Part shown: positions 1 through 32,000 of the stretch, piece by piece
Layout: every line of letters starts with the position of its first letter
Position numbering within the stretch: position 1 is the stretch's first letter
Translations under genes and position numbers: made by a program
Assembly (NCBI GenBank): GCA_041494705.1
Contig: JBGQBI010000004.1
Span: forward strand, 210,001-242,000
Length of the DNA: 32,000 nucleotides
From: Candidatus Methanoperedens sp.
GTDB taxonomy: Archaea; Halobacteriota; Methanosarcinia; Methanosarcinales; Methanoperedenaceae
Direction: 5' to 3'
Notes under the pieces: generated by a model
Told to the model about the DNA's origin: nothing
Seen by the model: only the letters and a program-made list of their open reading frames with translations
The model's database searches: none

Positions 1-368
1 TTTTAACTTATTCAGGTTACTTTAATACGATAACCAAAATCATGCTCCTAAAACAAACTGCGCCCCCCTCCTCGAAGAGCGACTCCACTGGCGCAGCCCC
101 GCTGGCAACCTTTCATCTGCGGTTTTTGATGTAGTTTTACCAACATCGTTTTTTGAGAAAGCGCCTTAAATTAATCGTGTTTGATTTATAAAAATTCAAG
201 GCGCTTCATGGAATTCCAGCCCCCTTCAATCCCGTAACTCAACCTCGCCCCCTCCACTCCCGCAAACACACGGCGCCGCCAGACGAGCGCGGCGCCTTGG
301 ATGGAACTGTAACTACTTACAATCGTAAGAGATGATTATATTTAGATAAAAAACATACAATAGCTACC

Positions 369-581
369 ATGAGAACATTCCTTGTATCCATTCAGAAGGA
401 AGACAAATTCTTTGTTGCAAGATGCCCTGAGCTTGGTGTAACCTCACAGGGAGAAACCCTTGAAGAAGCGCAGGCAAACATCAAGGAGGCCATCGAACTC
501 TATATCGAAAGTTTCGGTGAAGACCTGCCTCGCGAGACATCCAAACCTTTCTGGACAACAGTTGAAGTAGCCTATGCCTAA
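369..581 (+). CDS. hicB: HicB-like antitoxin (UPF0150-type fold, no DNA-binding extension)
   Basis: 70-aa ORF. The segment FVARCPELGVTSQGETLEEAQANIKEAIELY is typical of HicB/UPF0150. It overlaps the downstream hicA start by 8 nt. Confidence 0.8.
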   Translation: MRTFLVSIQKEDKFFVARCPELGVTSQGETLEEAQANIKEAIELYIESFGEDLPRETSKPFWTTVEVAYA

Positions 582-801
582 ACTGCCTGTAATATCTGGT
601 AAAGAACTTGTCTCTGCATTAAAAAAGGCAGGATTTGTGGAAGTTCGTCAAACGGGCAGTCACGTTTCTCTTCAAAAAGTCACGCCAGAAATAACCTATA
701 AAACTGTTGTTCCACTGCATCGGGAACTTGCAAAAGGGACACTTCTTGATATTCTTCATCAGACTGGTTTGAGTAGGAAAGACCTGCTGGAATTGCTTTA
801 A
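574..801 (+). CDS. hicA: HicA mRNA-interferase toxin (YcfA family)
   Basis: 75-aa ORF. The segment ISGKELVSALKKAGFVEVRQTGSHVSLQK is the HicA signature. It is translationally coupled to hicB. Confidence 0.8.
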   Translation: MPKLPVISGKELVSALKKAGFVEVRQTGSHVSLQKVTPEITYKTVVPLHRELAKGTLLDILHQTGLSRKDLLELL

Positions 802-953
802 TTCATGAAGTGCTCTTAAAAATCCAGCCCCCAAAGCACTCACGCAATCACTGTTCTCCTCCATCCACCAAAACCCTCTGGCCTCCGCGAAAAGCACCCG
901 TATATGGGATATGTGATTCATTCTAGATTGAGTACCGTATTTTAGGACGACAG

Positions 954-1023
954 GGAATAAATGCGGAGCAATTTGCCTGATTTATTCTGTTTTTGGAATT
1001 ATAATGACAACTGTTGCTGATTT
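954..1023 (+). repeat. 70-bp direct repeat, copy 1 (promoter-like, contains 8-bp hairpin GAATAAAT/ATTTATTC and TTATAAT)
   Basis: 66 of 70 nt are identical to 3154-3223. The offset between copies is exactly 2200 bp. Confidence 0.9.
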
Positions 1024-1061
1024 CTGAACCGATATAAGTAATGAGTTATTTATCAGGTATC

Positions 1062-1112
1062 AGGTGATACAAAATGAATCACATCAAAAGAAGGAATCGC
1101 CTTTGTCTCTGA
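1062..1112 (+). promoter_or_regulatory. Translation-start module copy A (SD AGGTGAT, ATG 1074, AGAAGG-N6-CTTTGT, 0-frame TGA 1110)
   Basis: The 0-frame reads atg aat cac atc aaa aga agg aat cgc ctt tgt ctc tga (MNHIKRRNRLCL). The module is homologous to copies at 10813, 5911(-), 9457(-) and 9707. Confidence 0.7.
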
Positions 1113-1299
1113 TAAAGGCAAAGTACAGAAAACAACTCCGGTTCTCAATACGTTGAAGGAGTGGCGTGAGTTTGAATACTCACGGGCACAGAAAACAACT
1201 CCGGTGCTTGAAACACTCGATGCAATGATAGCAAGAGCAGAGCAGGAATTGGCTGCTGAATCGAATAATGAACGAACAGTTAATTTTAGAGGTCGATAA
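1078..1299 (+). CDS. Small protein (about 73 aa) in the +1 frame of module A; start mechanism unresolved
   Basis: The frame is open for 74 codons and ends 2 nt before the dsrE-like ATG. It has an internal in-phase duplication QKTTPVL(N/E)TL (1126-1155 and 1189-1218) in which 4 of 5 differing codons are synonymous. There is no ATG/GTG/TTG before codon 50. Confidence 0.6.
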   Translation: MTSKEGIAFVSDKGKVQKTTPVLNTLKEWREFEYSRAQKTTPVLETLDAMIARAEQELAAESNNERTVNFRGR

Positions 1300-1301
1300 A
1301 C

Positions 1302-1631
1302 ATGACAAATTTATTATTAGTATTGTCCAAAGACCCGTATACAACCGAGATACCCAATCTCGTGCTGGATATCGGTTTAAATGCCAAGGCAAAGAAGGGC
1401 AACAACGTCTCCCTGTATCTTGTGGAGGACGGGGTTACCGCTGCAAGGAAAAGCGAATTCGGAAATAAACTTCAGGATGCTAAAAAGAAAGGCATCAGAA
1501 TTCTCGCAGATGATAAGGCTGTGCAGTCAAGAGGACTTGACGGCAACTTGGTTGCTGGCGTGGAAGTAAAGGAAATAGGCACCCTTCTCGACCACATAGT
1601 TGAGGACAACACGAGAGTGGCATGGTTCTGA
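1302..1631 (+). CDS. DsrE/DsrF/DsrH-family sulfur-relay protein (Cys-less, DsrH/TusB-like position)
   Basis: 109 aa. The N-terminal beta-strand LLLVLSKDPY and the motif KAVQSRGL are typical of the DsrEFH fold. It contains no cysteine. Confidence 0.65.
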   Translation: MTNLLLVLSKDPYTTEIPNLVLDIGLNAKAKKGNNVSLYLVEDGVTAARKSEFGNKLQDAKKKGIRILADDKAVQSRGLDGNLVAGVEVKEIGTLLDHIVEDNTRVAWF

Positions 1632-1641
1632 GGTGATAGGA

Positions 1642-2022
1642 ATGGCAAACAACGGCAATAGCAAAACCTTAACAATCGTATCGATAAACGGACCATATCG
1701 CGATGAAGCGGCATATACACTCATCAGGCTCGCCCATGCTGCAAAGGAGAAGGGTATCAATGTCAACTTCTTCAACTACCTTGACGGTACAATAATCGGA
1801 CACCGTGACCAGGGACCGAAGGAGTTCCCTGTTGTGGAGTCACTTTTTGGCACAGTGCTCAAGAAGGGGCTTAAAAATCCTAAGACCGATGCAATCGCAT
1901 GCATAAAATGCACCGATGCCCGCGGTGTGACAAAACAGCAGACTGAAGGCGTAGTCATCGGCGGGTTATATGACCTCGGTGAATGGACAGCGGAATCGGA
2001 TAAGACAATACTACTGGGGTGA
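1642..2022 (+). CDS. DsrE/TusD-like sulfurtransferase subunit (active-site Cys present)
   Basis: The ATG at 1642 is preceded by AGGTGATAGG. The motif IACIKCTDARGV matches the DsrE/TusD Cys-x-x-x-x-RG active-site region. Confidence 0.7.
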   Translation: MANNGNSKTLTIVSINGPYRDEAAYTLIRLAHAAKEKGINVNFFNYLDGTIIGHRDQGPKEFPVVESLFGTVLKKGLKNPKTDAIACIKCTDARGVTKQQTEGVVIGGLYDLGEWTAESDKTILLG

Positions 2023-2027
2023 AAAAT

Positions 2028-2402
2028 ATGAGCAAGAAAGTAAACATAATCGTGACCCAGCCACCCTACGGCAAGGAAGACGCATACAGCGCAATACCTC
2101 TTGCCGAGACGCAGGCTGCGGCAGGCAACTCGCCTTCAATCACTTTCGTGAGCGGAGGCGTGCATTCGGTGGTGAAGGGACAGAAGACAGGGTACGGCGA
2201 AGCTGCCGTATGGCAGAAAGATGTGCCGAGCGTGGAAGCTACCATCATCAAGGCAAAGGAGAGCGTCAGGTTTTATGCACTTGAGGCTGACCTGAAAAAA
2301 AGAGGTGTAGCTGACGGCGAAATTATCGAAGGAGTATCGAAGCTGAACATCGATGACCTCACGAACAGGATACTGGAGAGCGAGGTAACACTGGTGTTCT
2401 GA
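2028..2402 (+). CDS. DsrF/TusC-like sulfur-relay subunit (Cys-less)
   Basis: The ATG at 2028 follows GGGGTGA. The segments VNIIVTQPPYGKEDAY and LEADLKKRGV are DsrE/F-family features. Confidence 0.65.
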   Translation: MSKKVNIIVTQPPYGKEDAYSAIPLAETQAAAGNSPSITFVSGGVHSVVKGQKTGYGEAAVWQKDVPSVEATIIKAKESVRFYALEADLKKRGVADGEIIEGVSKLNIDDLTNRILESEVTLVF

Positions 2403-2403
2403 G

Positions 2404-2637
2404 ATGGGAATAGTTCACGACTTCGAACTGGACGTTAGGGGCGAGGCATGCCCCTATCCTTTAATCAGGACGAAACAGCAGGTGGGCAGGCTTCAAAAGG
2501 GCGAGGTGCTCAAAGTCCTTGCCAGCGACCCGGTGGCGCCGCAGAATATCGATGCGTGGGCAAAAAAATCGGGGAATGAACTGCTGGCTGTGGAAGTAAA
2601 CAACAGCACCTACAATATCTTTGTCTGGAAAGGCTAA
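2404..2637 (+). CDS. tusA: TusA/SirA-family sulfur carrier
   Basis: 77 aa. The segment LDVRGEACPYPLIRTKQ carries the CPxP motif, followed by LKVLASDP. Confidence 0.85.
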   Translation: MGIVHDFELDVRGEACPYPLIRTKQQVGRLQKGEVLKVLASDPVAPQNIDAWAKKSGNELLAVEVNNSTYNIFVWKG

Positions 2638-2731
2638 TCCCAACTTTTTTTTAAAACCTCCAAAGCGCATAATAAGAGCAATTTTTGCCTGCACCTTAAA
2701 TTACAATAAACCGGAAATTCATGGGATATAT

Positions 2732-2950
2732 ATGCATAAATTAGACGCAAGAGGCAAGGTATGCCCACTGCCCCTGTTTTATACCAAGAAAGAAATCGAT
2801 GAGTTGAAACCCGGGGAAGAGCTTGAAGTACTGACTGACGATGCAATCGCAAAAGATACGATTCCACGGTGGAGCAGGGAACACGGGCATGAAATAGTTA
2901 AGGTCGAGGATTCAGGCCGCGATTTTAGAGTGGTTATAAGAAAACGCTGA
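2732..2950 (+). CDS. tusA: TusA/SirA-family sulfur carrier, second paralogue
   Basis: 72 aa from the ATG at 2732. The segment LDARGKVCPLPLFYTKK carries CPxP, followed by LEVLTDD. It is separated from the first tusA by a T8 run. Confidence 0.85.
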   Translation: MHKLDARGKVCPLPLFYTKKEIDELKPGEELEVLTDDAIAKDTIPRWSREHGHEIVKVEDSGRDFRVVIRKR

Positions 2951-3024
2951 ACTGTTTTTTTGCTTTAACTATTACTGACATTCCTGTCAAAATTTTTTAT
3001 AATCTGATTGCAGGAGGTGTAGAG

Positions 3025-3111
3025 ATGGGAGGCGCTCACTCCCAGCCCTGTTGCACAGGTGTGCAACCGCGATGTGATTGCACATGCACTTACTTCTTTC
3101 AGTCTATTTAA
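3025..3111 (+). CDS. Possible 28-aa Cys-rich micropeptide (MGGAHSQPCCTGVQPRCDCTCTYFFQSI)
   Basis: A perfect SD AGGAGGTG lies 6 nt upstream of the ATG. The peptide has five Cys residues. The ORF overlaps a copy of the C-rich intergenic element, so it may be fortuitous. Confidence 0.3.
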   Translation: MGGAHSQPCCTGVQPRCDCTCTYFFQSI

Positions 3112-3153
3112 GTATTGTAAAGAGGATGATTTTGCTTTGAACCCTCGCTAATT

Positions 3154-3223
3154 GGAATAAATGCGGAGCAATTTGCCTGATTTATTCGGTTTCTGGAACT
3201 ATAATGGCAACTGTTGCTGATTT
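3154..3223 (+). repeat. 70-bp direct repeat, copy 2 (38 nt upstream of S-layer ATG)
   Basis: 66 of 70 nt are identical to 954-1023. Confidence 0.9.
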
Positions 3224-3260
3224 ATCTAATGTTATATAGGTTTGGAAAAATGTCTGGCGC

Positions 3261-5387
3261 ATGGAGTTAACAAAAATGATAAAAATATTTACAATATTTG
3301 CACTTATGTTCATACTGGCAATACCTGCGACAGCAGCCAATATAACAAAAGTCGAAATTCACGGCGTGGTTTTTGACGAAAAATCAAGTACCTACAATAC
3401 CACATTGCAATGGGATGCCCAGAACTTCACAGGATTCTATTATAACTTTAACGGGGGGAAGTCAAGTGAAACTCTCAACATTACTCAATCTGCTTCAAGC
3501 TTAACAGCCAGCAGCAGGACTATTCAGAAGGATAATCTGTTTTATAATACCTCGCGCACAAGCCAGAACTACACCCTGTTCACTGCAAAAGGGTGGAAAG
3601 TTGAGAACGGTCTTACAAGTACCTTTACAAAAAATACCACAGGAGGCTATTATGCACAGCTTGGATGGTTCGGTGATCGGTACGTGGCTGTAAACGGGAA
3701 AGCAAACAAATTAGCTAAACTGATTAAAGAGCAGAAGATAGAGGAAAAACAGATATTAAAGCTCGGCACAGCATGGGACCTCGGGGAAGGTTACAATATT
3801 ACGGTTGAATCTCTTGATACAACAACTTCCCCAAGGCAAGCATGGCTTTCCCTTAACAAGGATGGAAAAGTTCTTGATAATAGGGTCGTGAACGAGGGTG
3901 ATGTTTATACTTACGTTGAGAAAAGCGTGAGCGGCGAATCGGATGTCCCAATATTTGTTACTTATGTGGAAAGTATCTTTACTGGTGGAGAGGGCATGTC
4001 TGTGCTTGTTCAGCTCAGATATACCTGGCTCATCTCCCGGAATGTGCTTGAGGTCAAGGTAGCAGATAAGTTCGGCGTGTTTGAGGTAAAGGAGGCAAAT
4101 GAAAACTACCTGCTTCTTTACAATAAGGACAAGACCGTAAACCTTGACCAGAACACAGTGCAGCCACTTTACAGCGATCTGAAATTTAAAGTAGCGGATA
4201 AGGATACAGCTTTGCGGTTCTATCCGATTCTTGAAAAAACAGCGCCCGGAAAGTATGAGATACGGGGAGGCGCCTATGACCAGACCCAATACAAGAATCT
4301 TGTCTGGGATGCCCAGAGGTTCCCTGGCTTCTATTATAACTTTAACGGAGGAAAGTCAAGTGAAACCCTCAACATTACTCAATCTGCTTCAAGCTTAAAT
4401 GCCAGCAGCAGGACTATTCAGAAAGAGAATCTGTTTTATAATACCTCGCGAACAAGCCAGAACTACACGCTGTTCACTGCAAAAGGGTGGAAAGTTGAGA
4501 ACGGTCTTACAAGTACCTTTACAAAAAATACCACAGGAGGCTATTATGCACAACTTGGATGGTTCGGCGATCGGTACGTGGCTGTAAACGGGAAAGCAAA
4601 CAAATTAGCTAAACTGATTAAAGAGCAGAAAATAGAGGAAAAGCAGACTTTGAAGCTCGGCACAGCATGGGACCTCGGAGAGGGATACAATCTTACAGTC
4701 GAAGCACTCGATACAAAAGCATCTCCAAGGCAAGCATCGCTTTCACTATCCAGGGATGGCAAAATTCTTGATACCAAAGTAGTGAACGAGGGGGATGTCT
4801 ATACCTACACCGAGAAAAGCGTTAGTGGCGAGTCCGATGTGCCGATATTTGTAACCTACGTGGAAAGCATATTCACAGGCGACGAAGGCATGTCCGCCTT
4901 TGTCCAGCCCAGGTACACATGGCTTGTCTCGCAGAATGTGTTTGAAGTTAAAGCAGGAGATAAGTTCGGCGTATTTGAGGTAAAGGAAGCTAATGAAAAC
5001 TACCTGCTCCTCTATAACAAAGACAAGCAGATAGACCTCAATCAGAACACTGTCCTGCCGTTATACGGCGATCTGAAATTTAAAGTAGCGGATAAGGATA
5101 CAGCTTTGCGGTTCTATCCCTTTATAGAGCAAACAATCCCATCCAATAAGGAATTAAAAGCTGCAAGTGCAGTTCCAACCACTACAGTGCCCACAATAAC
5201 ACAGGCGTCATCTGCAATATCATCCTCGCTGCAAGCGGCAGCGCCAGAAGCTGCATTAGCCCCGGTGCAGACAGTCGTGTCGATAAAAACAGAAAATAAC
5301 ACATCTGCACCAGGGCAGTGGTACTGGGTTCTGTTTGCAATCGCGGGTCTTGTTACAACAGGATACCTGGTGTTGAGGAGAGATTAA
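3261..5387 (+). CDS. S-layer protein with tandem DUF1608-type domains, Thr/Ser/Ala-rich stalk and C-terminal TM anchor
   Basis: 708 aa. It has a signal peptide (IFALMFILAIPATAANIT), two 298-aa repeats, the stalk PTTTVPTITQASS, and a C-terminus PGQWYWVLFAIAGLVTTGYLVLRRD. This architecture matches Methanosarcina-type S-layer proteins. Confidence 0.9.
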   Translation: MELTKMIKIFTIFALMFILAIPATAANITKVEIHGVVFDEKSSTYNTTLQWDAQNFTGFYYNFNGGKSSETLNITQSASSLTASSRTIQKDNLFYNTSRTSQNYTLFTAKGWKVENGLTSTFTKNTTGGYYAQLGWFGDRYVAVNGKANKLAKLIKEQKIEEKQILKLGTAWDLGEGYNITVESLDTTTSPRQAWLSLNKDGKVLDNRVVNEGDVYTYVEKSVSGESDVPIFVTYVESIFTGGEGMSVLVQLRYTWLISRNVLEVKVADKFGVFEVKEANENYLLLYNKDKTVNLDQNTVQPLYSDLKFKVADKDTALRFYPILEKTAPGKYEIRGGAYDQTQYKNLVWDAQRFPGFYYNFNGGKSSETLNITQSASSLNASSRTIQKENLFYNTSRTSQNYTLFTAKGWKVENGLTSTFTKNTTGGYYAQLGWFGDRYVAVNGKANKLAKLIKEQKIEEKQTLKLGTAWDLGEGYNLTVEALDTKASPRQASLSLSRDGKILDTKVVNEGDVYTYTEKSVSGESDVPIFVTYVESIFTGDEGMSAFVQPRYTWLVSQNVFEVKAGDKFGVFEVKEANENYLLLYNKDKQIDLNQNTVLPLYGDLKFKVADKDTALRFYPFIEQTIPSNKELKAASAVPTTTVPTITQASSAISSSLQAAAPEAALAPVQTVVSIKTENNTSAPGQWYWVLFAIAGLVTTGYLVLRRD
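3351..5138 (+). repeat. Intragenic tandem duplication, 2 x 894 nt (298 codons)
   Basis: TGGGATGCCCAGA occurs at both 3411 and 4305. An identical peptide run of more than 70 aa (LFYNTSRTSQ...KIEEKQ) is present in both halves, with only about 6 nt differences, all synonymous. Confidence 0.95.
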
Positions 5388-5485
5388 AACCATCTTCTTT
5401 TTTATGAAAATATCTTACCTTAAAAAGGCAGCAGACTGGGCCAAGGAACACCCGAAATAAGGTATGGTTAAGAGAGAAATATAGA

Positions 5486-5557
5486 AGCCAGAGTCCGGAC
5501 TCGAACCGGAATGAAATCGCTCTGCTGGCGATTGCGTAGCCGCTCTGCCACCCTGGC
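5486..5557 (-). tRNA. tRNA-Cys (GCA)
   Basis: Cloverleaf read by hand on the minus strand. The acceptor stem is GCCAGGG/CUCUGGC. The T arm is UCCGG-UUCGAGU-CCGGA. The anticodon stem is AUCGC/GCGAU with loop CAGCAGA. The discriminator is U and no CCA is encoded. Confidence 0.85.
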
Positions 5558-5604
5558 ATTCAATATAAAAAGCGCATAACCAAAATATAAAAAATAGGAA
5601 GGGG

Positions 5605-5892
5605 TTATCCGGTCGGCACCCCCGGGGCATTATTCAGCCCGTACAGGCTCTGGCGCGCATCCTGGAAATAGAAGCGCTCCTGCAATATATTTTCTTCTTT
5701 CAGTCTGTTCAGGGCGTATCTGACTGTTCTTGCCGGAAGATAGGTTTCCCTCGCAATATCCTTTTGTGTCAAAAAGCCGCTGGATTCCAGCACTTTGAAA
5801 ACAAGCTTTGCCGAGGGAGGTAAATGATCTATCTTCGCGTTCGCTAACTCAAATAGCTGTCCATTGTTTGCAAAGACGATTCCTTCTTGAAT
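5605..5892 (-). CDS. Small winged-helix transcriptional regulator; +1 frame of module C; start unresolved
   Basis: The segment LPPSAKLVFKVLESSGFLTQKDIARETYLPARTVRYALNRLKEENIL is a typical archaeal wHTH. The first canonical start (GTG 5793) would delete helix 1. The frame is open up to 5892, where a TGA overlaps the module ATG. Confidence 0.7.
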   Translation of the reverse strand: MQEGIVFANNGQLFELANAKIDHLPPSAKLVFKVLESSGFLTQKDIARETYLPARTVRYALNRLKEENILQERFYFQDARQSLYGLNNAPGVPTG

Positions 5893-5911
5893 TCATTTTA
5901 AAATTCTCCAG
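5849..5911 (-). promoter_or_regulatory. Translation-start module copy C (SD GGAG, ATG 5896, AGAAGG-N6-CTTTGC, 0-frame TGA 5851-5849)
   Basis: The 0-frame reads atg aat tca aga agg aat cgt ctt tgc aaa caa tgg aca gct att tga (MNSRRNRLCKQWTAI). Confidence 0.7.
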
Positions 5912-6221
5912 CTTAAACTTGAATTTAACCTTTATAAACTTATTTATTGGAGCAATTATTGTCATAATTGATCTGATTTTTTATGAAGTGAAAAAAATAG
6001 GAGGCGAAACGCGACCCCCGACACATTCCACTTTTGCCGTGATTGGCATAGGGTAATAGACACGCATAATTATTAAAACCTCATAAATCGGCTATTTTAT
6101 CCAGAAATCTTCTAATTCTGGAACGAAAAAGGAAAAAATTGCCTTTATCCTTTCAGTTCTGTTAAAGTGCAATTGGGCGCAGAGTTGCCTGATTGCGCAG
6201 AATTTTAATTACGTTACTATA

Positions 6222-6242
6222 CCCCACAGCTCTGCTGTGGGG
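6222..6242 (-). terminator. Hairpin CCCCACAGC-TCT-GCTGTGGGG just downstream of the sulfite reductase stop
   Basis: A perfect 9-bp stem with a 3-nt loop lies 23 nt past the stop at 6265. Confidence 0.4.
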
Positions 6243-6264
6243 AGGTTCATTATTACAAAACACA

Positions 6265-6921
6265 TCATTGAATTTCTGCTTTGAATTTTTCGAATCCGAT
6301 CTCATCGATGAATTCCCCAAGCCGCTTTTTCTTGGAATGTCTTTTATAATACTCTATTACCCTGTCCACCGTCTCAAGTACTTCCTCATCTGACAGGTTT
6401 TCACCAAGTGTTTCGCCTAATCTGGGTTTTAATCCCGCACTGCCGCCTACAGTGATTTTCCAGCCTTTCGGAGTGCCCACAATTCCTATATCTTTGATAA
6501 TGTGTTCTGAACACGAATTAAGACATCCGGAAACCCCGATTTTTAATTTTGATGGTAATTCCAACCCATCATATTTTTTATCAAGTTTTAAGCCCATCCC
6601 GACAGAATCCTGCTGGCCTTTTTTACAGAAAGTAGTACCCGGGCATATCTTGACACTCCGCACGCAGAGTCCTAATGCGTGAGCGGGTTTCATTTGCAAG
6701 TCTGCCCATACATTATCCAGGTCTTCCTGTTTTATTCCTACAATGGCTATCCTCTGGGCAGAAGTTAATTTCAATGCACCGGCATTATACTTTTCTGCTA
6801 CGTCTGCTATTTTTCTAAGTCCTGCCGAAGTTATTATTCCGCCGGGTATGTGCGGTGCAACCGCGAATGTTTTCTCGTCTCTTTGTACAATAGCTCCTTT
6901 TTCAAGCATGTCTTTTGCCAT
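6265..6921 (-). CDS. Small siroheme/[4Fe-4S] sulfite (nitrite) reductase, assimilatory low-molecular-weight type
   Basis: 218 aa. The cysteine pattern CPGTTFC (CX5C) plus SGCLNSC (CX3C) is the siroheme-cluster ligand set. An SD AGGAGGA lies upstream. Confidence 0.8.
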   Translation of the reverse strand: MAKDMLEKGAIVQRDEKTFAVAPHIPGGIITSAGLRKIADVAEKYNAGALKLTSAQRIAIVGIKQEDLDNVWADLQMKPAHALGLCVRSVKICPGTTFCKKGQQDSVGMGLKLDKKYDGLELPSKLKIGVSGCLNSCSEHIIKDIGIVGTPKGWKITVGGSAGLKPRLGETLGENLSDEEVLETVDRVIEYYKRHSKKKRLGEFIDEIGFEKFKAEIQ

Positions 6922-6961
6922 AAATTCCTCCTGAATAATTATAATATAATATTGTGCCTAT

Positions 6962-7402
6962 TTATTTAAAGTACCTGTCGAGCAAGCCTTTCAATGCTCT
7001 GGCATGTCTTGCCTCATCTCTTGCCGAGACATCGAAAAAGTCATGGGCTTCATCTATCCCCGCTTCTTTTGATTTTATTGCGGAGTCCCGTTTATATTTA
7101 TTTGCGCCTTCTTCGCCTTTTTGCATTCGCAAGAGGTTCTCTTTTGTGCTGCTGGAAATCAGACCGCTTAGTTCGGCATATCCTGCCGCGTGCCATGCTT
7201 CTTCCATAGCTATCGTTTTCAGTACTTCTGCCACCTCAGGGTAGCCTTCCCGCTGTGCCTGTTTTGCCATTGCAAGATAGAGCCCGACTTCGCCTGTCTC
7301 GCCTTTGAAACTGTTTCCGGCTGCTTCTTCCATAACCGTTCCTTTGACTATTCCGATTTTGTTCTCGCTTATCAAGTCCATAATTTCTCCATTGTTAGAC
7401 AT
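6962..7402 (-). CDS. Rubrerythrin-family diiron protein (no rubredoxin domain)
   Basis: 146 aa with two ExxH motifs (MEEAWHA and RDEARHA). It lies 40 nt upstream of the sulfite reductase on the same strand. Confidence 0.85.
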
Positions 7403-7426
7403 ATATCTAACAATTAGATTCGAATA
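7391..7426. promoter_or_regulatory. Operator copy 1: overlapping palindromes ATTGTTAGA-N6-TCTAACAAT and ATCTAA-caa-TTAGAT
   Basis: The 24-mer atatctaacaattagattcgaata (7403-7426) matches 8164-8187 at 22 of 24 positions. It abuts the rubrerythrin start codon. Confidence 0.6.
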
Positions 7427-7454
7427 GAACTGATATCATATATATTTTACTGAC

Positions 7455-7545
7455 AAGGATGATTGATTGCTATCAGAGAAGGAGAAGACTGACACGCTTA
7501 GCCGGAATTATAAGAGTATGGCAAAGATTCCTAATCAGGGAAAGG
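7455..7545 (+). pseudogene. Decayed fragment of an arsR-like HTH gene
   Basis: tatcagagaaggaga (7471-7485) is identical to 8293-8307 inside the intact ArsR-V4R gene. The flanks are alignable (attgaTTGYtatcag and acac..ttagccg). The fragment has several in-frame stops and no start codon. Confidence 0.45.
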
Positions 7546-7644
7546 GTCCGGTGTCCCGATATATAATACGCAGGAAAACTTCTCTGTTTTCCTCACAAGT
7601 TTTTTAGATTATATCAGGAATTTGTTTTCCGTTATCTTTTAAAA

Positions 7645-8049
7645 TCACATCTTATTTTTTAAAAAAACGCCCATTTTCTTATCCACTTTGCCAATATGCT
7701 GTATGAGCCAATCTACGATTTTTTTATTAATTTTGATGGTTAGACTAAGGGTTTCCCCTTGCGTTTCAAACTGTTTCTTTAATTCTAAAAAGTCTTTTAT
7801 AAAATTCGTATGCTGTTCCTTATGTGAGGGGTAATCCGGGTAGCCGTATCTGGTCATATATTTTTCTTCAGTACCGAAATGTGTCACTACATATTCTTCC
7901 AAAAACTTTACTAACTTACTAACCTCTTCTCTTCCTTTGCATTGACGGCAAGCTTCAAACAGCATATCAACCCTATTAAACAATTCTTTGTGTTGATTAT
8001 CTATCTCTTCTATGCCGGTTGCCAGATTCTGATTCCATTCTATTGTCAT
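7645..8049 (-). CDS. Hemerythrin-like metal-binding protein
   Basis: 134 aa. It starts IEWNQNLATGIEEIDNQHKELF and also contains HFGTEE, HKEQH and IQHIGKVD. Confidence 0.85.
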   Translation of the reverse strand: MTIEWNQNLATGIEEIDNQHKELFNRVDMLFEACRQCKGREEVSKLVKFLEEYVVTHFGTEEKYMTRYGYPDYPSHKEQHTNFIKDFLELKKQFETQGETLSLTIKINKKIVDWLIQHIGKVDKKMGVFLKNKM

Positions 8050-8163
8050 TTTGATTTCTCCATGTATCGTAAATTGTTAATTGAATCCAGATATTTTAGT
8101 TAGAAACACGGAATAAAAGAAATACACGGATTTATACTGATTTGTGATAAAGATGTGAAATTA

Positions 8164-8187
8164 ATATCTAACAGTTAGATTCAAATA
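8164..8187. promoter_or_regulatory. Operator copy 2: ATCTAA-cag-TTAGAT within a conserved 24-mer
   Basis: It lies 26 nt upstream of the ArsR-V4R ATG, in the divergent region shared with the hemerythrin gene. Confidence 0.6.
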
Positions 8188-8213
8188 TTACAATAACCTT
8201 ATTCAACATATAC

Positions 8214-8969
8214 ATGACGTATATCCTGAAACCTGAAGAAGAAGTTGCGAAAATCTTCTCAGATAAGACGAGACTCAAGATAATTGAATTGTTATCAGAG
8301 AAGGAGATGGCAAATACACAATTAGCCGAGCTTACAAAACTGAGTAAAGCAACGATTTCCCATCATATCAAATTACTTGTTGATGCCGGGATTGTGAAAA
8401 TAGCACGGATAGAGCACGAGGAACATGGCATCCGGATGAAATTCTACACTGTTAATCCCAATATTCTTTCGGTTGCAGTACATAAACAGGGCATTTTAAG
8501 GGAGCAAATCAAAAAAGAAATACAGGAAGCCATGATGAGCGAAAGAAAAAGAAAAGGCTTCATAAACGAAGCGAAACCGGCTTTCTTTAGATTGCTGAAA
8601 TCATCCATGCTCAATGCGGGGATAGACCTGGATAAACCATTCTACGATACTGGCTACGAGATAGGGTCGGAAGTCATTTCTAAAGAAATAAAAGGGTCTA
8701 CGCTCGAAGATGTATTAAAAGAACTGGCGGATATCTGGAAGAAGCTCGGACTTGGAACTATAGAATTGGCTGAGGCTAATAAGATCAGGGTGAAGGATTG
8801 CTACCAGTGTTCCAATATGCCGGATGTAGGAAAACCTCTCTGCCCGAGCGATGCCGGAATTATTGCAGGCGTCCTGGATAAAACCCTCGGAAAAAAACAT
8901 TCTGTCAAAGAAGTAAAATGCTGGGGCACAGGATACGATTTCTGCGAATTTGAGATAGAAGAGCTGTAG
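8214..8969 (+). CDS. ArsR-family HTH regulator with C-terminal V4R (4-vinyl-reductase-like) sensor domain
   Basis: The N-terminal part RLKIIELLSEKEMANTQLAELTKLSKATISHHIKLLVDAGIV is an ArsR-type HTH. The C-terminal Cys-rich part CYQCSNMPDVGKPLCPSDAGIIAG...CEFEIE is V4R-like. Confidence 0.8.
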   Translation: MTYILKPEEEVAKIFSDKTRLKIIELLSEKEMANTQLAELTKLSKATISHHIKLLVDAGIVKIARIEHEEHGIRMKFYTVNPNILSVAVHKQGILREQIKKEIQEAMMSERKRKGFINEAKPAFFRLLKSSMLNAGIDLDKPFYDTGYEIGSEVISKEIKGSTLEDVLKELADIWKKLGLGTIELAEANKIRVKDCYQCSNMPDVGKPLCPSDAGIIAGVLDKTLGKKHSVKEVKCWGTGYDFCEFEIEEL

Positions 8970-9000
8970 ATTTTTAAAAATACTCTACATATTCGTGCGC

Positions 9001-9108
9001 TCATTTCGCCCCGAATCCTCCGCGCAGGAAGCGCCTCAGGTCTTCTTCATCTATGTTTTCGACATTTTCGTTTACATCATCGTATATTTCTTCTTTTTTA
9101 TAATCCAT
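9001..9108 (-). CDS. 35-aa acidic micro-protein (MDYKKEEIYDDVNENVENIDEEDLRRFLRGGFGAK)
   Basis: An SD GAGGT lies 4 nt upstream of the ATG. The ORF is in the same frame as the upstream Zn-ribbon ORF. Confidence 0.45.
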   Translation of the reverse strand: MDYKKEEIYDDVNENVENIDEEDLRRFLRGGFGAK

Positions 9109-9171
9109 ATTTACCTCGAATTGGAAAAAGGAGCGCAAATGGATAGGATAAAAGCGCCCCTTTTTCTTTTG

Positions 9172-9318
9172 TCATTTTAACAGCGCCTCCTCTATGGCAA
9201 AAGCATCCATGCCGCAGTCCACGCATGATACCATGGCAATTCCTTTGATGAAATCTGCGCTTGTTATCGGTATTGCATGCTTGCAGTTGGGGCACCTGTA
9301 TTGTCTGGCAGAGGTCAT
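9172..9318 (-). CDS. 48-aa zinc-ribbon protein (CPNC...CVDC)
   Basis: The product is MTSARQYRCPNCKHAIPITSADFIKGIAMVSCVDCGMDAFAIEEALLK. An SD GGTGG lies upstream. Its ATG overlaps the upstream ORF stop as ATGA. Confidence 0.6.
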   Translation of the reverse strand: MTSARQYRCPNCKHAIPITSADFIKGIAMVSCVDCGMDAFAIEEALLK

Positions 9319-9443
9319 ATCAGCCACCAGACATAATCCTGTACCCGAATGCGCTCCGGCTTTTCCTGCTTGCCTTTCAGCAATGCGTCCTTGCTAACTA
9401 TACCATCGGGGGCAAAGTAAACCCCTTCTTTCTTCTTGATTTG
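9315..9443 (-). CDS. 42-aa protein in the +1 frame of module D; start unresolved
   Basis: The product is QIKKKEGVYFAPDGIVSKDALLKGKQEKPERIRVQDYVWWLI. It has no canonical start, and its stop overlaps the Zn-ribbon ATG. Confidence 0.45.
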   Translation of the reverse strand, partial: QIKKKEGVYFAPDGIVSKDALLKGKQEKPERIRVQDYVWWLI

Positions 9444-9457
9444 TCATTTTAACACCA
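9394..9457 (-). promoter_or_regulatory. Translation-start module copy D (SD GGTG, ATG 9447, AGAAGG-N6-CTTTGC, 0-frame TAG 9396-9394)
   Basis: The 0-frame reads atg aca aat caa gaa gaa aga agg ggt tta ctt tgc ccc cga tgg tat agt tag. Confidence 0.6.
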
Positions 9458-9649
9458 GAAATTCCATAGTTTTCATACATATTCAAATCACGTAAACAGG
9501 CTATATTTGATAGCTATATGCGGTTTTCAGGAACAAAAGGGCAATAATTACCCGGAACTTTCAGCATTGAAACAACAGAAAAATGATTCTTCTAAAGTTT
9601 AACCCATACGGCAATTATTGTCGTGATTGTTCTGGTATTGCATTAGATA

Positions 9650-10135
9650 GTGACAAAATATGCCTGTATATCCAGGGATATATATCCTGTCCGCATGGAC
9701 AGATGCGGTGAAAAAAACCAATGTCAAATAAAAGAAGGGATCATTTTTGCCACCTATAACAAATGGGATGGTATAGAATCATCGATAGATGAGGGTACTG
9801 AGGAAAAACTAAAGGTCTCCGCGTATGAGAACTACGCAGAAGAAGGGCTGAGAAAACCGGAATACCGGCGCATGCGAATAAGCATTGAAAGATTGGCTCG
9901 CACACTTGCAGTAATTGAAACAAGCTGGCAGCGTGCGGGCAGGCATCATGCGCTTCGGGAGCTTGAAAACGTACTCACCCGGCAGCATGAAGTTGAGAGG
10001 GATGCAGAGAATATCGAAGATGTATTCCTGCGCGGATACATCTATGAGCAGCTCGATATTGTTGCTGCAACAAGACGGTCTCTGGCTGAAGAAGTCAGAT
10101 GGGATATCGAAGCCAGTAAGAAAACTTGGGAATAA
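9650..10135 (+). CDS. Hypothetical protein (137-161 aa); its frame is the +1 frame of module F
   Basis: The long ORF contains QIKEGIIFATYNKWDG at the module. Candidate starts are GTG 9650, ATG 9695 (no SD), or the module ATG 9721 with a shift. No family was recognised. Confidence 0.6.
   Translation: MTKYACISRDIYPVRMDRCGEKNQCQIKEGIIFATYNKWDGIESSIDEGTEEKLKVSAYENYAEEGLRKPEYRRMRISIERLARTLAVIETSWQRAGRHHALRELENVLTRQHEVERDAENIEDVFLRGYIYEQLDIVAATRRSLAEEVRWDIEASKKTWE
9707..9759 (+). promoter_or_regulatory. Translation-start module copy F (SD GGTGA, ATG 9721, AGAAGG-N6-TTTTGC, 0-frame TAA 9757)
   Basis: The 0-frame reads atg tca aat aaa aga agg gat cat ttt tgc cac cta taa (MSNKRRDHFCHL). Confidence 0.6.
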
Positions 10136-10136
10136 T

Positions 10137-10436
10137 ATGAATGGGATGGATATTTTTGTCCGGAAATCTGCCAATTACCGGGTCTGGGTAGATGAGGCAG
10201 GAGTGGGGCGCATCAGGGTACTGAAGAGGATAAATTTCAAGACTCTTGTGTCACTTTTTGAGGAGCTTCACGGCGAGATAAGAAAGAGAATTGCCGGGAA
10301 CCCAGGAAAAGTCCATATTATTTTTTACATATCGAAATCCCTCTACGATGAAATGTCTGTCAATGCAAAAGAATTCCTTGGATTCTGTCAATCCTGCATG
10401 GGTATCAAATTCGAGCTTGTTTTGATAGGGATGTAA
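10137..10436 (+). CDS. Hypothetical 99-aa protein
   Basis: The ATG lies 1 nt after the upstream stop. The product starts MNGMDIFVRKSANYRVWVDEAGVGRIRVLKRINF. A hairpin GATGCAC/GTGCATC follows the stop. No family was recognised. Confidence 0.55.
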   Translation: MNGMDIFVRKSANYRVWVDEAGVGRIRVLKRINFKTLVSLFEELHGEIRKRIAGNPGKVHIIFYISKSLYDEMSVNAKEFLGFCQSCMGIKFELVLIGM

Positions 10437-10812
10437 AACGATGCACCCTGTTTGATTTTTGTGCATCCTTTTGGAATAATTGTGTCAACATCTGCCTCTT
10501 TCTGTAATTATATATGTTTGCCGGTATTATCTTTCAATTGCGATTGATATGATTGAAGAAATATGTAACCAGTCCCGAATAAATAACTCCTGTCGTATGA
10601 AGGTTGAAAATAGAAAACCCAGAAATGATATCGAGTTTGATAAAATTGTTAAATTCCTGAATGACCAGAAAGCAGTGCTGGATTATGCAGGTTTGAATTA
10701 ACTGCATTTTTTGCCGCAATTATTCGGTTTTTGTAATCATCGTTCCAATTATCGCCTGTTTCTCTGCATATTTATATGTGCCTGCTTATTTGCGCTTGCT
10801 TATTTCATAAGC

Positions 10813-10860
10813 AGGTGAATTAAAATGAATACAAGAAGGAATCATCTTTGCCGTCACTGA
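10813..10860 (+). promoter_or_regulatory. Translation-start module copy B (SD AGGTGAA, ATG 10825, AGAAGG-N6-CTTTGC, 0-frame TGA 10858)
   Basis: The 0-frame reads atg aat aca aga agg aat cat ctt tgc cgt cac tga (MNTRRNHLCRH). Confidence 0.7.
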
Positions 10861-10969
10861 TGACAACAATTTAATGAATAGATATATAAAACATAGTGCA
10901 GAATTCCTGCATATCCGGGATTTCCTGCAACAACAGAAAATTATTCTAAATAATTCGAGGTGGAATTAA
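10829..10969 (+). CDS. 46-aa ORF in the +1 frame of module B, stop overlapping the pstS start (TAATG)
   Basis: The product is IQEGIIFAVTDDNNLMNRYIKHSAEFLHIRDFLQQQKIILNNSRWN. The frame is open across AT-rich DNA. It has an internal ATG at 10874. Confidence 0.4.
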   Translation: MQEGIIFAVTDDNNLMNRYIKHSAEFLHIRDFLQQQKIILNNSRWN

Positions 10970-12006
10970 TGAAAGGAAAAATTATCACAATTATACTAAT
11001 TACAGTCATCACAGGTGCATTATTATCAGGATGCATCGGTAATCCAAAGTCTGAAACCCAGTCCACGCCTACCGCTGCTGTCACTACAACACCGGCATCA
11101 TCCGGAGCCACGGCTGTACAGACCGCTGTAAGCTCAAAGGAACTTGAGGGCACTATAACGCTGTCAGGCGCATTTGCTCTGTACCCTATGGCTGTGCGCT
11201 GGGGCGAGGAGTTCCAGAAGCTGCACCCCAAGGTCAAAGTTGATATTTCGGCAGGAGGCGCGGGCAAGGGCATAGCTGACACACTTGGCGGTCTCGTTGA
11301 TATCGGCATGATTTCAAGAGACGTTGATCCCTCGGAGATTCAGAAGGGCGCATATCCAATCGGCGTGACCAAGGATGCCGTTGTGGCCACAGTCAATGCC
11401 AAGAACCCTGTGCTTAATGATCTCCTGAGCAAAGGTGTCAAAAGAAAGACTTTTGCGGATATATATATCAATGGAACAGTAAACTCATGGGGCGATGTCG
11501 TAGGGAAACCTGAAATAAAACAGGAAATACATGTATATACCAGAAGCGATGCATCGGGTGCGTCTGATATATGGGCAAAGTACCTCGGCGGTAAACAGGA
11601 AAGTCTCAAAGGCACAGGCGTTTACGGCGACCCCGGACTGCTTGCTGCTGTGCAGAAAGACCCCCTGGGCATAGGTTATAACAACTACAACTATGCCTTT
11701 GATATGAAGACCGGGCAGCCTGTATCGGGCATCCGGATAATATCATTTGACGTAAATGGGAACGGCGTAGTTGACCCTGAAGAGAATATAAGCACCAAGG
11801 AAAAAACAATTGCAGCCATTAAAAACGGAGTGTTCCCGAGTCCGCCTGCGAGAGTTGAATTATTTGTAACCAAAGGAAAGCCCACGGGAGTTACTTCCGA
11901 ATTTATCAGATGGGTTCTCACAGACGGACAGAAGTATGTGGATGAGGTGGGTTACATACAGTTGTCGAAGGAAACGCTTGATGGTGAGTTGAAAAAGGTT
12001 GAATGA
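10969..12006 (+). CDS. pstS: Phosphate ABC transporter substrate-binding lipoprotein PstS
   Basis: The ATG at 10969 follows GAGGTGG. It has a lipobox-like LLSGC, a Thr/Ala-rich linker, and SGAFALYPMAVRWGEEF...ISAGGAGKGIADTLGGLVDIGMISR. Confidence 0.9.
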   Translation: MKGKIITIILITVITGALLSGCIGNPKSETQSTPTAAVTTTPASSGATAVQTAVSSKELEGTITLSGAFALYPMAVRWGEEFQKLHPKVKVDISAGGAGKGIADTLGGLVDIGMISRDVDPSEIQKGAYPIGVTKDAVVATVNAKNPVLNDLLSKGVKRKTFADIYINGTVNSWGDVVGKPEIKQEIHVYTRSDASGASDIWAKYLGGKQESLKGTGVYGDPGLLAAVQKDPLGIGYNNYNYAFDMKTGQPVSGIRIISFDVNGNGVVDPEENISTKEKTIAAIKNGVFPSPPARVELFVTKGKPTGVTSEFIRWVLTDGQKYVDEVGYIQLSKETLDGELKKVE

Positions 12007-12010
12007 GGTT

Positions 12011-12039
12011 GAGGTTTTGCCTTAACCTCCTATTTTTTA
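12011..12039 (+). terminator. Hairpin GAGGTT-N7-AACCTC plus T6 run between pstS and pstC (attenuator candidate)
   Basis: A 6-bp stem is followed by ctatttttta. Confidence 0.35.
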
Positions 12040-12062
12040 TTTTAGTAAAACGTGTATAACTC

Positions 12063-12986
12063 ATGAATGTTAGAAGACTTAAGGATGCTTTTGCAAGCAG
12101 GCTCATGCTGGCTGCCGCTATTTTCTCAAGTTTTCTTGTACTTATTATCGCTTTTGTGCTTTATTGGAGATCAAAGCCGATTTTTGAGGTTAAATCAGTT
12201 GGCGCCCTTCTCTTCGGCAGCACCTGGATGCCTTTTCAGGGAGAGTTCGGTTTTTATCCATTCATCCTGGGTACTCTCTACGTGACGCTGCTGGCTATGG
12301 CAATTTCCGTACCCCTCTCAATACTGAGTGCAATCTATCTTGCTGAGTATGCGCATGAAAACGTGAGGGCAAAGGTTCTCCCGATGATAGATTTGCTTGC
12401 GGGCATACCGCCTGTTGTCTACGGTGTTTGGGGTGTTCTTGCAGTTGTACCGTTGATTGCATATATCGCACCTGTACTGGGAAAGTCCGGGATACCATTT
12501 CTAAATATGAGCGGCTACTCTACCGGTTACAGTTTACTTGCCGGGGGCATCGTTCTTGCAATTATGGTTTTTCCTATTATTATTTCAATCTCGGAGCAGG
12601 TATTGCGGGCTGTACCCTCAGACGTGAGGGAGGCATCCCTGTCGCTTGGCGCAACGAGATGGCAGACTGTAAAGCATGCAGTGATACGCATTGCCTATCC
12701 CGGGATGGCCGCCGCCGTCATTCTTGGATTTTCCCGGGCTATCGGCGAGACCATGGCTGTTTTAATGGTCGTGGGGAATGTCCCGAAGATTCCCACTTCG
12801 GTATTTGATTCCGCATATCCACTGACCGCGCTCATTGCCAATAACTACGGTGAGATGATGTCGATACCGCTGTATGATTCTGCCCTGCTGCTTGCCGCCC
12901 TTATACTGATGCTTGTAATCCTGTTCTTCACTCTGGCTGCCCGGTTGATATTGATAAATATCGAGAGGAGGATGGCGAATGGATAA
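12063..12986 (+). CDS. pstC: Phosphate ABC transporter permease PstC
   Basis: 307 aa and polytopic. It has an EAA-type loop SLSLGATRWQTVKHAVIRIAYPG. Confidence 0.9.
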   Translation: MNVRRLKDAFASRLMLAAAIFSSFLVLIIAFVLYWRSKPIFEVKSVGALLFGSTWMPFQGEFGFYPFILGTLYVTLLAMAISVPLSILSAIYLAEYAHENVRAKVLPMIDLLAGIPPVVYGVWGVLAVVPLIAYIAPVLGKSGIPFLNMSGYSTGYSLLAGGIVLAIMVFPIIISISEQVLRAVPSDVREASLSLGATRWQTVKHAVIRIAYPGMAAAVILGFSRAIGETMAVLMVVGNVPKIPTSVFDSAYPLTALIANNYGEMMSIPLYDSALLLAALILMLVILFFTLAARLILINIERRMANG

Positions 12987-13827
12987 ACTGCGTGAAGAAA
13001 AATTGTTTAAAATTCTGATGCTCGCATCGCTTGCTGTCGTTATCGGGAGCCTCTTCATGGTTGTCGGGGTGATTATATGGAACGGCGTACCTGCGCTCTC
13101 GCTTTCTATGATAACCCAGACACCCAAAGGAGGGTATTATCTTGGAAAGGAGGGCGGTATCCTGAATGCCATAGTGGGTTCCTTATACCTGGCGTTTGGA
13201 AGCGTAATTCTCGCCCTCATTATCAGCCTGCCGGCGGCCTTATCGCTGCAGAAAGACTATATCGGGAGAACAAGGCTTGCATATTATATCAGGCTCTCCC
13301 TCGATGTTCTCTGGGGCACTCCCTCAATCGTGTACGGCGCATTTGGTTTTATCGTAATGTTATATTTAGGTATGCGGGCATCGCTTCTGGGTGGAATAAT
13401 AGTTCTTACTGTTTTGCAGCTGCCGATAATGATAAGATCAATGGAAGAAGTAATAAAAATGGTTCCAAATGAGTTAAAAGAGGCTTCTTATACCCTGGGG
13501 GCGACACGCTTTGAGACAACTTTCGGTGTTGTGGTGAGGCAGGCGCTGCCTGGTATAGTGACCGCGGTGATCCTTTCTTTCGGGCGTGGAATCGGAGATG
13601 CTGCATCCATTCTCTTTACCGCGGGCTATACGGACAGCCTGCCGCGCTCACTCCTTGATCCAGTGGCATCACTCCCCCTTGCAGTATTTTTCCAGCTTGG
13701 CACACCATTCCCGGAGGTGCAGGCGCGGGCGTATGCAAGTGCGCTGATACTTCTTTTTATTGTACTTGCACTCAGTTTAACATCACGATATTTATCCAGG
13801 AAATTCATGAAAAACATTATCAGGTAA
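12979..13827 (+). CDS. pstA: Phosphate ABC transporter permease PstA
   Basis: 282 aa. It contains EASYTLGATRFETTFGVVVRQALPG and overlaps pstC by 8 nt. Confidence 0.9.
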   Translation: MDKLREEKLFKILMLASLAVVIGSLFMVVGVIIWNGVPALSLSMITQTPKGGYYLGKEGGILNAIVGSLYLAFGSVILALIISLPAALSLQKDYIGRTRLAYYIRLSLDVLWGTPSIVYGAFGFIVMLYLGMRASLLGGIIVLTVLQLPIMIRSMEEVIKMVPNELKEASYTLGATRFETTFGVVVRQALPGIVTAVILSFGRGIGDAASILFTAGYTDSLPRSLLDPVASLPLAVFFQLGTPFPEVQARAYASALILLFIVLALSLTSRYLSRKFMKNIIR

Positions 13828-13831
13828 TCCA

Positions 13832-14152
13832 ATGAAAAACTTAAGTTTAATCAAAAGAAGGGGTATGCGAAGCATACCCCCAGACCGGATAAAGCGAGGT
13901 GTCGCTAAACTTTTAGAAAAGTTTATTAAAGACAACACGTATGGCTTTGCCATACGTAAACCTTTAAGAAAGGTTTATCAAAAAACTTTAGGAAAGTTTT
14001 ATCAAACGAGGGGTATGCTGCGCATACCCCAACACTGCGCAAGCCGAAGTATCGGCTTTCAAACGACAGGTATGCAACGCATACCTGAACACCACGTAAA
14101 CCGGGGTATCGGTTTACGTGGACACCGAATAAAGCGAGGTGTCGCTTTTTGA
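13832..14152 (+). other. Array of 11 perfect hairpins filling the pstA-pstB gap; also an uninterrupted 106-codon, highly basic ORF
   Basis: Hairpin coordinates are 13860-13880, 13890-13906, 13907-13924, 13937-13957, 13958-13976, 13982-14000, 14010-14030, 14041-14058, 14067-14087, 14093-14120 and 14129-14147. The ATG at 13832 lies 4 nt after the pstA stop. The stop overlaps the pstB TTG start. Confidence 0.8.
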
Positions 14153-15141
14153 AAAGCCATATCAGCATCCAGAATGTCAATGCATTCTACAGCGACCATC
14201 AGGCACTTCGGGGCATAACTGTTGAAATACCGCAAAAGCAGATAACAGCTATCATCGGCCCGAGCGGATGCGGGAAGAGTACCTTGCTCAAGTGTTTCAA
14301 CAGGCTTATCGACCTCACAGACGGAGCAAGAGTATCAGGGAAAATAATAGTGGATGGCATGGATGTGCTCAGCGCCAGCTCTGAAATAACCGAAATAAGG
14401 CGAAGGATGGGTTTGCTTCCGCAAAAGCCAAACCCGCTCCCAATGTCGATATACGATAATGTTGCATACGGGCCCAAGCTGCATGGAAAACCGGACAAGA
14501 AAGAACTGGACGAAATTGTTGAAAAATACCTGAAAATAGCTGGTTTGTGGGATGAAGTGAAAGACCGCCTGAAGTCTCCGGCATCGAAACTCTCCATAGG
14601 GCAGCAGCAGAGGCTCTGCCTTGCAAGAGGACTGGCTGTCGAGCCCGAAATTATCCTGTGCGATGAGCCGACATCAGCATTAGACCCGGTCTCATCGCAG
14701 CATATCGAGGAGCAGCTCCTGAAACTCAAGAAGGATTACACCATCGTGATAGTTACTCACAACATCCACCAGGCAATGAGGCTTGCTGACTACGTTATCC
14801 ATCTATACCTCGGTGAAATCGTGGAACATGGGCCCGCAAATGAAGTGTTTGAAAACCCGAAAGAAGAGAGGACGCGGGCGTATATTAACGGGACTTTCCT
14901 TGTTGATGTGAAAGTGGATAAAGAGATAAATCTGAAAGGAAATGTGTGCCCGTATAATTTTGTGTATGCCAAACAGGCGCTGTCTGCGCTTCCTAAAGGA
15001 AAAATCCTTAAGATAATCGTGGACGATCCCACGGCAGTAACCGAAGTTCCGAGGGGCATGGAAGCCGACGGTCATGAGGTATTAAGCGTGAATCAGCAAA
15101 ATAAAACGGATTGGGAGATAATCATAAGGAAGCAAAGCTAA
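14149..15141 (+). CDS. pstB: Phosphate ABC transporter ATPase PstB fused to a C-terminal TusA-like domain
   Basis: It has Walker A GPSGCGKST, signature LSIGQQQRL and Walker B IILCDEPTSALD. The PstB core ends at RTRAYINGTF (about aa 250). Residues 256-328 read INLKGNVCPYNFVYAKQAL...ILKIIVDDP...GHEVLSV...WEIIIRK, which is the TusA pattern. Confidence 0.85.
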   Translation: MKSHISIQNVNAFYSDHQALRGITVEIPQKQITAIIGPSGCGKSTLLKCFNRLIDLTDGARVSGKIIVDGMDVLSASSEITEIRRRMGLLPQKPNPLPMSIYDNVAYGPKLHGKPDKKELDEIVEKYLKIAGLWDEVKDRLKSPASKLSIGQQQRLCLARGLAVEPEIILCDEPTSALDPVSSQHIEEQLLKLKKDYTIVIVTHNIHQAMRLADYVIHLYLGEIVEHGPANEVFENPKEERTRAYINGTFLVDVKVDKEINLKGNVCPYNFVYAKQALSALPKGKILKIIVDDPTAVTEVPRGMEADGHEVLSVNQQNKTDWEIIIRKQS

Positions 15142-15163
15142 CGCTTTTCTCATATATGACTAA

Positions 15164-16429
15164 TTAACTGCCGTTATCAAGCAGCAATTTTGCAAGGAAT
15201 TTCATGTACATCACAAGGTCTTCCACACGGATATTCTCATCATCCGCATGCGCATTGCTCTCTGTCCTCCTTCCTATCCCGAAGCAGCATGCAGGCAGTC
15301 CCGTGACCTTGACCGCATAAGCAACGTCAAGGCTTCCCTGCGCCCCGGCAAGCCTTACTTCCCTTCCCGCAACTTCGCCTGCCACCCGCTTTACTTCCTT
15401 AACCCATGGATGGTTCATATCAGTGAGCAGGGGGGCGTAAATATCATCACAGCTCATCTTGAAATCAATATCGGGATATTTTTCTCTCACCCGTGAAAGA
15501 GCGGCGTTCATCTCTTTGCAGACATCCTCAAATTTCTCTTCCGGGATATAGCGGCGGTCGCCTTTCATCGTGCACCTGTCAGGCACGATATTCTGTTTAA
15601 CACCCGCATTTATTATTGTGATATTGAGAACCGGCATTAAAGTTTCAATGCCTGTTTTGCGGCTGATTGCGATACTGGCAGGCACTTTTGAGCGTCGTAT
15701 CTCAACTTTTGCCTTGAGTTCCAATAACTCATTCATGACAGGGACGGATTTCTCTATCGCATTTACACCCAGAAAACTGCTGCCGCTGTGGTATGATTTC
15801 CCGATAACATCTATCTGCCAGTCCACGTTCCCGTTTGAGGCGATGGTGATATCGTCGCTGTCCCCGTCCATGCTCAGGAAATAATCCGCAGAAAGTTTAC
15901 CAATGTCTGCAAGATGGCAGAGACCGGAATAGGGCCCCATTTCCTCATCCGTGGTCAGGGCGATGTTCAGGTTATATCCGGGTTTGATGCCAAGTTCCTT
16001 CATGGCAGAAAGCACGGTTAATAGCGCGCTGACGCCTCCTTTTGAGTCTGCCACCCCGCGCCCGAATATGCGTCCTTCCCTCACGGTTACCTCAAACGGC
16101 GGCACACTCCAGTTTGCACTTGCCGGGACGACATCCAGATGCGTATTGATTAAAAGGGTTTCTGGCGCTCCCACATTTAATGTAGCCGATAGATTCACCC
16201 GCTCTGCCGCAAGATGCGAAAGGCGGGGATTTTTTTTCTCGAATAATTCCCGGGGCATGCGGATAATCTCAACTTCAAAATCCAGCTCCCTGAGCCTGCG
16301 GGCAGCCAGTTCCATGACTTTCCCGTAGTTCTCACCGGGCGGGACATGCGTTTGAATGCGCACAAGTTCATCGAGCGTCTTTATTGCAATATCTGTCCTT
16401 GATTCCAGGAAACCGAATAATGCCTTCAT
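15164..16429 (-). CDS. M20-family metallopeptidase / deacylase (ArgE/DapE-like)
   Basis: It contains NTHLDVVPA, GRGVADSKGG and LTTDEEMG. I prefer the ATG at 16429 because the GTG at 16498 would overlap the divergent gene. Confidence 0.8.
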   Translation of the reverse strand: MKALFGFLESRTDIAIKTLDELVRIQTHVPPGENYGKVMELAARRLRELDFEVEIIRMPRELFEKKNPRLSHLAAERVNLSATLNVGAPETLLINTHLDVVPASANWSVPPFEVTVREGRIFGRGVADSKGGVSALLTVLSAMKELGIKPGYNLNIALTTDEEMGPYSGLCHLADIGKLSADYFLSMDGDSDDITIASNGNVDWQIDVIGKSYHSGSSFLGVNAIEKSVPVMNELLELKAKVEIRRSKVPASIAISRKTGIETLMPVLNITIINAGVKQNIVPDRCTMKGDRRYIPEEKFEDVCKEMNAALSRVREKYPDIDFKMSCDDIYAPLLTDMNHPWVKEVKRVAGEVAGREVRLAGAQGSLDVAYAVKVTGLPACCFGIGRRTESNAHADDENIRVEDLVMYMKFLAKLLLDNGS

Positions 16430-16491
16430 CCGGTTCCAAAAGGACTTTATCACCCAAATCCTTTTTGCCTTGATTACAGCTATTAGAGCCG

Positions 16492-17583
16492 ATGGCACTT
16501 GAAGAAGAAATAAAGGCGATTGCGGAAGAAATATCCAAAACTAAATATAATAAGGCTACCGAAGGTCACATCGGGCGCCTTAAATCAAAGATTGCGCATC
16601 TTCGGGATGAAGTGCAGAAGAGGGCTTCTTCAAAAACCGGCGGGGAAGGATTTTCGGTAAAGAAATCAGGCGATGCTTCCGTTGTGCTCGTTGGGTTCCC
16701 GTCTGTAGGCAAAAGCACGCTCCTTAACAGCCTCACGGGTGCGGAATCGGCGGTTGCGGCTTATGAATTCACCACACTGGATGTGGTTCCAGGGGCGATG
16801 GAATATAAGGGGGCAACAATCCAGATACTGGACGTACCCGGACTTGTACGCGGGGCTGCCTCAGGCAGGGGCCGCGGCAAAGAGGTCATCGCTGTAATAC
16901 GGAACGCCGACCTTGCTGTGATATTGCTCGACGTTTTCCAGCTCGTCCATTATGATGTTCTCGTCGAGGAATTAAATGAAGCTGGTATCCGCGTCAATTC
17001 AAGACCGCCTGATGTCACGATAAAGAAAAAAGCAAGAGGCGGAGTTATTATAAGCAGCACTGTTGATCTTGGCCTTGACGAGGACACCATAAAAGCTATC
17101 CTGGGCGAGTACAGAATTCACAACGCCAACATATTGATACGCGAGACGATCACCATCGACCAGTTGATAGATGTTGTCCTTGGTAACAGGAAATATATCC
17201 CTATTATCGTGGTTATCAATAAAATCGACCTTGCGGACGAATATACCCTCAGGAAATGCAAAGAGAAATTCCCGGATGCTGTCCTTGTTTCTGCTGATAA
17301 AAAAGTGCATATTGAAGAGCTTAAAGAAAAATTATATGAAAAACTGGGGTTTATCAGGATTTACCTGAAGCCACAGGGCAAGCCCGCAGACATGGAAGAA
17401 CCCCTGATAGTGAGGGAAGGCTTCACCATCGGCGATGTATGCGACAAGCTTCACCGCGATTTCAAAAAAAGGTTCAGGTATGCGCAGGTCTGGGGTTTAT
17501 CTGCAAAGCATGAGGGACAGCGCGCCGGCCTTGACCATATGATGTACGATGATGATATCCTGACAATAGTGTTGAGGAAATGA
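16492..17583 (+). CDS. DRG-family (Obg-like) GTPase with TGS domain
   Basis: It has G1 GFPSVGKST, G3 DVPGL and G4 NKID, plus the C-terminal TGS-like segment FIRIYLKPQGK... Confidence 0.85.
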   Translation: MALEEEIKAIAEEISKTKYNKATEGHIGRLKSKIAHLRDEVQKRASSKTGGEGFSVKKSGDASVVLVGFPSVGKSTLLNSLTGAESAVAAYEFTTLDVVPGAMEYKGATIQILDVPGLVRGAASGRGRGKEVIAVIRNADLAVILLDVFQLVHYDVLVEELNEAGIRVNSRPPDVTIKKKARGGVIISSTVDLGLDEDTIKAILGEYRIHNANILIRETITIDQLIDVVLGNRKYIPIIVVINKIDLADEYTLRKCKEKFPDAVLVSADKKVHIEELKEKLYEKLGFIRIYLKPQGKPADMEEPLIVREGFTIGDVCDKLHRDFKKRFRYAQVWGLSAKHEGQRAGLDHMMYDDDILTIVLRK

Positions 17584-18005
17584 GACAGATGAAACCCGTA
17601 ACGCCTCTTCTGACCGTGGACGCGCTTATAATATTTGAGGGAAAACTTGTCCTTATCAGGCGCAGGAACACGCCGTTTAAGGATTGTCTCGCGCTCCCAG
17701 GCGGGTTCGTTGAAGTTGGGGAGACGGTTGAGTCTGCTGCCGTTCGCGAGGCAAAGGAAGAGACGGGACTTGATATAGAACTAATCAAGCTCCTCGGCGT
17801 GTATTCTGACCCTTTGCGCGACCCGAGAGGTCATACTGTTTCAATATGTTATCTTGCAAAAGGGAGGGGAAAACTTAAAGCAGGTTCGGATGCTAAGGAT
17901 ATAGGGCTTTTCGGTTTAAGTGAAATACCCGAACTGGCATTTGACCATAATAAAATCATAGAAAACGCCAGGAGTGATATTAATGGAATTTTGTCCGAAG
18001 TGTAA
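17580..18005 (+). CDS. NUDIX hydrolase
   Basis: The Nudix box is GGFVEVGETVESAAVREAKEETGL. It overlaps the upstream gene as ATGA. Confidence 0.85.
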   Translation: MRQMKPVTPLLTVDALIIFEGKLVLIRRRNTPFKDCLALPGGFVEVGETVESAAVREAKEETGLDIELIKLLGVYSDPLRDPRGHTVSICYLAKGRGKLKAGSDAKDIGLFGLSEIPELAFDHNKIIENARSDINGILSEV

Positions 18006-18291
18006 GAGCATGATGATGCCCGCTAAAAATGTCTATAAGTGCAGGAATGCAAAATGCGGGTTCGAAAAAGAGATTAAAGAAAGCTTTGTCTCAAAGACCA
18101 AACGGGATGAGCGTGAGGTAACTGTCCTTGAGGGGCGCGAGATGGGGATGCCCACGACCAGAGCTAAATGCGAAGAGTGCGGAAACGATACTGCTTACTG
18201 GTGGCTCAGGCAGCTCCGCTCTGCTGATGAGAGCGAGGTAAGGTTTTTCAGGTGCACGAAATGCGGGATGACGTGGAGAGAGTATAATTAA
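17983..18291 (+). CDS. tfs: Transcription factor S (TFS / RpoM-like)
   Basis: It has two zinc ribbons (CPKC..CRNAKC and CEEC..CTKC) and the acidic loop RSADE. The ATG at 17983 follows AGGAGTGAT. Confidence 0.85.
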   Translation: MEFCPKCKSMMMPAKNVYKCRNAKCGFEKEIKESFVSKTKRDEREVTVLEGREMGMPTTRAKCEECGNDTAYWWLRQLRSADESEVRFFRCTKCGMTWREYN

Positions 18292-18332
18292 AGGAATAAA
18301 TCTTATAAACCCCGCAACCAAAATAGCCCGTC

Positions 18333-18857
18333 ATGAAGCAGAAACTCACAGTCAACCTCGAAACCGACCTGAAACTCTCCGCAAACGTCTGGAAATTCGG
18401 GGACGATATAGACACCGATGCAATCATCCCGGGCAAATACCTCACAATCAATAAGCCCGGCGAGCTTGCAAAACACGCTTTTGAGGGCGTGCGCCCTGAA
18501 TTCGCAAGCGGGGTGAAGGATGGGGACATAATCGTGGCAGGTTTTAATTTCGGGTGCGGCTCATCGCGCGAACATGCGCCTCTTGCGCTTCGGGGAGCGA
18601 AGGTGAAATGCATCATCGCAAAATCATTTGCCCGCATCTTTTTCAGGAACGCCATAAACATCGGACTTCCGCTTCTTGAGTGCCCTGATACTGATAAGAT
18701 AGAGGAAGGAGACCACATAGAGGTCGAATTTGAGTCCGGGATAATCACCAATACCACAAAGGACGAGACTTACCAGGCAACGCCGCTGCCCGACTTCGTG
18801 CGCGGAATAGTGGATGCCGGAGGTCTCATCGGATATGCACAGAAAATGGTTCAGTGA
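18333..18857 (+). CDS. 3-isopropylmalate/homoaconitate dehydratase small subunit (LeuD/HacB family)
   Basis: It contains WKFGDDIDTDAIIPGKYL and GFNFGCGSSREHAP. No large-subunit gene is adjacent. Confidence 0.8.
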   Translation: MKQKLTVNLETDLKLSANVWKFGDDIDTDAIIPGKYLTINKPGELAKHAFEGVRPEFASGVKDGDIIVAGFNFGCGSSREHAPLALRGAKVKCIIAKSFARIFFRNAINIGLPLLECPDTDKIEEGDHIEVEFESGIITNTTKDETYQATPLPDFVRGIVDAGGLIGYAQKMVQ

Positions 18858-18915
18858 GATTGATTTTTATTATAATTTCTTTACGCACTTCTCGTCTGGC
18901 ATGAAAAAGTGTAAA

Positions 18916-18984
18916 AACCACAGAGAACGCAGAGGACACAGAGAAAAATAACAAATCTCTGTGCTCTCTGTGTCCTCCGTGGTT
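18916..18984 (+). repeat. CCACAGAG hairpin repeat, copy 1
   Basis: The arms AACCACAGAGAACGCAGAGGACACAGAGA and TCTCTGTGCTCTCTGTGTCCTCCGTGGTT form a roughly 29-bp imperfect stem. The copy lies between convergent genes. Confidence 0.85.
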
Positions 18985-19105
18985 AATTATCTGACCGGGA
19001 TTGATAATCCAAATCAACTTATCTATTTCAATAGCGGGATAAGAAAATGCGTTTATACTTTCCTATAGGTTAAAAAAAAGAAATTAGTAATATGCATTTA
19101 GCATA

Positions 19106-19453
19106 TTACTGGCTTGTTTCGTATCTTTTCAGGATGGCTATAACCTGATTCAGCAGGTTCTTTGATTCTGTAAGATGCTTGGCGCCAATGTCTGCCGCCT
19201 TATCAAGATTTGCATCCAGTATTTGCAGGTTCTCCTGAAGCAGGTATATCAGGTACATCATTACGCACCAGTACACTGCGAGAGCCAGGAACGAAAATAT
19301 ACCAATTACTACTAATTGACTGTATATCAGCGACGTGGATTGACCCAGCGGCTGCAATATACCAATTGCATCCATGAAATTCCAGAGTATTACAACTCCA
19401 AATATCATCGGTACAATTGTTGCAAGAATTAAACTTTGTTTGCTCAACCTCAT
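19106..19453 (-). CDS. Hypothetical membrane protein (2 TM helices plus C-terminal coiled segment)
   Basis: The ATG at 19453 lies 7 nt after GGAGG. The hydrophobic segments are LILATIVPMIFGVVILW and VVIGIFSFLALAVYWCVMMYLIYL. Confidence 0.6.
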   Translation of the reverse strand: MRLSKQSLILATIVPMIFGVVILWNFMDAIGILQPLGQSTSLIYSQLVVIGIFSFLALAVYWCVMMYLIYLLQENLQILDANLDKAADIGAKHLTESKNLLNQVIAILKRYETSQ

Positions 19454-19571
19454 GCCTTTACCTCCGGTTGCTCTCATTAAGTTATCTTTCTATTTAAATA
19501 TATCTTACCCCGGCTTATTTTATTCATACCCCATTGGATATTTATATGTAGAGAGCCTCCAATTTTGAATT

Positions 19572-20243
19572 ATGGAAAAAATCGAAACAGAATGTCCTTC
19601 ATGCTCACCCGCAGAACACGTGCCGCATATTGTCCTGAAAGGTACAAAGGACGTACTTTTACAATGTGAAGAATGCGGGTCAGTCCATAAACAGAAAAAA
19701 CCAAAAAATGCGCTCGTGAGAGTCATAGTAAGCAAAAGGGGGGTATCAATCCATACAAGAGCGCTGCTTTCAGGCACGATAAGAAAAGCTGATGAACTCG
19801 TTATAGACGATGAGACAACAGGCGAGGCTGCTCTTGTAAAGGTCACTTCAGTCGAGGTCGGGGATAAACGAATGGATGAAGCCGAGGCGGAAGATATTAA
19901 AACGATTTGGGCGCGCGCGATAGACGAGGTTTTGGTAAAAATCGCAATCAGCCACCGGGAAACCACCGAATCCGTAGAGATGCGTGTGCCTGGCGACCGG
20001 CAATTTGTTATCGGGGATAAGGTAGAGGTAAATAACCGCAAATTGAAAATCATACGGATAAAAATAAGGGATGGCTGTTTTAAAAGCAGGAAAGGTGTAG
20101 CAGTTGCGGCAAAATATATTAAACGCATCTATGCAGACTCGGGTTTCAAGATGCCAAAAAAAATCGGAAGGGCAGTCGGGGAGCGGATTGTGATTAAAAA
20201 GCGGGATTCGGTATGGAGTTTGAAATCCAAAAAAGCAGATTGA
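19572..20243 (+). CDS. Conserved archaeal N-terminal Zn-ribbon protein (COG1326-like), function unknown
   Basis: It has a CPSC...CEEC zinc ribbon followed by a beta-rich body. It overlaps pcm by 31 nt. Confidence 0.65.
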
Positions 20244-20851
20244 TAGAGGAATTAAGGCAGCACGGGATAAGCGAACGCGTCCTGAATGCGATGAAAAGCG
20301 TTCCGCGGCACCTTTTTGTCCCTGAAAAAGAAAAGAAAAATGCGTATGCCGATTATCCTCTGCCCATCGGGTGGGGACAGACCATCTCAGCCCCTCACAT
20401 GGTTGCGATAATGTGCGACATCCTTGACATACAGGACGGCATGAAAATACTTGAGATTGGCGCGGGTTCGGGCTACCATGCCGCCGTGATGGCCGTGCTT
20501 GCGGGCAGCGGTCATGTCTATGCGGTGGAGCGGATAGAAGGGCTGGCGCAATTTGCCCGCGATAACCTGAAAAAGGCAGGCATCACCAATGTCACCGTGA
20601 TAGTAGAGGACGGCTCTCTCGGACTTGCGGGTTACGCGCCATACGACTGCATCAGCGTTGCATGCGCCTCTCCTGAAATCCTGGAGACGTTAACAGACCA
20701 GCTTAAAAAAGGAGGAAAACTCGTTATCCCGGTAGGCAAGTATTTCCAGGAACTTTATCTTGTGACAAAAACCGACGGGCTAAAAAAAGAAGCAAAAGGG
20801 GGCGTTGTGTTCGTGCCCCTTGTGGGTAAAAAAGGTTTCTCTGATTTTTAG
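20213..20851 (+). CDS. pcm: Protein-L-isoaspartate O-methyltransferase
   Basis: It contains [20 protein letters not shown] and the SAM motif [13 protein letters not shown]. Confidence 0.9.
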
Positions 20852-21006
20852 ATTGAATGAAGCTCGCCTGACTGGATTTTCTCAACCAGTTTGTTCCATT
20901 CGTTCTTATTTAATCTCACCGTATTCGCGGCTTCGCCTATCAATACTTCATTTCCAACAACTTCCACTGAAGGACAGCAGCTTTTATCGCAGATGTAAAC
21001 TTTCAT
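20848..21006 (-). CDS. 52-aa Cys-containing small protein ([52 protein letters not shown])
   Basis: An SD GGTGAT lies 4 nt upstream of the ATG. Its stop overlaps the convergent pcm stop. It is absent from the supplied ORF track because it is under 60 aa. Confidence 0.5.
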
Positions 21007-21094
21007 TGAAATCACCTGCTCTATGTTAGCTGGTATGGATATTAAATTTTAGCATCCATTAACTATATTTCAATGCGTGCCTATGAAAAGGAGC

Positions 21095-22672
21095 ATGAAG
21101 TACATCATAGTCACAGGCGGTGTGATGAGCGGGCTCGGGAAAGGAATAACTGCCGCCTCGATTGGGCGCATTTTAAAAAACAAGGGTTTCAATGTGACCG
21201 CCATCAAGATCGATCCGTACATCAATATCGATGCCGGTACCATGAGCCCCTACCAGCACGGCGAGGTTTTTGTCCTGAAGGACGGGGGCGAGGTGGACCT
21301 TGACCTTGGCAATTATGAACGTTTCCTTGATATCGAACTGACGCGCGAACATAATATCACCACAGGGCAGGTGTACCAGACGGTTATTGAAAAAGAGCGC
21401 CGCGGCGATTATCTCGGTAAGACGGTGCAGATTATCCCGCATATAACAAATGAGATAAAAGAGCGAATCAGGAAAGTTGCAAAGCAAAGCGGCGCTAATA
21501 TCTGTATCATTGAAGTGGGCGGCACTGTTGGCGACATAGAGAGCATGCCTTTCCTTGAATCCATGCGCCAGATGCACAGCGAAGAAAAAGAAGAAGATAT
21601 TGTTTTCGTTCATGTGACGCTTGTGCCCCTTGATACGCAGGGCGAACAGAAGACAAAACCAACGCAGCATTCGGTCAAGGAACTTCGAAGCCTGGGCTTA
21701 CAACCTGATGCAATCGTGGTGCGGTGCAAAGAGCCCGTACTTGCGGAGACCAAATCAAAAATCGCACTTTTCTGCGATGTGCCGGCAAACGCGGTGATAA
21801 GCGCGCATGATGCAAAGGATATTTATTACGTTCCAGCCCTGATGGAACAGGAGGGGCTCTCCGATTATTTAATGGGAAAACTCAAACTCACCCCGCGGGA
21901 AATATCCCATGAATGGGATATACTTATGGAAAAGATGGCTTCCATCGACAGGGAAATACGCATAGCGGTTGTTGGAAAATATGCCCATCTCGGGGATTCC
22001 TACATCAGTATAAGAGAAGCGCTAAAACATGCCGGGATTGAGTGCAGATGCCAGGTCAATATAGACTGGATCGACGCTGAAGAGTTTGAGAGAAAACCTG
22101 CTTCAATTGAAATGCTTAAGGTATACAATGGCATTCTGGTTCCCGGGGGTTTTGGCGTGCGAGGGACTGAAGGCAAGATAATTGCCATTAAATTCGCGAG
22201 GGAAAATAACATCCCATACCTTGGATTGTGCCTCGGCATGCAGCTTGCGGTCATAGAATTTGCCCGGAATGTGGTTGGGCTTGCGGATGCAAATAGCTCT
22301 GAGCTTGCACAGACCGAACATCCTGTTATCGACATACTTCCAGAGCAGGAAAATGTCAGGAATAAGGGCGGCACCATGCGCCTTGGGAACTGCGAGGCGA
22401 TATTAAAGGAAGGGTCACTTGCAAGCAAATTATATGGAAGTACAATCCTTGTCGAACGTCACAGGCACAGGTATGAGGTGAACCCGAAATACATCCAGCA
22501 GATTGAAGCAAAAGGCATGAAATTCACTGGCCGCAACGACCACAGGATGGAGATAGCTGAGATACCGGGGCATAAGTTCTTCTTCAGCTCGCAGTTCCAC
22601 CCTGAATTCAGGTCACGCCCGGGAAAGCCTTCCCCCCCGTTCCTGGCATTCGTGAAGGCCGCGCTTGAGTAG
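21095..22672 (+). CDS. pyrG: CTP synthase
   Basis: It starts [17 protein letters not shown] and has the GATase motif [16 protein letters not shown]. The ATG at 21095 follows AAGGAG. Confidence 0.95.
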
Positions 22673-22687
22673 TATTCCAAGAGGAAA

Positions 22688-23245
22688 ATGAGATTCAAAA
22701 TCCTCCCAGACCCGATAAAATACGACGGCTCCCAGATAGCTCCGCTCTGGGCGTACAGCATGGGAATAAAAGGCGATTCCATCGTCTGCTTCCATGGTCC
22801 CATGGACGTTACATTTGAGAATATGAAAGACCTCGAGGATGAAAAAGCCGGGAAAACCATAAAGGGCGATGATTTGCTCCATATTATTGTGGAAAGGTTC
22901 GATTCCCCTGCGAGTATGCGTCTTTCCTACCACATGCAGCGCCTCCTCATTATCTGCATAAAGGAAGTACTTGAGAAGCACGGGGTGAAAACTACCAGGA
23001 ACGGCGACGACCTTTTTATCGATGACAGGAAGCTCACTGTGAGCATTGCCAGCGCAGGAGTCGCGAGCGAGAAGATTCACTGCGGGATAAATATCACTAC
23101 AAAAGGGACGCCCCGCGATGTCAAGACTGCTGCCCTTCTTGATTTCGGATTGGACTGGAAACCTATCGCAGAGGAGATTTCCCGAACCTTTTTGCATGAA
23201 ATTGAGGATATCGAAGGCGACATTACTAAAACAAAAAGTCTATGA
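22688..23245 (+). CDS. Conserved archaeal protein (DUF366-like), function unknown
   Basis: 185 aa with globular, coding-like composition. The family assignment is from memory only. Confidence 0.6.
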   Translation: MRFKILPDPIKYDGSQIAPLWAYSMGIKGDSIVCFHGPMDVTFENMKDLEDEKAGKTIKGDDLLHIIVERFDSPASMRLSYHMQRLLIICIKEVLEKHGVKTTRNGDDLFIDDRKLTVSIASAGVASEKIHCGINITTKGTPRDVKTAALLDFGLDWKPIAEEISRTFLHEIEDIEGDITKTKSL

Positions 23246-23466
23246 CTGATATAATCAAAATTGGATTGGCCTTAATACTGACAGGTTTTGCCCTGGTTTT
23301 CATAGGATTCATTCTATCAGCCCGAAATGCAAATTTTGCAGGACTTGTCATGATTGGCCCTATACCCATTGCATTCGGGTCATCGCCTGGCATTACGTTG
23401 ATTGCGATGGTTATTGGTCTGTTACTGATGCTTGCTTACTTTATGCTCGGGAGGAGAAATGCCTGA
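23242..23466 (+). CDS. Small membrane protein, DUF131/TIGR00304-like
   Basis: It has two TM helices and the motif MIGPIPIAFGSSP. Confidence 0.65.
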   Translation: MTDIIKIGLALILTGFALVFIGFILSARNANFAGLVMIGPIPIAFGSSPGITLIAMVIGLLLMLAYFMLGRRNA

Positions 23467-23722
23467 TTGGACTTTCCTGATAATAGCCGGGAGCTTCCTA
23501 ATAATCCTGGGATTTCTTCTGGTTGCTTTTGGCATGATGGGGAAGGAAGGGTCGGATGAGGAAAGACCTGCCGGGACGGGCAAAGAAACCAAAGTAAAAG
23601 GCGGAGGTGTGATACTTATCGGTCCTGTACCTCTTGTTTTTGGCACCGATAAAAGATATGCGCTGCTCATGATGATTTTAGCGATTGTGTTGATGCTTCT
23701 GGCGATAACATTTCTGAAATAG
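23459..23722 (+). CDS. Small membrane protein, DUF131/TIGR00304-like paralogue
   Basis: The ATG at 23459 follows GGGAGGAG. It has the motif LIGPVPLVFGTDK and overlaps the upstream paralogue by 8 nt. Confidence 0.65.
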   Translation: MPDWTFLIIAGSFLIILGFLLVAFGMMGKEGSDEERPAGTGKETKVKGGGVILIGPVPLVFGTDKRYALLMMILAIVLMLLAITFLK

Positions 23723-23775
23723 ATGAATACATTAATAAATAATCAAACCATTAGATAGCCGAGGAAAGGTAACCA

Positions 23776-24693
23776 ATGGTGGAAGATATCGGAAAAATCA
23801 TAAGCAACGGATTTGAAACGTATTCTAAGAATCTCAATCTGGGCATTCCTTTTGCCCTGAATGTAATAATAACTAGCCTGCTTGCATTCATCGTACTCGG
23901 TTTTGGGTTTTTAAATATTTTTGGCCCGTCATTATCCACCCTTGAAAATGCCGCCACCCCACAGGAAGTCCTGTTGATTATTATTCCCCTGGTAATAACA
24001 CATCTTGCTCAAATTATTATTCTGCTCATCACGTTTTTTTTAATTTCCCTGACCATCGAGTCGTTCTTTAATGCAGGCGCTATCGGAATGGCACGACAGG
24101 CCACGGAAACAGGAAAAACCGGGCTTACCGCGATGGTAGAAGCAGGAAAAAAGAACGTTGTGAACCTCTTCCTGGCCGATGTCCTTGTCGGGCTGCTTTC
24201 CCTTGCGGGCATAGTGTTCATGGTGCCCGGTGCTTTGAAATTTGATATCAATCAACTCTTATTCCCTGAAAAAACCGGCGCGCCGCTTTTGTTGATTGCA
24301 GGGATTTTACTGTGGGTATTATATCTGCTTATTTTAGGTCTTGTACTTGCTGTTTTCAGGTATGCCCTGGTAGTGGATAATCTCGAACCCATAGACGGCA
24401 TAGTCACAGGTTTTAATTTTTTTAAGAAAAATAAATCCGAGGTGTTCGTTCTGTGGCTTATTTTGGGTATAATTATTGTCGCTATCACAATTATCGGGGA
24501 ATTAATGAGATTCTCTCCTGTTATGAATCTCATCTGGCCGCTGGTCAATGCACTCGTAAGCGTTTTCGTTGTTGCTCCGCTAACCACAGTATTCTGGGTT
24601 CGACTGTATATGACACGAACAGGTAAAGAGGTCTATTTCAACGATTTACTCGCTCACCCGAATGACCTTGCAAAGCTCAAATCTGAGCAATAA
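23776..24693 (+). CDS. Polytopic membrane protein, function unknown
   Basis: 305 aa with about 6-7 hydrophobic helices. Confidence 0.7.
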   Translation: MVEDIGKIISNGFETYSKNLNLGIPFALNVIITSLLAFIVLGFGFLNIFGPSLSTLENAATPQEVLLIIIPLVITHLAQIIILLITFFLISLTIESFFNAGAIGMARQATETGKTGLTAMVEAGKKNVVNLFLADVLVGLLSLAGIVFMVPGALKFDINQLLFPEKTGAPLLLIAGILLWVLYLLILGLVLAVFRYALVVDNLEPIDGIVTGFNFFKKNKSEVFVLWLILGIIIVAITIIGELMRFSPVMNLIWPLVNALVSVFVVAPLTTVFWVRLYMTRTGKEVYFNDLLAHPNDLAKLKSEQ

Positions 24694-24726
24694 TGATGAA
24701 TCGCTGCGCTTTCGCGGGTCTTGAAA

Positions 24727-24798
24727 AACCACAGAGAACGCAGAGGACACGGAGAAAAAAAATAACAAATCTCTGTGATCTCTGTGTCCTCCGTGGTT
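24727..24798 (+). repeat. CCACAGAG hairpin repeat, copy 2
   Basis: It is nearly identical to copy 1 in the same orientation. It lies between convergent genes. Confidence 0.85.
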
Positions 24799-24835
24799 AA
24801 TTAGTGGTCTGTAAATTTACATGCACTGAAAAACC

Positions 24836-25996
24836 CTAAAGTTTCTCTATAAATGCCTCAATCCTAGCAAGCGCCTTTACAAGTTCCTCATACGATGTTG
24901 CATAGGAGCACCGCAGATACCCTTCGCCGCATTCCCCGAATACGTTGCCTGGGACAACAGCCACTTTCTCTTCTTTCAAAAGCCTGCCTGCGAACTCTTC
25001 CGAAGTCAATCCCGTGCTTTTTATTGAGGGGAAAGCATAGAATGCTCCTTTTGGCTCAAAACAATCTAACCCGAGTTTATTCAATCCCCTGACAACCAGG
25101 CGGCGTCTGCGGTTATATTCCCTGACCATCTTTTGCATCTCCCCGTCGCCGTTCTTGAGAGCCTCTATCGCTCCCATCTGTGCTGTAATCGGCGCGCAGA
25201 GCATTGCATACTGGTGGATTTTCGTCATGGCTGCGATGAATTCCTCGCTTCCTGCAGCATAACCAAGGCGCAAACCTGTCATGGCATGCGATTTTGAAAA
25301 CCCGTTCAAAATAATGCTTCTCTCTTTCATCCCTGAGAGTGAGGAAAAACAGGTATGTGCGCCATCGTAGGTCAATCTGGCATACACCTCGTCCGAGATT
25401 ACGGCGATGTCATTTTCATTGACAACATCAGCTATCTCTTCAAGGTCTTTTTTTCCCATGACGGCACCCGTGGGATTGTTTGGGTAACTCAACACAAGCG
25501 CCTTTGTTTTTTTTGTGATGCTTTTTTCAATCTGGTCTGCCGTGACCCTGAACTCATCATCCCTGTATGTGGGCACGGGGACAGGTACACCGCCTGCGAG
25601 TGAAACACTGGGTTTATATGAAACGTAGCAGGGCTCAGGGATTATTACTTCATCACCCGGGTTTGTTACTGCCCTGAACGCAAGGTCTGCCGCTTCACTT
25701 ACTCCTGTTGTAACAAGAATCTCATTTTTCGGGTTATAATCGATCCCATAATCCTTCATGTAGCTTTTTGAAATCAGTTCCCTCAATTCCAGGAGCCCGA
25801 GGTTTGATGTGTAGGATGTGAAACCTTTTTCAAGCGAGTAGATGCATGCTTCCCTGATATGCCACGGGGTGACAAAATCCGGCTCTCCCACGCCAAGTGA
25901 GATTACATCGTCCATTTCAAGTACGAGGTCAAAGAATTTCCGTATCCCGGATGGGGGAATTTCCTTTACCTTTTCAGATATGAATTTTCCTGGCAT
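24836..25996 (-). CDS. Class I/II PLP-dependent aminotransferase (aspartate aminotransferase-like)
   Basis: It contains SGIRKFFDL, NPTGAV and the PLP-lysine motif SKSHAMTGLRLGY. The ATG at 25996 lies 4 nt after the Lrp stop. Confidence 0.85.
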   Translation of the reverse strand: MPGKFISEKVKEIPPSGIRKFFDLVLEMDDVISLGVGEPDFVTPWHIREACIYSLEKGFTSYTSNLGLLELRELISKSYMKDYGIDYNPKNEILVTTGVSEAADLAFRAVTNPGDEVIIPEPCYVSYKPSVSLAGGVPVPVPTYRDDEFRVTADQIEKSITKKTKALVLSYPNNPTGAVMGKKDLEEIADVVNENDIAVISDEVYARLTYDGAHTCFSSLSGMKERSIILNGFSKSHAMTGLRLGYAAGSEEFIAAMTKIHQYAMLCAPITAQMGAIEALKNGDGEMQKMVREYNRRRRLVVRGLNKLGLDCFEPKGAFYAFPSIKSTGLTSEEFAGRLLKEEKVAVVPGNVFGECGEGYLRCSYATSYEELVKALARIEAFIEKL

Positions 25997-26000
25997 GACT

Positions 26001-26480
26001 TCACGGGGATACAGCAAGGCGTTCTGAACGTTCTTTTTCAAACAGGACATCTCCATCCTCCTTGTATGTGCGCAGTACAAAATGCGTTACTGTTCCCTGC
26101 ACCTGTTCAAGCGTGGCTATTTTTTCAGCTACAAAAAAGGCTACGTCTTTCATGGACTTTCCGCGCACTGTAAGAGAGAGGTCGTGGTCTCCTGAAATGA
26201 GGCGGACTGACCTTACTTCCGGGAACTTCGCAATCCGCTCTGCGATGGCGTCGTAGCCTGTCCTTGAGCGCAGCGCGACCTTTAGCTCGATGATGGCATA
26301 CACGTATTCCTCGCCAGCCTTCTCCCAGTCGATGACTGTCTTATATTTCCTTATTATCCCCTTTTTTTCCATCTGTTTGATTTTTGAGGCGACGGCTGCT
26401 TCTGTGCTTCCTGTCATGGTTGCAATTTCTTTAAGCGCTATTCTAGGATTGCTTTCCAGTATCTCGAGTATTTCTTTCAT
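26001..26480 (-). CDS. Lrp/AsnC-family transcriptional regulator
   Basis: It has an N-terminal HTH (LKEIATMTGSTEAAVASKIKQMEKKGII) and a C-terminal RAM-like domain. Confidence 0.85.
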   Translation of the reverse strand: MKEILEILESNPRIALKEIATMTGSTEAAVASKIKQMEKKGIIRKYKTVIDWEKAGEEYVYAIIELKVALRSRTGYDAIAERIAKFPEVRSVRLISGDHDLSLTVRGKSMKDVAFFVAEKIATLEQVQGTVTHFVLRTYKEDGDVLFEKERSERLAVSP

Positions 26481-26580
26481 TGTCGTGCCTCGCCGTTTTC
26501 CTATGCTTTATGGGTTAATAGGTTTTGTGTTCTTCTGCTTTCCAAAGCTTTTTATTGATATACCCTATCTTGTAGGGGAT

Positions 26581-27222
26581 ATGAGGGCGGTCATCCCATT
26601 CAAGAAAAACAATGCCAAATCAAGATTAAAAACCCTGCTTTCCGAAAAAGAGCGCGAGGGGCTTGCAATGGCAATGCTCAACGACGTCGCGGAAGCTTTG
26701 CTCTCCTCCGGGTGCTTTTCGGTAGTTGATATTTTATCCACCGCTGTCGTTGAAGTTAATGGTGCAAATCTGGTGCTGACTGAGAAAGGTTTGAATGAAG
26801 CCCTGAATGAATACCTGCAAAAAATGTCATCCCATTCCATAAACGGGCCGGTTCTGATAATAATGGCTGATATTCCGCTTGTTTCGATAAAAAACATCAG
26901 GGATATTGTAAACACTTCTTCCGACCTTGTGATTGTTCCGGGGAGAATGGGCGGCACCAATGCCTTGTTTATCCGCGAACCCTCCAGTTTCCACGTTGAT
27001 TATTACGGCGCAAGTTTCTTAAAACACATGGATATCGCATCCAGAAACGGTCTTGATGTTCTGGTTTTTGACTCTTTTAACCTCAGCACCGATATCGATG
27101 AGGTCGCTGACCTTGCCGAGGTTTTGCTTCACGGGAAAGGGCACGCGCTCCGTTATCTTAAAAGCCTGGGGTTTGGCATCATGGAAAATAATGGACGCGT
27201 CGGGGTGAAACGGGGAATTTGA
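26581..27222 (+). CDS. cofC: 2-phospho-L-lactate guanylyltransferase (F420 biosynthesis)
   Basis: It starts MRAVIPFKKNNAKSRL and contains ADIPLV and GGTNAL. The longer track ORF (from 26290) is an antisense run-on into the Lrp gene. Confidence 0.8.
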   Translation: MRAVIPFKKNNAKSRLKTLLSEKEREGLAMAMLNDVAEALLSSGCFSVVDILSTAVVEVNGANLVLTEKGLNEALNEYLQKMSSHSINGPVLIIMADIPLVSIKNIRDIVNTSSDLVIVPGRMGGTNALFIREPSSFHVDYYGASFLKHMDIASRNGLDVLVFDSFNLSTDIDEVADLAEVLLHGKGHALRYLKSLGFGIMENNGRVGVKRGI

Positions 27223-27268
27223 GATTTTTTAATTTCTTTTGGGTAAACGAATTCAGGCAAGGATAATC

Positions 27269-27338
27269 AACCACAGAGCACACGGAGAGCACAGAGAGTT
27301 GCCGCTTTTCTGGAGTGTCCTCTGTGCTCTCTGTGGTT
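27269..27338 (-). repeat. CCACAGAG hairpin repeat, copy 3 (inverted orientation)
   Basis: Its reverse complement aligns with copies 1 and 2 (aaaaaccacagagaGcAcagaggacac...tctctgtgctctc). It lies 46 nt after the cofC stop. Confidence 0.8.
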
Positions 27339-27437
27339 TTTCAAACCAGAAAATAATAAAAAGTCTCGGGAATTCCAAGGATAAAGATAAATGGCACAAA
27401 GTATAATATCTCCTATTATAAGGAAGAATAACAATTT

Positions 27438-28334
27438 ATGCAGCTTGAAAATCTAAGACACGGCACAGAACTCATAAAGCGCGGTTTTGCGAAGATGCAA
27501 AAAGGTGGGGTAATCATGGATGTCACAACGCCAGAGGAAGCCCTAATAGCGGAAAGAGCAGGCGCGGTGGCTGTGATGGCGCTGCACCAGGTGCCTGCCG
27601 ATATCAGGAAAGCAGGCGGGGTTGCAAGAATGGCTGACCCGCAGGTGATTGCGGCTATAATTGATTCTGTTACCATACCTGTGATGGCAAAAGCGCGCAT
27701 CGGGCACTTTGTAGAGGCTGAAATCCTGGAGGCGCTTGGTGTTGACATGGTGGATGAGTCCGAGGTGCTCACGCCTGCGGATGAGAGCTTCCATATCGAC
27801 AAGACCGGATTCACCATACCTTTTGTATGCGGCGCAAGGGATTTAGGCGAGGCGCTTCGCAGGATAAACGAAGGCGCGGCAATGATACGGACAAAGGGAG
27901 AAGCCGGAACTGGAGACGTGAAAGAGGCTGTGAGGCACATGCGGGCAATCATGGGCGCAATAAGGGAGCTTAAAGGTAAAAGCCAGGAAGAACTGATAGC
28001 AGTTGCGCGCAAAATCGAAGCCCCGATTGAGCTTGTAAAAGAAACTGCAAAACTGGAGAGACTTCCTGTGGTGAACTTCGCCGCGGGTGGCATTGCCACG
28101 CCAGCCGATGCGGCATTGATGATGCGTCTTGGTGCGGATGGGGTTTTTGTGGGTTCGGGTATATTCAAGGCTGAGAACCCGGAAAAGATGGCTTCAGCTA
28201 TTGTCGAGGCTGTGAATAATTATGATAATCCTTCCGTGCTTGCCGAGATTTCAAAGGGACTTGGCGGTGCAATGAAAGGCATCGATATCAGGAGCCTCAC
28301 GGAGAAGGAAGTGCTCCAGGCGCGCGGCTGGTAG
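27438..28334 (+). CDS. pdxS: Pyridoxal 5'-phosphate synthase lyase subunit
   Basis: It contains [33 protein letters not shown] and KGEAGTG. Confidence 0.95.
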
Positions 28335-28338
28335 GTTT

Positions 28339-28728
28339 TTACGTTCCCGCTTGCATTCTAATCTCCCGCCTTTTGTTATAGTCATAAGCTGCCACCCCGA
28401 TTATAATCCATATACCTGCAAAAATCACGGCATTTTGGTTAAGGTACAGGGCAAGAACAAAACAGCTCAACACTCCGAGCACGGGCGGCAGCGGGTATAA
28501 TGGCACTTTGAATTTGCGGTCTGCATCCGGCATTTTTTGCCGCAAGCGCACCACGCTTAAATTAATGAAAAAGTAAGTCATCATCGTCCCGAAATTGAAA
28601 ATAGAGGCAAGCCAGTCAAGATTGCCCTGCGCCGCTATGACAATCAGCGCGATTACAACCCCGCTTAACATTACTGTGGATGTGGGAACCCCGTTTTTTG
28701 ATATCCTTGCAAGCATACCCGGAATCAC
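28339..28728 (-). pseudogene. 3' remnant (about 129 codons) of an APC-family amino-acid permease
   Basis: The segment ISKNGVPTSTVMLSGVVIALIV...FNFGTMMTYFFINLSVVRLRQKMPD...FKVPLYPLPPVLG matches only the last 3-4 helices of APC transporters. No further ORF lies upstream. Confidence 0.65.
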
Positions 28729-28880
28729 GCGCTATGTTCCCCTCGCATCATTTGACGAACAAGTTGTAAATTTTACCAGACTTTATGAGTCTAGAGATTC
28801 TGAGATTGAAATCGGTCTTGACACGTTTGCAAAAAGATATATTCACAAGCCCGATTATTAACTATTCTTAGGAGATATAA

Positions 28881-29630
28881 TTGGAAACTATTATTGAGGT
28901 CAGGAATCTTACAAAGATTTTCTTATCAAGAAGAGCGAAAGTAATAGCGGTAGATGACATCAGTTTTGACGTAAACAAGGGTGAGATTTTTGGCATGATA
29001 GGGCCTAACGGCGCTGGCAAATCCACGATTTTTGCCATGATGTCCACATTAATAAAACCCACAAGCGGCAGTATAAAAGTTGCAGGATTTGATGTTGAAA
29101 AGGAGGATGACAGGATAAGGCCGATCATAGGTATAGTTCCCCAGCAGTACAGCCTTTACTCAGACCTGACCGCACGGGAAAACCTGGAACTCATGGGAAA
29201 CCTGTACGATGTTCCAAAAAAGGTCATGGAAGAAAGAGTAGAATACTATCTTAAGCTTGTCAATCTGGAGGCCCATGCTGACCGCTTCACAGGCCGCTTT
29301 TCCGGCGGAATGAAGCAGCGGCTCTCTGTAATCAGCGCCGTGATACATGACCCTGAAATAATTTTCTGGGATGAGCCAACGACCGGGCTTGACCCGCAGA
29401 CCAGGCAGGCAATCTGGAAACTTGCCCGGAAGTTCAATTCAGAAGGGAAAACTCTTATTTTCACGACCCATTATATGGAAGAGGCTGACAAACTCTGCGA
29501 CAGAGTCGCGATAATGAACTACGGTAAACTGATAGCCCTTGATACACCGGAAAACCTGAAACGAGCGTCGAACAGTGCAAATCTGGAAGATGTTTTCATA
29601 CATCTGACAGGTGCGGAGATACGCGATTAA
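28881..29630 (+). CDS. ABC transporter ATP-binding protein (ABC-2/DrrA-like)
   Basis: The TTG start lies 6 nt after AGGAG. It has Walker A GPNGAGKST, signature FSGGMKQRL and Walker B IIFWDEPTTGLD. Confidence 0.85.
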   Translation: METIIEVRNLTKIFLSRRAKVIAVDDISFDVNKGEIFGMIGPNGAGKSTIFAMMSTLIKPTSGSIKVAGFDVEKEDDRIRPIIGIVPQQYSLYSDLTARENLELMGNLYDVPKKVMEERVEYYLKLVNLEAHADRFTGRFSGGMKQRLSVISAVIHDPEIIFWDEPTTGLDPQTRQAIWKLARKFNSEGKTLIFTTHYMEEADKLCDRVAIMNYGKLIALDTPENLKRASNSANLEDVFIHLTGAEIRD

Positions 29631-29631
29631 A

Positions 29632-30744
29632 ATGAATATAAAAAGCGAACTTAAGAAATCCTGGATAATCATGATCAAGGAGTTCAGGCAGATTTTCAGG
29701 AAAAAGGCGCTCATGATCCCGCTGTTTGCGTTCCCGTTAATCATGATAATCTTTTTTGGCTACGGCATGGGCGGTACGGTCAAAAACGTAGACATTCTCA
29801 TCGTCAATGATGACACGGGTACAGCTTCAAGTTCCCTTGTCCAGCAAATCGGAAGTTTCATCCCCAAATATGGCGAAGTCAAGATGTTCTCGATAACTTA
29901 TACGAAGGATATGGGGCAATCCGAGGCAGAGAGGAAAATAGACGCAGGGTTGTATAAAGCAGTCCTTATCATCCCGCAGGATTACAGTGAACGCGTGGCA
30001 AGAAACGAGAGTGTGACCCTGACGCTGCTGACCGACTCCTCGGATACCACATCAAGCGGCATAATCATTAATTTCATGAAGCAGTTATTTGCAGGAACAT
30101 CAGGTTCGCTTATTTCGTTGAAGGTTCCTGATATCTACGGAAAACTGGAATACCTGGACTTCCTCACGCCTGCGGTAATTGCCCTGACTGTGTTCTTCGG
30201 TACCGTGCAGAGCACGGGATATGCGATAGCAGGAGAGCGGCAGGACGGCACCCTTGTTCGCATCATGATGACACCAGTCAGCCGGGGGGCCGTTATTCTC
30301 GGTAAAACCTTACATCAGCTTATATTGCAGCTTGCAAGGGCTGTGATCCTGATTCTCGGCGCGACCATTATTCTCGGGGTCACGATGAATGGAAGCTGGC
30401 TCCTTGTCGCCCTGGTGCTTATTGTCTTCACTTTTGGTGCGGTGGGTCTTGGGATTGCGATGTCCGCAATATCTGAGGATATGACCTCTTTCCAGCAGTT
30501 AAGCTTGATATTCACCATGCCTTCCATGTTTGCCACTGGTGTTTTCTATCCTTTGAGCTCGGTTCCTGACTGGATGCGCTGGATAGCCTATACCATGCCG
30601 CTGACGTTTGCTAACAATGCAATGCGTACTATCATGGTCAAGGGGCAGGGTTTGGCTTTTATAGCTGATGATTTGATTATACTTATTTTCTTTGCGATTT
30701 TTTATTTCGGTTTAGGCGTTTATCTTTTCAGGAGGGAAGTATAA
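29632..30744 (+). CDS. ABC-2-type transporter permease
   Basis: It has an N-terminal TM helix, a large extracytoplasmic loop, and five C-terminal TM helices. It starts 1 nt after the ATPase stop. Confidence 0.8.
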   Translation: MNIKSELKKSWIIMIKEFRQIFRKKALMIPLFAFPLIMIIFFGYGMGGTVKNVDILIVNDDTGTASSSLVQQIGSFIPKYGEVKMFSITYTKDMGQSEAERKIDAGLYKAVLIIPQDYSERVARNESVTLTLLTDSSDTTSSGIIINFMKQLFAGTSGSLISLKVPDIYGKLEYLDFLTPAVIALTVFFGTVQSTGYAIAGERQDGTLVRIMMTPVSRGAVILGKTLHQLILQLARAVILILGATIILGVTMNGSWLLVALVLIVFTFGAVGLGIAMSAISEDMTSFQQLSLIFTMPSMFATGVFYPLSSVPDWMRWIAYTMPLTFANNAMRTIMVKGQGLAFIADDLIILIFFAIFYFGLGVYLFRREV

Positions 30745-30746
30745 AA

Positions 30747-31736
30747 ATGAGAATGAAGAAAATTTTGATTATATGTTTCTTGTTGGTTGTTCTGGCGACA
30801 TGCGCCGCGGGCGCCGATGTTCCGGGCACGTATAATGTGCCCAGGAGCTTTGATTTTGGGGCACATTACTATTCTGCATATGGCAGCCCGGATATTAATG
30901 CTACCATTGTGGGCACCAATGAATTCGACAGGGACCAGACCATTACTTTATCCGTTGACTTAATGAACCGGGGCAAATTTTTAGGATTTGAGAGAGACCA
31001 TACCCCTGTAACCAATGATGAAATATATGCCGCCCAGACCGAAGTGAAGCTTGACGGCAGGATAGTTGATGCGACCGGTATAATTGCATCGCTTTCTGTA
31101 GACCCGGATAGCCCGCTTGAAGTCAAGTCTCCGGCCCAGCAGGTGGGTTCCATAAAAAGCGGAGAGAATACGCTTTCCCCAATAAAGTTCGATATAAAAA
31201 TCGCCAGGAAAGCAAAGGCCGGCGAATATAATCTCCGCTTGAATCTCACCTATGATTATCAGAAATATGTGCAGGTTTCGAATCCGAATGCAACCGCACA
31301 AACATATGATGCAAGCTACTGGTACGGGATGATGGCCCAGAACCAGACCCTGAAACTCAAGGTAAAAACACAGGCGGATTTCGAGGTCGTGCGAACCACA
31401 GGCAGCCTTTACGCCGGAAGGGAAGACGTTGTGGAAATAGCGATTAAAAATACGGGGGAGGAAGAAGCCAAAGATGCCAGGGCAATAATCAACCCCGGAG
31501 ACCCCCTGAGCACCACAGATGACCAGGCGTTCCTCTATACCATAAAGCCAGGCGATACGGTAGTTGCCAGTTATAAAATCAAGGCAGATAGCAAGGCCGT
31601 ACCCAAAACCTATGCAGTAGACACAGTGATAAGATACGAAAACCCGGACGGGGATATCAAGTATTCAAGCACCCTGCAGGCGCCTGTGGAAGTGAAAGAA
31701 CTGGGCTTTTTCCAGCGATTATTCGGATGGGTTTAG
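30747..31736 (+). CDS. Secreted protein with two CARDB/COG1361-like beta-sandwich domains
   Basis: It has a signal peptide KKILIICFLLVVLATCAAGA. There are two repeats of the pattern (D/E)xxTITLSVDLMNRG and EDVVEIAIKNTGEEEA, followed by K(A/V)xAGEY and KAVPKTY. Confidence 0.65.
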   Translation: MRMKKILIICFLLVVLATCAAGADVPGTYNVPRSFDFGAHYYSAYGSPDINATIVGTNEFDRDQTITLSVDLMNRGKFLGFERDHTPVTNDEIYAAQTEVKLDGRIVDATGIIASLSVDPDSPLEVKSPAQQVGSIKSGENTLSPIKFDIKIARKAKAGEYNLRLNLTYDYQKYVQVSNPNATAQTYDASYWYGMMAQNQTLKLKVKTQADFEVVRTTGSLYAGREDVVEIAIKNTGEEEAKDARAIINPGDPLSTTDDQAFLYTIKPGDTVVASYKIKADSKAVPKTYAVDTVIRYENPDGDIKYSSTLQAPVEVKELGFFQRLFGWV

Positions 31737-31782
31737 AGAGTAACCAGAAGGTTTTTATCCAGATTATCCTTTTTAGAATACC

Positions 31783-32000
31783 ATGGTGGATTTCGAAGAG
31801 ATTGAAGAGGTTTATAAAAGGCTTGAAGGGAAACTTACGCGTGACGAATTCAAGTCAAAGGTCGATGAAAAAGTAACAATGATGAACGGTCTTTGCGACT
31901 CAAAGACCGCCGCGATGCTCGTTGCAAGCGAGATGGGGTTAAACGAAACAGTTAAAATCAAGGACATTGCAGCTGATAAGAGTAATGTTGTCTTTATCGC
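31783..32000 (+). CDS. Replication protein A-like ssDNA-binding protein, 5' part (runs off the window)
   Basis: The N-terminal pattern is MVDFEEIEEVYKRLEGKLTRDEFKSKVDEKVTMMNGLCDSKTAAMLVASEMGL. I recall this pattern from archaeal RPA/OB-fold proteins. Confidence 0.5.
   Translation, partial: MVDFEEIEEVYKRLEGKLTRDEFKSKVDEKVTMMNGLCDSKTAAMLVASEMGLNETVKIKDIAADKSNVVFI

Follow-up and report, generated by a model that had tools for sequence, protein, structure and literature searches.

A candidate programmed +1 frameshift cassette heading sulfur-island genes of Candidatus Methanoperedens and a widespread archaeal winged-helix regulator

Several genes in a sulfur-metabolism island of Candidatus Methanoperedens are headed by a short module which is probably a portable recoding cassette, that is, a programmed +1 frameshift site resembling that of bacterial prfB, with the shift at YUU-UGY. 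Comparison of the copies found in relatives shows that the phase of the module is conserved, that the +1 frame is closed ahead of it, that it is constrained at the level of nucleotides, that it is complementary to the anti-Shine-Dalgarno sequence, and that natural variants with an in-frame start have lost its run of Ts. From these sequence patterns we infer that a shift occurs and that it takes place at YUU-U.

Cassette copies in the window

The window (the whole stretch of 32,000 nucleotides that was analysed) carries five clear copies, A, B, C, D and F, with the frame-0 peptides and +1 ORFs that a preliminary description of this DNA had assigned to them. The genes they head all belong to the sulfur-metabolism island. 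The features are listed here in window coordinates (SD, Shine-Dalgarno sequence).

1063-1112, plus strand: cassette A, with SD GGTGAT at 1063-1068, ATG at 1074-1076, SD-like element AGAAGGAATC at 1089-1098, P-site CTT at 1101-1103, A-site Cys codon TGT at 1104-1106 and frame-0 stop TGA at 1110-1112
1090-1299, plus strand: bridge ORF A' in the +1 frame, 69 codons counted from GAA
1302-2950, plus strand: operon 3' of A', three DsrE-family and two TusA-family genes (sulfur relay)
5486-5557, minus strand: tRNA-Cys(GCA) gene, 47 nt 3' of regulator gene C
5605-5886, minus strand: winged-helix (HTH_24) regulator C, the +1 ORF, 93 codons from GAA
5849-5911, minus strand: cassette C, with SD GGAG, ATG at 5896-5894, AGAAGGAATC at 5887-5878, P-site CTT at 5875-5873, A-site TGC at 5872-5870 and frame-0 stop TGA at 5851-5849
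9315-9428, minus strand: bridge ORF D' in the +1 frame, 37 codons
9394-9457, minus strand: cassette D, with SD GGTG, ATG at 9447-9445, AGAAGGGGTT at 9429-9420, P-site CTT at 9417-9415, A-site TGC at 9414-9412 and frame-0 stop TAG at 9396-9394
9707-9759, plus strand: cassette F, with SD GGTGA, ATG at 9721-9723, AGAAGGGATC at 9733-9742, P-site TTT at 9745-9747, A-site TGC at 9748-9750 and frame-0 stop TAA at 9757-9759
9734-10135, plus strand: F, a +1 ORF of 133 codons for an uncharacterised protein
10813-10860, plus strand: cassette B, with SD AGGTGA at 10813-10818, ATG at 10825-10827, AGAAGGAATC at 10834-10843, P-site CTT at 10846-10848, A-site TGC at 10849-10851 and frame-0 stop TGA at 10858-10860
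10835-10969, plus strand: bridge ORF B' in the +1 frame, 44 codons
10969-15141, plus strand: PstSCAB-like ABC transporter 3' of B', its ATPase with a C-terminal TusA domain

A sixth, degenerate copy (E) had also been proposed, but it has neither AGAAGG nor YTTTGY, and its ATG (9175, minus strand) is in frame with an ORF of its own of 25 codons. Cassette F had rightly been set apart from the others, its +1 frame being open upstream (ATGT, not ATGA). The winged-helix nature of the C product is borne out by a match to Pfam HTH_24 (E=2.4e-6). The naming of a pstS gene holds in part: the PstC, PstA and PstB partners pass the NCBIfam cut-off, but the supposed PstS is a divergent, PstS-like protein that falls below it.

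The bridge ORFs end on or beside the start codon of the following gene. A' stops 2 nt upstream of the ATG (1302) of the first DsrE-like gene, the TGA of D' overlaps the ATG of a zinc-ribbon gene (ATGA; gene at 9318-9172, minus strand), and the TAA of B' overlaps the ATG of the PstS-like gene (TAATG). Relatives provide direct fusions, of D' to the zinc ribbon in five loci (L018, L032, L043, L064 and L074) and, in frame, of B' to the PstS-like gene in one (L016). The bridge ORF A' is likewise kept in an orthologous locus (L027), where ATT replaces the ATG and a +1 TAA stands two codons ahead of GAA. A further family, G, found in relatives, has a bridge ORF that ends at the start of an uncharacterised gene. 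F is confined to the Methanoperedenaceae, apart from distant homologues in Methanocella.

Reading phase across relatives

Chance does not account for the pattern: GAAGG-N7-TTTG occurs five times in the window against 0.51 expected from shuffled sequences (none of 100 shuffles reached five), and among relatives the long ORF lies +1 relative to the SD-linked ATG in 124 of 126 non-identical copies. For this count the SD-linked ATG was picked in any frame and only non-identical copies were used. One error-prone contig (L065), with homopolymer errors (T5 to T4, C5 to C4) and a broken C gene, was excluded. Altogether some 135 non-identical copies were found on about 70 contigs, in six gene families. 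A test based on orthology, in which the motif was not used, found the cassette in phase at 59 of the 69 loci that carry the F core, a region with 56-98% identity among cassette-bearing orthologues.

The distance from ATG to cassette takes values of 1, 7, 10, 13, 16, 19, 22 and 31 nt, so that every indel is a multiple of three, and it differs even within families (13 or 10 in F, 19 or 16 in D, 10 or 1 in C, 22 or 31 in G). Stops between the ATG and the cassette are found in frame 0 in a single copy out of 112, a truncated remnant, against 73 in the +1 frame and 21 in the +2 frame. Many B, C and F copies have a +1 stop between ATG and GAA (TGT-TAA or ATT-TAA-GAA). Compact copies read TGA-GGR in the +1 frame, and the long frame can therefore be entered in them only within GGR-ATY-NNY-TTT-GYN. 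The start codon is AUG in all but a few copies, which have GUG or UUG. A frame-0 start followed by a conserved +1 body that has no usable +1 start, as found here, is what is generally expected of programmed frameshifting.

Constraint on the cassette and its Shine-Dalgarno-like element

The codons GAA, GGR, ATY, TTT and GCC of the +1 frame are fixed beyond what coding needs. TTT is present in every copy even though TTC is equally common genome-wide; GAA is never GAG, GGR is replaced once, by GGC, and ATY is never ATA, the commonest Ile codon. The proposed shift site itself is conserved across species at the nucleotide level, YTTTGY being invariant, as is usual for frameshift sites. Of 168 matches to a relaxed pattern, 91 have CTT and 77 have TTT in the P site, always followed by T, and the A-site codon is TGC or TGT in all copies and TGA in none. 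A C follows UGY in 74% of these 168 matches, some of which are chance matches, and in 83% of 78 strictly defined copies. The only re-pairing site common to all copies is YUU-U.

The preliminary description had suggested that AGAAGG could act as an internal SD-like element. Such an element is present, but AGAAGG is not required, being replaced by AUGAGG or AUGAGU in the compact form and by AAAAGU in one lineage of F; RG(G/U)RAUY, complementary to GAUCACC of the 16S tail, describes it better. It lies at a fixed distance, ending 2 nt before YUU. Predicted pairing with the tail, whose sequence is assumed, reaches a trough of -6.1 kcal/mol at the cassette, compared with -6.7 for real SDs and a background of about -1 to -2.5. 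The 16S 3' end used for this comes from general knowledge and the SD consensus rather than from Methanoperedens rRNA, and a search for that end in the relatives' loci found none there. YUU stands 0-1 spacing units from the SD-like element against a median of 3 for start codons, a distance that overlaps the range of D-type genes, in which the real SD is just 2-3 nt ahead of the ATG. In four lineages the base five positions beyond the G of GAAGG has changed from G to U, which creates a perfect GUGAUC or GUGGUU. The variation seen in RAUY is compatible with wobble pairing to 16S GAUC, and synonymous codons are excluded; selection thus seems to act on nucleotides.

Within families there are few changes between GAA and YTT. 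Read in +1 they are silent or conservative, and read in frame 0 they are often radical (GGG/GGA; ATC/ATT/ATG; GTT/ATT; GAA to GAT in L014; AGG to TGG; CGT to TGT; GGT/GAT), the pattern expected if the +1 frame were already being read there. Changes in the opposite direction also occur, CGT, CGC and CGA all being Arg in frame 0 but Val, Ala or Asp in +1. Counts of synonymous and non-synonymous changes along the cassette, with which the shift might be placed, come down to a few variable sites, which are transitions and look conservative in both frames.

Natural variants with an in-frame start

Orthologues with a plain in-frame ATG, which the preliminary description counted against a shift, do exist (L023, L079, P0196, P0197 and the Methanocella F homologues), but all of them have lost the T run except two from Methanocella (L036 and L038), which have a canonical start and no cassette. 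This loss therefore supports frameshifting rather than opposing it. In one F orthologue (L079), T5 has become T4 and a G has become A, giving MSNERRDRF-TF, and the same contig retains a normal D cassette. The T run is one base shorter in three F-like loci (L072, L034 and L071), giving ..NRF-GA, and two further variants read MNDRF-V (P0196) and MRGPF-A (P0197, with GAUC degraded). In a D locus (L023) the loss of one nucleotide upstream puts the start in frame; CTTTG is now CTCTG, and an intact GAAGGGGTTTAC is retained although a shift is no longer needed. The in-frame relatives in which the T run is shortened or broken are thus without the proposed shift site. Such runs being hot spots for deletion, the shift cannot be placed from where the in-frame fusions lie alone.

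A model for the shift and its alternatives

The arrangement that best fits these observations is a prfB-like slip at YTT-T ahead of a Cys codon, as the preliminary description had suggested; its own objection, the conservative +1 variation upstream of YTT-T, still stands, although the wobble-compatible variation and the exclusion of synonymous codons described above can account for it. Ribosomes would initiate at the SD-linked AUG (GUG or UUG in a few copies) and read 4 to 11 codons in frame 0, until YUU (Leu or Phe) occupies the P site and UGY (Cys) the A site. The peptidyl-tRNA would then re-pair one base forward, from CUU or UUU to UUU, and GYN (Ala or Val) would be the first codon translated in the +1 frame. 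As in bacterial prfB, the stimulator would be the internal RG(G/U)RAUY, 2 nt before YUU, pairing with 16S GAUCACC, and the pause would come from a sense Cys codon instead of a stop codon. Ribosomes that fail to shift would terminate and release a peptide of 6 to 17 residues. For C and F the shifted frame would be the protein itself; for A, B, D and G it would be the short bridge ORF, and the position of its end at or near the next start codon suggests that the genes which follow (the DsrE/TusA operon, the PstS-like transporter, the zinc ribbon and the neighbour of G) are expressed through translational coupling. A slip at YUU-U predicts the junction peptides LANNGQLFELANAK for C, DHFATYNK for F, LVSDK for A and FVGNSK for the M. 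mahii regulator. A search of M. mazei Ribo-seq supplements returned no matching peptide.

The conservative +1 changes would be explained if the shift came earlier in the cassette, at AGG-R (Arg-tRNA moving onto GGR) or through decoding out of frame immediately ahead of GAA or GGR, in which case the proteins would carry (E)-G-I/V-x-F-A/V and the peptides would be EGIVFANNGQLFELANAK for C, EGIIFATYNK for F, EGIAFVSDK for A and GIVFVGNSK for M. mahii. GGR, ATY and the codon after them indeed change synonymously or conservatively in +1, and the in-frame D variant L023 retains E-G-V-Y. We nevertheless consider an early shift unlikely. Re-pairing from AGG to GGA is poor, the codons preceding AGA or AGG are mutually unrelated among copies, compact copies would have to shift on the start codon itself, beyond the action of the SD-like element, and the invariant TTT-G-Y-C would be left unexplained. 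AGA and AGG are the commonest Arg codons and so are not slowly decoded; for this reason, and because working copies have AUGAGG, AUGAGU or AAAAGU, a hungry AGA-AGG tandem was rejected as the source of the pause. Two loci (L020 and L049) have a frame-0 TGA at the AGA position, synonymous in +1, but they are truncated remnants with a damaged SD and were not counted in favour of an early shift. In the regulator family a hypervariable linker of about 10 to 35 residues comes after the motif; the motif is therefore not part of the fold, and selection on its amino acids is unlikely.

It seems equally improbable that there is no frameshift and that the long ORF starts at the AUY of the cassette, the AUG mini-ORF being a regulatory uORF that pauses at its Cys codon. 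Most copies do have ATC or ATT as the +1 codon (ATG once, in L033), the recorded gene calls of M. mahii and M. soehngenii begin at this ATC, and the need to place the Cys codon correctly could impose the phase. However, some D-family copies have GTT there (14 of the 168 relaxed-pattern matches), and no conserved near-cognate start with an SD at working distance was found: the SD-like element abuts AUY, and the real SD is at least 13 nt away, on the far side of a perfect AUG. A ribosome stalled at UGY would mask AUY instead of exposing it, and neither the invariance of TTT nor its loss in in-frame variants would be accounted for. The related suggestion of the preliminary description, initiation at the ATC, ATA or ATT that follows the TGA, is refuted, as F orthologues have ACC, TAC, GTC or TTC there and +1 stops intervene, the stop counts given above setting a closed +1 frame against an open frame 0. 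The UUG within YUUUGY was also rejected as an internal start, the third frame being short and unconserved despite an ideal spacing to the SD-like element.

The frame might instead be changed by a dedicated decoding factor, for example a tRNA reading a four-base codon (YUUU or UGYC), with no SD-stimulated slip. This would suit the conserved strings YUUU and UGYC, the tRNA-Cys gene in the island and a tRNA-Leu(GAG) gene near F in L020 and L049. We think it improbable: the anticodon loop of the island tRNA-Cys has the usual 7 nt, this tRNA is canonical in seven of eight genomes, no unusual tRNA was found in 40 loci, and the complementarity to the anti-SD would be unexplained. Still less credit can be given to the conserved segment being a DNA or RNA operator for a regulator, in a phase incidental to the ATG. 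The cassette genes do share a promoter motif, GCCTGTWT, which suggests that they are a transcriptional regulon as well, but spacer indels are all multiples of three in six families and in five lineages outside the Methanoperedenaceae (four genera and an ANME-2 assembly), the segment is always found within the mini-ORF and in a single phase, and the in-frame variants are without the T run. That homopolymer errors or pseudogenes lie behind the pattern, with only the short peptides being made, is refuted by conservation; contig L065 does have such errors, but the same arrangement recurs in more than 70 independent assemblies, complete genomes of cultured species among them, CTTTG is not an error-prone run, and the +1 ORFs encode conserved proteins (with 3474 database homologues for the regulator family and the identities given above for the F core). 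Slippage during transcription and sequencing errors in the T run were rejected as well, since most copies have only T3 and the pattern holds in more than 70 assemblies.

Comparison with known recoding and sensing systems

The site of prfB (AGG-GGG-UAU-CUU-UGA-C) shares with the cassette, as modelled here, the P-site slip from CUU to UUU, an SD-like element a few nucleotides upstream, the C after the A-site codon, a short frame-0 product when no shift occurs, and a pause signalling that a decoding factor is in short supply. It differs in being bacterial, whereas the cassette is archaeal, and in having a UGA stop in the A site, where the cassette has sense UGY and never a stop. The SD-like element of the cassette, unlike that of prfB, is predicted to pair with GAUCACC of the rRNA tail and stops 2 nt short of the shift codon, and the site comes only 4-11 codons after the start. 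Finally, prfB is a single autoregulated gene (for release factor 2), whereas the cassette is found on at least six unrelated gene families, whose products (a winged-helix regulator, bridge ORFs and uncharacterised proteins) do not decode the pause codon.

In yeast Ty1 (CUU-AGG-C) it is also a P-site Leu-tRNA on CUU that slips +1 with a sense codon waiting in the A site, at a rate set by the availability of the A-site tRNA; there a rare tRNA-Arg(CCU) causes the pause, and there is no SD-like stimulator. In the cassette the waiting codon is Cys, its slow decoding is inferred, and the purpose would be cellular regulation instead of retrotransposition. Antizyme (OAZ) offers a regulatory +1 shift that responds to a metabolite through its efficiency and so governs the corresponding pathway, as proposed here, but it is eukaryotic, shifts at a stop (UCC-UGA-U), senses polyamines and uses a downstream pseudoknot. 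Leader-peptide attenuation (trpL, pheL, hisL) and T-box riboswitches are functional analogues, in that a short leading ORF or RNA senses the charging of one tRNA and turns on the cognate pathway. They are bacterial, act through transcription termination or RNA structure and use several codons of the sensed amino acid, whereas the cassette has a single Cys codon, and its output would be a frame change with translational coupling. We found no alternative terminator hairpins and no Rfam match, such as attenuation would lead one to expect, and the sequence downstream of the cassette is hypervariable.

Among archaea, the recoding case in Sulfolobus is the -1 frameshift of the alpha-fucosidase gene fucA1. 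In the literature searched we found no description of the cassette, of the MRDRFC peptide or of the regulator. As far as its consulted part extends, a 2016 review of archaeal recoding gives one likely +1 case, from a haloarchaeal virus, with only -1 candidates in cellular genes, and contains nothing resembling the cassette. If the model is right, regulatory +1 frameshifting in cellular archaeal genes would be a class that is not found in the literature searched.

Cysteine and sulfur context

Outside the Methanoperedenaceae a compact form, ATG-AGK-GAT-CGN-TTT-TGY, heads the winged-helix regulator in Methanoregula, Methanothrix, Methanohalophilus, Methanolobus, Methanocella and ANME-2. Its neighbours are SepCysS and TusA in M. 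mahii, sulfopyruvate decarboxylase and a PALP enzyme in Methanoregula, and a sulfate permease, TusA and a sulfite-reductase-like gene in Methanolobus. The tRNA-Cys gene lies directly 3' of the C gene in eight loci (the window and seven others) and is the only tRNA gene that ARAGORN finds in the window; Rfam gave no family match in the window or around tRNA-Cys. Cassette-dependent ORFs are nearly free of Cys (0 of 947 residues in C, 3 of 3649 in F, 0 of 126 in A and 1 of 582 in B, against a background of 10.9 per 1000), and the C ORF of the window has neither Cys nor Met.

These neighbours (tRNA-Cys, SepCysS, TusA and DsrE) and the scarcity of Cys in the products suggest that the slip rate rises when Cys-tRNA(Cys) is scarce, on the assumption that UGY is decoded slowly. 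It is possible, though here our view is more tentative than for the shift itself, that the cassette directly senses how well tRNA-Cys is charged. Sulfur shortage would leave SepCysS or CysRS unable to keep tRNA-Cys charged, ribosomes would stall at the single UGY shortly after the start, and only the slip then driven by the SD-like element would yield the sulfur-free winged-helix regulator and, by way of the coupled bridge ORFs, the DsrE/TusA relay and an oxyanion transporter.

Were this so, the reading of one hungry Cys codon through a change of frame would be a new mode of amino-acid sensing, unlike attenuation or riboswitches, conserved over Methanocellales, Methanomicrobiales, Methanotrichales and Methanosarcinales and serving a multi-gene regulon in Methanoperedens. 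The cassette, if dependent on Cys-tRNA, would be the sulfur or cysteine sensor of the island and of the widespread winged-helix regulator. For the control of sulfur assimilation in methanogens and methane-oxidising archaea, whose Cys-tRNA synthesis and sulfur traffic are poorly understood, the cassette points to this winged-helix family as a candidate master regulator, together with its regulon.

The model would also bear on annotation, in which the affected genes are now truncated, missed or given ATC, GTG or TTG starts. The Methanoperedens bridge ORFs A', B' and D' are absent from gene calls and, besides the ATC starts at the cassette noted above, the recorded start of the regulator is an ATC further downstream in Methanolobus sp. 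WCC4, GTG in Methanoregula and TTG in Methanocella.

Structure and phase of the cassette

Five clear copies of the start cassette are present in the window, which belongs to Candidatus Methanoperedens rather than Methanosarcina. They lie at the positions where the preliminary description had placed them:

1063-1112, forward strand: cassette A
5849-5911, reverse strand: cassette C
9394-9457, reverse strand: cassette D
9707-9759, forward strand: cassette F
10813-10860, forward strand: cassette B

Each has a Shine-Dalgarno (SD) sequence (GGTGAT, AGGTGA, GGAG or GGTG) upstream of an ATG, followed in the frame of that ATG (frame 0) by AGA-AGG, 6 nt and YTT-TGY. As first described, frame 0 terminates after 11-17 codons and the +1 frame is open in every copy. 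The core pattern GAAGG-N7-TTTG has 5 matches in the window where 0.51 would be expected; 0/100 shuffles got to five. The supposed degenerate copy E does not belong to this set, as it lacks both conserved blocks and has its own 25-codon ORF in frame with its ATG. This separate small ORF (9098-9175, reverse strand; MTKEKGALLSYPFALLFPIRGKYGL) has a SYP(F/L)A core that is kept, with its flanking DNA, downstream of the zinc-ribbon gene in other genomes, and has a different frame relation in locus L011.

The window, together with 35 loci from genomes and 39 from metagenomes fetched around orthologues of the F protein (L and P numbers below designate loci from other genomes or metagenomes), contains ~135 non-identical ATG-led copies, which sort into six gene families.

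Gene families carrying the cassette (bridge ORFs are +1 reading frames before the next gene)
A: bridge ORF upstream of DsrE/TusA operon
B: bridge ORF upstream of PstS-like ABC transporter
C: winged-helix regulator
D: bridge ORF upstream of zinc-ribbon protein
F: 133-residue unknown protein
G: bridge ORF upstream of another unknown gene

In ~10 further copies the SD-linked position is GTG, TTG, ACG, ATT or ATA instead of ATG; the last three occur at L015:5409, L018:9435 and L043:5460 (family D), L027:4485 (A) and L076:309, and the ACG copies have a GTG within the SD that is likewise in frame 0.

With the SD-linked ATG chosen in any frame, 124/126 copies have the long ORF in +1, the two exceptions being one chance match and one mis-picked ATG. 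Distances from ATG to cassette, variable within families too, are 1, 7, 10, 13, 16, 19, 22 or 31 nt, so that all indels are multiples of three. When F orthologues were found by their conserved core, with the motif unused, the cassette was in phase at 59/69 loci.

Entry into the long frame

Initiation at the Ile codon after the TGA, weighed in the preliminary description, is refuted: in F orthologues the codon after TGA or TGT is ATA, ATC, ACC, TAC, GTC or TTC, and +1 stops intervene. In many copies such a stop lies between the ATG and the cassette, as in F-type ATG-TTA-AAT and ATG-CTA-AAT (+1: TGT-TAA and TGC-TAA) and in B-type and C-type ATG-AAT-TTA-AGA (+1: ATT-TAA-GAA). A stop precedes the cassette in the +1 frame of 73/112 copies, in +2 of 21/112 and in frame 0 of 1/112, this sole copy (L020, L049) being a remnant without gene body and SD. 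The ATG of a compact variant occupies the usual AGA position (ATG-AGG-AAT-CGT-CTT-TGC), giving TGA-GGA-ATC in +1, and the earliest frame-0 stop of some copies is directly 3' of the Cys codon. Taken together, these two features leave entry to the long frame only within GGR-ATY-NNY-TTT-GYN.

Position of the proposed frameshift

Within the cassette, codons are TTT, GAA, ATY and GGR only, apart from one GGC. Across the genome, by contrast, TTC and TTT are equally common, 39% of Glu codons are GAG, ATA leads among Ile codons and half of Gly codons are GGY. The base after UGY is C in 83% of 78 strictly defined copies and in 74% of a looser 168-match set. The constraint acts on nucleotides, and the constrained stretch looks like an internal SD. 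Predicted pairing with an assumed 16S tail (GGAUCACCUCCU, drawn from general knowledge and from the SD consensus) has troughs of -6.7 kcal/mol at the real SD and -6.1 at the cassette, over a background of -1 to -2.5. The variable RAUY positions are wobble-compatible with rRNA GAUC, and in four lineages a G to U change five bases past the G of GAAGG creates a perfect GUGAUC or GUGGUU. The SD-like element ends 2 nt upstream of YUU; in common units of spacing YUU lies at 0-1 and start codons at median 3, with D-type starts overlapping the YUU values. The element would be able to pair with the ribosome only when the P site is at YUU or later.

YUU-U is the sole re-pairing site common to all copies, and we consider the cassette to be probably a +1 frameshift site of the prfB or Ty1 type. 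The slip at YTT-T proposed earlier is the best-supported reading, ahead of two rivals. An earlier shift within the cassette is improbable. Within families, the few changes from GAA to YTT are conservative when read in +1 and in some cases radical when read in frame 0; others (CGT, CGC, CGA) leave the frame-0 residue unchanged but are radical in +1. The substitution scoring suggested in the preliminary description points both ways. The in-frame locus L023 still has GAAGGGGTTTAC, as an earlier shift would allow, but such a shift lacks a plausible mechanism, AGA and AGG being common codons and the codons before them unrelated. There is similarly little likelihood that translation begins at AUY behind a regulatory mini-ORF, for which a plausible mechanism is equally lacking: part of family D has GUU in place of AUY (14/168 relaxed-pattern matches), and AUY has no usable SD.

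As in prfB, YUU-U is the slip site, here behind a candidate internal SD-like element, but a sense Cys codon stands where prfB has UGA. A proposed pause on this sense Cys codon is among the features distinguishing the cassette from prfB and Ty1; it is also archaeal, adjoins the start and would serve a multi-gene sulfur regulon. Literature searches on the cassette found no description of it, and for cellular archaeal genes a 2016 review gives -1 candidates only.

In five lineages the SD-linked ATG is kept and is in frame through loss of one T from the run.

Natural in-frame variants
L079 (F): CGTTTTACC, giving MSNERRDRF-TF; normal D cassette on same contig
L072, L034, L071 (F-like): ..AAT-CGT-TTT-GGT-GCG
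P0196: ATG-AAT-GAT-CGT-TTT-GTA, giving MNDRFV
P0197: ATG-AGG-GGT-CCT-TTT-GCA, giving MRGPFA; GAUC element degraded
L023 (D), by another route: in frame via upstream 1-nt loss; CTTTG to CTCTG

Orthologues with a plain in-frame ATG, named earlier as evidence against the module, therefore exist, but their T run is lost or broken except in Methanocella L036 and L038, which have a plain canonical start. Once the ATG is in frame, then, the cassette can be dispensed with and its T run decays. These variants alone do not locate the shift, because homopolymer deletions are hot spots. L065 (Ga0124853_1516766) was left out, as its changes (T5 to T4, C5 to C4, C gene broken) are typical of homopolymer sequencing errors and mimic in-frame variants.

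The regulator in other archaea

A winged-helix family with 3474 database matches includes the C protein. Many homologues apparently begin MIVFV, VIVFV, MVFV or MYFA, and their DNA has the compact cassette.

Regulator starts
Methanoregula: ggtaat-acact-ATG-AGT-GAT-CGT-TTT-TGT
Methanohalophilus mahii: GGAAGGTGAA-ataac-ATG-AGG-GAT-CGT-TTT-TGT
ANME-2: GGTGAA-ataaaa-ATG-AGT-GAT-CGT-TTT-TGT
Methanothrix soehngenii: AGGTGAA-cagtaaa-ATG-AGG-GAT-CTA-CTT-TGC
Methanolobus: AGGAGAAA-atataaa-ATG-AGG-GAT-CGC-TTT-TGT-TGA
Methanocella: AGGTGGTGAAA-attcc-ATG-AGG-GAT-CGT-TTT-TGC

In all six organisms the regulator is encoded in +1, and a TGA in that frame overlaps the ATG; Methanocella and M. soehngenii have a second cassette-bearing gene nearby. 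On this distribution, the cassette is ancient. The linker 3' of the motif, ~10 to 35 residues without conservation, places the motif outside the regulator fold. Recorded gene calls (L083, M. mahii CP001994; L085/L086, M. soehngenii; L088, Methanolobus WCC4; L080, Methanoregula; L089, Methanocella) start the regulator at ATC, GTG or TTG, or well downstream, and those of Methanoperedens omit bridge ORFs A', B' and D' and cut C to 62 aa. Mis-called starts of cassette genes are a systematic annotation problem.

Sulfur context and proposed function

The regulator has sulfur genes as neighbours: in M. mahii, SepCysS (TIGR02539, 512 bits) with a TusA-like gene; in Methanoregula, sulfopyruvate decarboxylase with a PALP enzyme; and in Methanolobus, TusA, a sulfate permease and a sulfite-reductase-like gene. 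The only tRNA gene in the window, tRNA-Cys(GCA), is 47 nt downstream of the regulator gene, a synteny also found in seven other loci. Cys occurrence in cassette-dependent ORFs is 0/947 (C), 3/3649 (F), 0/126 (A) and 1/582 (B), against a background of 10.9 per 1000, and both Cys and Met are absent from 11 orthologues of the winged-helix regulator (5605-5886, reverse strand); C and F are sulfur-poor proteins. These Cys-poor ORFs, the invariant Cys codon and the tRNA-Cys/SepCysS/TusA/DsrE context together suggest that the cassette could be a sensor of Cys-tRNA charging, which would switch on sulfur acquisition. Bridge ORFs end at the next gene (A' 2 nt before its ATG, B' at TAATG, D' at ATGA, G' at TAAATG) or are fused to it in some genomes, so that the cassette would control downstream genes through translational coupling.

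The window tRNA-Cys (5486-5557, reverse strand) has A at the near-universal U33 (anticodon loop near 5526, CAGCAGA, vs CTGCAGA in 7/7 orthologous loci), which is either an error of assembly or a genuine mutation, one that could make this strain decode Cys more slowly. In one lineage a tRNA-Leu(GAG) gene, which reads the CUU slip codon, lies ~1.7 kb from F (L020 11740-11827, L049 7740-7827); this closeness may be coincidence.

Promoters and surroundings of the island

GCCTGTWT recurs in the D, F and B promoters (9494-9501, reverse; 9662-9669, forward; 10754-10761, forward), where a TATA-like box follows it after ~10-15 nt. With 7 matches in the window vs 1.9 expected, and kept in orthologous promoters, the motif suggests a transcriptional regulon in addition to the cassette. 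A palindrome (10798-10812, forward strand; GCTTATTTCATAAGC) adjoins the SD of cassette B; its arms are kept in orthologues while the loops differ (GCTTattacAAGC, GCTTAtttgtcTTAAGC), and it could be either a hairpin or a dimeric-regulator site.

Just 5' of cassette A is a HicB/HicA toxin-antitoxin pair (369-801, forward strand), beyond which L001 (1-1786) has DndB-like and N6/N4 methyltransferase genes, pointing to a defence or mobile patch at the island border. A gene at 3261-5387 (forward strand), flanked by the DsrE/TusA operon on one side and the regulator on the other, encodes a 708-aa S-layer protein with two near-identical halves of ~300 residues (duplicated PF07752 domain). Odd TusA fusions, to the C-terminus of a PstB-like ATPase (14149-15141, forward strand) and to a histidine kinase in a related island (L091 369-1451), connect sulfur carriers with an oxyanion transporter and with signalling.

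Follow-up and report, generated by a model that had tools for sequence, protein, structure and literature searches.

A small start-less gene at the head of the DsrE/TusA operon of Candidatus Methanoperedens and a recurrent 5' cassette that may direct a programmed +1 ribosomal frameshift

Introduction

The closest described counterpart of the arrangement considered here is prfB, the gene for bacterial release factor 2, which has a short 5' ORF starting at an AUG with a Shine-Dalgarno (SD) sequence, a main ORF in the +1 frame, and the heptamer CUU_UGA_C. The small gene of Candidatus Methanoperedens described below has the first two features, and the heptamer of its 5' cassette, CUU_UGU_C, is only one base apart from that of prfB, so that the same re-pairing from CUU to UUU is possible. 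As with prfB, the site is conserved across homologues, in-frame relatives are found occasionally, and an autoregulatory logic is plausible. Unlike prfB, however, the cassette has a sense codon (Cys) rather than a stop in the A site, occurs in archaea, which have no RF2, and carries no convincing internal SD, the sequence AGAAGG having one mismatch and lying 6 nt upstream rather than 3; moreover, the product of the main ORF is an orphan small protein, and the cassette is reused on several unrelated genes. In yeast Ty1, ABP140 and EST3 (CUU_AGG_C, CUU_AGU_U), as in the cassette, the codon next to the P-site CUU is a sense codon, slow decoding of which would favor a slip. Cys codons are rare in the DNA analysed here (13 per 1000, with TGT the minor one at 32%) and might conceivably act as "hungry" codons of the Ty1 type. 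The yeast systems are eukaryotic, and their limiting tRNA is known.

In the trpL and hisL attenuators and the leaderless polycysteine sORFs of mycobacteria (bioRxiv 10.1101/834739), too, an operon opens with a short leader ORF, the codons of which match the chemistry of that operon, as the invariant Cys codon before the sulfur-relay genes does here. In contrast to these amino-acid-sensing leaders, the cassette contains one Cys codon and not a run, lacks a terminator/antiterminator structure, and overlaps the main ORF out of frame, the proposed read-out being a change of frame instead of attenuation. According to the review PMC8211752, Sulfolobus solfataricus fucA1, with its -1 frameshift, is the sole demonstrated case of an archaeal cellular gene that is split over two frames and expressed by recoding. 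It resembles the locus as interpreted here in this respect, but it differs in direction, in its heptamer (A_AAA_AAT), and in being the gene of one enzyme, neither a 5' leader nor a repeated cassette. Finally, infC, with its AUU start and autoregulation, is paralleled by an ATT at the SD-proximal start in eight loci and by the ATC starts that NCBI annotates in cassette homologues, yet in infC there is only one frame, and an out-of-frame AUG does not overlap it. We found no description of the cassette in the literature on Methanoperedens and frameshifting or on Methanoperedens and DsrE/TusA, in the M. mazei Ribo-seq paper, or in the GeneTack survey.

Results

We analysed a window of 32,000 nucleotides of Candidatus Methanoperedens sp. 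(contig JBGQBI010000004.1), to which all positions refer (Table 1). The main ORF comprises 73 sense codons after TGA 1075-1077, and its homologues (11 in the database and 36 loci) all belong to Ca. Methanoperedens/Methanoperedenaceae. The earlier note had argued that this frame is translated, and a codon-aware comparison of the three frames in the loci of relatives bears this out. No stop codon was found in frame 1 among 32 distinct aligned family members, whereas the other two frames contained 131 and 267, and all indels were whole codons (one-codon and three-codon). The pN/pS ratio of frame 1 was 0.30 in 1108-1152, upstream of TTG 1153, and 0.29 in 1153-1287, compared with 0.95-1.63 in the other frames. 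Purifying selection thus operates in a single frame, within an ORF that stays open and gains or loses nucleotides in multiples of three, as in a protein-coding gene. Thirty-one of the 36 distinct loci have no ATG, GTG or TTG in the main frame ahead of the conserved N-terminus, and the frame is closed shortly upstream by TGA (1075-1077) or by TAA (equivalent to 1084-1086), in agreement with the earlier proposal of a real gene with an unconventional start. The comparative data mark 1078-1299 as a true protein-coding gene that is confined to Candidatus Methanoperedens.

The product, which had been called unrecognised, proved to be so: Pfam and NCBIfam gave no match above the cut-off, the best hits in a PDB profile search and in Foldseek had E values of 0.88 and 1.3, and a sensitive profile search of 1.84 billion representatives returned its own family alone. 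Rfam had 0 matches at the gathering score in the whole window. Structure prediction indicates that the product is a helical-hairpin protein of about 74 aa, the predicted length of the trans-frame product, with an ancient internal TPVLxTL repeat.

Table 1. Features of the locus and of the cassettes in the window
Feature	Position	Strand	Description
Module A	954-1036	+	repeated at 3154-3236 (88%) just upstream of an S-layer-like gene
Conserved upstream region	1013-1073	+	promoter-like GATATAAG (1031-1038) and short 5' UTR
Shine-Dalgarno GGTGAT	1063-1068	+	5 nt before ATG 1074; GGTGA(T/A) in the family
Frame-0 leader ORF, MNHIKRRNRLCL (stop)	1074-1112	+	window frame 3; ATG AAT CAC ATC AAA AGA AGG AAT CGC CTT TGT CTC TGA
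Main ORF	1078-1299	+	window frame 1, +1 relative to ATG 1074; stop TAA 1297-1299
Candidate alternative +1 shift site AAA_A	1086-1089	+	perfect Lys-tRNA re-pairing; would explain invariance of the KEGI codons
Cassette core AAGAAGGAATCGCCTTTG	1088-1105	+	4 window matches at <=2 mismatches, 0.03 expected
Best candidate +1 shift site CTT_TGT_C	1101-1107	+	putative shift site
Repeat copy 1, QKTTPVLNTL	1126-1155	+	start of predicted helix 1; AF2 helix residues 19-37
Repeat copy 2, QKTTPVLETL	1189-1218	+	start of predicted helix 2; AF2 helix residues 42-66
Junction AGAGGTCGATAAACATG	1288-1304	+	SD of DsrE-like gene inside sORF 3' end, sORF stop, 2-nt gap, ATG 1302
Downstream operon	1302-2950	+	three DsrE-family genes (weak TusB-, TusD-, TusC-like matches) and two TusA-family genes; Pfam, NCBIfam
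Cassette 2 main ORF, +1 frame	5605-5892	-	95-aa winged-helix protein, starts IQEGIVFANNG...
Cassette 2 frame-0 ORF, MNSRRNRLCKQWTAI (stop)	5849-5896	-	ATG AAT TCA AGA AGG AAT CGT CTT TGC ...
Cassette 3 frame-0 ORF, MSNKRRDHFCHL (stop)	9721-9759	+	ATG TCA AAT AAA AGA AGG GAT CAT TTT TGC CAC CTA TAA
Cassette 3 main ORF, +1 frame	9731-10135	+	KEGIIFATYNKW..., 134 aa, no known family
Cassette 4 frame-0 ORF, MNTRRNHLCRH (stop)	10825-10860	+	SD GGTGAA 10814-10819; ATG AAT ACA AGA AGG AAT CAT CTT TGC CGT CAC TGA
Cassette 4 main ORF, +1 frame	10829-10969	+	46 codons

The two copies of the repeat, CAGAAAACAACTCCGGTTCTCAATACGTTG and CAGAAAACAACTCCGGTGCTTGAAACACTC, lie 63 nt apart and in phase and are identical at 23 of 30 nt. 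An exact identity of 18 nt (1125-1142 and 1188-1205) links them, and no other exact 17-mers recur within 100 nt in the whole window. Four of the five codons that differ are synonymous in frame 1 and none is in either other frame; given seven random substitutions between the copies, the probability of one non-synonymous codon or fewer is 0.001. The pN/pS ratio of copy 1 was 0.19 in frame 1 and 2.4 and 53 in the other frames, and that of copy 2 was 0.30 in frame 1. The in-phase duplication on which the earlier note rested its case is thus upheld, in frame 1 only. Its statement that both copies precede the first canonical start, ATG 1225, holds for copy 1 but fails for copy 2, since TTG 1153, a start codon in table 11, sits between the copies. 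The nucleotide identity of the copies is partly specific to the window genome: in 27 ungapped relatives it is just 14-22 of 30 nt, and copy 2 in most relatives reads Q(R/K)(R/K)TP, KTTP at that place being unique to the window genome. What both copies conserve lies in the peptide, as x-(K/R)-x-T-P-(V/I/M)-L-x-T-L.

The DsrE/TusA operon is syntenic in about 25 loci, and in about 25 loci the main ORF stops 2 nt ahead of the DsrE-like ATG, which substantiates the link between the sORF and the sulfur-relay operon that had been suggested. The junction is near-invariant, wobble positions included. From this setting the main ORF is in all probability the first cistron of the DsrE/TusA operon, and its translation may be coupled to that of the DsrE-like gene.

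Of module A, blastn detected only 1013-1073 upstream of the sORF in nearly all related loci. On the geometry of archaeal promoters, GATATAAG is a putative TATA box, and a transcription start may be placed in the same way. The 5' half of module A, an inverted repeat (GAATAAAT-N17-ATTTATTC), is common upstream of the S-layer gene, whereas only some genomes have it ahead of the sORF. The SD differs in M. nitroreducens (L017), where it is AGGAGGATC, a different part of the same anti-SD complement; in the window, the SD and its spacing are matched by those of the genes at 1642 (GAGGTGAT-4 nt-ATG) and 2028 (GGGGTGA-5 nt-ATG). Conservation of the SD and ATG, with spacing as in the neighboring genes, argues that ATG 1074 is a real start site, and the SD at 1063-1068 together with this ATG appears to be the sole credible entry of ribosomes for the main ORF. 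The earlier note had overlooked TTG 1153 and the SD and ATG 1074 in the neighboring frame, and it had no means of seeing the wider reuse of the leader.

The leader ORF, with 12 codons in the -1 frame, overlaps the main frame and was found in all frame-split family members, although eight fetched loci (six distinct alignment rows) have ATT in place of ATG 1074; the main-frame pN/pS of this clade is still 0.23-0.30. Leader codons 1083 (ATC/ATA), 1098 (CGC/CGT/CGA) and 1104 (TGT/TGC) vary only synonymously in frame 0, and the Cys codon remains Cys throughout. In the main frame, wobble positions 1089, 1092, 1098, 1101 and 1104 are invariant, and clear wobble variation starts at 1108. Across 1087-1107 pN/pS was 0.11 in frame 0 and 0.51 in frame 1, the per-codon assignment coming from very few variable sites. 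As far as sequence comparison can establish it, frame 0 is read through the Cys codon and protein-level selection acts in both frames, each in its own stretch.

In the cassette, 1087-1097 is invariant in 29 distinct rows, except at 1087 (C in L021) and 1095 (G in four rows), and 0 of 100 shuffles of the window reached four core matches. The cassette stands ahead of unrelated genes, four times in the window, and the same architecture was found in orthologues. The main ORF of cassette 2 (HTH_24, 2.4e-6; 1579 homologues; pN/pS 0.18 compared with L028) has its first canonical start, a GTG, at codon 32 (V of FKVLES), within the conserved LPPSAKLVFKVLE segment. The main frame of cassette 3, with a pN/pS of 0.40 compared with L039, also holds an upstream GTG (9650) and ATG (9695). 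In cassette 4 the first canonical start is the ATG at codon 16 (10874-10876, M of NNLMNRY), and the stop overlaps (TAATG) ATG 10969 of a Pst-like ABC transporter operon, the ATPase of which bears a TusA domain; a protein database search with this ORF retrieved no homologue. A short form, ATG AGT GAT CGT TTT TGT, heads genes for small winged-helix regulators in Methanoregula, Methanothrix, Methanohalophilus and ANME-2. All eight distinct distant winged-helix sequences examined (Methanoregula, Methanohalophilus, Methanothrix, ANME-2, Methanoperedens) have the cassette, always with YTT_TGY and with the main ORF +1 relative to the SD-ATG. Three of the eight have no canonical main-frame start, and five have a main-frame GTG 4 nt after the ATG. 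Distances from the ATG to the core are 6, 15, 18 and 21 nt across cassettes. Several cassette genes or their neighbors have sulfur-transfer domains or a role in sulfur handling (TusA, DsrE, sulfite-reductase-like, CysRS, Thi4). Scans of IMG/VR with two cassette patterns gave matches without an SD or family ORF, which look like chance.

We consider it about an even chance that ribosomes entering at ATG 1074 reach the main frame through programmed +1 frameshifting, for which CUU_UGU (1101-1107) is the likeliest site. Ribosomes would initiate at ATG 1074 and shift by +1 within 1087-1107; at CUU_UGU_C the P-site Leu-tRNA would re-pair from CUU to UUU with the Cys codon in the A site, and AAA_A (1086-1089) could serve as an alternative or additional site. 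The shifted ribosomes would run across the SD of the DsrE-like gene to TAA 1297, 2 nt short of the ATG of that gene, so that shifting could also set downstream expression. In accord with a +1 shift, the SD-ATG ORF overlaps a longer, conserved ORF in the +1 frame, start-less in the majority of distinct loci noted above, and a P-site codon able to re-pair (CTT_T at 1101-1104, or TTT_T) is present in the overlap of every cassette. YTT_TGY occurs in all cassettes examined (32 sORF loci, the three other cassettes of the window and the eight distant winged-helix sequences), the A-site codon always being Cys. AAA_A is found in most sORF loci and is missing from L021 and from cassettes 2 and 4 (ACA/TCA AGA), which nevertheless retain CTT_TGY. 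Fused in-frame homologues exist as well: in L002 the same ATG is brought into frame by a 4-nt deletion and TTT stands in place of CTT, this being the only locus in which C1101 is changed, whereas L041 and L042, in which microhomology deletions fused the frames, retain CTT, so that the shift site was lost in just one of the three. Against a frameshift, the main-frame GTG of the five distant winged-helix homologues permits a conventional start, and their out-of-frame ATG could be merely a decoy or a regulatory uORF; an invariant ATC (1096) is present in the main frame, where NCBI annotation starts homologues; and ATT at 1074 needs non-canonical initiation under any model. The frame-0 wobble positions 1088-1097 are invariant too, and a shift at 1101-1104 alone is therefore insufficient, dual coding or an RNA-level signal being needed in addition. 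By inspection, the internal AGAAGG pairs weakly with the anti-SD.

The same ATC is the basis of the main rival explanation, one that we consider unlikely, though to be taken seriously, in which there is no frameshift, the main ORF begins at the invariant AUC (1096) or, where the cassette is short, at GUG, and MNHIKRRNRLCL is a separate leader uORF that competes with or gates this initiation. The ATC is invariant in every cassette, is directly preceded by GTG in five of the eight distant homologues, and is the annotated NCBI start in M. mahii, M. soehngenii and a Methanoperedens MAG; the ATT clade keeps the main ORF under selection without ATG 1074, and a functional uORF peptide would explain both the conserved frame 0 and the fixed frame relation. 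However, the AUC in Methanoperedens is 27 nt from the only SD and has none of its own, the adjacent AGAAGGA being at zero spacing, and in the systems where it has been tested AUC initiates very poorly. Most ribosomes would also be captured by the out-of-frame AUG just upstream, which is strong and well spaced, and any that stalled on the uORF would hide the AUC, so that Cys limitation would repress rather than induce the sulfur genes; furthermore, main-frame wobble positions 1098, 1101 and 1104 are frozen just after the AUC. It is improbable, in our estimate, that the cassette is mainly a nucleic-acid operator, bound as DNA by the cassette-bearing winged-helix regulator or as RNA by a translational repressor, and copied along with promoters onto several genes, with its apparent coding in two frames a by-product. 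The near-invariance of 1087-1097 in both frames, the presence of the cassette on the regulator's own gene and neighboring operons, as in an autoregulated regulon, and a partial dyad (AAGA...TCTT, by inspection) would fit an operator, but it leaves unexplained the translation of the start-less main frame, the -1 frame that the ATG keeps across four different distances, and the frame-0 synonymy of the variable core sites. A clear palindrome or repeated half-site is absent, and since an operator is compatible with either translation model, it is not a true alternative.

Several gene callers predict a 48-aa protein starting at TTG 1153, as in four database homologues, and this is the first table-11 start in the frame; the upstream 75 nt would then be an untranslated relic of a longer ancestral gene. 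This start is strongly disfavored, and we consider it very improbable, because the pN/pS upstream of 1153 equals that downstream (and is lower still in copy 1 alone), seven of the 32 aligned sequences lack an equivalent of the TTG, no SD precedes it by inspection, and the 32 sequences have neither stops nor frame-breaking indels upstream. A sequencing or assembly error, or a pseudogene cut from its start by a recent frameshift mutation, could be read from the comparison with L001, relative to which the SD-to-ATG spacer of the window is 2 nt longer and TGG is replaced by TGA. Yet about 30 independent assemblies of various samples and species, the M. nitroreducens reference included, show the same split, the ORF is under purifying selection, and variation in spacer length together with AAT to GAT (frame 0) explains the open upstream frame of L001. 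The comparative data refute this reading, to which we assign next to no probability.

Several other mechanisms were rejected. Readthrough of TGA 1075 lacks a start farther upstream in frame 1, and a second clade has TAA elsewhere. A -1 shift from GTG 1064 (frame 2) would begin inside the SD, in a frame that varies with spacer length. Transcriptional slippage was discarded because the runs of A and of T measure only 4-5 nt and an A run is missing from L021, and bypassing to a matching downstream codon because it would skip 1108-1143, which is under frame-1 selection. A shift at the frame-0 stop is at odds with the variable last sense codon and stop position (CTC TGA, CTC CGA TAA, CAC AGA TAA, CTC AAA TAA), and AGA/AGG, at 50% of Arg codons in the window, are too common to be "hungry" codons. 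A hairpin at 1099-1119 was considered as a downstream stimulator; its pairing is conserved (91% paired), but covariation did not exceed that of shuffles. The fold of 1060-1230 is unremarkable (z = -2.2). A transcription-attenuation leader was likewise dismissed, because the main ORF, which overlaps the leader, ends only 2 nt short of the DsrE-like ATG, leaving no intergenic space for a terminator.

Discussion

Whichever mechanism holds, the sORF deserves annotation as the first gene of the Methanoperedens DsrE/TusA operon. Beyond the frameshift itself, one may ask what it would respond to. We put forward tentatively, as a rather unlikely proposition, that the cassette (SD-ATG-...-RAT-CNN-YUU-UGY) is a portable, cysteine- or sulfur-sensing frameshift leader of an ancient, class-wide regulon; that the sensed signal is Cys-tRNA or sulfur status is speculative. 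When Cys-tRNA(Cys) is scarce, ribosomes would pause while YUU occupies the P site and UGY the A site and would slip by +1, switching on whichever ORF is fused in the +1 frame, which in the window would be the leader protein of the DsrE/TusA relay, the winged-helix regulator and the leader of the TusA-tagged ABC transporter. The short cassette on winged-helix genes beside TusA, CysRS and Thi4 in other Methanomicrobia is what would make such a regulon ancient and class-wide. If sensing of this kind takes place, it would represent a control that responds to an amino acid through recoding, which is not known to have been described for a prokaryote.

If, instead, the main ORF starts at AUC and the leader is a uORF, a conserved translational control element would have been identified, and it would account for small regulators and leader ORFs that gene callers mis-start, truncate or miss; many database entries start at the internal Leu of LPPSAK. 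If the programmed frameshift is real, no conserved +1 frameshift of this programmed kind would have preceded it among the cellular genes of archaea; it would be a reusable 5' cassette rather than an oddity of one gene, and it would offer a testable route by which sulfur or cysteine status may be coupled to expression in methanogens and methane-oxidising archaea.

Evidence that the start-less frame is translated

The in-phase duplication described in the earlier note was found exactly where it had been placed: its two copies, QKTTPVLNTL and QKTTPVLETL, lie 63 nt apart in window frame 1 and share an exact match of 18 nt (1125-1142 = 1188-1205), and no other exact 17-mers recur within 100 nt of each other in the 32-kb window. 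The copies differ at five codons, and the claim that four are synonymous was confirmed for frame 1, none of the five being synonymous in either other frame (P = 0.001 for one or fewer non-synonymous codons after seven random substitutions). The further claim that both copies precede the first canonical start codon holds for copy 1 but not for copy 2, since TTG 1153 (table 11) lies between them. The copies are identical at 14-22 of 30 nt in 27 ungapped relatives, most of which have Q(R/K)(R/K)TP in copy 2, and the high nucleotide identity is partly peculiar to the window genome, to which KTTP is unique; the TPVLxTL motif is kept in both copies in almost all family members. At 1192-1200, KTT occurs in the window genome only, the third residue being mostly R/K in relatives. 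Both copy-2 substitutions are towards the copy-1 sequence, which suggests micro gene-conversion between the repeats; the window-specific identity may stem from a small conversion event or from chance.

A protein search yielded 11 homologues of the short ORF (sORF), from Candidatus Methanoperedens where the source organism was given, and scans of genome and metagenome contigs yielded 36 loci, all of which, where named, belong to Methanoperedens or Methanoperedenaceae; in a profile search against 1.84 billion representative proteins, no match lay outside the sORF family. Selection was tested by pooled pN/pS in a codon alignment of 32 distinct sequences. The frame 1 value was 0.30 for 1108-1152, 5' of TTG 1153 (1.63 and 1.17 in the other two frames), 0.29 for 1153-1287 (1.23 and 0.95), 0.19 for copy 1 (2.42 and 53) and 0.30 for copy 2 (1.71 and 1.26). 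Thus, pN/pS is low in frame 1 only, also 5' of TTG 1153, in agreement with the earlier view that this frame is translated. Stops or frame-breaking indels, looked for in the 32 sequences, were absent from frame 1, the stop counts being 0 in frame 1 and 131 and 267 in the other frames; all indels were whole codons. We conclude that the sORF is very probably a gene that is translated from a non-standard start. The comparative data refuted TTG 1153 as the true start, and also a sequencing error or pseudogene as the cause of the frame split.

The AlphaFold2 model of the product (mean pLDDT 71) has a disordered N-terminus and helices at residues 19-37 and 42-66, one repeat at the start of each. Significant matches were found in none of Pfam, NCBIfam, PDB sequences or Foldseek, so that the product remains unrecognised by profile, sequence and fold searches, as had been stated; it is predicted to be an orphan helical hairpin.

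Genomic surroundings

The earlier observation that the ORF ends directly before the sulfur-relay operon extends to about 25 loci, in which the sORF stop lies 2 nt 5' of a conserved operon of three DsrE-family genes (with weak TusB-, TusD- and TusC-like matches) and two TusA genes, after which comes an S-layer-like gene. The final sORF codons, AGA GGT CGA TAA, which include the SD of the DsrE-like gene, are near-invariant, wobble positions included. The DsrE genes are deleted in five loci, leaving the sORF directly 5' of TusA2, and the DsrE-like gene is reduced to a stump in the related loci L001 and L026.

The HicB-like/HicA pair is absent from this position in most related loci. The 83-nt module contains an inverted repeat, GAATAAAT-N17-ATTTATTC, and a palindrome, GCAACTGTTGC; its 3' part alone (1013-1036, on to 1073) is conserved 5' of the sORF across genomes, and its 5' half is typical of the region 5' of the S-layer gene. 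The repeat within the S-layer-like gene corresponds to a domain of about 300 aa that is duplicated, and the ~85-nt element might be a terminator-like or mobile repeat.

Features of the window, with strand where given
Feature	Position	Description
HicB-like/HicA toxin-antitoxin pair	369-801	Directly 5' of sORF promoter region
83-nt module	954-1036 and 3154-3236	Two copies, 88% identity; second just 5' of S-layer-like gene
Leader	SD 1063-1068, ATG 1074, stop 1110-1112 (+)	12-codon frame-3 ORF, MNHIKRRNRLCL
sORF	1078-1299 (+)	Frame 1, open from after TGA (1075-1077) to TAA (1297-1299)
Copy 1	1126-1155	CAG AAA ACA ACT CCG GTT CTC AAT ACG TTG
Copy 2	1189-1218	CAG AAA ACA ACT CCG GTG CTT GAA ACA CTC
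Direct repeat	3411-3710 and 4305-4604	300 nt, 95%; inside 708-aa S-layer-like gene (3261-5387)
Cassette 1	1074 (+)	Frame-0 peptide MNHIKRRNRLCL; +1 ORF, sORF
Cassette 2	5849-5896 (-)	Frame-0 peptide MNSRRNRLCKQWTAI; +1 ORF, 95-aa winged-helix protein (IQEGIVFANNG...)
Cassette 3	9721-9759 (+)	Frame-0 peptide MSNKRRDHFCHL; +1 ORF, 134-aa orphan (KEGIIFATYNKW...)
Cassette 4	10825-10860 (+)	Frame-0 peptide MNTRRNHLCRH; +1 ORF, 46 codons
NIR_SIR sulfite/nitrite-reductase-like	6268-6921 (-)	218 aa
Rubrerythrin	6965-7402 (-)	
Hemerythrin	7648-8049 (-)	
ArsR-V4R regulator	8214-8966 (+)	
ABC transporter ATPase	14149-15141	Above NCBIfam PstB cut-off; C-terminal TusA domain
~85-nt element	18904-18989 and 24724-24803	Two copies (93-98%); internal inverted repeat CCACAGAGAACGCAGAGGACACAGAGAA ... 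TCTCTGTG..TCTCTGTGTCCTCCGTGG

The main frame is +1 relative to a conserved SD-ATG

No ATG, GTG or TTG occurs in frame 1 before the conserved N-terminus, (I/V)TSKEGI(A/V)FVSDK, in 31 of 36 distinct loci, and the TTG-1153 equivalent is missing too in 7 of 32 aligned sequences. The frame is closed directly upstream by the TGA or, in a second clade, by a TAA at the equivalent of 1084-1086. The conserved leader reads GGTGA(T/A), a 3-5 nt spacer, ATG AAT CAY ATH AAA AGA AGG RAT CGN CTT TGY CTC and a stop, the SD of the M. nitroreducens reference being AGGAGGATC. GGTGAT and AGGAGG are complementary to the archaeal 16S 3' end, and the SD and spacing of ATG 1074 are the same as at the neighbouring genes 1642 and 2028. 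Because this conserved SD-ATG is in window frame 3 (hereafter frame 0), the main frame is +1 relative to the sole good initiation site. ATT replaces ATG at the SD-proximal position in eight fetched loci (six distinct alignment rows), where main-frame pN/pS is still 0.23-0.30. The ORF is in frame in locus L002, through a 4-nt deletion after ATGAA, and in loci L041 and L042, which lost promoter, SD and ATG by deletions between CATCAA microhomologies. Through these deletions the ORF became linked to an upstream element (attgc.gctattg.tac; L041 400-450, L042 860-910, L001 3900-3950) and, in L041, gained a fortuitous in-frame ATG. At 1064-1082, GUGAU within the SD is complementary to AUCAC of leader codons 2-3, and the two could pair into a small hairpin, seen in a computed fold, that would mask the SD and start codon.

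Per-codon frame counts were made with 29 distinct rows. Frame-0 codons 1083 (ATC/ATA), 1098 (CGC/CGT/CGA) and 1104 (TGT/TGC) vary only synonymously, and the same changes read in the main frame give a stop, A/V/D and V/A, respectively. Main-frame wobble positions 1089, 1092, 1098, 1101 and 1104 do not vary, and the usual main-frame wobble variation is seen from 1108 onward. For 1087-1107, frame 0 had a pN/pS of 0.11 and frame 1 one of 0.51, with few sites behind the values. The wobble positions of frame 0 do not vary either at 1088-1097, so that AAAGAAGGAAT is constrained in both frames; this could reflect dual coding or a signal at the RNA or DNA level.

The leader recurs as a cassette

There are four copies of the leader core, AAGAAGGRATCGNCTTTG, in the window (0.03 expected), each preceded by an SD-ATG, and the long ORF is +1 in every case. 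Orthologous cassettes are present in other Methanoperedens loci, and the +1 ORFs of cassettes 2 and 3 are under selection, with pN/pS of 0.18 (pS 0.70 and pN 0.12 in the first 25 codons) and 0.40, respectively. The stop of the cassette-4 ORF overlaps (TAATG) the start of the Pst-like ABC transporter operon.

Homologues of the winged-helix protein number 1579 among Methanomicrobia, and gene callers disagree on their N-termini (MIVFV/VIVFV, MKWGIVFA, MVFV or, within LPPSAK, an internal Leu). Eight distinct, distant homologues were examined as DNA (Methanoregula, Methanohalophilus mahii, Methanothrix soehngenii, ANME-2, a Methanoperedens MAG and metagenome contigs), and they carry a short cassette, SD, ATG AG(T/G) (G/A)AT C(G/T)N YTT TGY, encoding frame-0 peptides MSDRFC..., MRDRFC..., MRDLLC... 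and MRNRLC.... The main ORF is +1 in all eight. The ATG and the core are separated by 6, 15, 18 or 21 nt, four independent lengths over which the frame relation does not change. A main-frame GTG follows the ATG by 4 nt in five of the eight; the other three have none, and the NCBI annotation starts them at ATC. Such ATC-started genes are found in three genomes (distant loci L050, M. mahii CP001994.1, 330-370; L061; L062). The M. mahii gene has three tandem copies of cactattgtgaagtt upstream and has a divergent TusA gene and a radical-SAM gene as its neighbours on the two sides. Elsewhere the winged-helix gene adjoins a CysRS-type tRNA synthetase gene (PF01406; L063 736-885) or Thi4 (L064/L065 1-89; Thi4 is a neighbour in L064-L066).

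Proposed frameshifting and its alternatives

Ribosomes starting at ATG 1074 would shift +1 between 1087 and 1112, the lower limit being the main-frame opening in the TAA clade and the upper limit the frame-0 stop. Two slippery sites lie in this interval. At CTT_TGT_C (1101-1107), CUU could re-pair to UUU while a Cys codon occupied the A site, the same re-pairing as in prfB. This site, with TGT or TGC as the Cys codon, is invariant in all frame-split members, and C1101 is altered only in L002, the sole locus with a clean in-frame ATG. At AAA_A (1086-1089), perfect Lys re-pairing would be possible; the site is missing from L021, a related locus, and from cassettes 2 and 4, and YTT_TGY alone is shared by all four cassettes. 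AGA and AGG codons are common and Cys codons rare. A hairpin (1099-1107/1111-1119) is retained in the family, and a covariation test found none beyond shuffles.

The main alternative is initiation at AUC or GUG, with the short ORF as an overlapping regulatory uORF. It is implied by the NCBI annotation, and the invariant ATC, the GTG of short cassettes and the existence of the ATT clade argue for it; against it, the only SD in Methanoperedens is 27 nt away from the AUC, and a strong AUG in another frame comes first. The cassette could also be an operator, a DNA or RNA binding site, which would account for the frozen nucleotides but leaves translation of the start-less frame without explanation. 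We give a +1 frameshift about an even chance of being the start mechanism of the sORF.

A possible link to sulfur

DsrE and TusA genes are among the contents of the first 15 kb of the window, and the NIR_SIR-like, rubrerythrin, hemerythrin and ArsR-V4R genes are situated between cassettes, giving this region a sulfur/redox theme. The ABC transporter resembles Pst systems and is not clearly one for sulfur; the binding protein of its operon is weakly PstS-like, and hence the substrate may not be phosphate. An invariant frame-0 Cys codon is located at the candidate shift site, and cysteine-sensing leader ORFs with Cys codons are known in mycobacteria (bioRxiv 10.1101/834739), which together make a cysteine- or sulfur-sensing role attractive; that the cassette senses either is speculation, and we consider it unlikely.

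No description of the leader element was found in the literature searched. For archaeal cellular genes, the one demonstrated case of frameshifting is the -1 shift of fucA1, and a +1 event has been no more than suggested, for a haloarchaeal virus (review PMC8211752). We rate the leader element as a candidate for programmed +1 frameshifting or leader-ORF control.

Follow-up and report, generated by a model that had tools for sequence, protein, structure and literature searches.

Introduction

REP sequences are short imperfect palindromes with a conserved GTAG or CGTC head, which are extragenic and occur in clusters of alternating orientation. PATEs are small elements of haloarchaea that derive from IS200/IS605. 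Palindromic repeats that enter genes are exemplified by the Rickettsia palindromic elements (RPEs), which persist in frame within reading frames and add a peptide segment to the product (for review, see PMC10969869). Tandem repeats of the Methanoperedens-associated Borgs are located in ORFs, have unit lengths divisible by three and leave the frames unbroken; they are A-rich, arise locally as perfect direct tandem repeats and are reported to be virtually absent from the host genomes (PMC9879509). At the level of translation, coupling by termination-reinitiation has been shown for ATGA-overlapping gene pairs in the archaeon Haloferax volcanii and in E. coli (PMC6728339).

Here we describe an array of perfect hairpins that is located between pstA and pstB of Candidatus Methanoperedens, and compare it with these systems. 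All positions refer to the window, i.e. the complete 32-kb stretch of DNA that was analysed.

Results

Four units of three hairpin modules between pstA and pstB

The gene order at the locus is pstS-pstC-pstA-[array]-pstB. PstA (282 aa, BPD_transp_1) is encoded at 12979..13827 and PstB (330 aa, ABC_tran plus a C-terminal TusA domain, TTG start) at 14149..15141, both on the + strand. Direct reading, a repeat finder and a hairpin scan identified 12 perfect hairpins within 13832-14152. Eleven of them had been listed in an earlier note made from the sequence alone, and all eleven are present. Their coordinates were mostly correct, except that the last hairpin lies at 14131-14148 and does not begin at 14129; the hairpin at 13937 has a 9-bp stem and a 3-nt loop instead of the loop noted before, and the one placed at 14093 starts at 14092 and has a 12-bp stem. 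The twelfth palindrome, AAACTTAAGTTT at 13837-13848, was absent from that list. The whole window contains 28 perfect hairpins (stem of at least 7, loop of 0-7), nine of which fall into the 321 nt of the array, whereas shuffled versions of the region have 0.12 such hairpins on average and never more than 3. The folding z-score of the array region is -12.4, on the + strand and the - strand alike.

The array is composed of four units built from three hairpin modules, referred to as ii (consensus AAAACTTT-NNN-AAAGTTTT), i (consensus GGGGTATGC-NNN-GCATACCCC) and iii (consensus AAAGCGA-GGTG-TCGCTTT, with the variant AAACCGA-AGTT-TCGGTTT). All units are in + orientation, scoring up to 101 bits with a covariance model as opposed to at most 26 bits on the - strand. 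Unit 1 (13836..13906; cmsearch 54 bits) consists of a collapsed hairpin ii, represented by the twelfth palindrome just mentioned, hairpin i (GGGGTATGC-GAA-GCATACCCC, 13860-13880) and hairpin iii (AGCGA-GGTG-TCGCT, 13892-13905). In unit 2 (13906..13977; 27 bits), a first hairpin ii (TAAACTTTT-AG-AAAAGTTTA, 13906-13925) is followed by hairpin i' (ACGTATGGC-TTT-GCCATACGT, 13937-13957) and a second hairpin ii (AAACCTTT-AAG-AAAGGTTT, 13958-13976). The third unit (13983..14063; 101 bits) has the order ii-i-iii, with hairpins at 13982-14000, 14010-14030 and 14041-14058, and measures 81 nt or 27 codons. Unit 4 (14059..14121; 50 bits) comprises hairpin i (CAGGTATGC-AAC-GCATACCTG, 14067-14087) and a long hairpin iii (CCACGTAAACCG-GGGTAT-CGGTTTACGTGG, 14092-14121), and the array is completed by a terminal hairpin iii (AAAGCGA-GGTG-TCGCTTT, 14131-14148).

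An assembly artefact is not the source of the array, because its sequence is identical in the 2.07-Mb JGI contig Ga0534157_0000001 and is matched by two independent Logan assemblies over those parts of the array that they contain, both contigs ending inside the array. An Rfam scan of the whole window at the gathering threshold yielded no match. The modules were sought elsewhere in the 32 kb by pattern and by covariance model, and none was found outside the array; their dispersal thus had to be demonstrated on other contigs. The earlier note had also pointed to ATCAAAAGAAGG as being shared with what it called module A. A match does exist at position 1083; nothing else ties it to the array, and it was dropped as part of the element because it belongs to a different repeated motif located upstream of pstS and other genes.

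A 106-codon frame running through the array

The array is traversed by an open frame of 106 codons on the + strand (ORF106, 13832..14152). As described previously, its ATG is located 4 nt past the pstA stop codon (TAA, 13825-13827) and downstream of AGGTAAT (13822-13828), and its TGA (14150-14152) overlaps the pstB start codon TTG (14149-14151) as TTGA (14149-14152). The ORFs of pstA, ORF106 and pstB are co-directed, with an overlap of 4 nt between the latter two. The GGTATGC hairpins are offset by 150 and 57 nt and encode RGMRSIP, RGMLRIP and TGMQRIP, again in agreement with the earlier reading. The 5' end of ORF106 carries AGAAGGGGT, which had been given there as common with module D. Over the ORF106 region, the three frames of the + strand contain 0, 9 and 4 stop triplets and those of the - strand 6, 5 and 4. 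The open ORF106 frame has a probability of 4.5e-4 in composition shuffles; with the phase between the twelve hairpin modules randomised, the value is about 0.03. A mirror ORF of 84 aa exists on the - strand (13926..14180), as had been reported; it is a by-product of palindromy, and the antisense frame is not open over the full array. Pfam searches with ORF106 and with the mirror ORF gave no match. The ORF106 region carries no gene call in public records, and exact-protein look-ups for ORF106 and the related ORF P0029 found neither on record.

The terminal hairpin contains the Shine-Dalgarno-like motif GAGGTG (14136-14141), which is followed by the 7-nt spacer TCGCTTT and the pstB start codon. 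GAGGTG is complementary to the 3' end of archaeal 16S rRNA (CACCUC). A run of five T residues is present at 14146-14150; oligo-T serves as a terminator signal in archaea.

The pst junction of relatives

PstA is 86-92% identical to PstA of Candidatus Methanoperedens MAGs. A direct pstA-pstB junction, which the earlier note had named as the sign of an insertion, was found in four Methanoperedens relatives (L004, L005, L010, L011), where only 4-5 nt separate the stop codon from the start codon and the Shine-Dalgarno sequence of pstB reads AGGTGAT. AGGTAAT (13822-13828) together with the 3' end of pstA is a degenerate remnant of the pstB Shine-Dalgarno sequence of these relatives. On L006, pstB starts with ATGGAAAACTTAAGTTTAAAAAATCATATCAG, and the ATG and first codons of ORF106 thus represent the ancestral pstB start region. 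A short version of the array is present at the pst junction of L009, where one 80-nt unit with one GGGGTATGCGAAGCATACCCC hairpin contains an ORF of 26 codons that ends in ATGA, its TGA overlapping with the pstB ATG; unit 1 of the window array (13836..13906) is homologous to this single unit. Based on the direct junctions in four relatives, the L006 pstB start and the single L009 unit, the array is an insertion at the 5' end of pstB.

A dispersed repeat family

The covariance model detected the four units of the array and no further unit, either in the rest of the window or in the pst neighbourhoods of six other Methanoperedens MAGs (about 78 kb in total). A ii-i-iii unit was found on L010 in an unrelated intergenic site, 6 kb away. 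The genome search for a repeat family proposed in the earlier note was borne out on metagenome contigs, in which the modules are dispersed at many unrelated loci. A metagenome scan with the pattern CAAANNANNGGTATGCNNNGCATAC returned 90 matches in 85 stretches, most of them clearly the same element. Clustering of all collected loci (about 60 copies) resulted in 63 family arrays at more than 40 distinct loci; as the copy set was gathered with a pattern derived from the window array, the proportions of genomic contexts within it are biased. The family is thus one of small units (77-81 nt) that are multi-copy and located at unrelated loci.

A protein search with ORF106 led to 40 called ORFs of 60-184 aa annotated as 'hypothetical' that run across such arrays, several of them labelled Ca. 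Methanoperedens. The motifs KPLRKVYQ, TRGMxSIPxH and IKRGVAL recur among the related ORFs. An exhaustive search of 1.84 billion protein representatives recovered only 21 relatives of ORF106 (cluster representatives), indicating that the family is narrow. The scan of viral contigs gave two matches, both of which were chance hits on the GGTATGC palindrome. Literature searches found no prior description of this repeat family, and such a family of small palindromic repeats in Methanoperedens has apparently been undescribed so far.

Arrays at different loci are closely related. Alignment showed that the window array equals the array of L173 plus one nested 81-nt unit (13983..14063), which is missing from the otherwise near-identical L173 copy. 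This stretch is a nested or duplicated in-frame unit and has TCAAA repeats at its borders. Moreover, the last 216 nt of the window array are about 96% identical to the fpoB/fpoC array of L171, a different locus.

Recurrent architecture of copies at gene starts

About 25 different genes have a copy directly at their start, always in sense orientation. They include fpoC, fpoI, ribosomal-protein-like genes, a DapA-like gene, and genes for a GTPase, an epimerase, argininosuccinate lyase and BcrAD. The commonest form, called type 1 (ATGAAAAACTTTAGGAAAGTTTTATCAAAAGAAGGGTATGCTTCGCATACCCTATACCTCATAAAGCGAGGTGTCGCTTTATGA), is a mini-ORF of 27 codons. Its ATG occupies the former start of the host gene, often as ATGA over the stop codon of the upstream gene, and its TGA overlaps with the ATG of the gene that follows. 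Among 29 sampled gene starts, 27 have a nearby stop of the upstream frame, and in 25 of these 27 the stop overlaps the start as ATGA. The rule is broken at L089, where the stop lies 9 nt upstream, and at L151, with a stop 14 nt upstream and ATGG; the L164 copy is also off-rule, with a 1-nt deletion at the contig end. In 24 of 29 gene-abutting copies the terminal hairpin AAAGCGA-GGTG-TCGCTTT places AGCGAGGTGTCGCTTT directly before the start codon and hence GAGGTG 7 nt upstream of it. In the single form, the terminal stem is extended to CATAAAGCGA/TCGCTTTATG such that the downstream ATG is base-paired.

In three cases genes called on both sides of an array overlap it by 4 nt each: fpoB-[90 codons]-fpoC (L171), HGD-D-[81 codons]-BcrAD (L173) and Fer4-[116 codons]-GGR (L175). 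A second unit on L171 exactly fills the gap ahead of the next called gene (Fer4). Occupied junctions can be shared between contigs: the fpoB/fpoC junction is occupied in five, by the L171 array and by a single unit in the four others, and at the junction of the MIEEILQQ gene the element is kept in four contigs.

Maintenance of the open frame

The longer gene-abutting ORFs that were examined number 15 and have 34-122 codons; 14 of them are arrays, and one is a type-1 copy that carries a nested insert. None of them has a stop in the coupling frame, as compared with 3-9 and 0-5 stops in the other two frames; these 15 ORFs are not independent tests, since arrays at different loci share blocks and ancestry, as exemplified by the similarity between the window array and that of L171. 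Under a random-phase null, the probability of an open frame is 0.025-0.065 for each of the nine arrays of at least 80 codons. Because the frame is kept in every gene-abutting array examined, its openness is no accident.

Further indications come from related copies. Their length differences are +3 nt (L130 versus L108), -3 nt (L121) and +75 nt (L129 versus L116), and those between the window array and L173 are +81 and -6 nt. On L156 the hairpins have decayed, with the ORF and its ATGA overlap still being present. The frame in which hairpin i is read differs between subfamilies (EGYASHT in type 1, RGMxSIP in the arrays); indels of -4 and +1 restore the phase before hairpin iii in the two subfamilies, so that both end with IKRGVA(L/F)-stop.

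One unit is open in two of three sense frames and one of three antisense frames, and the unit lengths within arrays are 57, 24 or 81 nt. An array that grows by in-phase duplication of units would therefore stay open without selection. The idea that the unit is designed to be stop-free was dropped, as three open frames out of six are near chance for 25 codons.

Constraint on the nucleic acid and copies away from gene starts

The pairs of the three stems were counted in an alignment of 48 units. Of all stem cells, 98.8% are paired, and compensatory changes on both sides occur in 71 cells in 6 pairs, examples at the base of hairpin i being GG/CC, CA/TG, CG/CG and AA/TT. The covariation score of 0.181 (0.067 in shuffles) was reached by none of 500 shuffled alignments. 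G-U pairs account for 8 of 1123 cells. The loop columns are unconserved and coincide with the variable amino-acid positions, and the conserved residues coincide with the stems. Since stems covary and loops vary freely, the constraint acts on the nucleic acid and not on the peptide.

In-frame copies also occur inside four protein families, and each host protein has a Pfam match. The match spans the insert in a DUF123/GIY-YIG protein (two orthologues, L172) and in HemD (HEM4, L119). In a Y-family polymerase (L118/L139), which holds an antisense copy, the IMS match is split into two stretches, and the copy in an N6_N4 methylase (N6_N4_Mtase, L125) is read in the other sense frame. Given the number of open frames per unit, survival inside genes needs only the right phase. 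The remaining copies are intergenic and frequently lie within the loops of inverted repeats that belong to other families (CACAGAGA, CGCAGATGAAC and CACGGAT types); such host families are also present in the window.

Ends of the element

The element begins with AAAACTTT and ends with GTCGCTTT. Comparison of the unit ends revealed no terminal inverted repeats, AAA(A/G)C being the only sequence shared in inverted orientation. In genic copies, ATGA is the only sequence common to both ends (ATGA on the left, and the element itself ends with ATGA); intergenic copies have no fixed tetranucleotide on the left. Several intergenic copies lie between direct repeats of 6-8 nt, in host sequences that are themselves repetitive, and the nested insertion that distinguishes L129 from L116 shows no target-site duplication. 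An 8-nt target-site duplication had looked plausible for intergenic copies such as that of L106 (ATGAACGC). It was not accepted as generally valid, given that genic copies have only ATGA in common and that the host sequences are of a repetitive nature. A search of the collected loci for an autonomous partner, i.e. a long element between type-ii and type-iii hairpins, returned only artefacts between separate copies.

Discussion

The course of the ORF106 frame, from the ancestral pstB start to the stop-start overlap, is that of a translational-coupling architecture, and this architecture is repeated at about 25 other genes. We propose that ORF106 is a translated coupling mini-cistron rather than a functional protein. 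The explanation that we favor, with a probability of roughly 0.6, is that the array is a composite copy of a REP/MITE/RPE-like palindromic family that is translated through and whose ribosomes are passed on to pstB by termination-reinitiation. Ribosomes that bind de novo or arrive from pstA would start at the former ribosome-binding site of pstB and translate the 106 codons, unwinding the hairpins on their way. Termination would occur at UGA 14150-14152 and re-initiation at UUG 14149, with GAGGUG helping, such that PstB would still be produced despite 320 nt of strong secondary structure. The ORF106 peptide would then be a by-product, and the element selfish or neutral DNA that may persist at gene starts or inside genes only where it is translationally transparent.

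As the element brings its own Shine-Dalgarno motif, pstB could also start de novo without upstream translation. The array would in that case be a passive, untranslated structured spacer with pstB being initiated at GAGGTG-N7-TTG, and its open frame would be inherited from units whose lengths are multiples of three. Such a spacer is compatible with the Shine-Dalgarno-like motif that 24 of 29 gene-abutting copies have at a distance of 7 nt from the start, with units that are open in two of three sense frames and have lengths of 57, 24 and 81 nt, and with the public record, which has no gene call at ORF106. We nevertheless regard it as unlikely, because it leaves unexplained that the frame always begins with an ATG on the original start site of the host gene, that its stop nearly always overlaps with the following start codon, that indels between related copies are multiples of three, that the L156 ORF has outlasted its decayed hairpins, and that subfamilies read in different frames are re-phased ahead of the terminal hairpin. 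In addition, pairing of the downstream ATG in the extended terminal stem of the single form works against de novo initiation. A co-opted regulatory RNA appears less probable still. The hairpins might set the stoichiometry of pstSCA versus pstB or the stability of the mRNA in the manner of intercistronic REP/BIME clusters; they could, for example, block 3'-5' decay, serve as an attenuator located at the T5 run, or control the pstB start in a structure-dependent way. The very strong predicted structure (z = -12.4), the position of the array between operon cistrons, the T5 tract at 14146-14150, oligo-T being the archaeal terminator signal, and the retention of elements at one and the same junction in different species (five contigs for fpoB/fpoC and four for the MIEEILQQ gene) speak for such a role. 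By contrast, close relatives manage with a direct pstA-pstB junction, the same units accompany about 25 genes of unrelated function and also occur within coding sequences and embedded in other repeats, and there is no Rfam match. The rarity of G-U pairs (8/1123) and the equal palindromy of both strands point to palindromy at the level of DNA and not to an RNA-specific fold.

The earlier note had offered two readings, a REP-like intra-operon element and a very basic repeat protein. The former is supported in part, in that the array belongs to a dispersed palindromic family; a classical REP cluster it is not, as the GTAG/CGTC head is missing, the units point in one direction and copies are located inside frames. 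With respect to the latter, the open frame proved to be no accident, being kept in all gene-abutting arrays examined; the peptide, however, is not conserved. We consider it very improbable that ORF106 is a functional protein with the related ORFs elsewhere as its paralogues, even though its ATG lies behind a ribosome-binding site and 40 related ORFs with recurring motifs have been called in public data. The absence of a Pfam match and the mere 21 cluster representatives among 1.84 billion proteins argue against it, as do subfamilies that read the same DNA in different frames, variable residues that correspond to hairpin loops and conserved ones that correspond to stems, copies in non-coding DNA, one antisense copy in a Y-family polymerase gene, and the lack of the ORF in four close relatives.

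As to the spread of the element, the genic copies would fit a scheme in which it inserts on the 3' side of ATGA and has ATGA at its own end, along the lines of IS200/IS605 elements and their small derivatives (PATEs). It is possible, at somewhat less than even odds, that we are dealing with a mobile element that has become adapted to life at start codons and at the junctions of operons. It would bring along a translational-coupling cassette of its own, would be designed to be 'translation-transparent' and would colonise ATGA junctions specifically, perhaps by means of a single-strand Y1-type transposase cutting 3' of ATGA; engineered bicistronic leaders would have a natural counterpart in such an element. 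On this same tentative reading, the cassette would consist of a start placed in the host initiation site, a frame kept open through three hairpins, a Shine-Dalgarno motif in the loop of the last hairpin, and an ATGA at the end, which stops the frame of the element and also rebuilds the start of the host gene.

If the translated-through model is correct, selfish palindromic DNA can occupy highly sensitive sites of a genome, among them start codons and junctions of essential operons (Fpo complex, ribosomal proteins, Pst transporter), without killing its host, and it does so by preserving the flow of ribosomes rather than by avoiding genes. The arrays would then represent a natural test case for termination-reinitiation in a climate-relevant methane-oxidising archaeon, and a candidate for a compact, portable coupling cassette in archaeal genetic tools. 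They also call for caution in annotation, since dozens of 'hypothetical proteins' of Methanoperedens are probably translated repeats, and the arrays may break short-read assemblies, as illustrated by the two Logan contigs that end inside the window array.

Several known systems resemble the family in part. Like the REP/BIME sequences, it consists of dispersed short palindromes with strong hairpin potential that are clustered between operon genes. The GTAG/CGTC head, however, is present in none of the three module consensus sequences, the units all have the same direction instead of alternating, and they are not extragenic but part of a through-frame and sometimes located inside genes; nor was a RAYT-type transposase identified in the 32 kb of the source genome. 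With MITEs and PATEs the element shares its small size, non-autonomous appearance, multiple copies and terminal hairpins, of type ii on the 5' side and of type iii on the 3' side. Its genic copies would be compatible with the PATE pattern of insertion 3' of a fixed tetranucleotide without target duplication, a tetranucleotide that is not seen to the left of the intergenic copies. Unlike in MITEs, its termini are not inverted repeats of each other, and we know of no MITE described with a start, an open frame, a Shine-Dalgarno motif and a stop-start overlap. The Borg repeats are found in the same host lineage and likewise have frame-preserving units, whereas the elements described here are palindromic, dispersed and chromosomal.

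In-frame copies in a DUF123 protein, a Y-family polymerase, HemD and an N6_N4 methylase are reminiscent of RPEs. The present family differs in being archaeal and apparently unrelated to RPEs in sequence, in having units of 77-81 nt that contain three short perfect hairpins and build arrays, and in the position of most copies at gene starts and junctions, where they form separate mini-cistrons with a stop-start overlap. Furthermore, RPE copies are said to encode a conserved peptide, whereas the copies of the present family are read in different frames. Coupled ATGA gene pairs are similar with regard to the overlap (TTGA here, ATGA in most other copies) and the Shine-Dalgarno motif inside the upstream frame; the upstream cistron is here, however, a repeat element without a protein function of its own, located between previously adjacent genes. 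Synthetic bicistronic leader designs share the proposed translated leader that keeps a structured initiation region open. By analogy, the family seems to work like RPEs inside genes, like a REP cluster in intercistronic arrays and like a bicistronic leader at gene starts.

The palindromic hairpin array between pstA (12979–13827) and pstB (14149–15141), which spans 13832–14152 and keeps a 106-codon frame open, begins with sequence that resembles the end of the preceding gene. Within 13792–13840, TTCATGAAAAACATTATCAGG at the 3' end of pstA is similar to CCAATGAAAAACTTAAG at the 5' end of the hairpin element, and TRF scored this stretch as a tandem repeat of 25 nt. The pstA part of it is native because array-free relatives likewise end in FMKNIIR. 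The likeness of the pstA end to the element start is either coincidental or due to microhomology where the element was inserted. Two Logan contigs whose PstA is identical to that of the window (L002 and L003) end 91 and 130 nt inside the array. Short-read assemblies appear to be broken by the hairpin repeats, and such arrays may therefore be under-represented in MAGs.

An array of this family is read through in the metagenome contig L116, where a long upstream ORF on the minus strand traverses 213 nt of hairpins (~843–1055) and stops at TAAATGA. The ATG within this motif starts a unit of type 1, the commonest form of the family (~1126–1206), and the ATGA that closes this unit lies on the following gene. 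Thus, three overlapping frames form a chain that leads from the long ORF via the type-1 unit to the next gene.

The window contains further repeated sequences. Module A, so named in the earlier note, is a conserved motif of ~32 nt, TTAAAATGAAT(A/T)CAAGAAGGAATC(A/G)TCTTTGC, located at 10820–10851 (+), 5870–5901 (-), 1085–1105 and 22769–22788. It precedes pstS by ~110 nt, and an HTH_24 regulator gene is preceded by a copy that is oriented likewise relative to the gene. The motif could encode a short leader peptide (MNTRRNHLCRH / MNSRRNRLCKQ...) or serve as a shared operator. A second dispersed family consists of CCACAGAGAACGCAGAGGACACAGAGA...TCTCTGTGCTCTCTGTGTCCTCCGTGG-type inverted repeats positioned 3' of genes at 18904–18991, 24721–24803 and 27262–27344; at the metagenome locus L117 an element of this type encloses a nested unit of the hairpin family. 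Direct repeats comprise two 300-nt copies with 95% identity and a spacing of 894 nt (3411–3710 and 4305–4604), situated inside or close to the region of the S-layer protein gene, and two 83-nt copies with 88% identity located 2.2 kb apart (954–1036 and 3154–3236).

Downstream of the array, pstB encodes a protein with a C-terminal TusA (sulfurtransferase-like) domain (residues 258–328). Its length is close to that of PstB (322 aa) from L009, a pst locus with a single hairpin unit. Exactly at the boundary between array and pstB lies a run of five T residues (14146–14150), the corresponding position being TTTATG in most other copies of the family. Since oligo-T is the termination signal of archaea, the copy in the window might attenuate transcription into pstB.

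Follow-up and report, generated by a model that had tools for sequence, protein, structure and literature searches.

The window, by which we mean the whole 32-kb stretch of DNA that was analysed, carries on its forward strand an operon with the gene order pstS, pstC, pstA, pstB-TusA. The last gene is one continuous ORF (14149-15141, +) of 330 aa that starts with a TTG codon, and in which a PstB ATPase is followed by a TusA-fold domain, referred to below as the tail. The features of the operon are as follows.

10960..12006, + strand, pstS-like substrate-binding protein of 348 aa, first gene of the operon, with an altered ligand pocket
12063..12986, + strand, pstC permease (TIGR02138, 261.4 bits against a cutoff of 196.45)
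12979..13827, + strand, pstA permease (TIGR00974, 208.5 bits against a cutoff of 193.45)
13828..14148, + strand, spacer between pstA and pstB, about 320 nt with about ten short tandem hairpins
14149..14898, + strand, PstB ATPase domain, residues 1-250 (TIGR00972)
14899..14919, + strand, linker, residues 251-257, LVDVKVD
14920..15138, + strand, TusA-fold domain, residues 258-330 (PF01206, structure model and structural matches)
15139-15141, + strand, stop codon of the fusion ORF

The spacer between pstA and pstB is a lineage-specific insertion within the operon, made up of repeats and inverted repeats. The motif GGTATGCNNNGCATACC occurs in three copies, against 0.04 expected, and is confined to this spacer, and the corresponding spacer measures about 6 nt in two related loci (L004 and L008) and 75 nt in a third (L001). 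The hairpin spacer gave no match to Rfam, nor did the window as a whole.

In its canonical form PstB stops near residue 250, and PhoU is its usual partner. The first part of the window protein passes narrowly as a PstB, with residues 5-250 scoring 347.2 bits against the PstB equivalog model TIGR00972 (cutoff 343.2) and Pfam ABC_tran spanning residues 20-176. The motifs of an ABC ATPase were found in the Walker A sequence GPSGCGKS, the signature LSIGQQQR, the Walker B sequence ILCDEPT and H204, and Foldseek placed the ATPase model on E. coli PstB (9k3s_C) with a TM-score (target) of 0.91, an rmsd of 2.5 A and 47% identity. Thus the window protein shares with canonical E. coli PstB (9k3s/9k3x) the ATPase fold, a score above the PstB equivalog cutoff and the pstS-pstC-pstA-pstB operon, and differs from it in 80 extra residues in a TusA fold, the lack of an adjacent phoU and an altered PstS pocket.

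The original prediction had assigned a C-terminal TusA-like domain to PstB at 14914-15141, which corresponds to residues 256-330 plus the stop codon, and both profile and structure bear it out. Pfam PF01206 (TusA) matched residues 258-328 significantly, with 65.6 bits (E = 3.6e-18, gathering score 28.6) and all 70 profile positions (1-70) covered, and the 80-aa tail scored alone reached 69.4 bits. The tail contains the motif G264-N-V-C267-P-Y-N270, with Cys267 encoded by a tgc codon at 14947-14949, as well as a DDP motif and a C-terminal I-x-K; in line with the prediction, Asn (N270) stands at the position of the second Pro in CPxP. An AlphaFold2 model of the full-length protein, built from a 65-sequence alignment, had a mean pLDDT of 86.5 and a pTM of 0.71, and the tail was modelled with a pLDDT of 93-95 within it and 95.8 by itself, with the fold beta-alpha-beta-alpha-beta-beta. 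The tail model superposed on YeeD (8j4c) with a TM-score of 0.92, an rmsd of 1.0 A and 31% identity, and on E. coli TusA in the IscS-TusA complex (3lvj) with TM-scores of 0.85/0.88 and an rmsd of 1.4 A. By sequence, its closest solved relatives were TM0983 (E = 1e-10) and the Spirochaeta YeeE-YeeD (E = 2e-8).

The tail did not reach the cutoff of any of three curated families, scoring 32.2 against 78 for TusA (NF001423), 53.4 against 79 for YedF (NF008242) and 32.8 against 147.5 for YeeD/TsuB (NF041048). On these scores the tail is assigned to the TusA superfamily, outside every characterised subfamily (TusA proper, YedF, YeeD). It resembles TusA/SirA/YhhP (PF01206; 3lvj, 1dcj) in its fold, in a Cys-Pro at the start of helix 1, in DDP and in I-x-K, and it differs from E. 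coli TusA in being fused to an ABC ATPase, in having CPxN instead of CPxP and in an identity of 22-23%. The two stand-alone TusA proteins of the same window that had served for comparison, at 2404 and 2732, also proved to be real (2404-2637, 81.2 bits; 2732-2950 inside the ORF 2621-2950, 89.1 bits), and they cluster with three DsrE genes (1302-2950). Identity between the tail and these local free TusAs was 31-34%.

A fusion seen in one contig could be an artefact, either because a stop codon was lost by sequencing error or because the tail is translated separately from an internal GTG at codon 254, and several NCBI assemblies of Methanoperedens and Methanolobus do annotate just a 75-77 aa 'TusA family protein' at the locus. 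A search with the tail only returned nothing but such short entries from these assemblies. At five of the corresponding loci, the short entry lies 770-840 nt 3' of pstA with no gene called between, and at the three that were inspected (L001, L002 and L004) the ORF is unbroken over 330-331 aa, with nothing else called over the ATPase part. The split lies in the annotation, not in the gene. Stand-alone paralogs of the tail were likewise rejected, as all five checked cases (P0121, P0133 and P0140) were mis-called tails of continuous fusion ORFs. Among the independent loci examined, the ORF was interrupted in L009 and L019 only, which are truncated or frameshifted copies in which the TusA tail is still begun. 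No Shine-Dalgarno-like sequence was seen by eye before codon 254, and bacterial members are annotated at full length as PstB.

Comparison across genomes points the same way. Each of the 120 top-scoring homologs of the window protein (74-100% identity; Methanoperedens, Methanoperedenaceae and 'uncultured archaeon') had both domains, and the same architecture was found in about 240 protein clusters from independent assemblies, with frame and linker kept. Purifying selection acts on the tail, whose dN/dS among archaeal orthologs was 0.06-0.19, compared with 0.04-0.11 for the ATPase part. A lost stop codon, which had been named as one of the findings that would overturn the fusion, is ruled out by these clusters and dN/dS values. 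We therefore regard it as virtually certain that the fusion is genuine and the tail a TusA fold, and an artefact of either kind as hardly credible. Because several archaeal assemblies annotate only a 77-aa TusA and no gene over the ATPase part, GenBank-based inventories could miss the pstB ATPase and overcount free TusA genes.

In a scan of one genome per species, full-length matches to the fusion were obtained from Methanoperedens spp., Planctomycetia, Brocadiaceae, Omnitrophota, Desantisbacteria and a Deltaproteobacterium. The fusion of Methanolobus chelungpuianus (L002) was found via the tail search, and the fusion also occurs in ANME-2. With a seed of the bacterial form, the 120 best clusters covered Brocadia, Jettenia, Omnitrophota, Desantisbacteria, Poribacteria and Phycisphaerae; a precomputed PF01206 match was present in 112 of them, and in the remaining 8, which did not differ in length, the tail had diverged. 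When 1.84 billion representatives at 50% identity were searched exhaustively, 6866 proteins reached E <= 1e-30, and among the best 150 of these 6866 a single one (P0147) aligned over residues 2-329, the rest stopping near residue 250. Since only one of the best 150 was full-length, the fusion constitutes a narrow clade inside PstB, represented by about 240 clusters from archaea and bacteria.

In a neighbour-joining tree made from the ATPase part only, an archaeal clade comprised 31 fusions and two truncated fusions, and a bacterial clade comprised 55 fusions and five exceptions. Plain PstBs appear to sit between the two fusion clades, yet on very short branches (0.002-0.015). Archaeal tails share 50-62% identity with bacterial ones, against 31-34% with free TusAs, and this favours the view that the tail arose once and then moved between the domains of life.

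Residue conservation was then counted over 239 fusion clusters, consisting of 120 archaeal-type and 119 bacterial-type clusters. The canonical cysteine (Cys267) was present in 119 of 120 archaeal-type clusters and in 76 of 119 bacterial-type clusters, leaving 43 bacterial-type clusters (36%) in which it is absent. Asn occupied position 270 in all 120 archaeal-type clusters and in 88 of the 119 bacterial-type ones. Within the archaeal branch, Cys267, P268, N270, D292 and P301 were each kept in 119-120 of 120 clusters, and the latter four follow the same pattern as Cys267 across the branches, while the fold-core residues L262, G308, H309, W322 and K328 were kept in both. An alternative cysteine in the tail was found in just 3 of 44 Cys-less proteins. 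In the bacterial set, no ATPase cysteine co-varied with Cys267, so that no disulfide partner is indicated for it; C49 and C171 were considered as partners and rejected, as they merely mark the archaeal branch.

These counts divide the earlier suggestion that the domain couples phosphate import to a thiol or persulfide signal. It is plausible for Methanoperedens, where Cys-based chemistry likely matters given its conservation, and it does not hold as a general function, because 43 of 119 bacterial-type clusters have no Cys and persulfide or thiol chemistry cannot then be the function of the whole family. In this respect, too, the tail departs from the TusA family, since many bacterial members do without the Cys.

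The ATPases of type I importers, MetN, ModC and MalK among them, carry C-terminal domains that are regulatory. By analogy, the tail of the fusion may be a C-terminal regulatory or sensor module of the PstB ATPase dimer, the reading that we favour most and to which we give a little less than an even chance. Such a tail would control the importer in the manner of the MetN, ModC and MalK C-terminal domains. The reader of the signal in Methanoperedens would be Cys267, positioned where helix 1 begins; the signal would be thiol-based, with persulfidation, oxidation or a sulfur-oxyanion adduct as candidates, and would tune ATP hydrolysis and hence uptake. In the Cys-less bacterial members, the domain would persist as a structural or partner-binding module. 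While the domain architecture and fold, their conservation and selection, the distribution and the retention of the Cys are observed results, we infer the regulation of the ATPase by the tail, the sensor role of Cys267 and the identity of the signal alike.

The geometry of the protein is in part comparable to these systems. The tail resembles the regulatory domains of MetN (C2), ModC and MalK in its position directly after the ATPase core and in its similar size. When the full-length model was compared with solved structures, MetN chains were the next-best matches, aligning over 341-350 columns that include the C-terminal regulatory domain, with an rmsd of about 9 A. The tail differs from the MetN, ModC and MalK domains, and from the CBS domain of OpuA, in fold and family, and the rmsd of about 9 A against MetN marks a different orientation. 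No NIL, TOBE or CBS domain was found in the fusion protein by Pfam, and the tail gave TusA alone. In the model, a linker of about 7 residues (pLDDT about 80) runs between the last ATPase helix (240-247) and the first strand of the tail (258-261), and family members share its length, except for a few that have 4 residues inserted. In natural YeeE-YeeD fusions, by comparison, linkers are at least 40 residues long (PMC11073785), and the shortness of the linker here favours a fixed domain over a freely swinging carrier.

A fixed domain could also act as a scaffold only, joining the two PstB subunits or docking a partner with no thiol chemistry or sensing, in which case the Cys of Methanoperedens would be an inherited feature of the fold. 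The bacterial branch agrees with this, as the Cys and its surrounding motif decay there while L262, G308, H309, W322 and K328 persist, substitute cysteines are nearly lacking (the 3 of 44 above), and the length is kept even in the 8 of 120 clusters where Pfam detection fails. However, Cys267, P268, N270 and D292 are retained in 119-120 of 120 archaeal clusters that span 74-100% identity, which exceeds what is expected of a passive relic, and we consider a pure scaffold unlikely.

Another possibility is that the tail is a working TusA-type sulfur carrier, tethered to PstB and feeding a relay such as that of the DsrE and TusA proteins at 1302-2950, with transport left unaffected. The full TusA Pfam match, the Cys-Pro with which helix 1 starts and the DDP motif would suit such a carrier, as would the three DsrE and two TusA genes in the same window. 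Against it, the tail is just 31-34% identical to those local free TusAs, misses the TusA, YedF and YeeD cutoffs alike, has Asn for the second Pro of CPxP and sits on a short linker of fixed length, the Cys has been lost in many bacterial members, and no sulfur-relay genes are consistently linked to the fusion. We find this decidedly improbable.

The lack of phoU had been the starting point for a regulatory role of the extra domain. No PhoU-like ORF was found anywhere in the 32-kb window, so the absence itself stands. To evaluate it, a PhoU profile was built from the Brocadia locus L086 and used for scanning loci within +/-6 kb. phoU was found in 2 of 25 fusion loci, both from Brocadiaceae, and in 0 of 64 plain pstB loci of the same subfamily. 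The L086 phoU belongs to an adjacent canonical pstSCAB-phoU operon. Because phoU is missing from 64 of 64 plain loci as well, its absence is a trait of the subfamily not linked to the tail and gives no specific argument for a regulatory tail, and the step from a missing phoU to a tail that replaces PhoU was rejected.

The Brocadia fusion belongs to a second Pst system, a paralog, which lies behind a gene for a phosphate-selective porin. Such porin genes (Porin_O_P) precede the L086 and L087 loci, and L015 is followed by a PhoB-like response regulator. Genes downstream of pstB are heterogeneous; a census of 144 downstream ORFs gave NfeD (9), lipoyl synthase (6), PAPS reductase (4) and thioredoxin (3). 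An ATP sulfurylase gene lies 29 nt 3' of the fusion in L088, a Phycisphaerae contig, and PAPS reductase, thioredoxin or TauE occurs downstream of some plain relatives. With the downstream genes so varied, a conserved sulfur-gene neighbourhood was rejected and is a weak hint at most.

The substrate-binding protein of the operon is itself unusual. It matched Pfam PBP_like_2 with 102 bits and fell below the NCBIfam PstS cutoff (119 against 206.6), PstS-like still being its best match. In the PBP-1 of C. perfringens, the ligand is bound by Ser11, Thr12, Ser13, Ser41, Ser59, Arg125, Ser129, Gly130 and Thr131 (PMC5381212). Compared with PBP-1, the motif SGSTSVGP has become SGA(F/W)A(L/I)YP, IGSSAG has become GGAGKG, and DGSGT has become D(A/S)(C/A/S)GA. 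Ser59, Arg125 and Gly130 are retained in the PstS of this operon, whereas 4 of the 6 side-chain hydroxyl ligands are gone and an aromatic residue (Phe/Trp) and a Lys have been gained. The altered motifs were found in every related locus, with PstB fused or plain, and are thus not tied to the tail. No solved structure representing this altered PstS subfamily was found; PDB 4JWO was considered as a representative and rejected, as it has the canonical Ser/Thr motifs.

To our knowledge, YeeD is the sole characterised TusA-fold protein that works attached to a membrane transporter. YeeD docks on the transporter YeeE, and both uptake and the decomposition of thiosulfate require the YeeD Cys (PMC11073785). 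YeeD/TsuB (8j4c, 8k1r) is similar to the tail in that it is the closest solved structure, is attached to a transporter and is sometimes fused to it; it differs in that its partner is the YeeE channel, unrelated to an ABC ATPase, in that its linker is at least 40 residues against about 7 here, and in that its Cys is essential whereas the Cys of the fusion tail has been lost in 36% of bacterial-type clusters.

The tail could also act as YeeD does for YeeE: the transporter would then import not phosphate, or not phosphate alone, but another oxyanion (thiosulfate, or a reduced or thio-phosphorus species), which the tail's Cys would capture or process at the cytoplasmic exit. The nearest solved relatives of the tail, TM0983 and the YeeD of the YeeE-YeeD complex, are in line with this, as are the docking of YeeD on YeeE and its essential Cys (PMC11073785), the subfamily-wide loss of 4 of 6 hydroxyl ligands with the gain of Phe/Trp and Lys in a PstS below its NCBIfam cutoff, the ATP sulfurylase after the L088 fusion, and the PAPS reductase, thioredoxin and TauE genes near plain relatives. 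Binding proteins of an unrelated family are known to owe their specificity for ligands with a P-H bond to an aromatic pocket residue (PMC5700983). On the other hand, PstC, PstA and PstB all score above phosphate-specific equivalog cutoffs, Porin_O_P genes lie upstream in L086 and L087 and a PhoB-like regulator after L015, the altered PstS accompanies plain PstB too, the Cys is missing from 36% of bacterial-type clusters, and sulfur genes are rare among the neighbours (PAPS reductase 4 and thioredoxin 3 of 144 downstream ORFs). Such an acceptor role appears quite unlikely to us.

Since the permeases and the ATPase pass their cutoffs and the porin context fits, phosphate may still be the transported substrate. 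In a broader form of the proposal, the operon would encode a re-purposed Pst-type importer, whose PstS, with Ala, Phe/Trp and Lys in place of hydroxyl ligands, would take a non-phosphate oxyanion (thiosulfate, thiophosphate or phosphite) and in which Cys267 of the TusA domain would receive or process the substrate on the cytoplasmic side. We consider this improbable; if true, nitrate-dependent methane oxidisers and anammox bacteria would possess a version of the YeeE-YeeD 'group translocation' that is built on an ABC transporter.

ABC importer ATPases are often controlled via C-terminal accessory domains, and PstB is the textbook case without one, relying on PhoU. Full-text literature searches turned up neither a described PstB-TusA fusion nor any ABC ATPase with a TusA domain, in agreement with the original prediction, which knew of none; the fusion proteins carry plain PstB names in public databases. 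The architecture follows a familiar plan, in which the ATPase of an ABC importer ends in an accessory domain, with a fold that appears not to have been reported before in such a role. That a whole PstB clade carries a TusA-fold domain suggests that the uptake of phosphate or a related oxyanion is tied directly to sulfur or redox status. The hosts of the fusion, which include Methanoperedens, Brocadia and Jettenia, are central to anaerobic methane and ammonium oxidation, and their PstB proteins indicate that the TusA fold reaches beyond free-standing sulfur carriers.

The continuous 330-aa pstB-TusA ORF is annotated in the NCBI records of several Methanoperedens assemblies, and in that of Methanolobus chelungpuianus, as just a 75-77 aa "sulfurtransferase TusA family protein" that begins at an internal GTG; the ATPase part of the ORF carries no gene call. 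The annotation of the fusion is systematically split, as seen in five of the related pst loci (numbered L001-L088) and in proteins found by searching with the tail only:

6001-6234 in each of L001-L005, short TusA annotation (proteins P0121-P0141)

Within the fusion clade, two archaeal sequences, at 1680-2549 in L009 and 6001-6849 in L019, were truncated or frameshifted partway through the TusA tail, with sequence ends of ...KGNVCPFNFVYAKQALHNIEKGGVL followed by a stop and ...KDKRCPTHPGKRQ..., respectively. These broken copies reflect faulty assembly of the MAGs or else are genes in decay.

The pstA and pstB-TusA genes of the window are separated by an unusual spacer:

13828-14148, hairpin array of about ten short hairpins in the approximately 320 nt between pstA and pstB

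Its hairpins have stems of 7-8 bp and loops of 4-5 nt (for example, GGGGTATGCGAAGCATACCCC and AAAGCGAGGTGTCGCTTT), and the spacer motif gave 3 matches against 0.04 expected, with none in a scan of the rest of the window. The corresponding spacer in close relatives was 6 nt (L004, L008) or 75 nt with two hairpins (L001), and an Rfam scan of the hairpin spacer returned no match. The array looks like a repeat that expanded recently within the operon.

Sulfur-assimilation or redox genes were located immediately 3′ of pstB in several members of this Pst subfamily, including an ATP sulfurylase 29 nt 3′ of a fusion (L088, 10046-11203), PAPS-reductase-family genes 3′ of plain pstB, which lacks the TusA tail, in one ANME-1 and one Omnitrophota contig (L022, 6756-7580; L030, 7318-8010), and, in other members (L051, L060; L081), genes for thioredoxin-domain proteins and for a TauE sulfite exporter. 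Such neighbors were rare overall, with PAPS reductase accounting for 4 and thioredoxin for 3 of 144 ORFs. The window also carries clustered sulfur-related genes:

1302-1631, DsrE/DsrF-like gene
1600-2022, DsrE/DsrF-like gene
2019-2402, DsrE/DsrF-like gene

Two stand-alone TusA genes, both with a canonical CPxP motif, come next, and the whole cluster (1302-2950) is a putative cytoplasmic sulfur-relay set of this methane-oxidising archaeon.

A redox or stress gene cluster (6265-8969) was also observed 5′ of the pst operon:

6265-6921, minus strand, small NIR_SIR-type sulfite/nitrite reductase
6962-7402, minus strand, rubrerythrin
7645-8049, minus strand, hemerythrin
8214-8969, plus strand, ArsR-V4R regulator resembling MsvR (163 bits, short of the 220-bit cutoff)

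The roughly 2 kb from the MsvR-like gene to pstS (8970-10959) gave no Rfam match, and the sole ORFs there, 9650-10135 and 9915-10436, had no Pfam match.

In Candidatus Brocadia sp. (L086, SOEU01000004.1), two Pst systems adjoin each other. The first (2006-10014) is a porin-pstS-pstC-pstA-pstB-TusA cluster without phoU, and the second (12264-19014), on the opposite strand, is a canonical pstS-pstC-pstA-pstB-phoU operon whose 797-aa PstC carries a fused WD40/beta-propeller region.

The Pst subfamily is widespread, occurring in Anaerolineae, Aminicenantes, Omnitrophota, Bathyarchaeia, Methanoperedens and others. Its PstS-like protein scored under the NCBIfam cutoffs for PstS, and none of the solved structures represents it. 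Relative to C. perfringens PBP-1, the whole subfamily has Ala, Phe/Trp, Ala and Ala in place of four of the six side-chain hydroxyl ligands of phosphate (window 10960-12006; PstS ORFs of L001-L088), and an extra Lys lies within a GGAGKG motif. The subfamily may have a non-standard substrate specificity.
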